DNA of 64,000 bases from contig OZ024741.1 of assembly GCA_964016885.1 (NCBI GenBank), forward strand, positions 174,406,001 through 174,470,000, written 5' to 3'. The position numbers and the translations under genes are program-made. Under the pieces are notes generated by a model. The model was not told the DNA's origin. It saw nothing but the letters and a program-made list of their open reading frames with translations, and did no database searches. Shown here piece after piece: positions 1 to 64,000 of this stretch. How positions within the stretch are numbered: the first letter of the stretch is position 1; every line of letters starts with the position of its first letter. The stretch comes from Eledone cirrhosa. Lineage: Eukaryota.

Positions 1-209
1 GCACAAAGCCAGTCCCACTCTCTTAACCAAGATGATATTTACCAAAAAGAAGAACAAGTCAACATCATTGGATACCATCAGGGTTGCAGGTGCTATATTA
101 GAGTTTTCCTTCTCCTAGAATTCTGCCTTGACAAAGGCTAAGGGGTCATCTCTCCCACATATATACATGTATACATACATGTATACATGCATATATACAC
201 ACCTATATA

Positions 210-625
210 CATACCTTCAGATTTATGTCTGTGATTATTGGGGCACTGGGGTATGTTAGTAACTGCCTCAATACAAAACTTGAGAAGCTAGGCTTCACAG
301 GAACAGAAAGAACACAACTAGTTAGGAAATTACAAGTACAACCCATTAATGGAACAGTAAAAATATGTAAAACATTCCAAAAATTTTGCATCTAATAACT
401 GCATATACACAAGTACAGATACAAAGCATATACACATGCACACATACAACTCAAAACATATACATCCACACATACAATAACATCCATACCTACACATACA
501 TGCATACATACATATCTACCTAGTTGATGTTGTGTAAATTCCAATGAGAGAGTCTTGTGTCTATGTTAGAAACTGACTCTCTCTCTATTGGTAAAACTTT
601 GTGAAATTATAAAACCAGAAGAACA
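210..625 (+). mobile_element. 3' end of an R4/Dong-like (RLE-type) non-LTR retrotransposon: C-terminal coding remnant plus 3' UTR ending at a (TACA)n tract
   Basis: 210-395 translates HTFRFMSVIIGALGYVSNCLNTKLEKLGFTGTERTQLVRKLQVQPINGTVKICKTFQKFCI*. The (P/V)IIGALG motif and terminal KICKTF are typical of RLE-LINE C-termini. 520-625 is repeated at 1755-1860. Confidence 0.65.
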
Positions 626-740
626 TACATACACACACACACACACATACATACATACATACATACATACATACATACATACATACATACATACATACAT
701 ACATACATACATACATACATACATACATACATACATACAT
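624..740. repeat. (CA)n/(TACA)n microsatellite
   Basis: Direct reading: about 23 CATA units after a short CA run. Confidence 0.97.
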
Positions 741-924
741 GATATCGTATGCTCCCGTAACTCTTGATGGAGTTGTAGGGGCACCATATTGACACATGGC
801 ATCTCTTGGGCTTTTTAGCTTGGCAGAGCCCCATCTCTCTCCATGCCTGAGTACAGCAAATTTCTTCCAGAGAAGGATAGAAAGTATGAGAGAGGAAATG
901 AGAAAGGGATATATAGGAAGAATC

Positions 925-1070
925 AACACAGTACTAGACTGGTACTTTTTTATCGACCTTGAAAGGATGAAATGCAAAGTTGACCTTGGCAAGATTTGAA
1001 CTCAAGGAGCGGAGAGCTGAAATGAATACCACAAAACACTCTATCTGATGTTCAATTCGATGCCTTCATA
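925..1070 (-). mobile_element. tRNA-derived SINE, older diverged copy
   Basis: Shares the core ctggtact..ttatcgacc..aaggatgaaa.gcaaagttgacct.ggc..gatttgaactc with the other copies. gagttcaaat on the minus strand is B-box-like. Confidence 0.75.
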
Positions 1071-1404
1071 ATGCATTTACATACATATATACACTTGTAT
1101 AGATATAGGATGTTGCACAATTACACCTCTCAAAGGCGATGACACAGAACCGAGATCTCTGGTGTTATGCAGTAATATAGAAGACTCACTTTACAATGAG
1201 CACAGGCTGAAGCATACATCTAGTATGCACCACCTTGCCTCCATCCATCTTTCTATACACCTCCCACATCCTAACACCCCACTCATGTTCTAACATTCTG
1301 CCTCACACACATGCCCCTATACCTACCTCCCTAATCCCTACACACCTCCCCCTACCAGAGCCCCTAGCACACACTGTAAAGTGGTCATGTTGGTATTATG
1401 ACAA

Positions 1405-1570
1405 GAAGCCCCCAGCACACACTGTAGATGTGGTTGGCATTAGGAAGGGCATCGAGCCATAGAAACCAAGCCAAAATCAGTTCTATATGAGCAAAACATG
1501 GTCACTTGACCCAACTTGCCTCAAATAGGACAACCCGTCTAGCCCGTGCTAGCGTGGTAAATCGTGTTAA

Positions 1571-1608
<38 letters not shown>
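1405..1608 (+). mobile_element. SINE-like retroposon 3' part with (GAT)n tail
   Basis: gtggttggcattaggaagggcatc...cccgtgctagcgtggtaaatcgtgttaaa(tga)n. Related 3' ends occur inverted at ~3048-3101, ~13368-13430 and ~15241-15310. Confidence 0.6.
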
Positions 1609-1609
<1 letters not shown>

Positions 1610-1754
1610 TATATGTGCACATAAACTCAAAACATACATACCCACACATGCAATGGCATCCATATCTGCACACACACAAACAACACACACACACACACAT
1701 GTATACACACACACACATGTATACACACACACAAACACATACATACATAATGAC

Positions 1755-1862
1755 TTAGTTGATCTTGTTTAAATTACACTGAAAGAGATATGTCTCTGTG
1801 TTAGAAACTGGCTATTTTTCCATTAGTTGCAAATTAAAAAAAAACAAACAGAAGAACATACA
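1755..1862 (+). mobile_element. Second copy of the R4/Dong-like 3' UTR end, embedded in (TACA)n
   Basis: tagttgatcttgtttaaatt...tgttagaaactg...cagaagaacatacata matches 520-630. Confidence 0.55.
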
Positions 1863-1971
1863 TACACATATAAACACATACATAAATACATATATACATA
1901 CATACATTCACATATAAATATATAAATGTGGGTGCATGCATATATACATATGTGTATACATAGATAAATAA

Positions 1972-2153
1972 TTGTTTCTACTTTAGGCACAAGGCCAGCA
2001 ATTACCCAGTGTATTATTGGTACTTTATTTTATCGACCCCGTAAGGATGAAAGGCAAAGTTAACCTTGGTGGGATTTGAACTCAGAATGGCAAGGGCTGT
2101 AACTCTATACGTCAAAACATGGCGTCCGACCCTCTACCGATACTACCAATCCA
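1972..2153 (-). mobile_element. tRNA-derived SINE (young subfamily, Meta-domain-like core)
   Basis: Near-identical to 6178-6356, 6727-6913 and 15064-15189. Minus strand has a B box (gagttcaaatccc), the core gcctttcatccttacggggtcgataaaataaagtacc and an (ATT)n-type tail. Confidence 0.85.
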
Positions 2154-2239
2154 CATACACACCTAACCATATAAGCATGGAAAAATGAATGTAAAATGGT
2201 AACTAATTAACATGTATACATAAGTATATGTATGTATAT

Positions 2240-3640
2240 TGTCACTTTTTCTAAATTTTGTGTTCATCTTTGACTGGCCACCTTCCCAGTGGCAAGATTC
2301 TAAAGAAAGGGAAATTTCCATTGTCCCTTGAGCAATCATTCCTCCTTTTAGTTGTAAAATGTTTTTCAGATTTTGAAGGTTGTAGATTTTGTGGCCATTT
2401 GTAACTTATTGAAATAAGATATCCTCCTTTTCTTGTATTTTTCTTACTACATTGATATCAAGTGGGCAGTTGACTTCTACAAGAGAATGAGTTTTTTTAA
2501 TGTATTTCCAAACAACAATATCAGACTAGTTGTATTTTAATTTGGTGTCAGCTTTTATTTTTAGGTTTCTCCAGGATACATTTGAACCATTAGTTTTAAC
2601 ATATTTTTTCCTATTTGCTGTTATTTTTGTCTTCCTTAGTGCATTCCAGCTTGTTCTCATTGGAAGTAGTAATCAAAAAATATTCTTTCAGAGATGGCAA
2701 TAATGTGGTTAACATCTTCAGTCTTTGTTTTGTACAGCCTACATTTATTGTCAACTGATGAATTTCCTCTTTTGTGCAATAGGTACTTCATGGGGATTTC
2801 TTGTTCCTGGATTACATAGATATATCCTTTAAAGTGGGATGCTAAGTACCTAGATACAACCTTCTCAGTCTATTTTTCTTATTTTGCTCGAGCATTGAGT
2901 AGAGTTTTCAAATATTCATTGGAAAGAGATTTGTGTTAGCTTTTATTTCATGTCCATTCCCTAGTGTAAGCTCATAAACCTTGGCATGATAGTTGCTGAC
3001 CTTTTTCTTCTGTTGTTGATGTTGCTTCAGTGTCACTATCTAAGGCTCATCATCATCATCATCTTCGTTTAACGTCTATTTTCCACGCTAGCATGGGGTG
3101 GATTTTAGACCCTGGCCACCCTTACTGTGTGGGAAATATTGCCTATTCACATCAGTGTTAATGTTAGTTTCCAATACCATTGAGCAGCTTACATCCATCT
3201 TGTTTAGTTCTTACAATGACTAGTTCAGCAGGTCAAATGTTTTTGATAGGATCAGCACAGATAAAGTATTATGGTCGATGTACTTGTTGCATGCCGAGAG
3301 TTTTGATGACCATATTCTCTTTATTCTTCTGAGGTATTCTTTCTTGTCTTCTCTTTATTTACGAGGCTATCATATCTGATATTTTTATCCTGTCCAAGAT
3401 GCCTGTAGTTATCAACTGACTGTAGGGACTGTATTGCCAAGCCATTCATGTTTATATTCTCAGAGGAGGGTACAATTTTCCACATTTTATCACCAAAAAT
3501 AAGCATTTGGACTCATCAAATTTTGTTCTAATGTCTGTAGAGAATTGGGTAATGAGGTCCAATTGCTTTTTAATTTGGTTGATATTTGGCCAATACAACT
3601 TCAGGTCGTTGACAAAGAAAAGAAGGGACATACTTCTGGA
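2240..3640 (-). mobile_element. Decayed 3' half of an R4/Dong-clade RLE non-LTR retrotransposon (RT - CCHC - RLE)
   Basis: Manual minus-strand translation, in the expected order with stops and frameshifts. RT motif SLLFFVNDLKLY...FSTDIRTKFDESKC (~3500-3632); YRHLGQD (~3390); RIKRIWSSKLSACNKY (~3280-3330); DVNRQYFPHSKGGQGLKS (~3100-3155); GYIYVIQEQEI...NKCRLYKTKTEDVNHII (~2700-2830); RLE-like N*SDIVVW...VEVNCPLDIN...EK (~2420-2530). Confidence 0.8.
3048..3101 (-). mobile_element. Short (GAT)n-tailed SINE 3' end inserted in the R4/Dong remnant
   Basis: catcatcatcatcatcttcgtttaacgtctattttccacgctagcatggg is the reverse complement of the 3' end at 1545-1608. Confidence 0.6.
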
Positions 3641-3939
3641 TATATTTGTATGTGTGTATCCAACATGCCTGTCACCCGGCCTTGGTTCTTAGGATGGGTG
3701 GGGAAAACTTCTGAACATTCAGGGGGAGCACTGTAATTTGCAATAATTTGCAATCATTCTACATATCACTGTAACTTATTTTCTAAATCTGAGACTGCAA
3801 CATTGAAAAGTAGATCAGTACCATCATGTGTCATCCAATGCCCCCCCCCCCCCCACCTGCCACTTCCTAGCAATGGGGCTCAATATCCAGTTTATTCCTG
3901 TGAATAAGTACACTGTATTCCTAGAATAAGTACACAGTA

Positions 3940-4471
3940 TTCAGTGATGGCCAAATTGGTAAGAATATGGAGGAGCAAAATCAGCTTTCCGACCAAGTGC
4001 AGATTGTACAAATTGCTGGTAGTCTCCGTCCTCCTACATGGATGTGAAACCTGGAGACTTTTGGCAGAAACAGAGAGAAGGATCCAGGCATTTGAGGACA
4101 AATGCATGAGAAAACTCTTTCATATTTCCTATTGGGACCATAAAACCAATGAATACATGCAGAGAAAGGTTGAAAGTTTTGTGGGTCACCAGGAACCTCT
4201 GCTCACCACTGTCAAGAGGAGGAACTTGGCATGGTTTGGCCATGTCACACAACATGACAGCCTGTGCAAGACCATCATGTTTGGACAATCATGTTTGGAC
4301 CATCTGTTTGGAAAATGTCAAAGAATGGACACACATGACTACACCAGATTTGCTGACGGCTGCCATTGATAGACTATTTTGAATGTATGCTACTTCTGCA
4401 TTCGGATCCCCATCAATGACTACAAAAGTCAAGGGACTGATGATGATGATGATGATGATGAGGATGATGAT
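3940..4471 (+). mobile_element. 5'-truncated RTE-clade LINE (post-RT C-terminal region) with (GAT)n tail
   Basis: ORF 3944-4369: IW.SKISFPTK.RLY..LVVSVLL.GCETW.L....ERRIQAFE.KC.RK...ISY.DHKTNE...WFGHV is the typical RTE/BovB-type C-terminus. It ends gtcaagggac(tga)n at ~4428-4471. Confidence 0.88.
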
Positions 4472-4849
4472 TTCTCTGTGTGTGGATTATCTTTAGCACT
4501 ACATGTCACTAATCATTGCTATCTTTTATCATCTAAGTTGTGTGTTTCAACCTCATATAAACACTCCTCATATCAATACTTTTCCCATGTTTTTCTAGGT
4601 CGATTATATCTTCAACAGGTCCCATTTACTTTGATTGATTGCTCTGCACTTCTTTATACATACATGATTTCTCTTATACCTAGATGTTTTTTTTTTCTCT
4701 CTCTTTATTTATGTTACGTCATGTCATTCATGCACGCTGACATTATACATCCACCGGATGTGTGGCATCAGTGTGCATGAAGGACAAAACATAAATATGT
4801 ATGTATATATGTACAGTCATATGTGTGGTTGGGTGTTTTTGTTGAGCAT

Positions 4850-4860
4850 ACATATATGTG

Positions 4861-4914
<54 letters not shown>

Positions 4915-4972
4915 AGCGTCAACCTAATACTAACACTTTCTACTGCACTCTTCGCTTTGTTTTTGTTTTCTG

Positions 4973-5022
<50 letters not shown>

Positions 5023-5050
5023 CATATACATATATACACACACATATACA
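4850..5050. repeat. (TA)n / (TACATA)n microsatellites
   Basis: Direct reading. Confidence 0.9.
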
Positions 5051-5483
5051 TTTAAGCTATAATCAATTTGTTGTTTTATCACCTGTTATTACAGTCATTG
5101 TTAGGTTTCTCTACTTCTCTACACTGTCTCCCCACCACCACCACCACCAACCGCTGTCCCTTTTTTATTCCTTTTTGTGTATTTTATTCATTGAGTGAGT
5201 GTTTGGTTAGTTTTCAGTCAGGTTTATTGACTGTTCTTATCAACAGAAGCAGGGTGGAGTCCGATGGGATCGGTGAGGGCAGTGGATTACTATGGTTGGG
5301 TGGAGAATATGAGATGGCAGTAAAATGAAACAAAGTAATATGAATATATATATATATATATATACAATAGATAAATAGCTTGCCAGTATGTTGATTGAGA
5401 ATATCCTGAGCAAATGGTGAGGGCAAAGATGAAGAGATATGAATGACATGCATTAAATAAAGACAAGAGTTCATCAAAGACTA

Positions 5484-5485
<2 letters not shown>

Positions 5486-5521
<36 letters not shown>
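5486..5521. repeat. (CT)n microsatellite
   Basis: Direct reading. Confidence 0.95.
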
Positions 5522-5522
<1 letters not shown>

Positions 5523-5685
5523 GTGGTTATAGGTGGTTATCTGTAATATAGTGATATAGCTAAATGAACATGGTAAATATCAGGTGATGTATATAATAAT
5601 TATTATCCATCAGAGATTGGACTTTCTCTTTAAGGTGATATTGTGACATAGCTAAATGGACATGGTAAATAGCAGACTGATCCTA

Positions 5686-6356
5686 TAATAATGGTTTCTA
5701 AATTAGGTACAAAACCAGCAATTTGTGAGAATGGAAAGTTGATTAAATAAACTCTAGTAGATGGCTGGTACATTATTTTATTGATCCTAGAAGGATGAAA
5801 GGCAAAGTTGACCTCAGTGGGATTTGAACCCAGGACATAATGCCACAAAGCATTTTGTCTGTCCCTCTAATGATTTTGCCAATCTATCCCTCCCCTTCCT
5901 AGGCTGATCCATAACAACAACAACAACAACAACAACAATAATAATGGTTTCTTATATAGGCGCAAGGCCAACAATTTTTTTTGGGGGGAAGTCGATTAAA
6001 TCGATTCCAGTGTATTACTGGTACTTTATTTTATCGACCCCGTAAGGATGAAAGGCAAATTTAACCCCGGCGGGATTTGAACTCAGATCATAAAGGGCCG
6101 TAACTCTATGCTGTAAAGCATGGCGTCTGACCTTCTATCGATGTTGCCAATCCGCTGCCCTAACAACAACAATAATAATTGTTTCTACTTTTGGCACAAG
6201 GCCAGCAATTATCCCAGTGTATTACTGGTACTTTATTTTATCGACCCCGTAAGGATGAAAGGCAAAGTTAACCTCAGCGGGATATGAACTCAGACCATAA
6301 AGGGCTGTAACTCTTTGCTGCAAAGCATGGCGTCCAACCCTCTACCGATACTGCCA
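5686..6356 (-). mobile_element. Three head-to-tail tRNA-derived SINE copies (~5686-5890, ~5943-6161, ~6178-6356)
   Basis: Each has the ggtac...aaggatgaaaggcaaa..t.acc...gggat.tgaac core. They are separated by (AAC)n(AAT)n tails. Confidence 0.85.
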
Positions 6357-6582
6357 TAATAATGATACTATTTTCTAAAGAGAGATATGGATTATATAGT
6401 CAAAAGTAAATGTTAATACTGAAGAAATCTTTATAAATTATCCTATATATTGTGACTGATTCATAGAATTGTTGTGAATTGATTGATAAATGTAGTTGTT
6501 CAGGTGTTGGACAACCAAGCTGAACAGTCAATATTGTGTATTCTGTCACTAGCTTCATGAGTAGCTTCCATGGTAAAGATGC

Positions 6583-7234
6583 TTAACTCTTTTGATACCA
6601 AACCACCTGAAACTACTCCTAGTTTTATGTGGCTGTTTCTTTTAAAATGTAAATATTAAAAAAAAAAAATTTCCACCATAGTTTTATTTAAATATCTTAT
6701 TATTTTCCAAACACCAACTTAATAATTGTTTCTATACTTGGCACAAGGCCAGCAATTACCCAGTACATTACTGGTACTTTATTTTATCGACCCCGTAAGG
6801 ATGAAAGGCAAAGCTAACCTCGACGGGATTAGAACTCAGAATGGCAAGGGTTGTAACTCAATGCGTCAAAGCATGGTGTCTGAATCTCTACCGGTACTGC
6901 CAATCCACCGCCCTTAATAATAAGACTGAGGCAGTGACAATGGAAATTTGATTCCATTATGTTCAGACCTGATATATATGTATATATTTATTTGACACTA
7001 GTTGAGTTGATGTTTAAAATATATCTCTCACCACTGTCATTGTTGTAATGGTAGTAATTAATGTTTTCTACAGACAAAACTATCAGCCAGTCAGCTTTGA
7101 CTAAACTGAACTGATTCTGAACATAAAATGGTTAGTTATATTACTAAATCCCTCCAAATTCTTGATTATTTTCAAAATGATTTGAAAATCATTGACTGTG
7201 ATTTTCATTTGATATATAGTATTAAAAGGGTTAA
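6583..7234. mobile_element. TTAA-flanked MITE (piggyBac-like), interrupted by a SINE and other inserted DNA
   Basis: ttaa-ctcttttgatacca at 6583 and tagtattaaaaggg-ttaa at 7217-7234 form an imperfect 14-bp TIR (11/14). The internal sequence resembles 57733-57969. Confidence 0.55.
6727..6913 (-). mobile_element. Full-length tRNA-derived SINE with 8-bp TSD
   Basis: ttaataat at 6719-6726 and 6914-6921. Minus-strand head gggcggtggattggcagtaccggtag...gagttctaatccc. Confidence 0.88.
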
Positions 7235-7339
7235 ATATTCAGTGCGTCAGATCTATTAACTGTAAATAAGCACCATAGAATGAATGCCTTCAGCAGCTAA
7301 GAGCTCATAACTCTCTTGAACAAGTTATCTAATATTTTC

Positions 7340-7655
7340 ATTATTTGGCTATTTTGCCTATATTACTTGAATGTCTGATCAGCTAAGCTATACTAGGCTT
7401 TCATAAGACAATAAAACTGGCTATTTTGTCTGTATTACTTGAGTGGTTTTTAAGCTAAGCTGTACTAGGCTGACATAAATCTGAATAAAACTGGTTATTT
7501 TACTTGAATGACTGATAACTTGAATGACTGATTAGCTAAGCTATACTAATCTTTCATAAGACAATAGAACTGGCTATGTTGCCTGGATTACTTGGATGAA
7601 TGGTTAGCTAAGCTACACTTGGTTGTCATAAGTCTGAATAAAACTGGTTATTTTT
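7340..7655. repeat. Degenerate ~70-80-bp tandem repeat (~4 copies)
   Basis: agctaagct recurs at ~7381, 7452, 7534 and 7606 with flanking cataag..aata.aactgg.tatt motifs. Confidence 0.8.
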
Positions 7656-9099
7656 TTTTTTATTATTATTGACTGGTTTGTGTCTGCCTGATTAGCGAAC
7701 ATTGACAATTGCTTTAACTCTATCAAATTAAAGACTCCCACGAGAATATTTTTTAATGGTCTCCATTCCAGTTTATAAAATGTCTGTTTATTTAATTGTA
7801 TTCCTTTAGTTGTTTTACACAACATTTAGTTTATATACAAAGTTAGTTCAGGAATTGGTAAAAGCTTTTACCTTTTGTAAAAAATAAAAATAAAAAAATA
7901 AAAAATGATGAACTGAAAGTTTTTTTTATAGGTAGCTAGTGTTTAGCTTTGAAGTAAATTAGATTGATCTTTGATCTCTTAAAACAATATACCTGTTAAC
8001 ATTTTGAATTGAAAAGTGTTAAGTTTGCTGATATAACAGAACATCTGATTTATAACGCATTAGGTATTTATTTACGTAGAGATGAGAATTCTAGTTAGCT
8101 GTGTAACAACACATTTGTTTCCATTTTATCAGTCAATAAAACTGAGATTAGTGATGAGGAAGCAGATTTGCTAAGTTAATTTTTTTAAAAATCAACAGGA
8201 TTTTGTACTTTGCCATTCTTGGTTAACACTTCTTATTTGTAATGATACCTTTGTCATATATGCCAGAATCAGAATATAATAAAGAAAGATCAGGGCTGGA
8301 TTAAGTTCTTTTGGGGCCCTAAGTACTTAAAAGATTATAGTTGTTCTCCTCCCACCCTATATAATGCCTGCAAAAAAATGGCTTTTTTAATGACAAATAC
8401 ATTTAATTTGTATGAAATTGTGCCCTTATTCCCTTGATGTCCCAAGTGTGTGCTTATTTCACTTAATGGTTAATCCAGATCTGAGGAGGGTTTACAAAGG
8501 CTGGAGAGAAACAAATCAAGCATGCACCATTGTATATATTAGTGTGCAGGAAGGATGAAGCATGGATGATCATAAGAAGAGTCAAATATAGCATGCCAGA
8601 GAGAAGTATGTGCTGATACAGACATGTGATGTATATGGATGATAAGTGTTAGATGAAGAAGTACCAGGAGTTCCATGTGAAAGGAAGCAATGGAAGAAGA
8701 AGAAAAACTATCTCGGAAGACTGAACTACTCAAAAGAGATGATACAAGAAAGAGAAAATGAAAAGAAAGCTGTATACCAGAGAGTACTTGTCTAATCCAC
8801 ACAGACATGGAAAAGCAGACATAAAATTAGGATGATGAAGACTTTAAAAGTTGGAGATGTTGAACGTTATGACTTGTATATTTTACCCAATCAATTTATA
8901 ACACATGAGTATTTTTGCAAGCTGTCTCAGACTAGTTATAACAGTGTGGTTGATGTTCAGTTTGAAATTCTGTAGGTGGACATTGGAGATGGAAGGATCA
9001 AAACAAAAAGAAACTGTATGCAGTAGGCCCTGATCTATAAAAACACATTATTTGTGAACACCCTGAATCAAAACCTCCATATGCTTTATGAGACTATGG

Positions 9100-9263
9100 T
9101 TATATGTCTGGAAAGTTCCTCTCAAAGGTGTAGGTCTTAACAAGATTTTTCTTTTGTGAAAGACCAGCTGTTGCCCATGCATGCAAATATTCCCTCTCCA
9201 CATCGTTGATATTCTCCAAGAAAAAATCAATGACTTTTGCAGATAAATTTATTATGTAAAGGG
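9100..9263 (-). CDS. Candidate isolated terminal coding exon (xLYIINLSAKVIDFFLENINDVEREYLHAWATAGLSQKKNLVKTYTFERNFPDI*), product unknown
   Basis: Good acceptor (atatctctttcag) followed by 53 open codons to TAA in non-repetitive sequence. No homology recognised. Confidence 0.3.
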
Positions 9264-9324
9264 CTGAAAGAGATATTGTAAAGCTTCACATCTGATGCAC
9301 AAACAATTCTGCCAACCAACCATC

Positions 9325-9470
9325 CTGGACTGGTACTTTATTTATCGACACAAATAGAATGAAAGGCTAATTTGACCTCTGTGTGATTTAAACTCAGTAC
9401 AGAGATCCAGAACAAATAGCTCAAGGCATTTAGTTCGATGCTTTAATATCTCTGCCAATTTATTGCCTTG
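9325..9470 (-). mobile_element. tRNA-derived SINE, diverged copy
   Basis: ctggtactttatttatcgac...gaatgaaaggc...ttgacct...gatttaaactcag core. Confidence 0.7.
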
Positions 9471-9579
9471 AATATATTACTAAGATATCTTGAATATATT
9501 TTCTTACCTACTTTGGTTGGGCTTCTATCTTAACCAATGCAACAAAGTTACTATTCTGCTCTTCTCTGTCTATCACCTC

Positions 9580-10030
9580 CACCTTTGGTTTCTGAATATA
9601 TTCCAAGTGAATATCCTTCTTCAAGTTGTCAAAGTATGTGACATGATATCCACCACACATCTCTGTTCATTACAGTCATCTTCAGTTCCTAGATAGATTC
9701 CAAACCAATATTCTGCTTCAGGTTGTCAATATATGTGACATGACATCCATCATACTTCTCTGTCCACTACTGCCATCTTCAGTTCCTGGATAGATTCCAG
9801 GTCAATATCCTGCTATAGGTTGTCAATATATGTGACATGACATCCACCATACTTCTCTGCATATCACTGCTATCTTCAGTCCCTAGACAGATTCCAAACC
9901 AATATTCTGCTTCAGGTTATCACACCACTGTCTATCATCAACATCTTCAGTTTCTGGATAGATTCCAAGCCAATATCCTGTTACAGGCTGTCAATATGTG
10001 TGACATGATGAACACCACACCTTTGTATTT
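9580..10030. repeat. ~97-bp tandem repeat (~4.5 copies)
   Basis: tgtgacatga at ~9637, 9734, 9831 (period 97) and 9999. catcttcagt...agattcca...caatat recurs. Confidence 0.88.
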
Positions 10031-10784
10031 CATGTCATGGAGCCCACAGGGCCAGTTTTGACACTTTCTTTTCCAGATATCCTAAACAATGTCCTGATAA
10101 AAAGATTTTAAACTCTATGAACTTCTCACCTACTTTTGGAAGGTTTCCATCTAGGCATTTGTTTACCATATGTCACTTCACATCAAGGGTCATACGTAGA
10201 TTCCTTGTGTAGCAACAATCATAACTATTTTCTCTTCATTTCATTTCCAATATATATTTCTAAGATATTACATTTAGTAGTCTTTTAAAGTTACTTGTAA
10301 AGTTTATGTTATGTTGGATTTTGCGTGGCGAGAAGGAAATTATTTTTTTAAAACTTCAAGTCTAAAATTAAATTAAGCTTTATTTACACAAGGTATTTAT
10401 CTTTAAAACATATTTATCAGTCAACACATACATCTATAGGCAGACATAATTTTGCACTTGAGTACATGTATAATTTGCTTTAAACATTACACAAAGATGT
10501 ATTCACAGATACAGATTGAGACAGAGCTTGCAGTAATGTAGTACACACGTTTATATTAACATCTAATCTAATAGTAAAAAGCTGAGTTTGTGAAATGAGT
10601 GAAATGTCTGGAGTATTACATAGGTGAGATTTCTCACTTTGATAATTCAGATAATTCAATCAGAAGATTAGTGCAAAACTATATTGTAATAGAAATGAAA
10701 TTATATTGCATTTTGTTTCATCTTTGCATGTGCATCTGTTGGTATTTATCATATATATGTGCGTGCGTGCATATATTTGAATGC

Positions 10785-10795
10785 ATATATATATC

Positions 10796-10892
<97 letters not shown>

Positions 10893-11011
10893 ACATGTAT
10901 ATATATGTATATACAAATATATATGTATGTCTGTATGTATGTACATATATACGTTTATATATATTTATAATCATTACATACATATATGCATATATGTAAT
11001 ATGTATATATG

Positions 11012-11043
<32 letters not shown>

Positions 11044-11090
11044 CATACACATACATACTTGTATATATGTAATATATACATATATGTTTT
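10785..11090. repeat. (CT)n(TA)n(CA)n compound microsatellite
   Basis: Direct reading. Confidence 0.93.
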
Positions 11091-11277
11091 CACATAGTAC
11101 TTCTCACATTGTCAAAAATTACACTATGAGGTTTTATTTTATTTTAGGTGGAGGGGGGAAGTGCTGGTGAGTAGACAGGGGGAGGGGGGGGGGATAGGTT
11201 CATTCTACATTCAGCACACATATATCTCCTTTTTAAAGATATTGAATTTCATATTAATATATTGGTGTTTAGATGGT

Positions 11278-11281
11278 ATTG

Positions 11282-11313
<32 letters not shown>

Positions 11314-11324
11314 GGTGGTGGTGG

Positions 11325-11370
<46 letters not shown>

Positions 11371-11383
11371 GGTGTTGTTGTTG

Positions 11384-11415
<32 letters not shown>

Positions 11416-11434
11416 GGTGGTGGTGGTGGTGTTT

Positions 11435-11466
<32 letters not shown>

Positions 11467-11506
11467 GGTGGTGGTGGTGGTGGTGGTGGTGGTGGTGGTG
11501 TTGTTG
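11278..11506. repeat. Alternating (GTT)n/(GGT)n compound trinucleotide microsatellite
   Basis: Four GTT-to-GGT block alternations. It produces the poly-V/G, poly-C/W and poly-P/T ORFs. Confidence 0.97.
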
Positions 11507-11569
11507 TATATTGGTATTTTATATTCTGTAATAGATAATCTACCAATTTTTCTAGAGTTTTAAGAATAT

Positions 11570-11570
11570 T

Positions 11571-11628
<58 letters not shown>

Positions 11629-11817
11629 TATGCATATATATATCATGTATACATGTGTGTGCATTTATATATATATATATATATATATATATGCGTACAT
11701 ATACATATATATATACATATATATGTATGTATACATTTGTGTATGTATATATAAACATGTGCGTGTGGTTGTGTGTGTTGCTATGTCTGTGTGTTCATGT
11801 ATCTATGCATCACTGTA

Positions 11818-11851
<34 letters not shown>
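11570..11851. repeat. (TA)n/(TG)n microsatellite region
   Basis: Direct reading. Confidence 0.9.
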
Positions 11852-11852
<1 letters not shown>

Positions 11853-11929
11853 TGGGTTGTCAAGTATAAAAGTTGTCGAAATTTGTAGTAAAAAACCAAT
11901 TTCTACAAATCTCATACTTGACAACCCAA
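11852..11929. mobile_element. 78-bp Tc1/mariner-type MITE (MADE1-like architecture)
   Basis: 32-bp TIRs ttgggttgtcaagtataaaagttgtcgaaatt / aatttctacaaatctcatacttgacaacccaa (outer 16 bp perfect), flanked by TA, inserted at the end of a (TA)n run. Confidence 0.8.
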
Positions 11930-12816
11930 TATACAAAATTAAATGAATAAACAATGTTGTCTCTGATCGAGACAAAGCAAAAATATATTATTTGAATTCA
12001 TAGAAAAATGAGAAAACTCATCGCTAGAACTGCTGTTAAAACAGGTAAATGCTGTCAATGACAGCGACGGACAAAAATACCTCAGATGATAGTGACCAGC
12101 GGCCAGTGGTTGGCAGAGAGATAATCCATGAGGTGGGTGACAGGCAGATGAAATATAGAAAAGATTGAGTGAGGAGGGGGACAAGGAGATGTGTGTTGGT
12201 GTACAGAAGTGGCTGGAAGAAGGGAATAAAGAAAGGCGATGTACAAGATAAGTTCACATACACATCTTCACCCTCATCAGCTACCAAACCAGAAAATGGT
12301 TTCGCATGATTTAATAATTGGGAGTACCATTTTAAAATGCTGGATCATGCAACAGGAAAATAAATCTTTCTGCTGGTATGATGTGTGTGTGATAAAACAA
12401 ACAGCACAGATAGAAGGAAAAAGACAACAATGTTTATTCAATTATCTTTATCAAAGCTATGATTAACTTTCTATTTAGGACAGACACTACTGCTTGAGGT
12501 CCACTATTCCATTATTTTATTTTATTTGTCTTCTTTCGTCTTACTATCTGTTTTGTTTGTTTTCTTCAATTTAAATATTTATGGTCTACTGTCATCCCTG
12601 TCTTTAACAGCAAGAATTTTAAACTTTCGAAGACCTTTTTGATTGTTTTGAATCCCTATTTACTGTAGACATCAAGCACACATTCAGCTTTTCACACCTT
12701 ACCAAAATTAATAGTGAAATATTTCATTATAATCCCTCACCCACACACGCACACACTTACAGAAGATCCCGTCAAGGGTGAAAGCAGCGATTCTTTGCTT
12801 ACACTTTAATCTGCTA

Positions 12817-12855
<39 letters not shown>

Positions 12856-12858
<3 letters not shown>

Positions 12859-12994
12859 TTTTAATATAGATGAGATTCTACAGGACTAGAACTGTTTCAT
12901 TTTTTAGAAATCATCAGAAATCTCAGAGATTCCTGATGATTTCTAAAGAATGAAACAGTTCTAGTCCTGTAGAATCTCATCTATATTAAAACTT
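12856..12994. repeat. Near-perfect 139-bp palindrome (69-bp arms, 1-nt centre, 2 mismatches), probably an inverted Penelope-like element terminus
   Basis: Left arm aagttttaatatagatgagattctacaggactagaactgtttcattttttagaaatcatcagaaatctc is the reverse complement of 12926-12994 except at 2 positions. It sits between (TA)n tracts. Confidence 0.9.
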
Positions 12995-13056
12995 TTATAC
13001 TCTGCTATGTATTGAGTACCTTACCTACTGTGGTTACCTCTGATTCAACCCTGAAT

Positions 13057-13096
<40 letters not shown>

Positions 13097-13134
13097 ATAA
13101 AGGATAATGATCCCATAACTCTTTGTGGAGTCAT

Positions 13135-13228
13135 AGAGGCATTTGAACTCAGAGCGTGCAATGAGGTGGGACAAATGCCGTAAAGCATTCTATTCGAAGT
13201 CTTAACGACTCTGCCAATTTGCTGCCTA
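13135..13228 (-). mobile_element. tRNA-derived SINE head fragment
   Basis: ggcatttgaactcagagcg...aaatgccgtaaagcatt...ctctgccaatttgctgcc matches the heads of the other copies. Confidence 0.65.
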
Positions 13229-13239
13229 TTATATGGCTA

Positions 13240-13750
<511 letters not shown>

Positions 13751-14269
13751 ATTAAAAGCTTAAAGGTTGAAATTGCATTAAAAAAAACTAGAAAAATAAG
13801 TTGTTTACTTGAGCAGTCAACGTACTGGGAAATAAATATATGTAATTCATAGTCCGTTGATAAATATCAATAAAATAGATATCTTGCAGTACTATTTCGG
13901 AATTTACAATATGTTAATATGCAATGTTTCCAAACCATATAGTTTGCGTCAGCAATCTGATCTAAAATTATCAATATAAATAAATAAATATATAAATGCT
14001 GTTATATTACTGTGAGACAAAGTTAATGTGTCTATAGAGAATGGATATTGTCGTTGCTTAAGTCCTGGGTTGGCCCTTATGGAGTAGACCCCCTGATCAT
14101 AGGTTTTCTAACTATGATCATTCTCTTTTTTGGGAGGTGGTTCCTGCATCAGTTTTTTTCAACAATGCATGCCAGTTTCCCTTCTCCATGCCACCAATGT
14201 TGTCCAAGGGCTTTCCCTTGGCAAAGGCCAATACACTGTGGCACCAGTGTTATAATTCATTTTACTCTA

Positions 14270-14390
14270 TCTAAGTAAACTGAAGCATTGTGAAATAAAG
14301 TGCCTTGCTCAAGGACACAGTGCACCAATTGGTCTGGGAATCGAACTCAAAACTGCAAGTTTGTGAGCCCAACACTAACCACTAAGCCTT
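14270..14390 (-). mobile_element. Second tRNA-derived SINE family, 5' part
   Basis: Minus strand: ggcttagtggttag (A box)...gagttcgattccc (B box)...gtgtccttgagcaaggcactttatttcac. Confidence 0.75.
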
Positions 14391-14661
14391 CACTCCATAG
14401 CACAATAAAACCAAAATAAACCTCCAGCCTTATGAACCACTCAGCCCAAGAAACTTTTAAATTTATTATTAACCTGCTTCAACTACTCACTGATCTTAGG
14501 TTATTGTCCTTTTTATTATTTTTGTTTGTTTTGCTGAACATATATATATTTGCTGTGCATTCTTTCTCTTTTTCTTTTATACAGCTGCAAGTTCTTAGAA
14601 TGTCCAGCTTGTAATACAGATCTAATATAAAATAACATATTAATATCTCTTGTTACCAAAA

Positions 14662-14883
14662 CCCCTTAGCATTTAAACTGGCCGTATCTGTCCAAAATTC
14701 TTTCACCTCTTTCTGTTCAAACTGGCTGTAACTGGCCACTCATACTGATGTTAAGGTATTCTTCTCAAAATAAATAATATCAAAATCTCATCGATTCGAT
14801 ATTATGTGAGATAATTATGTAAGGTAAGCCTTTACCATGAAAATACAATAGTCTATATATAGAATAATGTAAATGCTAAGGGG
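14662..14883. mobile_element. piggyBac-like MITE (222 bp)
   Basis: Perfect 14-bp TIR ccccttagcattta / taaatgctaagggg. TTAA on the right (14884-14887); the left site reads aaaa. Confidence 0.7.
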
Positions 14884-14931
14884 TTAAGGAGCTCTAATAG
14901 GCTTATAAAAGATGAACTGTTAACTGTGCTA

Positions 14932-15034
14932 CTAATATATTGTCGACTTGGTGATTTGACTGGGCAGTGCGAAAATTTTCCAGTGGGCTTTACAATATGT
15001 CTGGACTTCAGTGGTAGTTCTTTCTTTCTTACAT
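14932..15034 (-). CDS. Candidate terminal exon (xCKKERTTTEVQTYCKAHWKIFALPSQITKSTIY*; alternative frame DVRKKELPLKSRHIVKPTGKFSHC...)
   Basis: Acceptor ttgacag at 15035-15036 is conserved with the cassette copies, and this is the best-conserved part of the paralogy. Reading frame is ambiguous. Confidence 0.3.
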
Positions 15035-15063
15035 CTGTCAATGTACGTTGTTCAATAAATAAT

Positions 15064-15189
15064 TGTTTCTACTTTTAGCACAAGGTCAGCAATCACCCAG
15101 TGTATTACTGGTACTTTATTTTATCGACCCCGTAAGGGTGAAAGGCAAAGTTAACCTCGGCAGGATTTGAACTCAGATCGTAAAGGGAC
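15064..15189 (-). mobile_element. 5'-truncated young SINE with 9-bp TSD
   Basis: ataaataat at 15055-15063 and 15190-15198. The empty site (gaataaataataat) is visible in the cassette copies. Confidence 0.9.
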
Positions 15190-15240
15190 ATAAATAATAA
15201 TTTAAAACATCACTGTTTGGTATCAACCTTATTATATATA

Positions 15241-15700
15241 TCATCATCATCATCATCATCATTGTTGTTGTTTTAATATCCACTTTCCCTGCTAGCAAGG
15301 GTTGGATGGGTCTACATAGACCAAGTCAGTACTGAAGCAGGGTTACTGACCTTCCAGACAAGCTGGGTACCTGCATCTTGCCTATGTATGGTTTCACATT
15401 CTACCGAGCGCACAAGGGAGGTTGTCATGTCTTTGGCACAGCTGAGGGTCCTTCCAGCCCTTTGTCTGGCACGCTTTCTGTGACTGGATGCACATCCTAT
15501 CACCACCGAATTTACAGTGTGTACTGAGTGCATTTATCGTGTAGATCACCAAAACTAGGGAGGTTGTCATGTCTTTGACATGACTGAAAGGTCTTCTCAA
15601 CCCTTTGTTTGGAAAGCTTTTTATGGACAGATGCCCTTTATATCAGCAACCACTTTACAGCATATACTGAGTGTGTTTATCGTGTAGATTAACAAACACT
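15241..15700 (-). mobile_element. (GAT)n-tailed SINE-like element with an internal ~141-bp tandem duplication
   Basis: (cat)n then aatatccactttccctgctagcaagggttggatgg. gggaggttgtcatgtctttg occurs at ~15416 and ~15558. Confidence 0.7.
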
Positions 15701-18700
15701 ATAAAATTTAACAAAAGCTATATTGGTAATCCCCAACTGTCAAACACATAGTCTTTCTTTCTTCAAAAACTACAGAAATGTTTCAAATCATAATTTTTTT
15801 TCCAGACACTATTGGTACCATTCGGTGTTGGCTACATTAACAGTGACAACAGTAACAATAACATTTTCAACTACAGTAACCGTATGAAACTGCACCAGTG
15901 ATGGCAGACTCATTTAAGAAAACAAAAAGCACAAACACACAGAAGAAAAAGAAAACAAAAAATAGGGACTGTCTCCAGGGTCTGGGTTGTATTGCACACT
16001 AGTCTATATAGTCACAGCCAGTGACTCACTACTCCATACACTCACAGCCAGTGACTTACTACTCTATATACTCTCAGCCAGTGACTTACTACTCTATATA
16101 CTCTCAGCCAGCAACACGCTACTCTATATACTCACAGCCAGTGATTTACTACTCTATATACTCACAGCCAGTAACTCTCTACTCTATATACTCACAGCCA
16201 GCAACTCACTACTCTATATAATCTTAGCCAGCAACTCACTACTCTATATACTCTCAGCCAGTAACTCACTACTCTATATACTCACAGCCAGTGATTTACT
16301 AATCTATATGCTCACAGCCAGCAACTCACTACTCTATATAATCACAGCCAGTAACTCTCTACTCTATAAACTCACAGCCAGTGATTTACTAATCTATATG
16401 CTCACAGCCAGCAAATCACTACTCTATATACTCACAGCCAGTCACTCACTACTCCATATACTCACAGCCAGCAACTCACTACTCTATATACTCTCAGCCA
16501 GTGACTAACTACTCTATATACTCACAGCCAGTGATTCACTACTCCATATACTCTCAGACAGCAACTCACTGCTCTATATACTCTCAGCCAGCAACTCACT
16601 ACTCTATATACTCTCAGCCTGTAACTCATTACTATATATACTCACAGCCAGTGAATTACTACTCTATATACTCACAGCCAGTAACTCTCTACTCTATATA
16701 CTCACAGCCAATGATTCACTACTCCATATACTCACAGCCAGCAACTCACTACTCTATATACTCACAGCCAGCAACTCACTAATCTGTATACTCCCAGCCA
16801 GTAAATCACGACTCCATATACTCACAGCCAATGACTCACTACTCTATATACTCACAGCCAGCAACTCACTACTCTGTATACTCACAGCAAGTGACTCACT
16901 ACTCTATATACTCACAGCCAGTAACTCTCTACTCTATATACTCAGAGCTAGTAACTCACTACTCCATATACTCTCAGTCATCAACTCATTACTCCATATA
17001 CTCTCAGCCAGCAAATCACTACTCTATATACTCGCAGCCAGTAACTCTGTACTCTATATACTCTCAGCCAGCAACTCACTACTCTATATACACTCAGCCA
17101 GCAACTCACTACTCTATATACTCTCAGCCAGCAACTCACTACTCTATATACTCTCAGCCTGTAACTCAATACTCTATATATTCACAGCCAGTGACTTACT
17201 ACTCTATATACTCACAGCCAGTAACTCTCTACTCTATATACTCACAGCCTGTAACTCACTACCCCATATACTCACAACCAGCAACTCACTACTCCATATA
17301 CTCTCAGCCAGCACCTCACTACTCTATATACTCACAGCCAGCAACTCTCTACTCTATATACTCACAACCAGTGAATCACTACTCTGTATAATCACAGCCA
17401 ATGATTCCCTACTCTCTATACTCTCAGCCAGCAACTCACTACTCTGTATACTCACAGTCAGTGACTCACTACTCTATATACTCACAGCCAGTGACTTACT
17501 ACTCTATATACTCACAGCCAGCACCTCAATACTCAATATACTCACAGCCAGCAACTCACTACTCTGTATACTCACAGCCAGTGACTCACGACTCCATATA
17601 CTCACAGCCAATGACTCACTACTCTATATACTCACAGCCAGCAACTCACTACTTTGTATACTCACAGCAAGTGACTCACTACTCGATATACTCACAGCCA
17701 ATGATTCACTACTCTGTATACTCTCAGCCAGCAACTCACTACTCTATATACTCACAGCCAGTGACTCACTGCTCTATGTACTCACAGGCAGTGACTTACT
17801 ACTCTATATACTCACAGCCAGTAACTCTCTACTCTATATACTCACAGCTAGTAACTAACTACTCCATATACTCACAGCCAGCAACTCACTATTCCATATA
17901 CTCCCATCCAGCAGCTCACTACTCTATATACTGACAGCCAGCAACTCACTACTCTGTATACTCACAGCCAGTGACTCACGATTCCATATACTCACAGCCA
18001 ATGACTCACTACTCTATATACTCACAGCCAGCAACTCACTACTCTGTATACTCACAGAAAGTGACTCACTACTCTATATACTCACGGCCAATGATTCACT
18101 ACTCTGTATACTCACAGAAAGTGACTCACTACTCTATATACTCACGGCCAATGATTCACTACTCTGTATACTCACAGAAAGTGACTCACTACTCTATATA
18201 CTCTCAGCCTGTGACTCACTACTCTATATAATCACAGCCAGTGACTTACTACTCTATATACTCACAGACAGTAACTCTCTACTCTATATACTCACAGCCT
18301 GTAACACTACTCCATATACTCACAGCCAGCAACTCATTACTCTATATACTCACAACCAGTGACTCACTACTCTGAATACTCATAGCCAATGATTCCCTAC
18401 TCTGTATACTCTCAGCCAGCAACTCACTACTCCATATACTCACAGCCAGCAACTCACTGCTCCATATACTCACAGCCAGTGACTCACTACTCTGTATACG
18501 CACAGCAAGTGACTCACTACTCTATATACTCACAGCCAATGATTCACTACTCTATATACTCTCAGCCAGCAACTCACTACTCCATATACTTTCAGCCAGC
18601 AACTCACTACTCTATATACTCACAGCCAGTGACTTACTACTCTATATACTCACAGCCAGTAACTCTCTACTCTATAAACTCACAGCCAGTGATTTACTAA

Positions 18701-21700
18701 TCTATATGCTCACAGCCAGCAAATCACTACTCTATATACTCACAGCCAGTCACTCACTACTCCATATACTCACAGCCAGCAACTCACTACTCTATATATT
18801 CTCAGCCAGTGAATAACTACTCTATATACTCACAGCCAGTGATTCACTACTCCATATACTCTCAGCCAGCAACTCACTTCTCTATATACTCTCAGCCAGC
18901 AACTCACTACTCTATATACTCTCAGCCTATAACTCAATACTCTATATACTCACAGCCAGTGACTTACTACTCTATATACTCACAGCCAGTAACTCTCTAC
19001 TCTATATACTCACAGCCAATGATTCACTACTCCATATACTCCCAGCCAGCAACTCACTACTCTGTATACTCACAGCCAGTAACTCACGACTCCATATACT
19101 CACAGCCAATGACTCACTACTCTATATACTCACAGCCAGCAACTCACTACTCTGTATACTCAGAGCTACTAACTCACTACTCCATATACTCTCAGCCATC
19201 AACTCATTACTCCATATACTCTCAGCCAGCAACTCACTACTCTATATACTCGCAGCCAGTAGCTCTCTATTCTATATATACTCAGCCAGCAACTCACTAC
19301 TCTATATACTCTCAGCCAGCAACTCACTACTCTATATACTCTCAGCCTGTAACTCAATACTCTATATATTCACAGCCAGTAACTTTCTACTCTATATACT
19401 CACAGCCAGCAACTCACTACTCCATATACTCTCAGCCAGCACCTCACTACTCTATATACTCACAGCCAGCAACTTTCTACTCTATATACTCACAAACAGT
19501 GACTCACTACTCTGTATACTCACAGCCAGTGACTTACTACTCTATATACTCACAGCCAGTAACTCTTTACTGTATATACTCTCAGCCAGCAACTCACTAC
19601 TCTATATACTCTCAGCCAGCAACTCATTACTCTATATTCTCTCAGCCTCTAACTCACAACTCTATATACTCACAGCCAGTGACTTACTACTCTATATACT
19701 CACAGCCTGTAACTCTCTACTCTATATATTCACAGATAGTAAATCACTACTCCATATATTCACAGCCAGCAACTACTACTCCATATCCTCTCAGCCAGCA
19801 ACTCGCTACTCTATATATTCACAGGCAGCAACTCACTACACTGTATACTCACAGCCAGTGACTCATGACTCCATATACTCACAGCCGATGACTCACTACT
19901 TTGTATACTCTCAGCCAGCAACTCACTACTCAATATACTCACAGCCAGTGACTAACTGCTCTATATACACACAGCCAGTGACTCACTATTCCATATACTC
20001 TCCACCAGCAACTCACTACTCTATATACTCTCAGTCTGTAACTCACTACTCTATATACTCACAGCCAGTGACTTACTACTCTATATACTCACAGCCAGTA
20101 ACTCACTACTCTATATACCCACAGCCAGCAACTCACTACTCTATATACTCAGAGCCAGCAACTCACTACTCGGTCTACTCACGTCCTGTAACTCACTACT
20201 CTATATACTCACAGTCTGTAACTCACTACTCTATATACTCACAGCCAGCAACTCACTACTCTGTATACTCACAGCCAATTATTCACTACTCTGTATACTC
20301 AGAGCCAGCAACTCACTATTCTGTAGACTCACAGCCTGTAACTCACTACTCCATATACTCACAGCCAGCAACTCTCTACTCAATATACTCACAACCAGTG
20401 ACTCACTACTCTGTATACTCACAGTCAATGATTCCCTACTCTGTATACTCTCAGCCAGCAACTCACTACTCTATATACCTACAGCCAGTAACTCACTACT
20501 CTGTATACTTACAGCCAGTGACTCACGACTCCATATACCCATAACCAATGACTCACTACTCTATATACTGCCAGCCATCAACTCACTACTCTATATACCC
20601 ACAGCCAGTAACACACGACTCCATATACTCACAGCCAATGATTCCCTACTCTGTATACTCACAGCCAGCAACTCACTACTATATATACTCACAGTGACTC
20701 ACTACTCTGTATAATCACAGCCAATGATTCCCTACTCTGTATACTCTCAGACAGCAACTCACTACTCTATATACTCACAGCCATTGACTTACTACTCTAT
20801 ATTCACAGCCAGTAACGCTCTACTCTATATACTCTCAACCAGCAACTCCTTACTCTATATACTCTCAGCCTGTAACTCACTACTGTATATAATCACAGCC
20901 GGTGAATTACTAATCTATATACTCACAGCCAGTGAGTCTCTACTCTATATACTCACAGCTACTAACTCACTACTCCATATACTCTCAGCCAGCAACTAAC
21001 TACTCCATATCCTCTCAGCCAACAACTCACTACTCTATATATTCACAGCCAGCAACTCACTACACTGTATACTCACAGCCAGTGACTCACAACTCCATAT
21101 ACTCACAGCCAATGACACGTTACTCTATATACTCACAGCCAGTAATTCACTACTCTGTATACTCACAGCCAGAGACTCACGACTACATATACTCACAGCC
21201 AATGACTCACTATTCTATATACTCACGGCCAGCAACTCACTACTCTATATACTCACAGCCAGTGAATCACTGCTCTATATACTCACAGCCAATGATTCAC
21301 TACTCTGTATACACTCAGCCAGCAACTCACTACTCTATATACTCTTAGCCTGTAACTCACTACTCTATATACTCACAGCCAGTGACTTACTACTCTATAT
21401 ACTCATAATGAGTACCTCTCTACTCTATATACTCTCAGCCAGCAACTCACTACTCCATATAGTCACAGCCAGCAACTCACTAATCCATATACTAACAGCC
21501 TGTAACTCACTACTCTATATACTCACAGCCAGTAACTCACTACTCTATATACGCACAACCAGTGACTCACTACTCTGTATACTCACAAACAATGATTCCC
21601 TATTCTGGATACTCTCAGCCAGCAACTCACTACTCTATTTACACAGAGCCAGTGACTTACTATTCTATATACTCTCAGCCACCAACTCATTACTCTATAT

Positions 21701-24700
21701 TCTCTCAGCCTGTAACTCACTACTCTATATACTCACAGCCAGTGACTTACTACTCACTACTGTATATACTCACAGCCAGTAACTCTCTACTCTATATATT
21801 GACAGCTAGTAACTCACTACTTCATATACTCACAGCCAGCAACTAACTACACCATATCCTCTCAGCCAGCAACTCACTACTCTATATATTCACAGCCAGC
21901 AACTCACTACACTGTATACTCACAGCCAGTGACTCATGACTCCATATACTCACAGCCAATGACTCACTACTCTATATACTCACAGCCAGCAACTCACTAC
22001 ACTGTATAATCACAGCAAGTGACTCAATACTCTATATACTCTCAGCCAATGATTCACTACTCTGTATACTCTCAGCCATTGACTCACTATTCGAATTACT
22101 CTCAGCCAGCAACTTAATACTCTATATACTCTCAGCCTGTAACTCACTACACTGTATAATCACAGCAAGTGACTCACTACTCTATATACTCACAGCCAAT
22201 GATTCACTACTCTGTATACTCTCAGCCAACAACTGACTACTCTATTTACTCAGTCCCAGTGACTTAATACTCTATATACTCACGGCCAGTAACTCTCTAC
22301 TCTATATACTCTCAGCCACCAACTAACTACTCTATATACTCTCAGCCTATAACTCAATACTCTATATACTGACAGCCAGTGACTTACTACTCTATATACT
22401 CACAGCCAGTAACTCTCTACTCAATATACTCACAGCCAATGATTCACTACTCCATATACTCCCAGCCAGCAACTCACTACTCTGTATACTCACAGCCAGT
22501 AACTCACGACTCCATATACTCACAGCCAATGACTCACTACTCTATATACTCACAGCCAGCAACTCACTACTCTGTATACTCCCAGCAAGTGACTCACTAC
22601 TCCATATACTCACAGCCAGTAACTCTCTAGTCTATATACTCAGAGCTACTAACTCACTACTCCATATACTCTCAGCCATCAACTCATTACTCCATATACT
22701 CTCAGCCAGCAACTCACTACTCTATATACTCGCAGCCAGTAGCTCTCTATTCTATATATACTCAGCCAGCAACTCACTACTCTATATACTCTCAGCCAGC
22801 AACTCACTACTCTATATACTCTCAGCCTGTAACTCAATACTCTATATATTCACAGCCAGTAACTTTCTACTCTATATACTCACAGCCAGCAACTCACTAC
22901 TCCATATACTCTCAGCCAGCACCTCACTACTCTATATACTCACAGCCAGCAACTTTCTACTCTATATACTCACAAACAGTGACTCACTACTCTGTATACT
23001 CACAGCCAGTGACTTACTACTCTATATACTCACAGCCAGCAACTCAATACTCTATATATTCACAGCCAGCAACTCACTACTCTGTATATTCAGAGCCAGT
23101 AACTCACTACTCCATATACTCACAGCCAATGACTCACTACTCTATATACTCACAGCCAGCAACTCACTACTCAATATACTCGCAGCCAGTGACTCAGTTC
23201 TCTATATACTCACAGCCAGTGACTCACTACTTCATATACTCTCAGCCAGCAACTCACTACTCTATATACGTAGAGCCAGCAACTCACTACACTATATACT
23301 ATCAGCCTGTAACTCACTACTCTATATACTCACAGCCAGCAACTCACTACTCTGTATACTCATAGCCAATGATTCCCTACTCTGTATACTCTCAGCCAGC
23401 AACTCACTACTCCATATACTCTCAGCCAGCAACTCACTACTCTATATACTCACAGCCAGCAACTCACTACTCTGTATACTCACAGCCACTGACTCACGAC
23501 TCTATATACTCACAGCCAGCAACTCACTACTCTGTATACTCACAGCAAGTGACTCACTACTCTATATACTCACAGCCAATGATTCACTAATCTGTATACT
23601 TGTCAGCCAGCAACTCACTACTCTATATACTCACAGCCAGTGACTTACTGCTCTATATACTCACAGCCAATGACTCACTACTCCATATACTCTCAGCCAG
23701 CAACTCACTACTCTATATACTCTCAGCCTGTGACTCACTACTCTATATACTCACAGCCAGTGACTTACTACTCTATATACTCACAGCCAGTAACTCTCTA
23801 CTCTATATACTCACAGCCTGTAACACTAATCCATATACTCACAGCCAGCAACTCATTACTCTATATACTCACAACTAGTGACTCACTACTCTGTATACTC
23901 ATAGCCAATGATTCCCTACTCTGTATACTCTCAGCCAGCAACTCACTAATCCATATACTCACAGCCAGCAACTCACTGCTCCATATACTCACAGCCAGTG
24001 ACTCACTACTCTGTATACGCACAGCAAGTGACTCACTACTCTATATACTCACAGCCAATGATTCACTACTCTGTATACTCTCAGCCAGCAACTCACTACT
24101 CCATATACTTTCAGCCAGCAACTCACTACTCTATATACTCACAGCCAGTGACTTACTACACTATATACTCACAGCCAGTAACTCTCTACTCTATAAACTC
24201 ACAGCTAGTGAATTACTAATCTACATGGTCACAGCCAGCAACTCACTACTCTATATACTCACAGCCAGTCACTCACTACTCCATATACTAACAGCCAATG
24301 ACTCACTACTCTATATACTCTCAGCCAGTGAATAACTACTCTATATACTCACAGCCAGTGATTCACTACTCCATATACTCTCAGCCAGCAACTCACTACT
24401 CTATATACTCTCAGCCAGCAACTCACGACTGTGTATACTCACAGTCAATGACTCACTATTCTATATACTCACAGCAAGCAACTAATAACTCTGTATACTC
24501 ACTGCCTGTAACTCATTACTCTATATACTCACAGCCTGTAACTCACTACTCTATATACTCACAGCCAGTGACTCACTACTCTGTATACTCGCCGACATCA
24601 ACTCACTACTCTGTATACTCACAGCCAATGATTCACTAATCTATATACTCCCAGCCAGCAACTCACTACTCTGTATACTCACAGCGAGTGACTCACTACT

Positions 24701-27700
24701 CTATATACTCACAGCCAATGATTAACTATTCTGTATACACTCAGTCAGCAACGCACTACTCTATATACTCTCAGCCTGAAACTCACTACTCTATATACTC
24801 ACAGCCAGTGACTTACTATTCTATATACTCACAGCCAGTAACTCTCTACTCTATATACTCTCAGCCAGCAACTCACTAGTCGATATAGTCACAGCCAGCA
24901 ACTCTCTACTCGATATACTCCCAACCAGTGACTCACTACTCTATATACTCACAGCCAGCAACTCACTACTCTATATACTGACAGCCAGCAGCAAGTCACT
25001 ACTCTATATACTCACAGCCAACAACTCCCTACTCTGTATACTCACAGCCTGTAACTCATTACTCTATATACTAACAGCCTGTAACTCACTACTCTATATA
25101 CTCACAGCCAGCAACTCACTATTCTGTATACTAAGAGCCAATGATTCACTACTCTATATACTCACAGCTAGCAACTCACTACTCTATATACTCACAGCCT
25201 GTAACTCACTACTCCATATACTCACAGCCAGTAAATCACTAATCTATATACCCACAACCAGTGATTCACTACTCTGTATACTCACAGCCAATAATTCCCT
25301 ATTCTGTATACTCTCAGCCAGCATCTCACTACTCTATTTACTCAGAGCCAGTGACTTACTACTCTATATACTCACAGCCAGTAACTCTTTACTGTATATA
25401 CTCTCAGCCAGCAACTCACTACTCTATATACTCTCAGCCAGCAACTCATTACTCTATATTCTCTCAGCCAGCAACTCGCTACTCTATATATTCACAGGCA
25501 GCAACTCACTACACTGTATACTCACAGCCAGTGACTCATGACTCCATATACTCACAGCCGATGACTCACTACTTTGTATACTCTCAGCCAGCAACTCACT
25601 ACTCAATATACTCACAGCCAGTGACTCACTGCTCTATATACACACAGCCAGTGACTCACTATTCCATATACTCTCCACCAGCAACTCACTACTCTATATA
25701 CTCTCAGTCTGTAACTCACTACTCTATATACTCACAGCCAGTGACTTACTACTCTATATACTCACAGCCAGTAACTCACTACTCTATATACCCACAGCCA
25801 GCAACTCACTACTCTATATACTCAGAGCCAGCAACTCACTACTCGGTCTACTCACGTCCTGTAACTCACTACTCTATATACTCACAGTCTGTAACTCACT
25901 ACTCTATATACTCACAGCCAGCAACTCACTACTCTGTATACTCACAGCCAATTATTCACTACTCTATATACTCAGAGCCAGCAACTCACTATTCTGTAGA
26001 CTCACAGCCTGTAACTCACTACTCCATATACTCACAGCCAGCAACTCTCTACTCAATATACTCACAACCAGTGACTCACTACTCTGTATACTCACAGTCA
26101 ATGATTCCCTACTCTGTATACTCTCAGCCAGCAACTCACTACTCTATATACCTACAGCCAGTAACTCACTACTCTGTATACTCACAGCCAGTGACTCACG
26201 ACTCCATATACCCATAACCAATGACTCACTACTCTATATACTGCCAGCCATCAACTCACTACTCTATATACCCACAGCCAGTAACACACGACTCCATATA
26301 CTCACAGCCAATGATTCCCTACTCTGTATACTCACAGCCAGCAACTCACTACTATATATACTCACAGTGACTCACTACTCTGTATAATCACAGCCAATGA
26401 TTCCCTACTCTGTATACTCTCAGACAGCAACTCACTACTCTACATACTCACAGCCATTGACTTACTACTCTATATTCACAGCCAGTAACGCTCCACTCTA
26501 TATACTCTCAACCAGCAACTCCTTACTCTATATACTCTCAGCCTGTAATTCACTACTGTATATAATCACAGCCGGTGACTTACTAATCTATATACTCACA
26601 GCCAGTGAGTCTCTACTCTATATACTCACAGCTACTAACTCACTACTCCATATACTCTCAGCCAGCAACTAACTACTCCATATCCTCTCAGCCAACAACT
26701 CACTACTCTATATATTCACAGCCAGCAACTCACAACACTGTATACTCACAGCCAGTGACTCACAACTCCATATACTCACAGCCAATGACACGTTACTCTA
26801 TATACTCACAGCCAGTAATTCACTACTCTGTATACTCACAGCCAGAGACTCACGACTACATATACTCACAGCCAATGACTCACTATTCTATATACTCACG
26901 GCCAGCAACTCACTACTCTATATACTCACAGCCAGTGAATCACTGCTCTATATACTCACAGCCAATGATTCACTACTCTGTATACACTCAGCCAGCAACT
27001 CACTACTCTATATACTCTTAGCCTGTAACTCACTACTCTATATACTCACAGCCAGTGACTTACTACTCTATATACTCATAATGAGTACCTCTCTACTCTA
27101 TATACTCTCAGCCAGCAACTCACTACTCCATATAGTCACAGCCAGCAACTCACTAATCCATATACTAACAGCCTGTAACTCACTACTCTATATACTCACA
27201 GCCAGCAACTCACTACTCTGTATACTCACAGCCTCTAACTCACTACTCTATATACTCACAGCCAGTAACTCACTACTCTATATATGCACAACCAGTGACT
27301 CACTACTCTGTATACTCACAAACAATGATTCCCTATTCTGGATACTCTCAGCCAGCAACTCACTACTCTATTTACACAGAGCCAGTGACTTACTATTCTA
27401 TATACTCTCAGCCACCAACTCATTACTCTATATTCTCTCAGCCTGTAACTCACTACTCTATATACTCACAGCCAGTGACTTACTACTCACTACTGTATAT
27501 ACTCACAGCCAGTAACTCTCTACTCTATATATTGACAGCTAGTAACTCACTACTTCATATACTCACAGCCAGCAACTAACTACACCATATCCTCTCAGCC
27601 AGCAACTCACTACTCTATATATTCACAGCCAGCAACTCACTACACTGTATACTCACAGCCAGTGACTCATGACTCCATATACTCACAGCCAATGACTCAC

Positions 27701-30700
27701 TACTCTATATACTCACAGCCAGCAACTCACTACACTGTATAATCACAGCAAGTGACTCACTACTCTATATACTCTCAGCCAATGATTCACTACTCTGTAT
27801 ACTCTCAGCCATTGACTCACTATTCCAATTACTCTCAGCCAGCAACTTAATACTCTATATACTCTCAGCCTGTAACTCACTACACTGTATAATCACAGCA
27901 AGTGACTCACTACTCTATATACTCACAGCCAATGATTCACTACTCTGTATACTCTCAGCCAGCAACTGACTACTCTATTTACTCAGACCCAGTGACTTAC
28001 TACTCTATATACTCACAGCCAGTAACTCTCTACTCTATATACTCTCAGCCACCAACTAACTACTCTATATACTCTCAGCCAGCAATTTATTACTCTATAT
28101 TCTCTCAGCCTGTAACTCACTACTCTATATACTCACAGCCAGTGACTTACTACTCTATATACTCACAGCCAGTAACTCTCTACTCTATATATTCACAGCT
28201 AGTAACTCACTACTCCATATACTCACAGCCAGGAACTAACTACTCCATATCCTCTCAGCCAGCAACTTGCTACTCTATTTACTCAGAGCCAGTGAATTAC
28301 AACTCTATATACTCACAGCCAGTAACTCTCTACTCTATATACTCTCAGCCAGCAACTCACTACTCTATATACTCTCAGCCAGCAACTCATTACTCTATAT
28401 TCTCTCAGCTTGTAACTCACTACTCTATATACTCACAGCCAGTTACTTACTACTCTATATACTCACAGCCTGTAACTCTCTACTCTATATATTCACAGCT
28501 AGTAACTCACTACTCCATATACTCACAGCCACTGACTCACTACTTTATATACTCACAGCCAGCAACTCACTATTCTGTAGACTCACAGCCTGTAACTCAC
28601 TACTCCATATACTCACCGCCAGCAACTCTCTACTCTATATACTCACAACCAGTGACTCACTACTCTGTATACTCACAGCCAATGATTCCCTACTCTGTAT
28701 AGTCTCAGCCAGCAACTCACTACTCTATATACTCACAGCCAGCAACTCACTACTCGGTCTACTCACAGCCTGTAACTGACTACTCTATATACTCACAGCC
28801 AGCAACTCACTACTCTATATACTCACAGCCAGCAACTCACTACTCTGTATACTCACAGTCAGTGACTCACTACTCTGTATACTCACAGCTAGCAACTCAC
28901 TACTCCATATACTCACAGCCACTGACTCACTACTTTATATACTCACAGCCAGCAACTCACTACTCTATATACTCACAGCCAGCAAGTCACTACTCTATGT
29001 ACTCACAGCCAGCAACTCACTACTCTGTATACTCACAGCCAATGATTCACTACTCTATATACTCACAGCCAGCAACTCACTATTCTGTAGACTCACAGGC
29101 TGTAACTCACTACACCATATACTCACCGCCACCAACTCTCTACTCTATATACTCATAACCAGTGACTCACTACTCTGTATACTCACAGCCAATGATTCCC
29201 TACTCTGTATAGTCTCAGCCAGCAACTCACTACTATATATACTCACAGCCAGCAACTCACTACTCGATCTACTCACAGCCTGTAACTGACTACTCTATAT
29301 ACTCACAGCCAGCAACTCACTACTCTATATACTCACAGCCAGTGACTCACAACTCCATATACTCACAGCCAATGACTCACTACTCTATATACTCACAGCC
29401 AGTAACTCACTACTCTGTATACTCACAGCCAGTGACTCACAACTCCATATACTAACAGCCAATGACTCACTACTCTATATACTCACAGCCAGCAACTCAC
29501 TATTCTATATACTCACAGCCAATGATTCACTATTCTGTATAGACTCAGCCAACAACTCACTACTCTATATACTCTCAGCCTGTAACTCACTACTCTATAT
29601 ACTCACAGGAAGTGACATACTACTCTATATACTCACAGCCAGTAACTCTCTACTCTATATACTCACAGCCAGCAATTCACTACTCTATATACTCTCAGCC
29701 AGCAACTCATTACTCTATATTCTCTCAGCCTGTAACTCATTACTCTATATACTCACAGCCAGTGACTTACTACTCTATATACTCACAGCCTGTAACTCTC
29801 TACTCTATATATTCACGGCTAGTAACTCACTACTCCATATACTCAGAGCCAGCAACTAACTACTCCATATCCTCTCAGACAGCAACTCGCTACTCTAAAT
29901 ATTCACAGCCAGCAACTCACTACACTGTATACTCACAGCCAATGACTCATGACTCCATATACTCACAGCCGATGACTCACTACTCTATATAGTCACAGCG
30001 AGCAACTCACTACTCTGTATACTCACAGCAATTGACTCACTACTCTATATACTCACAGCCAATGATTCACTACTCTGTATACTCTCAGCCAACAACTCAC
30101 TACTCTACATACTCACATCCAGCAACTCACTACTCCATATACTCTCAGCCAGCACCTCACTACTCTATATACTCACAGCCAGCAACTCTCTACTCTATAT
30201 ACTCACAACCAGTGAATGACTACTCTGTATACTCACGGCCAATGATTCCCTAATCTGTATACTCTCAGCCAGCAACTCACTACTCTATATACCCACAGCC
30301 AGCAACTCACGACTCTGTATACTCACAGTCAGTGACTCACTATTCTATATATTCACAGCAAGCAACTAATAACTCTGTATACTCACAGCCGGTAACTCAT
30401 TAATCTATATACTCACAGCCTGTAACTCACTACTCTATATACTCACAGCCAGTGACTCACTGCTCTGTATACTCACAGCCATCAACTCACTACTCTGTAT
30501 ACTCACAGCCAATGATTCACTACTCTATATACTCCCAGCCAGCAACTCACTACTCTGTATACTCACAGCGAGTGACTCACTACTCTATATACTCACAGCC
30601 AATGATTAACTACTCTGTATACACTCAGTCAGCAACGCACTACTCTATATACTCTCAGCCTGAAACTCACTACTCTATATACTCACAGCCAGTGACTTAC

Positions 30701-33700
30701 TATTCTATATACTCACAGCCAGCAACTCTCTACTCTATATACTCTCAGCCAGCAACTCACTAGTCGATATAGTCACAGCCAGCAACTCACTACTCGATAT
30801 ACTCCCAACCAGTGACTCACTACTCTATATAGTCACAGCCAGTAACGCTCTACTCTATATACTCTCAGCCAGCAACTCATTACTCTAGATACTCTTAGTC
30901 TGTAACTCACTACTGTATATACTCTCAGTCAATGACTTACTACTCTATATACTCACAGCCAGTGACTCTCTACTCTATATACTCACAGCTAGTAACTCAC
31001 TACACCATATACTCACAGCCAGCAACTAACTACTCCATATCCTCTCAGCCAGCAACTCACTACACTGTATACTCACAGACAGTGACTCACGACTCCATAT
31101 ACTCAAAGCCAATGACTCACTACTCGATATACTCACAGCCAGTAACTCACTACTCTGTATACTCACATCCAGTGACTCACTGCTCTATATACTCACAGCC
31201 AATGATTCACTACTCTGTATACACTCAGCCAGCAACTCACTACTCTATATATGCTTTCAGTCTGTAACTCACTACTCTATATACTCACAGCCAGTGACTT
31301 ACTACTCTATATACTCACAGCCAGTAACTCTCTACTCTATATACTCACAGCCAGCAACTCACTACTCTGTATACTCACAGCCTGTAACTCACTACACCAT
31401 ATACTCACAGCCAGTAACTCACTACTCTATATACGCACAAGCAGTGACTCACTACTCTGTATACTCACAGCCAATGATTCCCTATTCTGTATACTCTCAG
31501 CCAGCAACTCACTACTCTATTTACTCAGAGCCAGTGACTTACTACTCAATATACTCACAGCCAGTGATTCTCGACCCCATATACGCTCAGCCAGCAACTC
31601 ACTACTCTATATACTCTCAGCCAGCAACTCATTACTCTATATTCTCTCAGCCTGTAACTCACTACTCTATATACGCACAGCCAGTGACTTACTACTATAT
31701 ATACTCACAGCTTGTAACTCTCTACTCTATATATTCACAGCTAGTAACTAACTACTCCATATACTCAGAGCCAGCAACGAACTACTCCATATCCTCTCAG
31801 ACAGCAACTTGCTACTCTATATATTCACAGCCAGCAACTCACTACACTGTATACTCACAGCCAGTGACTTACTACTCTATATACTCACAGCTAGTAACTC
31901 ACAGCTAGTAACTCGCTAGTAACTCGCTACTCCATATTCTCACAGCCAGCAACTAACTACTCTGTATACTCACAGCCAGTGACTTACTACTCTATATACT
32001 CACAGCTAGTAACTCGCTACTCCATATTCTTACAGCCAGCAACTAACTGCTCCTTATCCTCTCAGCCAGCAACTCACTACTCTATATATTCACAGCCAGC
32101 AACTCACTACACTGTATACTCACAGCCAGTTACTTACGACTACATAAACTCACAGCCAATGACTCACTACTCTATATACTCACAGCCAGCAACTCAATAC
32201 TCTGTATACTCACAGCCAGTGATTCACGTCTCCATATAATCACAGCCAGCAACTCACTATTCTATATACTCACAGCGAGTGACTCACTGCTATATATACT
32301 CACAGCCAATGATTCACTACTCTGTATACTCTCAGCCAGCACCTCACTACTCTATATACTCTCAGCCTGTAACTCACTACTCTATATACTCACAGCCAGT
32401 AACTCTCTACTCTATATACTCTCAGCCAGCAACTCACTACTCCATATAGTCACAGCCAGCAACTCACTACTCCATATACTCACAGCCAGCAACTCACTAC
32501 ACTGTATACTCACAGCCTGTAACTCATTACTCTATATACTCACAGCCTGTAACTGACTACTCTATATACTCACAGCCAGCAACTCACTGCTCTGTATACT
32601 CACAGCCTGTAACTCTCTACTCCATATAATCACAGCCAGTAACTCTCTACTCTATATACACACAAGCAGTGACTCACTACTCTGTATACTCACAGCCAAT
32701 GATTCCCTATTCTGTATACTCTCAGCCAGCAACTCACTACTCTATTTACTCAGAGCCAGTGACTTACTACTCAATATACTCACAGCCAGTGATTCTCTAC
32801 CCCATATACGCTCAGCCAGCAACTCACTACTCTATATACTCTCAACCAGCAACTCATTACTCTATATTCTCTCAACCTGTAACTCACTACTCTATATACT
32901 CACAGCCAGTGACTTACTACTCTATATACTCACAGCTTGTAACTCTCTACTCTATATATTCACAGCTAGTAACTAACTACTCCATATACTCAGAGCCAGC
33001 AACTAACTACTCCATATCCTCTCAGACAGCAACTTGCTACTCTATATATTCACAGCCAGCAACTCACTACACTGTATACTCACAGCCAATTACTTACGAC
33101 TACATAAACTCACAGCCAATGACTCACTACTCTATATACTCACAGCCAGCAACTCAATACTCTGTATACTCACAGCCAGTGATTCACGACTCCATATACT
33201 CACAGCCAGCAACTCACTACTCTATATACTCACAGCGAGTGACTCACTGCTCTATATACTCACAGCCAATGATTCACTACTCTGTATACTCTCAGCCAGC
33301 ACCTCACTACTCTATATACTCTCAGCCTGTAACTCACTACTCTATATACTCACAGCCAGTGACTTACTACTCTATATACTCACAGCCAGTAACTCTCTAC
33401 TCTATATACTCTCAGCAGCAACTCACTACTCCATATAGTCACAGCCAGCAACTCAATACTCCATATACTCACAGCCAGCAACTCACTACACTGTATACTC
33501 ACAGCCTGTAACTCATTACTCTATATACTCACAGCCTGTAACTCACTACTCTATATACTCACAGCCACCAACTCACTGCTCTGTATACTCACAGCCAATG
33601 ATTCACAACTCTATATACTCACAGCCAGCAACTCACTGCTCTGTATACTCACAGCCTGTAACTCTCTACTCCATATAATCACAGCCAGTAACTCACTACT

Positions 33701-34424
33701 CTATATACTCACAACCAGTGACTCACTACTCTATATATTCACAGCCAATGATTCCCTACTCTGTATACTCTCAGCCAGCAACTCACTAGTCTATTTAATC
33801 ATAGCCTGTAATTCACTACTCTATATACTCAGAGCCACTAACTCACTACTCTGTATACTCACAGCCAATGATTCAATACTCTATATACTCACAGCCAGCA
33901 ACTCACTACTCTGTATACTCACAGCCAATGATTCCCTACTCTGTATACTCTCAGCCAGCAACTCACTACTCTATATACTCACTACTCCATATACTCAGCC
34001 AGCAACTTACTACTCTATATACTCACAGCCAGCAACTCACTACTCTATATACTCACAGCCAGTGACTTACTACTCTATACACTCACAGCCAGTAACTCTC
34101 TACTCTATATACTCACAGCCAGCAACTCACTAATCTATATACTCACAGCCAGCAAATCACTACTCTATATACTCACAACCAGTGACTCACTACTCTGTAT
34201 ACTCACAGCCAGGGATTCAATACTCTATATACTCACAGCCAGCAACTCACTACTCTATATACTCACAGCCATTGACTTACTAATCTATATATTCACAGCC
34301 AGTAACTCTCTACTCTATATACTCACAGCCGGTGATTCAATACTCTATATACTCACAGCCAGTAAATCACTACTCTATATACTCACAGCCAGTGCCTCAC
34401 TGTTTTATATACTCACAGCAAGCC

Positions 34425-35164
34425 AAGATCTTGAGCCCACTTATTTCAAACCATACTTCTCTGCAGCATGTAACAGAAGAATTCACCTGCACCTTCATTA
34501 CAGACGGGGTCACCTGTTTCTGTGTCCCAGATGGCATCTTATCAGACCATGGACCTCAATTCCCCTCAAATCTGTGGAATGACATGTGTGGGCTCTTTGG
34601 CATCAACATGAAACACACAAAAGCCTTTCCCCAGCAGAGGCTGTAATAAGCATGTCCCACCGACCCTTGATGATTAACTGTTGCCAAAGAACCAATTAAC
34701 TACATAACAATCAACAGTTCTAAGGGGGAGCTATGTAGAACATTACCTTTGAGCTTATAAAAGATAAACTATTAACTGTGTTCATTTACTGCAAACTTGG
34801 TGTTTGACTCTGCAGTGGGAAATTTTCCCAGTGGCCTTTACAGTATGTCTGGACTTCAGAGGTTGTTCTTTCTTTCTTACATCTGTAAATGTTTGTTGTT
34901 GAATAAATAATAATCCAACAAATCACTGTTTGCTGTTAACCTTATTATGAATATAGTGTAACAAAGCTGTGCTAGTACTGTAAACCATGCAAATAAAATT
35001 AAGAACTCATTATTATCTAACTGTTTTGATACCAAAACAACATGAACTGTCCTTAGTTTTATGATACAAAACTGTTCATCCTTATATTGAAACTTTCCAT
35101 CATAATTTTATCATAATTTTATGTAAGAACATTTTGTTTCTAACATCAGCTTAACTTCAAAAAC
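34425..35164. repeat. Cassette copy 1 (Gypsy integrase remnant + exon-like segment + truncated MITE)
   Basis: Starts aagatcttga and ends aaaaac|agcctgtaactc. Carries an 11-bp duplication (cataattttat x2). Confidence 0.95.
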
Positions 35165-37496
35165 AGCCTGTAACTCACTACTCTATATACTCACAGCCTG
35201 TAACTCACTACTCTATATACTCACAGCCTGTAACTCACTACTCTATATACTCAGAGCCAGCAACTCACTACTCTGTATACTCACAGCCTATGATTCACTA
35301 CTCTATATACTCACAGCCAGCAACTCACTACTCTGTATACTCACAGTCAATGATTCCCTACTCCATATACTCACAGCCAACAACTTACTACTCTATATAC
35401 TCACAGCCAGCATCTCACTACTCTGTATACTCACAGCCTGCAACTCATTACTCTATATACTCACAGCCAGCAGCAACTCACTACTCTATATACTCACAGC
35501 CAGCAACTCATTACTCTATATACTCACAGCCTGTAAGTCACTACTCTATATACTCACAGCCAACAACTCACTACACTGTATACTCACAGCCAATTTTTCA
35601 CTATATATACTCACAGCCAGCAACTCACTACTCTGTATACTCACAGCCTGTAACCTACTAATCCATATACTCACAGCCAGCAACTCACTACTCTATATAC
35701 TCACAACCAGTGACTCACTAATCTGTATACTCATAGCCTATGATTCACTACTCTGTATACTCTCAGCCAGCAATTAACTACTTTATATACTCACAGCCAG
35801 TGACTTACTACTCTATATACTCACAGCCAGTAACGCTCTAATCTATATACTCTCAGCCAGCAACTCACTACTCTATATACTCTCAGCCAGCAACTCATTA
35901 CTCTATATACTCTCAGCCTGTAACTCACTACTCTATATACTCACAGCCAGTAACTTACTACTCTATATACTCACAGCCATCAACTCACTACTCTGTATAC
36001 TCACAGCCAATGATTCACTACTCTATATACTCACAGCCAGCAACTCACTACTCTGTATACTCACAGCCAGTGACTTACTACTCTATATACTCACAGCTAG
36101 TAACTCCCTACTCCATATTCTCACAGCCAGCAACTAACTTCTCCTTATCCTCTCAGCCAGCAACTCACTACTCTGTATAATCACAACCAGTTACTCACGA
36201 CTCCATATACTCGCAGCCAATGACTCACTACTCTATATACCCACAGCCAGCAACTCAATACTCTGTATACTCACAGCCAGTGATTCACGACTCCATATAC
36301 TCACAGCCAGCAACTCACTACTCTATATACTCACAGTGAGTGACTCACTGCTCTATGTACTCACAGCCAATGATTCACTACTCTGTATACTCTCAGCCAG
36401 CACCTTACTACTCTATATACTCTCAGCCAGTGACTTACTACACTATATACTCACAGCCAGTAACTCTCTACTCCATATACTCACAGCCAGCAACTCACTA
36501 CTCTGTATACACACAGCCTGTAACTCATTACTCTATATACTCACAGCCTGCAACTCACTACTCTATATACTCACAGCCAGCAACTCACTACTCTGCATAC
36601 TCACAGCCAATGATTCACAAATCTATATACTCACAGCCAGCAACTCACTGCTCTGTATACTCACAGACTGTAACTCACTACTCCATATAATCACAGCCAG
36701 TAACTCACTACTCTATATACTCACAACCAGTGACTCACTACTCTATATATTCACAGCCAATGATTGCCTACTCTGTATACTCTCAGCCAGCAACTCACTA
36801 GTCTATTTTCTCATAGCCTGTAACTCACTACTCTATATACTCAGAGCCAGCAACTCACTACTCTGTATACTCACAGCCGATGATTCACTACTCTATATAC
36901 TCACAGCCAGCAACTCACTACTCTGTATACTCGCAGCCAATGATTCCCTACTCTGTATACTCTCAGCCAGCAACTCACTACTCTATATACTCACTACTCC
37001 ATATACTCAGCCAGCAACTTACTACTCTATATACTCACAGCCAGCAGCTCAGTGCTCTATATACTCACAGCCAGTGACTTACTACTCTATACTCTCACAA
37101 CCAGTAACTCTCTACTCTATATACTCACAGCCAGCAACTCACTAATCTATATACTCACAGCCAGCAACTCACTACTCTATATACTCACAGTCAGTAACTC
37201 ACTACTCCATATACTCACAGCCATGAACTCACTACTCTATATACTCAGAACCAGTGACTCACTACTCTGTATACTCATAGCCAGTGATTCAATACTCTAT
37301 ATACTCACAGCCAGCAACTCACTACTCTATATACTCACAGCCAGTGACTTACTACTCTATATATTCACAGCCAGTAACTCTCTACTCTATATACTCACAG
37401 CCAGTGATTCAATACTCTATATACTCACAGCCAGTAAATCACTACTCTATATACTCACAGCCAGTGCCTCACTGTTTTATATACTCACAGCAAGCC

Positions 37497-38225
37497 AAGA
37501 TCTTGATCCCACTTATTTCAAACCATACTTCTCTGCAGCATGTAACAGAAGAATTCACCTGCACCTTCATTACAGACGTGGTCACCTGTTTCTGTGTCCC
37601 AGATGGAATCTTATCAGACCATGGACCTCAATTCACCTCAAAGCTGTGAAATGACATGTGTGGGCTCTTTGGCATCAACATGAAACACACAAAAGCCTTT
37701 CCCCAGCAGAGGCTGTCATAAGCATGTCCCACCTACCCTTGATGATTAACAGTTGTCAAAGAACCAATTAACTACACAACAATCAACAGTTCTAAGGGGG
37801 AGCTATGTAGAACATTACCTTTGAGCTTATAAAAGATAAACTGTTAACTGTGTTCATTTACTGCAAACTTGGTGTTTGACTCTGCAGTGGGAAATTTTCC
37901 CAGTGGGCTTTACAGTATGTCTGGACTTCAGAGGTTGTTCTTTCTTTCTTACATCTGTCAATGTTTGTTGTTGAATAAATAATAATCCAACAAATCACTG
38001 TTTGGTGTTAACCTTATTATGAATATAGTTTAACAAAGCTATGCTAGTACTGTAAACCATGCAAATAAAATTAAGAACTCATTATTTTCTAACTGTTTTG
38101 ATACCAAAACAACATAAACTGTCCTTAGTTTTATGATACAAAACTGTTCATTCTTATATTGAAACTTTCCATCAAAATTTTATGTAAGAACATTTATTTT
38201 CTAACATCAGCTTAGCTTGAAAAAC
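37497..38225. repeat. Cassette copy 2
   Basis: Same junctions. TGA stop in the integrase frame. Confidence 0.95.
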
Positions 38226-40617
38226 AGCCTGTAACTCACTACTCTATATACTCACAGCCTGTAACTCACTACTCTATATACTCAGAGCCAGCAACTCATT
38301 ACTCTATATACTCACAGCCAGCATCTCACTACTCTATATACTCACAGCCAGCAACTCATTACTCTATATACTCACAGCCTGTAAGTCACTACTCTATATA
38401 CTCACAGCCAACAACTCACTACACTGTATACTCACAACCTATGATTCACTACTCTATATACTCACAGCCAGCAACTCACTACTCTGTATACTCACAGTCA
38501 ATGATTCCCTACTCCATATACTCACAGCCAACAACTTACTACTCTATATACTCACAGCCAGCATCTCACTACTCTGTATACTCACAGCCTGCAACTCATT
38601 ACTCTATATACTCACAGCCAGCATCTCACTACTCTATATACTCACAGCCAGCAACTCATTACTCTATATACTCACAGCCTGTAAGTCACTACTCTATATA
38701 CTCACAGCCAACAACTCACTACACTGTATACTCACAGCCAATTTTTCACTACTCTATATACTCACAGCCAGCAACTCACTACTCTGTATACTCACAGCCT
38801 GTAACCTACTACTCCATATACTCACAGCCAGCAACTCACTACTCTATATACTCACAACCAGTGACTCACTAATCTGTTTACTCATAGCCTATGATTCACT
38901 ACTCTGTATACTCTCAGCCAGCAATTAACTACTTTATATACTCACAGCCAGTAACGCTCTAATCTATATACTCTCAGCCAGCAACTCACTACTCTATATA
39001 CTCTCAGCCAGCAACTCATTACTCTATATACTCTCAGCCTGTAACTCACTACTCTATATACTCACAGCCAGTAACTTACTACTCTATATACTCACAGCCA
39101 TCAACTCACTACTCTGTATACTCACAGCCAATGATTCACTACTCTATATACTCACAGCCAGCAACTCACTACTCTGTATACTCACAGCCAGTGACTTACT
39201 ACTCTATATACTCACAGCTAGTAACTCCCTACTCCATATTCTCACAGCCAGCAACTAACTTCTCCTTATCCTCTCAGCCAGCAACTCACTACTCTGTATA
39301 ATCACAACCAGTTACTCACGACTCCATATACTCGCAGCCAATGACTCACTACTCTATATACCCACAGCCAGCAACTCAATACTCTGTATACTCACAGCCA
39401 GTGATTCACGACTCCATATACTCACAGCCAGCAACTCACTACTCTATATACTCACAGTGAGTGACTCACTGCTCTATGTACTCACAGCCAATGATTCACT
39501 ACTCTGTATACTCTCAGCCAGCACCTTACTACTCTATATACTCTCAGCCAGTGACTTACTACACTATATACTCACAGCCAGTAACTCTCTACTCCATATA
39601 CTCACAGCCAGCAACTCACTACTCTGTATACACACAGCCTGTAACTCATTACTCTATATACTCACAGCCTGCAACTCACTACTCTATATACTCACAGCCA
39701 GCAACTCACTACTCTGCATACTCACAGCCAATGATTCACAAATCTATATACTCACAGCCAGCAACTCACTGCTCTGTATACTCACAGACTGTAACTCACT
39801 ACTCCATATAATCACAGCCAGTAACTCACTACTCTATATACTCACAACCAGTGACTCACTACTCTATATATTCACAGCCAATGATTGCCTACTCTGTATA
39901 CTCTCAGCCAGCAACTCACTAGTCTATTTTCTCATAGCCTGTAACTCACTACTCTATATACTCAGAGCCAGCAACTCACTACTCTGTATACTCACAGCCG
40001 ATGATTCACTACTCTATATACTCACAGCCAGCAACTCACTACTCTGTATACTCGCAGCCAATGATTCCCTACTCTGTATACTCTCAGCCAGCAACTCACT
40101 ACTCTATATACTCACTACTCCATATACTCAGCCAGCAACTTACTACTCTATATACTCACAGCCAGCAGCTCAGTGCTCTATATACTCACAGCCAGTGACT
40201 TACTACTCTATACTCTCACAACCAGTAACTCTCTACTCTATATACTCACAGCCAGCAACTCACTAATCTATATACTCACAGCCAGCAACTCACTACTCTA
40301 TATACTCACAGTCAGTAACTCACTACTCCATATACTCACAGCCATGAACTCACTACTCTATATACTCAGAACCAGTGACTCACTACTCTGTATACTCATA
40401 GCCAGTGATTCAATACTCTATATACTCACAGCCAGCAACTCACTACTCTATATACTCACAGCCAGTGACTTACTACTCTATATATTCACAGCCAGTAACT
40501 CTCTACTCTATATACTCACAGCCAGTGATTCAATACTCTATATACTCACAGCCAGTAAATCACTACTCTATATACTCACAGCCAGTGCCTCACTGTTTTA
40601 TATACTCACAGCAAGCC

Positions 40618-41346
40618 AAGATCTTGATCCCACTTATTTCAAACCATACTTCTCTGCAGCATGTAACAGAAGAATTCACCTGCACCTTCATTACAGACGT
40701 GGTCACCTGTTTCTGTGTCCCAGATGGAATCTTATCAGACCATGGACCTCAATTCACCTCAAAGCTGTGAAATGACATGTGTGGGCTCTTTGGCATCAAC
40801 ATGAAACACACAAAAGCCTTTCCCCAGCAGAGGCTGTCATAAGCATGTCCCACCTACCCTTGATGATTAACAGTTGTCAAAGAACCAATTAACTACACAA
40901 CAATCAACAGTTCTAAGGGGGAGCTATGTAGAACATTACCTTTGAGCTTATAAAAGATAAACTGTTAACTGTGTTCATTTACTGCAAACTTGGTGTTTGA
41001 CTCTGCAGTGGGAAATTTTCCCAGTGGGCTTTACAGTATGTCTGGACTTCAGAGGTTGTTCTTTCTTTCTTACATCTGTCAATGTTTGTTGTTGAATAAA
41101 TAATAATCCAACAAATCACTGTTTGGTGTTAACCTTATTATGAATATAGTTTAACAAAGCTATGCTAGTACTGTAAACCATGCAAATAAAATTAAGAACT
41201 CATTATTTTCTAACTGTTTTGATACCAAAACAACATAAACTGTCCTTAGTTTTATGATACAAAACTGTTCATTCTTATATTGAAACTTTCCATCAAAATT
41301 TTATGTAAGAACATTTATTTTCTAACATCAGCTTAGCTTGAAAAAC
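40618..41346. repeat. Cassette copy 3
   Basis: Apparently identical to copy 2, 3121 bp downstream. Confidence 0.95.
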
Positions 41347-43678
41347 AGCCTGTAACTCACTACTCTATATACTCACAGCCTGTAACTCACTACTCTATAT
41401 ACTCAGAGCCAGCAACTCATTACTCTATATACTCACAGCCAGCATCTCACTACTCTATATACTCACAGCCAGCAACTCATTACTCTATATACTCACAGCC
41501 TGTAAGTCACTACTCTATATACTCACAGCCAACAACTCACTACACTGTATACTCACAACCTATGATTCACTACTCTATATACTCACAGCCAGCAACTCAC
41601 TACTCTGTATACTCACAGTCAATGATTCCCTACTCCATATACTCACAGCCAACAACTTACTACTCTATATACTCACAGCCAGCATCTCACTACTCTGTAT
41701 ACTCACAGCCTGCAACTCATTACTCTATATACTCACAGCCAGCATCTCACTACTCTATATACTCACAGCCAGCAACTCATTACTCTATATACTCACAGCC
41801 TGTAAGTCACTACTCTATATACTCACAGCCAACAACTCACTACACTGTATACTCACAGCCAATTTTTCACTACTCTATATACTCACAGCCAGCAACTCAC
41901 TACTCTGTATACTCACAGCCTGTAACCTACTACTCCATATACTCACAGCCAGCAACTCACTACTCTATATACTCACAACCAGTGACTCACTAATCTGTTT
42001 ACTCATAGCCTATGATTCACTACTCTGTATACTCTCAGCCAGCAATTAACTACTTTATATACTCACAGCCAGTAACGCTCTAATCTATATACTCTCAGCC
42101 AGCAACTCACTACTCTATATACTCTCAGCCAGCAACTCATTACTCTATATACTCTCAGCCTGTAACTCACTACTCTATATACTCACAGCCAGTAACTTAC
42201 TACTCTATATACTCACAGCCATCAACTCACTACTCTGTATACTCACAGCCAATGATTCACTACTCTATATACTCACAGCCAGCAACTCACTACTCTGTAT
42301 ACTCACAGCCAGTGACTTACTACTCTATATACTCACAGCTAGTAACTCCCTACTCCATATTCTCACAGCCAGCAACTAACTTCTCCTTATCCTCTCAGCC
42401 AGCAACTCACTACTCTGTATACTCACAACCAGTTACTCACGACTCCATATACTCGCAGCCAATGACTCACTACTCTATATACCCACAGCCAGCAACTCAA
42501 TACTCTGTATACTCACAGCCAGTGATTCACGACTCCATATACTCACAGCCAGCAACTCACTACTCTATATACTCACAGTGAGTGACTCACTGCTCTATGT
42601 ACTCACAGCCAATGATTCACTACTCTGTATACTCTCAGCCAGCACCTTACTACTCTATATACTCTCAGCCAGTGACTTACTACACTATATACTCACAGCC
42701 AGTAACTCTCTACTCCATATACTCACAGCCAGCAACTCACTACTCTGTATACACACAGCCTGTAACTCATTACTCTATATACTCACAGCCTGCAACTCAC
42801 TACTCTATATACTCACAGCCAGCAACTCACTACTCTGCATACTCACAGCCAATGATTCACAAATCTATATACTCACAGCCAGCAACTCACTGCTCTGTAT
42901 ACTCACAGACTGTAACTCACTACTCCATATAATCACAGCCAGTAACTCACTACTCTATATACTCACAACCAGTGACTCACTACTCTATATATTCACAGCC
43001 AATGATTGCCTACTCTGTATACTCTCAGCCAGCAACTCACTAGTCTATTTTCTCATAGCCTGTAACTCACTACTCTATATACTCACAGCCAGCAACTCAC
43101 TACTCTGTATACTCGCAGCCAATGATTCCCTACTCTGTATACTCTCAGCCAGCAACTCACTACTCTATATACTCACTACTCCATATACTCAGCCAGCAAC
43201 TTACTACTCCATATACTCACAGCCAGCAGCTCAGTGCTCTATATACTCACAGCCAGTGACTTACTACTCTATACTCTCACAACCAGTAACTCTCTACTCT
43301 ATATACTCACAGCCAGCAACTCACTAATCTATATACTCACAGCCAGCAACTCACTACTCTATATACTCACAGTCAGTAACTCACTACTCCATATACTCAC
43401 AGCCATGAACTCACTACTCTATATACTCAGAACCAGTGACTCACTACTCTGTATACTCATAGCCAGTGATTCAATACTCTATATACTCACAGCCAGCAAC
43501 TCACTACTCTATATACTCACAGCCAGTGACTTACTACTCTATATATTCACAGCCAGTAACTCTCTACTCTATATACTCACAGCCAGTGATTCAATACTCT
43601 ATATACTCACAGCCAGTAAATCACTACTCTATATACTCACAGCCAGTGCCTCACTGTTTTATATACTCACAGCAAGCC

Positions 43679-44417
43679 AAGATCTTGATCCCACTTATTT
43701 CAAACCATACTTCTCTGCAGCATGTAACAGAAGAATTCACCTGCACCTTCATTACAGACGGGGTCACCTGTTTCTGTGTCCCAGATGGCATCTTATCAGA
43801 CCATGGACCTCAATTCACCTCAAAGCTGTGAAATGACATGTGTGGGCTCTTTGGCATCAACATGAAACACACAAAAGCCTTTCCCCAGCAGAGGCTGTCA
43901 TAAGCATGTCCCACCAACCCTTGATGATTAACAGTTGTCAAAGAACCAATTAACTACACAACAATCAACAGTTCTAATGGGGAGCTATGTAGAACATTAC
44001 CTTTGAGCTTATAAAAGATAAACTGTTAACTGTGTTCATTTACTGCAAACTTGGTGTTTGACTCTGCAGTGGGAAATTTTCCAGTGGGCTTTACAGTATG
44101 TCTGGACTTCAGAGGTTGTTCTTTCTTTCTTACATCTGTAAATGTTTGTTGTTGAATAAATAATAATCCAACAAATCACTGTTTGCTGTTAACCTTATTA
44201 TGAATATAGTGTAACAAAGCTGTGCTAGTACTGTAAACCATGCAAATAAAATTAAGAACTCATTATTATCTAACTGTTTTGATACCAAAACAACATGAAC
44301 TGTCCTTAGTTTTATGATACAAAACTGTTCATCCTTATATTGAAACTTTCCATCATAATTTTATCATAATTTTATGTAAGAACATTTTGTTTCTAACATC
44401 AGCTTAACTTCAAAAAC
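43679..44417. repeat. Cassette copy 4 (mosaic of copy 2/3-type left part and copy 1-type right part)
   Basis: TGA stop as in copies 2/3. The 11-bp duplication and aacttcaaaaac are as in copy 1. Confidence 0.93.
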
Positions 44418-47167
44418 AGCCTGTAACTCACTACTCTATATACTCACAGCCTGTAACTCACTACTCTATATACTCACAGCCTGTAACTCACTACTCTATA
44501 TACTCAGAGCCAGCAACTCACTACTCTGTATACTCACAGCCTATGATTCACTACTCTATATACTCACAGCCAGCAACTCACTACTCTGTATGCTCACAGC
44601 CAATGATTCCCTACTCCATATACTCACAGCCAGCAACTTACTACTCTATATACTCACAGCCAGTGTCTTACTATTCTATACACTCAGAGCCAGTAACTCT
44701 CTACTGTATATACTCACAGCCAGCAACTCACTACTTTATATACTCACAGCCAGCAACTCACTACTCTATATACTCACAGCCAGCAACTCACTACTCTGTA
44801 TACTCACAGCCAATGATTCCCTACTCCATATACTCATAGCCAGCAACTTACTACTCTATATACTCACAGCCAGCAACTCCCTACTCTATATACTCACAGC
44901 CAGTGTCTTACTACTCTATACACTCACAGCCAGTAACTCTCTACTCTATATACTCACAGCCAGCAACTCACTACTCTATATACTCACAGCCAGCATCTCA
45001 CTACTCTATATACTCACAGCCAGCAACTCACTACTCTGTATACTCACAGCCTGTAACTCACTACTCTATATACTCACAGCCTGTAACTCACTACTCTATA
45101 TACTCAGAGCCAACAACTCACTACTCTGTATACGCACAGCCAATGATTCACTACTCTATATACTCACAGCCAGCAACTCACTACTCTGTATACTCACAGC
45201 CAATGATTCCCTACTCTGTATACTCTTAGCCAGCAACTCACTACTCTATATACTCACTACTCCATATACTCAGCCAGCAACCTACTACTCTATATACTCA
45301 CAGCCAGCAACTCACTACTCTGTATACTCACAGCCAATGATTCACTACTCTATATAGTCACAGCCAGCCACTCACTACTCTATATACTCTCAGCCAGCAA
45401 CTCATTACTCTATATCCTCTCAGCCTTTAACTCACTAATCTATATACTCACAGCCAGTGACTTACTACTCTATATACTCAGAGCCAGTAACTCTCTACTC
45501 TATATACTCACAGCTAGTAACTCACTACTCCATATACTCACAGCCAACAACTAACTACTCCATGTCCTCCCAGCCAGCAACTCACTACTCTATATAATCT
45601 CAGCCAGCAACTCATTACTCTATATCTTCTCAGCCTTTAACTCACTACTCTATATACTCACAGCCAGTAACTCTCTACTCCATATACTCACAGCCAGCAA
45701 CTCACTACTCTGTATACTCACAGCCTGTAACTCATTATTCTATATACTCACAGCCTGTAACTCACTACTCTATATACTCACAGCCAGCAACTCACTACTC
45801 TGTATACTCACAGCCAATGATTCACAACTCTATATACTCACAGCCAGCAACTCACTGCTCTGTATACTCACAGCCTGTAACTCGCTACTCTATATACTCA
45901 CAACTAGTGACTCACTACTCTATATATTCACAGCCAATGATTTCCTACTCTGTATACTCTCAGCCAGCAACTCACTAGTCTATTTACTCATAGCCTGTAA
46001 CTCACTACTCTATATACTGAGAGCTAGCAACTCACTACTATGTATACTCACAGCCAATGATTCACTACTCTATATACTCACAGCCAGCAACTCACTACTC
46101 TGTATACTCACTACTCCATAAACTCAGCCAGCAACTTACTACTCTATATATTCACAGCCAGCAACTCTCTACTCTATATACTCACAGCCAGTGACTTACT
46201 ACTCTATACACTCACAGCCAGTAACTCTCTACTCTATATACTCACAGCCAGCAACTCACTAATCTATATACACACAGCCAGCAACTCACTACTCTTTATA
46301 CTCACAGCCTATGATTCACTACTCTATATACTCACCGCCAGCAACTCACTACTCTGTATACTCACAGCCAATGATTCCCTACTCCATATACTCACAGCCA
46401 GCATCTTACTACTCTATATACTCACAGCCAGCAACTCACTACTCTATATACTCACAGCCAGCAACTCACTTCTCTATATACTCACAGCCAGCAGCTCACT
46501 ACTCTGTATACTCACAGCCAGTAACTCACTACTCTATATACTCACAGCCTGTAACTCACTACTCTATATACTCAGAGCCAGCAACTCACTACTCTGTATA
46601 CTCGCAGCCAATGATTCACTACTCTATATAGTCACAGCCAGCAACTCACTACTCTATATACTCACTACTCCATATACTCAGCCAGCAACCTACTACTCAA
46701 TATACTCACAGCCAGCAACTCACTACTCTATATACTCACAGCCAGTGACTTACTACTCTATACACTCACAGCCAGTAACTCTCTACTCTATATACTCACA
46801 GCCAGCAACTCACTACACTATATACTCGCAGCTAGTGACTCACTATTCCATATACTCTCAGCCAGCAACTCACTACTCCATATACTCACAGCCAGCAACT
46901 CACTACTCTACATACTCACAACCAGTGACTCACTACTCTGTATACTCACAGCCAGTGATTCAATACTCTATATACTCACAGCCAGCAACTCACTACTCTA
47001 TATACGCACAGCCAGTGACTTACTACTCTATATATTCACAACCAGTAACTCTCTACTCTATATACGCACAGCCAGTGATTCAATACTCTATATACTCACA
47101 GCCAGTAACTCACTACTCTATATACTCACAGCCAGTGACTCACTGTTTTATATACTCACAGCAAACC

Positions 47168-47896
47168 AAGATCTTGATCCCACTTATTTCAAACCATACT
47201 TCTCTGCAGCATGTAACAGAAGAATTCACCTGCACCTTCATTACAGACGGGGTCACCTGTTTCTGTGTCCCAGATGGCATCTTGTCAGACCATGCACCTC
47301 AATTCACCTCAAAGCTGTGGAATGACATGTGTGGGCTCTTTGACATCAACATGAAACACACAAAAGCCTTTCCCCAGCAGAGGCTGTCATAAGCATGTCC
47401 CACCGACCCTTGATGATTAACTGTTGCCAAAGAACCAATTAACTACACAACAATCAACAGTTCTAAGGGGGAGCTATGTAGAACATTACCTTTGAGCTTA
47501 TAAAAGATAAACTGTTAACTGTGTTCATTTACTGCAAACTTGGTGTTTGACTCTGCAGTGGGAAATTTTCCCAGTGGGCTTTACAGTATGTCTGGACTTC
47601 AGAGGTTGTTCTTTCTTTCTTACATCTGTCAATGTTTGTTATTGAATAAATAATAATCCAACAAATCACTGTTTGCTGTTAACCATATTATGAATATAGT
47701 TTAACAAAGCTATGCTAGTACTGTAAACCATGCAAATAAAATTAAGAACTCATTATTTTTCAACTGTTTTGATTCCAAAACAACATAAACTGTCCTTAGT
47801 TTTATGATACAAAACTGTTCATTCTTATATTGAAACTTTCCATCATAATTTTATGTAAGAACATTTTGTTTCTAACATCAGCATAACTTGAAAAAC
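47168..47896. repeat. Cassette copy 5
   Basis: SDHAPQF variant. Confidence 0.95.
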
Positions 47897-48728
47897 AGCC
47901 TGTAACTCACTACTCTATATACTCACAGCCTGTAACTCACTACTCTATATACTCACAGCCTGTAACTCACTACTCTATATACTCAGAGCCAGCAACTCAC
48001 TACTCTGTATACTCACAGCCTATGATTCACTACTCTATATACTCACAGCCAGCAACTCACTACTCTGTATACTCGCAGCCAATGATTCACTACTCTATAT
48101 ACTCCCAGCCAGCAACTCACTACTCTGTATACTCACAGCCAATGATTCCCTACTCTGTTTACTCTCAGCCAGCAACTCACTACTCTATATACTCACTACT
48201 CCATATACTCAGCCAGCAACCTACTACTTTATATACTCACAGCCAGCAACTCACTACTCTATATACTCACAGCCAGTGACTTACTACTCTATACACTCAC
48301 AGCCAGTAACTCTCTACTCTATATACTCACAGTCAGCAACTCACTACTCTATATACTCACAGCCAGTGACTCACTACTTCATATACTCTCAGCCAGCAAC
48401 TCACTACTCTATATACTCCCAGCCAGTGACTCACTATTCCATATACTCACAGCCAGCAACTCACTACTCTATATACTCACAGCCAGTAACTCACTACTCC
48501 ATATACTCACAGCCAGCAACTCACTACTCTACATACTCACAACCAGTGACTCACTACTCTATATACTCACAGCCAGTGACTTACTACTCTATATATTCAC
48601 AGCCAGTAACTCTCTACTCCATATACTCACAGCCAGTGATTCAATGCTCTATATACTCACAGCCAGTAACTCACTACTCTATATACTCACAGCCAGTGAC
48701 CCACTGTTTTATATACTCACAGCTAACC

Positions 48729-49457
48729 AAGATCTTGATCCCACTTATTTCAAACCATACTTCTCTGCAGCATGTAACAGAAGAATTCACCTGCACCTTC
48801 ATTACAGACGGGGTCACCTGTTTCTGTGTCCCAGATGGCATCTTGTCAGACCATGCACCTCAATTCACCTCAAAGCTGTGGAATGACATGTGTGGGCTCT
48901 TTGACATCAACATGAAACACACAAAAGCCTTTCCCCAGCAGAGGCTGTCATAAGCATGTCCCACCGACCCTTGATGATTAACTGTTGCCAAAGAACCAAT
49001 TAACTACACAACAATCAACAGTTCTAAGGGGGAGCTATGTAGAACATTACCTTTGAGCTTATAAAAGATAAACTGTTAACTGTGTTCATTTACTGCAAAC
49101 TTGGTGTTTGACTCTGCAGTGGGAAATTTTCCCAGTGGGCTTTACAGTATGTCTGGACTTCAGAGGTTGTTCTTTCTTTCTTACATCTGTCAATGTTTGT
49201 TATTGAATAAATAATAATCCAACAAATCACTGTTTGCTGTTAACCATATTATGAATATAGTTTAACAAAGCTATGCTAGTACTGTAAACCATGCAAATAA
49301 AATTAAGAACTCATTATTTTTCAACTGTTTTGATTCCAAAACAACATAAACTGTCCTTAGTTTTATGATACAAAACTGTTCATTCTTATATTGAAACTTT
49401 CCATCATAATTTTATGTAAGAACATTTTGTTTCTAACATCAGCATAACTTGAAAAAC
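48729..49457. repeat. Cassette copy 6
   Basis: 1561 bp after copy 5. Confidence 0.95.
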
Positions 49458-50289
49458 AGCCTGTAACTCACTACTCTATATACTCACAGCCTGTAACTCA
49501 CTACTCTATATACTCACAGCCTGTAACTCACTACTCTATATACTCAGAGCCAGCAACTCACTACTCTGTATACTCACAGCCTATGATTCACTACTCTATA
49601 TACTCACAGCCAGCAACTCACTACTCTGTATACTCGCAGCCAATGATTCACTACTCTATATACTCCCAGCCAGCAACTCACTACTCTGTATACTCACAGC
49701 CAATGATTCCCTACTCTGTTTACTCTCAGCCAGCAACTCACTACTCTATATACTCACTACTCCATATACTCAGCCAGCAACCTACTACTTTATATACTCA
49801 CAGCCAGCAACTCACTACTCTATATACTCACAGCCAGTGACTTACTACTCTATACACTCACAGCCAGTAACTCTCTACTCTATATACTCACAGTCAGCAA
49901 CTCACTACTCTATATACTCACAGCCAGTGACTCACTACTTCATATACTCTCAGCCAGCAACTCACTACTCTATATACTCCCAGCCAGTGACTCACTATTC
50001 CATATACTCACAGCCAGCAACTCACTACTCTATATACTCACAGCCAGTAACTCACTACTCCATATACTCACAGCCAGCAACTCACTACTCTACATACTCA
50101 CAACCAGTGACTCACTACTCTATATACTCACAGCCAGTGACTTACTACTCTATATATTCACAGCCAGTAACTCTCTACTCCATATACTCACAGCCAGTGA
50201 TTCAATGCTCTATATACTCACAGCCAGTAACTCACTACTCTATATACTCACAGTCAGTGACCCACTGTTTTATATACTCACAGCTAACC

Positions 50290-51018
50290 AAGATCTTGAT
50301 CCCACTTATTTCAAACCATACTTCTCTGCAGCATGTAACAGAAGAATTCACCTGCACCTTCATTACAGACGGGGTCACCTGTTTCTGTGTCCCAGATGGC
50401 ATCTTGTCAGACCATGCACCTCAATTCACCTCAAAGCTGTGGAATGACATGTGTGGGCTCTTTGACATCAACATGAAACACACAAAAGCCTTTCCCCAGC
50501 AGAGGCTGTCATAAGCATGTCCCACCGACCCTTGATGATTAACTGTTGCCAAAGAACCAATTAACTACACAACAATCAACAGTTCTAAGGGGGAGCTATG
50601 TAGAACATTACCTTTGAGCTTATAAAAGATAAACTGTTAACTGTGTTCATTTACTGCAAACTTGGTGTTTGACTCTGCAGTGGGAAATTTTCCCAGTGGG
50701 CTTTACAGTATGTCTGGACTTCAGAGGTTGTTCTTTCTTTCTTACATCTGTCAATGTTTGTTATTGAATAAATAATAATCCAACAAATCACTGTTTGCTG
50801 TTAACCATATTATGAATATAGTTTAACAAAGCTATGCTAGTACTGTAAACCATGCAAATAAAATTAAGAACTCATTATTTTTCAACTGTTTTGATTCCAA
50901 AACAACATAAACTGTCCTTAGTTTTATGATACAAAACTGTTCATTCTTATATTGAAACTTTCCATCATAATTTTATGTAAGAACATTTTGTTTCTAACAT
51001 CAGCATAACTTGAAAAAC
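50290..51018. repeat. Cassette copy 7
   Basis: 1561 bp after copy 6. Confidence 0.95.
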
Positions 51019-51850
51019 AGCCTGTAACTCACTACTCTATATACTCACAGCCTGTAACTCACTACTCTATATACTCACAGCCTGTAACTCACTACTCTAT
51101 ATACTCAGAGCCAGCAACTCACTACTCTGTATACTCACAGCCTATGATTCACTACTCTATATACTCACAGCCAGCAACTCACTACTCTGTATACTCGCAG
51201 CCAATGATTCACTACTCTATATACTCCCAGCCAGCAACTCACTACTCTGTATACTCACAGCCAATGATTCCCTACTCTGTTTACTCTCAGCCAGCAACTC
51301 ACTACTCTATATACTCACTACTCCATATACTCAGCCAGCAACCTACTACTTTATATACTCACAGCCAGCAACTAACTACTCTATATACTCACAGCCAGTG
51401 ACTTACTACTCTATACACTCACAGCCAGTAACTCTCTACTCTATATACTCACAGTCAGCAACTCACTACTCTATATACTCACAGCCAGTGACTCACTACT
51501 TCATATACTCTCAGCCAGCAACTCACTACTCTATATACTCCCAGCCAGTGACTCACTATTCCATATACTCACAGCCAGCAACTCACTACTCTATATACTC
51601 ACAGCCAGTAACTCACTACTCCATATACTCACAGCCAGCAACTCACTACTCTACATACTCACAACCAGTGACTCACTACTCTATATACTCACAGCCAGTG
51701 ACTTACTACTCTATATATTCACAGCCAGTAACTCTCTACTCCATATACTCACAGCCAGTGATTCAATGCTCTATATACTCACAGCCAGTAACTCACTACT
51801 CTATATACTCACAGCCAGTGACCCACTGTTTTATATACTCACAGCTAACC

Positions 51851-52579
51851 AAGATCTTGATCCCACTTATTTCAAACCATACTTCTCTGCAGCATGTAAC
51901 AGAAGAATTCACCTGCACCTTCATTACAGACGGGGTCACCTGTTTCTGTGTCCCAGATGGCATCTTATCAGACCATGGACCTCAATTCCCCTCAAATCTG
52001 TGGAATGACATGTGTGGGCTCTTTGACATCAACATGAAACACACAAAAGCCTTTCCCCAGCAGAGGCTGTCATAAGCATGTCCCACCGACCCTTGATGAT
52101 TAACAGTTGCCAAAGAACCAATTAACTACGTAACAATCAACAGTTCTAAGGGGGAGCTATGTAGAACATTACCTTTGAGCTTATAAAAGATAAACTGTTA
52201 ACTGTGTTCATTTACTGCAAACTTGGTGTTTGACTCTGCAGTGGGAAATTTTCCCAGTGGGCTTTACAGTATGTCTGGACTTCAGAGGTTGTTCTTTCTT
52301 TCTTACATCTGTCAATGTTTGTTGTTGAATAAATAATAATCCAACAAATCACTGTTTGCTGTTAACCTTATTATGAATATAGTTTAACAAAGCTATGGTA
52401 GTACTGTAAACCATGCAAATAAAATTAAGAACTCATTATTTTTTAACTGTTTTGATACCAAAACAACATAAACTGTCCTTAGTTTTATGATACAAAACTG
52501 TTCATTCTTATATTGAAACTTTCCATCATAATTTTATGTTAGAACATTTTGTTTCTAACATCAGCTTAACTTGAAAAAC
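51851..52579. repeat. Cassette copy 8
   Basis: 1561 bp after copy 7. QFPSNL variant shared with copy 1. Confidence 0.95.
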
Positions 52580-54495
52580 AGCCTGTAACTCACTACTCTA
52601 TATACTCACAGCCTGTAACTCACTACTCTATATACTCAGAGCCAGCAACTCACTACTCTGTATACTCACAGCCTATGATTCACTAATCTATATACTCACA
52701 GCCAGCAACTCACTACTCTGTATACTCATAGCCAATGATTCCCTACTCTGTATACTCTCAGCCAGCAACTCTCTACTCTATATACTCACTACTCCATATA
52801 CTCACAGCCAGCAACTTACTACTCTATATACTCACAGCCAGCAACTCACTACTCTATATACTCACATCCAGTGACTTACTATTCTATACACTCACAGCCA
52901 GTAACTCTCTACTCTATATACTCACAGCAAGCAACTCACTACTCTATATACTCACAGCCAGCAACTCACTACTCTATATAGTCACAGCCAGCAACTCACT
53001 ACTCTGTATTCTCACAGCCTGTAACTCACTACTCTATATACTCACAGCCTGTAACTCACTACTCTATATACTCAGAGCCAGCAACTCACTACTCTGTATA
53101 CTCGCAGCCAATGATTCACTACTCTATATACTCGCAGCCAGCAACTCACTACTCTGTATACTCATAGCCAATGATTCCCTACTCTGTATACTCTCAGCCA
53201 GCAACTCACTACTCTATATACTCACTACTCCATATACTCACAGCCAGCAACTTACTACTCTATATACTCACAGCCAGCAACTCACTACTCTATATACTCA
53301 CAGCCAGTGACTTACTACTCTATACACTCACAGCCAGTAACTCTCTACTCTATATACTCGCAGCCAGCAACTCACTACTCTATATACTCACAGCCAGCAA
53401 CTCACTACTCTATATACTCACAGCCAGTGACTCACTACTTCATATACTCACAGCCAGCAACTCACTACTCTATATACTCCCAGCCAGTGACTCACTATTC
53501 CATATTGTCACAGCCAGCAACTCACTACTCTATATATTCACAGCCAGTAACTCACTACTCCATATACTCACAGCCAGCAACTCACTATTCTATATACTCA
53601 CAACTAGTGACTCACTACTCTGTATACTCACAGCCAATGATTCCCTACTCCATATACTCACAGCCAGCAACTTACTACTCTATATACTCACAGCCAGTGA
53701 CTTACTACTCTATACACTCACAGCCAGTAACTCTCTACTCTATATACTCACAGCCAGCAACTCACTACTCTATATACTCACAGCCAGCAACTCACTACTC
53801 TATATACTCACAGCCAGCAACTCACTACTCTGTATACTCACAGCCTGTAACTCACTACTCTATATTCTCAGAGCCAGCAACTCACTACTCTGTATACTCG
53901 CAGCCAATGATTCACTACTCTATATACTCACAGCCAGCAACTCACTACTCTGTATACTCACAGCCAATGATTCCATACTCTGTATACTCTCAGCCAGCAA
54001 CTCACTACTCTATATACTCACTACTCTATACACTCACAGCCAGTAACTCTCTACTCTATATACTCACAGCCAGCAACTCACTACTCTATATACTCACAGC
54101 CAGCAACTCACTACTCTATATACTCCCAGCCAGTGACTCACTATTCCATATACTCACAGCCAGCAACTCACTACGCTATATATTCACTGCAAGTAACTCA
54201 CTACTCCATATACTCACAGCCAGCAACTCACTACTCTATATACTCACAACCAATGACTCACTACTCTGTATACTCACAGCCAGTGATTCAATACTCTATA
54301 TACTCACAGCCATCAACTCACTACTCTATATACTCACAGCCAGTGACTTACTACTCTATATATTCACAGCCAGTAACTCTCTACTCTATATACTCACAGC
54401 CAGTGATTTAATACTCTATTTACTCACAGCCAGTAACTCACTACTCTATATACTCACAGCCAGTGACTCACTGTTTTATATACTCACAGCAAACC

Positions 54496-55224
54496 AAGAT
54501 CTTGATCCCACTTATTTCAAACCATACTTCTCTGCAGCATGTAACAGAAGAATTCACCTGCACCTTCATTACAGACGGGGTCACCTGTTTCTGTGTCCCA
54601 GATGGCATCTTATCAGACCATGGACCTCAATTCACCTCAAAGCTGTGGAATGACATGTGTGGGCTCTTTGGCATCAACATGAAACACACAAAAGCCTTTC
54701 CCCAGCAGAGGCTGTCATAAGCATGTCCCACCGACCCTTGATGATTAACAGTTGCCAAAGAACCAATTAACTACGTAACAATCAACAGTTCTAAGGGGGA
54801 GCTATGTAGAACATTACCTTTGAGCTTATAAAAGATAAACTGTTAACTGTGTTCATTTACTGCAAACTTGGTGTTTGACTCTGCAGTGGGAAATTTTCCC
54901 AGTGGGCTTTACAGTATGTCTGGACTTCAGAGGTTGTTCTTTCTTTCTTACATCTGTCAATGTTTGTTGTTGAATAAATAATAATCCAACAAATCACTGT
55001 TTGCTGTTAACCTTATTATGAATATAGTTTAACAAAGCTATGCTAGTACTGTAAACCATGCAAATAAAATTAAGAACTCATTATTTTTTAACTGTTTTGA
55101 TACCAAAACAACATAAACTGTCCTTAGTTTTATGATACAAAACTGTTCATTCTTATATTGAAACTTTCCATCATAATTTTATGTTAGAACATTTTGTTTC
55201 TAACATCAGCTTAACTTGAAAAAC
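54496..55224. repeat. Cassette copy 9
   Basis: 2645 bp after copy 8. Confidence 0.95.
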
Positions 55225-57159
55225 AGCCTGTAACTCACTACTCTATATACTCACAGCCTGTAACTCACTACTTTATATACTCAGAGCCAGCAACTCACTA
55301 CTCTGTATACTCACAGCCTATGATTCACTAATCTATATACTCACAGCCAGCAACTCACTACTCTGTATACTCATAGCCAATGATTCCCTACTCTGTATAC
55401 TCTCAGCCAGCAACTCTCTACTCTATATACTCACTACTCCATATACTCACAGCCAGCAACTTACTACTCTATATACTCACAGCCAGCAACTCACTACTCT
55501 ATATACTCACATCCAGTGACTTACTATTCTATACACTCACAGCCAGTAACTCTCTACTCTATATACTCACAGCAAGCAACTCACTACTCTATATACTCAC
55601 AGCCAGCAACTCACTACTCTATATACTCACAGCCAGCAACTCACTACTCTGTATTCTCACAGCCTGTAACTCACTACTCTATATACTCACAGCCTGTAAC
55701 TCACTACTCTATATACTCAGAGCCAGCAACTCACTACTCTGTATACTCGCAGCCAATGATTCACTACTCTATATACTCGCAGCCAGCAACTCACTACTCT
55801 GTATACTCATAGCCAATGATTCCCTACTCTGTATACTCTCAGCCAGCAACTCACTACTCTATATACTCACTACTCCATATACTCACAGCCAGCAACTTAC
55901 TACTCTATATACTCACAGCCAGCAACTCACTACTCTATATACTCACAGCCAGTGACTTACTACTCTATACACTCACAGCCAGTAACTCTCTACTCTATAT
56001 ACTCGCAGCCAGCAACTCACTACTCTATATACTCACAGCCAGCAACTCACTACTCTATATACTCACAGCCAGTGACTCACTACTTCATATACTCACAGCC
56101 AGCAACTCACTACTCTATATACTCCCAGCCAGTGACTCACTATTCCATATTGTCACAGCCAGCAACTCACTACTCTATATATTCACAGCCAGTAACTCAC
56201 TACTCCATATACTCACAGCCAGCAACTCACTATTCTATATACTCACAACTAGTGACTCACTACTCTGTATACTCACAGCCAATGATTCCCTACTCCATAT
56301 ACTCACAGCCAGCAACTTACTACTCTATATACTCACAGCCAGTGACTTACTACTCTATACACTCACAGCCAGTAACTCTCTACTCTATATACTCACAGCC
56401 AGCAACTCACTACTCTATATACTCACAGCCAGCAACTCACTACTCTATATACTCACAGCCAGCAACTCACTACTCTGTATACTCACAGCCTGTAACTCAC
56501 TACTCTATATTCTCAGAGCCAGCAACTCACTACTCTGTATACTCGCAGCCAATGATTCACTACTCTATATACTCACAGCCAGCAACTCACTAATCTGTAT
56601 ACTCACAGCCAATGATTCCATACTCTGTATACTCTCAGCCAGCAACTCACTACTCTATATACTCACTACTCTATACACTCACAGCCAGTAACTCTCTACT
56701 CTATATACTCACAGCCAGCAACTCACTACTCTATATACTCACAGCCAGCAACTCACTACTCTATATACTCCCAGCCAGTGACTCACTATTCCATATACTC
56801 ACAGCCAGCAACTCACTACGCTATATATTCACTGCAAGTAACTCACTACTCCATATACTCACAGCCAGCAACTCACTACTCTATATACTCACAACCAATG
56901 ACTCACTACTCTGTATACTCACAGCCAGTGATTCAATACTCTATATACTCACAGCCAGCAACTCACTACTCTATATACTCACAGCCAGTGACTTACTACT
57001 CTATATATTCACAGCCAGTAACTCTCTACTCTATATACTCACAGCCAGTGATTTAATACTCTATTTACTCACAGCCAGTAACTCACTACTCTATATACTC
57101 ACGGCCAGTGACTCACTGTTTTATATACTCACAGCAAGCCAAGATCTTGATCCCACTTA

Positions 57160-57390
57160 TTTCAAACCATACTTCTCTGCAGCATGTAACAGAAGAATTC
57201 ACCTGCACCTTCATTACAGACGGGGTCACCTGTTTCTGTGTCCCAGATGGCATCTTATCAGACCATGGACCTCAATTCACCTCAAAGCTGTGGAATGACA
57301 TGTGTGGGCTCTTTGGCATCAACATGAAACACACGAAAGCCTTTCCCCAGCAGAGGCTGTCATAAGCATGTCCCACCGACCCTTGATGAT
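57160..57390 (+). pseudogene. Ty3/Gypsy LTR-retrotransposon integrase core (rve) remnant, present in all 10 cassette copies
   Basis: LQHVTEEFTCTFITDGVTCFCVPDGILSDHGPQFTSKLWNDMCGLFGINMKHTKAFPQ matches the Gypsy integrase pattern F..W..FG.P..I.SD.G.QF.S..W...C...GI....T.AYHPQ. It breaks down before the catalytic Glu; HRPL follows in another frame. Confidence 0.85.
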
Positions 57391-57501
57391 TAACAGTTGC
57401 CAAAGAACCAATTAACTACACAACAATCAACAGTTCTAAGGGGGAGCTATGTAGAACATTACCTTTGAGCTAATAAAAGATAAACTGTTAACTGTGTTCA
57501 T

Positions 57502-57598
57502 TTACTGCAAACTTGGTGTTTGACTCTGCAGTGGGAAATTTTCCCAGTGGGCTTTACAGTATGTTTGGACTTCAGAGGTTGTTCTTTCTTTCTTACAT
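57502..57598 (-). CDS. Candidate terminal exon in the cassette (xCKKERTTSEVQTYCKAHWENFPLQSQTPSLQ*), repeated in each copy
   Basis: Acceptor tttacag/ttgacag, and paralog of 14932-15034. No protein family recognised; frame ambiguous. Confidence 0.3.
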
Positions 57599-57732
57599 CT
57601 GTAAATGTTTGTTGTTGAATAAATAATAATCCAACAAATCACTGTTTGGTGTTAACCTTATTATGAATATAGTTTAACAAAGCTATGCTAGTACTGTAAA
57701 CCATGCAAATAAAATTAAGAACTCATTATTTT

Positions 57733-57969
57733 CTAACTGTTTTGATACCAAAACAACATAAACTGTCCTTAGTTTTATGATACAAAACTTTTCATTCTTA
57801 TATTGAAACTTTCCATCATAATTTTATGTTAGAACATTTTGTTTCTAACATCAGCTTAACTTGAAAAACTTAGTTATGTTAAATTCAGCCAAATTATTGA
57901 TTATTTTCAAAATTAATTGAAACACATAGGCAGTGTCTTTCATTAGAACTATGGTAATAAAAGTGCTAA
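57733..57969. mobile_element. Degenerate TTAA-type MITE; only its left ~135 bp is present in cassette copies 1-9
   Basis: ctaa-ctgttttgatacca ... tggtaataaaagtg-ctaa. Internal similarity to 6583-7234 (cctagttttatg, ttccatcata, ttgattattttcaaaat). Confidence 0.6.
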
Positions 57970-58249
57970 TCAAGGAGAGAAGGTTTGTGGCTGTAATCCT
58001 TTTCTGCATTTCTAAGGTCGTGAGAAAGAACTGGTGGGAATCTTGAACAAGAGATCTGGCCTGAATGCTTGCAGGAGAGCAACCTCTGCTAAAAACCCCA
58101 AAGGGGCAAGTGGTTGTATTAAACTGAGCAACAGATTAAATCTACCACCAAGTATGCTACAGCAGGATTGGACTCGGAATAAAAAAAAAAGATGGACAAA
58201 ATTACAAGGCTTCTCATTTGATACTTTAAAAATTCTGGCAATTCACTGC

Positions 58250-58380
58250 CCTGGACTAATAATTTATTGACCTTGAAAGGATGAAAGGCAAAGTTGATTA
58301 TGGCAGAATTTGAACTCAGAGCACCAGAACAAACATTGCAAAGCATTTTATTCAACAACTATGATTCTGATAATTTGTTA
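58250..58380 (-). mobile_element. tRNA-derived SINE, diverged copy
   Basis: ttattgaccttgaaaggatgaaaggcaaagttgattatggcagaatttgaactcagagc core. Confidence 0.72.
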
Positions 58381-58841
58381 GTTATTCATCCATTTTCTTT
58401 AGTTTGTTTTAGACATTGTGACCTAGGCTATACTGGCATACACCACAGTTATATTTTGACCTCTACATGCACCTTTCTCCACATCAATGAAACTTCTTAC
58501 CATCACTTCTAACAACACCAACTCTTTCAGTATTCCCAAACCTTATGTACCAAATCAACATCCATATGAAACCCACACATCGTCTCTGACACCATGAACA
58601 AACTTGGGGTCATACCAATTTTGTCTCCTTAAAAAGAAAACACACACACACATATACAATCACTGCCGATATTAAGAAAACATTGCAATTCATATTCACT
58701 GTGAAATTGCTTTCATTTGGTGAATATACTTTCTGAACACAGCAAAGACTGACCCTTCTCCTTAGAAGCAGAAGACACGTCAGCCCCCACCCTGAACAAC
58801 TATCAACTCTTTACAGAGATCAGGAGAAACCCAGATTGGGA

Positions 58842-61800
58842 TATAGCTCCCACATCTGGAGTGATGTTACTGTTACACAAACTGACACCCTAGATCTACA
58901 ATGGGGTATAGCTCCCACATCTGGAGTGATGTTACTGTTACACACACTGACACCCTAGACCTACAATGCGCTATAGCTCCCACATCTGGAGTGATGTTAC
59001 TGTTACACAAACTGACACCCTAGATCTACAATGGGGTATAGCTCCCACATCTGGAGTGATGTTACTGTTACACAAACTGACACCCTAGATCTACAATGGG
59101 GTATAGCTCCCACATCTGGAGTGATGTTACTGTTACACAAACTGAGAACCTAGATCTACAATGGGGTATAGCTCCCACATCTGGAGTGATGTTACTGTTA
59201 CACAAACTGACACCCTAGACCTACAATGGGGTATAGCTCCCACATCTGGAGTGATGTTACTGTTACACAAACTGACACCCTAGTTCTACAATGGGGTATA
59301 GCTCCCACATCTGGAGTGATGTTACTGTTACACAAACTGACACCCTAGATCTACAATGGGGTATAGCTCCCACATCTGGAGTGCTGTTACTGTTACACAA
59401 ACTGACACCCTAGATCTACAATGGGGTATAGCTCCCACATCTGGAGTGATGTTACTGTTACACAAACTGACACCCTAGACCTACAATGGGCTATAGCTCC
59501 CACATCTGGAGTGATGTTACTGTTACACAAACTGACACCCTAGATCTACAATGGGGTATAGCTCCCACATCTGGAGTGATGTTACTGTTACACAAACTGA
59601 CACCCTAGATCTACAATGGGGTATAGCTCCCACATCTGGAGTGATGTTACTGTTACACAAACTGAGAACCTATATCTACAATGGGCTATAGCTCCCACAT
59701 CTGGAGTGATGTTACTGTTACACAAACTGACACCCTAGACCTACAATGGGCTATAGCTCCCACATCTGGAGTGATGTTACTGTTACACAAACTGACACCC
59801 TAGTTCTACAATGGGGTATAGCTCCCACGTCTGGAGTGATGTTACTGTTACACAAACTGACACCCTAGATCTACAATGGGGTATAGCTCCCACATCTGGA
59901 GTGATGTTACTGTTACACAAACTGACACCCTAGTTCTACAATGGAGTATAGCTCCCACATCTGGAGTGATGTTACTGTTACACAAACTGACACCCTAGAT
60001 CTACAATGGGGTATAGCTCCCACATCTGGACTGATGTTACTATTACACAAGCTGACACCCTAGACCTACAATGGGGTATAGCTCCCACATCTGGAGTGAT
60101 GTTACTGTTACACAAACTGACACCCTAGATCTACAATGGGGTATAGCTCCCACATCTGGAGTGATGTTACTGTTACACAAACTGACACCCTAGTTCTACA
60201 ATGGGGTATAGCTCCCACATCTGGAGTGATGTTACTGTTACACAAACTGACACCCTAGATCTACAATGGGGTATAGCTCCCACTTCTGGAGTGATGTTAC
60301 TGTTACACAACCTGACACCCTAGATCTACAATGGGGTATAGCTCCCACATCTGGAGTGATGTTACTGTTACACAAACTGACACCCTAGACCTACAATGGG
60401 GTATAGCTCCCACTTCTGGAGTGATGTTACTGTTACACAAACTGACACCCTAGACCTACAATGGGGTATAGCTCCCACATCTGGAGTGATGTTACTGTTA
60501 CACAAACTGACACCCTAGACCTACAATGGGGTATAGCTCCCACATCTGGAGTGATGTTACTGTTACACAAACTGACACCCTAGACCTACAATGGGGTATA
60601 GCTCCCACATCTGGAGTGATGTTACTGTTACACAAACTGACACCCTAGACCTACAATGGGGTATAGCTCCCACTTCTGGAGTGATGTTACTGTTACACAA
60701 ACTGACACCCTAGACCTACAATGGGGTATAGCTCCCACATCTGGAGTGATGTTACTGTTACACAAACTGACACCCTAGACCTACAATGGGGTATAGCTCC
60801 CACTTCTGGAGTGATGTTACTGTTACACAAACTGACACCCTAGACCTACAATGGGGTATAGCTCCCACATCTGGAGTGATGTTACTGTTACACAAACTGA
60901 CACCCTACATCTACAATGGGCTATAGCTCCCACATCTGGAGTGATGTTACTGTTACACAAACTGACACCCCAGATCTACAATGGGCTATAGCTCCCACAT
61001 CTGGAGTGATGTTACTGTTACACAAACTGACACCCTAGACCTACAATGGGCTATAGCTCCCACATCTGGAGTCATGTTACTGTTACACAAACTGACACCC
61101 TAGTTCTACAATGGGGTATAGCTCCCACATCTGGAGTGATGTTACTGTTACACAAACTGACACCCTAGATCTACAATGGGGTATAGCTCCCACATCTGGA
61201 GTGATGTTACTGTTACACAAACTGAGAACCTAGATCTACAATGGGGTATAGCTCCCACATCTGGAGTGATGTTACTGTTACACAAACTGACACCCTAGAC
61301 CTACAATGGGGTATAGCTCCCACATCTGGAGTGATGTTACTGTTACACAAACTGACACCCTAGTTCTACAATGGGGTATAGCTCCCACATCTGGAGTGAT
61401 GTTACTGTTACACAAACTGACACCCTAGATCTACAATGGGGTATAGCTCCCACATCTGGAGTGCTGTTACTGTTACACAAACTGACACCCTAGATCTACA
61501 ATGGGGTATAGCTCCCACATCTGGAGTGATGTTACTGTTACACAAACTGACACCCTAGACCTACAATGGGCTATAGCTCCCACATCTGGAGTGATGTTAC
61601 TGTTACACAAACTGACACCCTAGATCTACAATGGGGTATAGCTCCCACATCTGGAGTGATGCTACTGTTACACAAACTGACACCCTAGATCTACAATGGG
61701 GTATAGCTCCGACATCTGGAGTGATGTTACTGTTACACAAACTGAGAACCTATATCTACAATGGGCTATAGCTCCCACATCTGGAGTGATGTTACTGTTA

Positions 61801-64000
61801 CACAAACTGACACCCTAGACCTACAATGGGCTATAGCTCCCACATCTGGAGTGATGTTACTGTTACACAAACTGACACCCTAGTTCTACAATGGGGTATA
61901 GCTCCCACGTCTGGAGTGATGTTACTGTTACACAAACTGACACCCTAGATCTACAATGGGGTATAGCTCCCACATCTGGAGTGATGTTACTGTTACACAA
62001 ACTGACACCCTAGTTCTACAATGGAGTATAGCTCCCACATCTGGAGTGATGTTACTGTTACACAAACTGACACCCTAGATCTACAATGGGGTATAGCTCC
62101 CACATCTGGAGTGATGTTACTGTTACACACACTGACACCCTAGACCTACAATGCGCTATAGCTCCCACATCTGGAGTGATGTTACTGTTACACAAACTGA
62201 CACCCTAGATCTACAATGGGGTATAGCTCCCACATCTGGAGTGATGTTACTGTTACACAAACTGACACCCTAGATCTACAATGGGGTATAGCTCCCACAT
62301 CTGGAGTGATGTTACTGTTACACAAACTGAGAACCTAGATCTACAATGGGGTATAGCTCCCACATCTGGAGTGATGTTACTGTTACACAAACTGACACCC
62401 TAGACCTACAATGGGGTATAGCTCCCACATCTGGAGTGATGTTACTGTTACACAAACTGACACCCTAGTTCTACAATGGGGTATAGCTCCCACATCTGGA
62501 GTGATGTTACTGTTACACAAACTGACACCCTAGATCTACAATGGGGTATAGCTCCCACATCTGGAGTGCTGTTACTGTTACACAAACTGACACCCTAGAT
62601 CTACAATGGGGTATAGCTCCCACATCTGGAGTGATGTTACTGTTACACAAACTGACACCCTAGACCTACAATGGGCTATAGCTCCCACATCTGGAGTGAT
62701 GTTACTGTTACACAAACTGACACCCTAGATCTACAATGGGGTATAGCTCCCACATCTGGAGTGATGTTACTGTTACACAAACTGACACCCTAGATCTACA
62801 ATGGGGTATAGCTCCCACATCTGGAGTGATGTTACTGTTACACAAACTGAGAACCTATATCTACAATGGGCTATAGCTCCCACATCTGGAGTGATGTTAC
62901 TGTTACACAAACTGACACCCTAGACCTACAATGGGCTATAGCTCCCACATCTGGAGTGATGTTACTGTTACACAAACTGACACCCTAGTTCTACAATGGG
63001 GTATAGCTCCCACGTCTGGAGTGATGTTACTGTTACACAAACTGACACCCTAGATCTACAATGGGGTATAGCTCCCACATCTGGAGTGATGTTACTGTTA
63101 CACAAACTGACACCCTAGTTCTACAATGGAGTATAGCTCCCACATCTGGAGTGATGTTACTGTTACACAAACTGACACCCTAGATCTACAATGGGGTATA
63201 GCTCCCACATCTGGACTGATGTTACTATTACACAAGCTGACACCCTAGACCTACAATGGGGTATAGCTCCCACATCTGGAGTGATGTTACTGTTACACAA
63301 ACTGACACCCTAGATCTACAATGGGGTATAGCTCCCACATCTGGAGTGATGTTACTGTTACACAAACTGACACCCTAGTTCTACAATGGGGTATAGCTCC
63401 CACATCTGGAGTGATGTTACTGTTACACAAACTGACACCCTAGATCTACAATGGGGTATAGCTCCCACTTCTGGAGTGATGTTACTGTTACACAACCTGA
63501 CACCCTAGATCTACAATGGGGTATAGCTCCCACATCTGGAGTGATGTTACTGTTACACAAACTGACACCCTAGACCTACAATGGGGTATAGCTCCCACTT
63601 CTGGAGTGATGTTACTGTTACACAAACTGACACCCTAGACCTACAATGGGGTATAGCTCCCACATCTGGAGTGATGTTACTGTTACACAAACTGACACCC
63701 TAGACCTACAATGGGGTATAGCTCCCACATCTGGAGTGATGTTACTGTTACACAAACTGACACCCTAGACCTACAATGGGGTATAGCTCCCACATCTGGA
63801 GTGATGTTACTGTTACACAAACTGACACCCTAGACCTACAATGGGGTATAGCTCCCACTTCTGGAGTGATGTTACTGTTACACAAACTGACACCCTAGAC
63901 CTACAATGGGGTATAGCTCCCACATCTGGAGTGATGTTACTGTTACACAAACTGACACCCTAGACCTACAATGGGGTATAGCTCCCACTTCTGGAGTGAT
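58842..64000. repeat. 65-bp satellite, consensus TATAGCTCCCACATCTGGAGTGATGTTACTGTTACACAAACTGACACCCTAGATCTACAATGGGG, ~79 copies, runs off the window
   Basis: Exact 65-bp period, no indels seen, few substitutions per monomer. Confidence 0.98.

What the first reader, a model, noticed from the sequence alone, without database searches (positions are those of the whole stretch)
34425..57969. A 30-bp satellite has captured and amplified its own right flank ten times, forming a composite higher-order repeat
Seen: a ~730-bp cassette recurs at 34425, 37497, 40618, 43679, 47168, 48729, 50290, 51851, 54496 and 57141 (spacings 3072, 3121, 3061, 3489, 1561, 1561, 1561, 2645, 2645). Every copy is preceded by the same odd monomer (cactgttttatatactcacagc). 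Copies 1-9 all rejoin the satellite at the same point (aaaaac|agcctgtaactc), in the middle of a MITE that is complete only after copy 10. Inference: one illegitimate junction joined the unique flank back to the array. Unequal exchange or rolling-circle/break-induced replication then amplified [satellite block + flank] with changing block lengths. This is a snapshot of a satellite converting unique DNA into a multi-kb repeat.
Basis: partly seen in the sequence, partly recalled or inferred. Interest (0 to 1): 0.72.

Follow-up and report, generated by a model that had tools for sequence, protein, structure and literature searches.

The report
Minisatellite that outgrew its host retrotransposon
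A 30-base motif inside a decayed retrotransposon has grown into a 41-kb array, and the array's last stretch plus the element's own tail now sits in ten diverged, patchwork copies, likely from one mis-joining followed by repeated unequal recombination; it is a clear new example of a known way in which satellite DNA arises from transposons.

Summary
The structure is confirmed; part of the interpretation changes. Ten 734-745 bp cassettes lie at the reported spacings. Copies 1-9 end at the same base, inside a dispersed MITE that is whole only after copy 10, at a 2-bp microhomology. The cassette is not unique flank. It is the 3' end of a decayed Gypsy-type LTR retrotransposon (integrase fragment, purine tract, 3' LTR) plus 43 bp of flank and half a MITE. 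That element's 5' LTR and primer-site-like motif lie just left of the array, and the two LTRs are each other's best genome hits, so about 1,150 monomers sit inside one insertion. A paralogue has the same layout with 18.8 monomers, another has about 2, three related segments have 1. The 'odd monomer' junction is inherited from the element; only the right junction is new. Copies differ by 0-25 substitutions, are mosaic, and came in several rounds from a founding unit of about 1.5 kb, which favours unequal exchange over one rolling-circle burst. Short-read contigs support several diverged copies; the exact number needs long reads. Known kind (retrotransposon-derived satellite, satellite-TE co-duplication); a tidy worked example. 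Interest 0.38.

The parts
14901..15722 (+). Decayed 5' LTR in three pieces (14901-15063, 15190-15241, about 15700-15722), split by a SINE-like insertion (about 15064-15189) and a 457-bp dispersed repeat (15245-15701); its first ~20 bp are not recognisable next to a MITE at about 14660-14888
   Evidence: best genome-wide hits are the ten cassette LTRs (84-86%); 86.3% identical to the copy-10 LTR over 226 columns
15723..15737 (+). Primer-binding-site-like motif directly after the 5' LTR end
   Evidence: window sequence; like motifs follow the 5' LTR in L077, L067, L071; the PBS label is from my knowledge of Gypsy elements, tRNA pairing not tested
15757..15959 (+). 5' internal region of the element; about 750 bp that follow in the paralogue are missing here
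   Evidence: 71% identical to L076 and L077
15997..34419 (+). Uninterrupted 30-bp array, 614 monomers, with its own internal duplications (e.g. offset 5673, 99.5% over 1745 bp)
34420..35164 (+). Cassette copy 1 (745 bp; 11-bp duplication shared with copy 4)
37492..38225 (+). Cassette copy 2
   Evidence: identical to copy 3
40613..41346 (+). Cassette copy 3
   Evidence: 1 difference in 4151 bp against the preceding unit
43674..44417 (+). Cassette copy 4, a recombinant: left part copy-2/3-like, right part identical to copy 1
47163..47896 (+). Cassette copy 5 (starts the three 1561-bp units)
48724..49457 (+). Cassette copy 6
50285..51018 (+). Cassette copy 7
51846..52579 (+). Cassette copy 8, copy-9-like on the right, with copy-6/7-like and copy-1-like letters on the left
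   Evidence: variable columns 1-181
54491..55224 (+). Cassette copy 9
57136..57166 (+). Copy 10: internal element sequence that follows the last monomer (inherited junction)
   Evidence: colinear with L095; the same anchor follows the single monomer in L124, L127, L129
57167..57348 (+). Copy 10: integrase core fragment, frameshifted; about 500 bp of integrase 3' sequence present in relatives is missing right after it
   Evidence: Pfam rve E 2.2e-4, below the curated cut-off; dispersed matches 76-91%; spacing in relatives
57438..57449 (+). Copy 10: purine tract before the 3' LTR
   Evidence: window sequence; same motif before the 3' LTR in L067, L069, L071, L072, L073
57450..57687 (+). Copy 10: 3' LTR (present in all ten cassettes)
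   Evidence: ends fixed by LTR pairs in L067 and L071
57733..57969 (+). Decayed TTAA-type MITE in the flank, whole only here; copies 1-9 stop at the base equivalent to 57869
57868..57869 (+). 2-bp microhomology (AC) shared by the MITE break point and the monomer it was joined to
35165..57135 (+). Nine interposed monomer blocks of 2327, 2387, 2327, 2745, 827, 827, 827, 1911, 1911 bp; a marker monomer with a 14-bp insertion lies 446-536 bp before all ten cassettes and nowhere in the array before 33974

Best explanation
The 30-bp array lies between the two LTRs of one decayed Gypsy-type retrotransposon, and its end was likely duplicated once by a microhomology mis-join and then multiplied by repeated unequal exchange into ten mosaic [monomers + element tail] units. 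Steps: (1) Shown: related sequences carry the 30-bp motif once (L124, L127, L129), about twice (L096) or 18.8 times (L095) in the 5' internal region, and L095 has the same join from the last monomer into the integrase fragment. (2) Inferred: a non-autonomous deletion derivative with a short array inserted here long ago (LTR-LTR K2P 0.15); the array grew to hundreds of monomers in place, and SINEs and MITEs landed in and beside the element. (3) Shown junction, inferred pathway: one repair or template-switch event with 2 bp of microhomology joined the middle of the flanking MITE to a monomer about 26 units upstream of the array end, giving a tandem duplication of about 1.5 kb. (4) Inferred from graded divergence and mosaics: unequal crossover and gene conversion, much later than the insertion (cassette K2P at most 0.035), changed the copy number, while out-of-register pairing within monomers changed block lengths. 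Nothing suggests a function; it is most likely neutral turnover.
For: Left LTR's ten best genome hits are the cassette LTRs, 84-86%, against 69-73% for seven other hits and 81% over 63 bp for one (19 of 19 candidates scored). Pairwise: 86-88% against 69-78% for 12 of 13 other LTRs. Paralogue L095 runs 5' LTR, PBS-like motif, internal region, 18.8 monomers, same junction, integrase, 3' LTR, with CTAG on both sides. Relatives show RT, H2C2 and rve pieces in Gypsy order. One junction in 9 of 9 copies, microhomology AC. The 827-bp block aligns to the last 737-797 bp of blocks 0-4, ending at the cassette (scores 490-528 against 323-387 for five control pieces); the marker monomer precedes 10 of 10 cassettes. 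Recombination: 84 of 528 site pairs incompatible, minimum 7 events, permutation p 0.03; copy 4 switch, longest run 12 of 24 sites, p 0.0003. Divergence classes 0-1, 5-12, 12-25 substitutions. Short-read contigs: cassette word depth 51-56, 24-28, 39-41 against 8.1, 6.9, 4.4 on the single-copy flank; 12 of 13 listed variant positions between 57136 and 57790 match assembly variants.
Against: No target-site duplication could be read at the 5' end, where the LTR start is obscured. One other LTR (L012) reaches 83% to the left LTR, so the pairing margin is modest. In blocks 8 and 9 the 827-bp block aligns best to an internal sub-repeat, not the end. Whether the founding unit was 1.5 kb or longer is inferred. 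Recurrent mutation or haplotype switching in the assembly could mimic some mosaics. The depth figures are not copy numbers, come from one sample that may be the assembly's own source, and no listed contig or read bridges the new junction (two contigs stop aligning exactly at 57869 with 20 unplaced letters). The three single-monomer segments were not shown to be whole LTR elements of this family; only L124 shows PBS-like motifs upstream. The 2-bp microhomology is short enough to be chance.
Confidence: 0.8

Rival explanations
1. Same origin inside the retrotransposon, but the copies came mainly from circle excision and rolling-circle reinsertion or break-induced replication, with recombination only as later polishing.
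For: Runs of nearly identical adjacent units: 1561 bp three times with 2 differences each, 3121 bp with 1 difference in 4151, 2645 bp with 5 in 1911. Microhomology junction. Circles of satellite DNA are documented (PMC7403614, passages seen).
Against: At least four divergence levels and five block lengths. No second new junction or template-switch scar was found. Mosaic copies with switches inside the cassette. A single burst predicts equal units.
Confidence: 0.12
2. Part of the copy number is assembly stutter or a join of two haplotypes: the near-identical neighbours (2/3, 5/6/7, 8/9) are fewer in reality.
For: Copies 2 and 3, and 6 and 7, are identical in the cassette. No long reads were available. 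X2 gives only about a fourfold depth ratio.
Against: Even the closest units differ by 1-5 bases. Copy-specific letters of groups 2/3, 2/3/4 and 5-7 appear in short-read contigs. X1 and X3 give about 6-7-fold and 9-fold ratios. Stutter cannot produce the five or six well-diverged cassette types.
Confidence: 0.06
3. The cassette is an independent mobile element, or the retrotransposon itself, that inserted ten times into the satellite.
For: It is made of transposon parts.
Against: Whole cassette only at this locus among the scored candidates. Same orientation, same preceding monomer, same half-MITE end, no flanking duplications. It lacks a 5' LTR and carries flank beyond the 3' LTR, which reverse transcription would not copy (general knowledge of LTR replication).
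Confidence: 0.02

Closest known systems
Ogre (Ty3/gypsy) retrotransposon-derived satellites of Lathyrus, including FabTR-58 (PMC7004042; passages seen, supplements not seen)
   Same: Short tandem arrays inside Gypsy elements that expand into long arrays. FabTR-58 is described as several short same-orientation arrays interlaced with Ogre sequence at fixed intervals.
   Different: Ogre arrays are in the 3' UTR of abundant plant elements. Here the motif lies on the 5' side, before an integrase remnant, in a rare animal subfamily (two clear members found), expanded at one locus, and the unit runs beyond the 3' LTR into flank and half a MITE.
Drosophila Rsp locus with duplicated G5 and Rsp-Doc5-ProtoP units (PMC5411766; passages seen)
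   Same: Satellite blocks and TE pieces duplicated together near array ends; TEs gathered at ends, which the authors relate to unequal exchange; about 1050 repeats with about 480 variants (here about 1,150 monomers, 462 variants).
   Different: There the TEs inserted into an existing satellite and inversions are involved. Here the satellite lies inside the TE and all ten units are direct repeats with one junction.
Rsp-like/1.688 hybrid junctions (PMC7403614; passages seen)
   Same: One rare microhomology junction copied many times; mixed units behave as higher-order repeats.
   Different: Those spread between loci and join two satellites; this stays at one locus and joins a satellite to its own flank.
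TE-derived tandem arrays (PMC5932611, abstract and section list seen; review PMC12628747, passages seen). A rice study of satellite and retrotransposon co-amplification by segmental duplication was seen only as a title in a reference list (not held)
   Same: TE segments, LTRs and internal repeats as substrate for expansion by unequal exchange.
   Different: Not formed by double insertion or LTR-LTR recombination: the new junction lies 182 bp outside the 3' LTR.

Membership tests
Gypsy-type LTR retrotransposon (host element) | Two direct LTRs flanking the internal region | tested here: met
   left and right LTR 86% identical and best hits of each other
Gypsy-type LTR retrotransposon (host element) | Primer binding site after the 5' LTR and purine tract before the 3' LTR | tested here: inconclusive
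   motifs are at the expected places here and in relatives; pairing with a host tRNA not tested
Gypsy-type LTR retrotransposon (host element) | Integrase downstream of reverse transcriptase | tested here: met
   in relative L071 an RVT_1 piece (E 0.0036, under cut-off) lies upstream of the integrase match; L058 has H2C2 (over cut-off) then rve. The window copy keeps only an rve fragment. BEL/Pao shares this order and was not excluded by a tree.
Gypsy-type LTR retrotransposon (host element) | Target-site duplication of 4-5 bp | tested here: inconclusive
   seen in L067 (CCAT), L095 (CTAG) and with one mismatch in L071; not readable here because the 5' LTR start is obscured
Retrotransposon-derived satellite (Ogre-like route) | Monomer present as a short array or single motif inside dispersed element copies at a fixed position | tested here: met
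   of 8 related loci with the upstream anchor, 3 have one monomer between both anchors, 1 about two, 1 a truncated match, 3 no significant match; L095 has 18.8 by TRF
Retrotransposon-derived satellite (Ogre-like route) | Array located in the 3' UTR, downstream of pol | tested here: not met
   array lies upstream of the integrase fragment, after the 5' internal region
Classical higher-order repeat | A fixed multi-monomer unit repeated with high unit-to-unit identity | tested here: not met
   block lengths 827-2745 bp; fixed units only in local runs of two or three
Genome-wide satellite family | Long arrays at several loci or high genome share | tested here: not met
   142 of 142 genome matches to a 25-mer are in the window; a paralogue-type pattern gives 7 matches at two loci. 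Exact patterns miss diverged arrays.
piggyBac-type MITE (the truncated element) | Short dispersed non-coding element with terminal inverted repeats and TTAA ends | tested here: met
   ends are decayed here; the piggyBac label is recalled from the TTAA/CCC signature
Helitron/Helentron with central repeats | Helitron-type termini flanking the array | not tested
   no dedicated scan; the flanks are accounted for by LTR-element parts

The most novel reading that the evidence does not exclude
One genome holds the whole birth series of a satellite: a single 30-bp motif in the 5' region of a Gypsy lineage (1, 2, 19, about 1,150 copies), ending in a still-recombining locus where the array has begun to amplify its own host's 3' LTR and flank. 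If alleles differ in cassette number and order between individuals, the cassette variants and marker monomers make this a natural recorder from which rates of unequal crossover against gene conversion and circle reinsertion can be read directly.
Probability: 0.35. Interest if true: 0.58.

Novelty: new member of a known kind. Interest (0 to 1): 0.38.

Why it matters
How a short motif becomes a satellite, and how arrays absorb their neighbours, is usually argued from end states. Here the intermediates (1, about 2, 19, about 1,150 monomers), both LTRs as a relative clock, one founding junction and datable, mosaic copies are all readable at base level. It is useful as a test locus for array-turnover models and shows the plant-type retrotransposon-to-satellite route in an invertebrate genome (probably a cephalopod; my inference, not tested). 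It gives no new gene, function or class of mechanism. Four literature searches on satellite-TE co-amplification and one with 'octopus' listed no report of this locus, which does not prove there is none.

Tried and rejected
(1) Monomer born from integrase codons: one frame of the monomer reads like an integrase motif, but relatives show the motif in the 5' internal region and homology to integrase starts only at cassette position 32. Rejected. (2) Window and L095 as a segmental duplicate of one insertion (both have CTAG after the 3' LTR): flank alignments no better than shuffles, p 0.23, 0.37, 0.80. Rejected; treated as separate insertions. (3) Excess of transversions among cassettes (17:26) as a sign of error-prone synthesis or sequencing error: other comparisons give 9:13, 15:15, 19:17, 2:2, 5:3 and 22:10, and 8:14 in the 65-bp array, so it is not distinctive. 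(4) Junction in other individuals: three reduced-representation runs gave no depth over the junction, no verdict. X4 shows a few reads with letters of different cassette types, too few to count copies. (5) C10:27.58 Mb hits to the paralogue's array are an unrelated 28-bp repeat. (6) No 30-bp array or cassette in 40 kb right or 30 kb left of the window. (7) Earlier findings near this place: none.

Full report
Observation. The window holds a 30-bp array from 15997 to 57135, about 1,150 monomers in 462 variants with a mean of 3.2 mismatches to the commonest one. Each is preceded by the same odd monomer, and copies 1-9 all return to the array at the same base. That base lies inside a 237-bp element with decayed TTAA-type ends; 30 scored relatives elsewhere run through the break. 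So copy 10 carries the ancestral flank and copies 1-9 end in one new junction, with two bases (AC) shared by both partners.

What the cassette is. A genome search found it whole only here (10 of 49 matches; 40 of 451 candidates scored), but two parts of it are dispersed. Positions 32-213 are an integrase core fragment (Pfam rve, E 2.2e-4, under the cut-off). Positions 315-552 are an LTR: in 20 fetched relatives, many carry the same integrase, then about 500 bp that the cassette lacks, a purine tract and this LTR; L067 and L071 have LTR pairs with 4-bp target duplications (one with a mismatch) that fix its ends. Relatives show reverse-transcriptase, zinc-finger and integrase pieces in Gypsy order (4 of 8 scanned frames had no match, and only H2C2 passed its cut-off). 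The cassette is therefore the tail of a decayed LTR retrotransposon, about 45 bp of flank and 137 bp of MITE, not unique DNA.

Where the satellite comes from. Left of the array lies a second, interrupted copy of the LTR (14901-15722) followed by a primer-site-like motif and 200 bp of internal sequence. Its ten best genome hits are the cassette LTRs (84-86%; other hits 69-73%, one 81% over 63 bp), though one further LTR, L012, reaches 83% pairwise. The internal sequence led to a paralogue on C1 (L077/L095): 5' LTR, primer-site-like motif, internal region, 18.8 copies of the same 30-bp monomer, the same join into the integrase fragment, and a partly deleted 3' LTR, with CTAG on both sides. Its flanks are unrelated to the window's. 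L096 has about two monomers between the same anchors and L124, L127 and L129 one each (p 0.002 against shuffles each); L126 has a truncated match; L123, L125 and L128 gave none. Long arrays of this monomer were found nowhere else: 142 of 142 exact 25-mer matches are in the window, and a paralogue-type pattern hits only L095 and one window site. The array thus grew inside one insertion, and the odd-monomer junction is the element's own.

How it was amplified. The two LTRs differ by K2P 0.15, the cassettes by at most 0.035, so the cassette copying began long after insertion. A marker monomer with a 14-bp insertion lies 446-536 bp before all ten cassettes and nowhere before 33974; the 827-bp block aligns with the last 737-797 bp of blocks 0-4. 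The founding duplication was thus probably about 26 monomers plus the cassette, near the 1561-bp unit. Longer blocks arose by internal re-duplication (extra markers in blocks 4, 8, 9; offsets 436, 646, 796) or by picking up more upstream array (blocks 1-3 share monomer order with the end of the main array). Copies fall into graded classes and are mosaic: 84 of 528 site pairs fail the four-gamete test, at least 7 events, permutation p 0.03. Copy 4 follows copy 2 at 10 of 12 sites on the left and copy 1 at 12 of 12 on the right (p 0.0003). This fits rounds of unequal crossover and conversion; circles or break-induced replication may have made single runs such as the three 1561-bp units and cannot be excluded. 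The junction pathway and the order of events are inferred.

Is it real? Three short-read contig sets from one sample, possibly the assembly's source, give cassette depth 51-56, 24-28 and 39-41 against 8.1, 6.9 and 4.4 on the flank, and 12 of 13 listed variant positions before the MITE match the assembly's copy-specific letters (14 further rows not shown). The tool warns that these depths are not copy numbers. Two contigs stop aligning exactly at 57869, but no listed record bridges the junction. Several diverged copies are real; the exact ten needs long reads.

Comparison. It works like the Ogre-derived satellites of Lathyrus, where short arrays inside Gypsy elements expand and one family is interlaced with element sequence (PMC7004042, passages), and like satellite-TE co-duplication at Drosophila Rsp (PMC5411766, passages) with a once-made microhomology junction (PMC7403614, passages). 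It fails the 3' UTR criterion of the Ogre route and the fixed-unit criterion of a classical higher-order repeat. I saw no supplements; figure S4q of PMC7004042 bears on how close FabTR-58 is.

Verdict. Observation confirmed, interpretation partly supported: a transposon-born minisatellite amplifying its host's tail, not unique DNA. New member of a known kind, unusually complete; interest 0.38.

Noticed in passing
window 58837-64000 and L021 1-3662: A second giant minisatellite, 65-bp period, about 136 copies at 96% identity, begins 870 bp after the MITE. Related arrays (72-79%) lie at C2:218.80-218.82 Mb, C7:27.03 Mb, C1:38.09 Mb and C6:25.46 Mb. Two unrelated large arrays side by side may mark an unstable region.
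   Followed up: partly
L024, about 7200-8970 (37.2-39.0 kb right of the window end): A third array, 38-bp period, 46.6 copies at 94%.
   Followed up: no
window 15997-34419: The main array has recent internal duplications of its own (offsets 5673/5733 at 99%+, 3480 at 100%, 5519, 5884, 2308, 1225, 960), and has far fewer CpG per monomer than the paralogue (0.14 against 1.01), which may reflect methylation decay.
   Followed up: partly
window about 15064-15189 and L077 about 1148-1365: Both 5' LTRs carry a SINE-like insertion at the same AT-rich site but of different length, probably independent hits on a preferred target.
   Followed up: no
L074, L067, L071: Short, internally deleted members of the same LTR family with both LTRs about 1.5, 4.9 and 2.8 kb apart.
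   Followed up: partly
L055, L056, L057 and further hits at C2:142.05-142.29 Mb: Five or more similar integrase-bearing copies clustered within 240 kb, L056 and L057 nearly identical and inverted: a recent segmental duplication.
   Followed up: no
window 14560-14615: A pyrimidine tract and AG followed by a short open frame ending in a stop; could be a terminal exon, which would put the element just downstream of a gene. Seen by eye only.
   Followed up: no
window 7346-7654 and 9610-9918: Small diverged tandem repeats of 72/153 bp and 95-97 bp.
   Followed up: no
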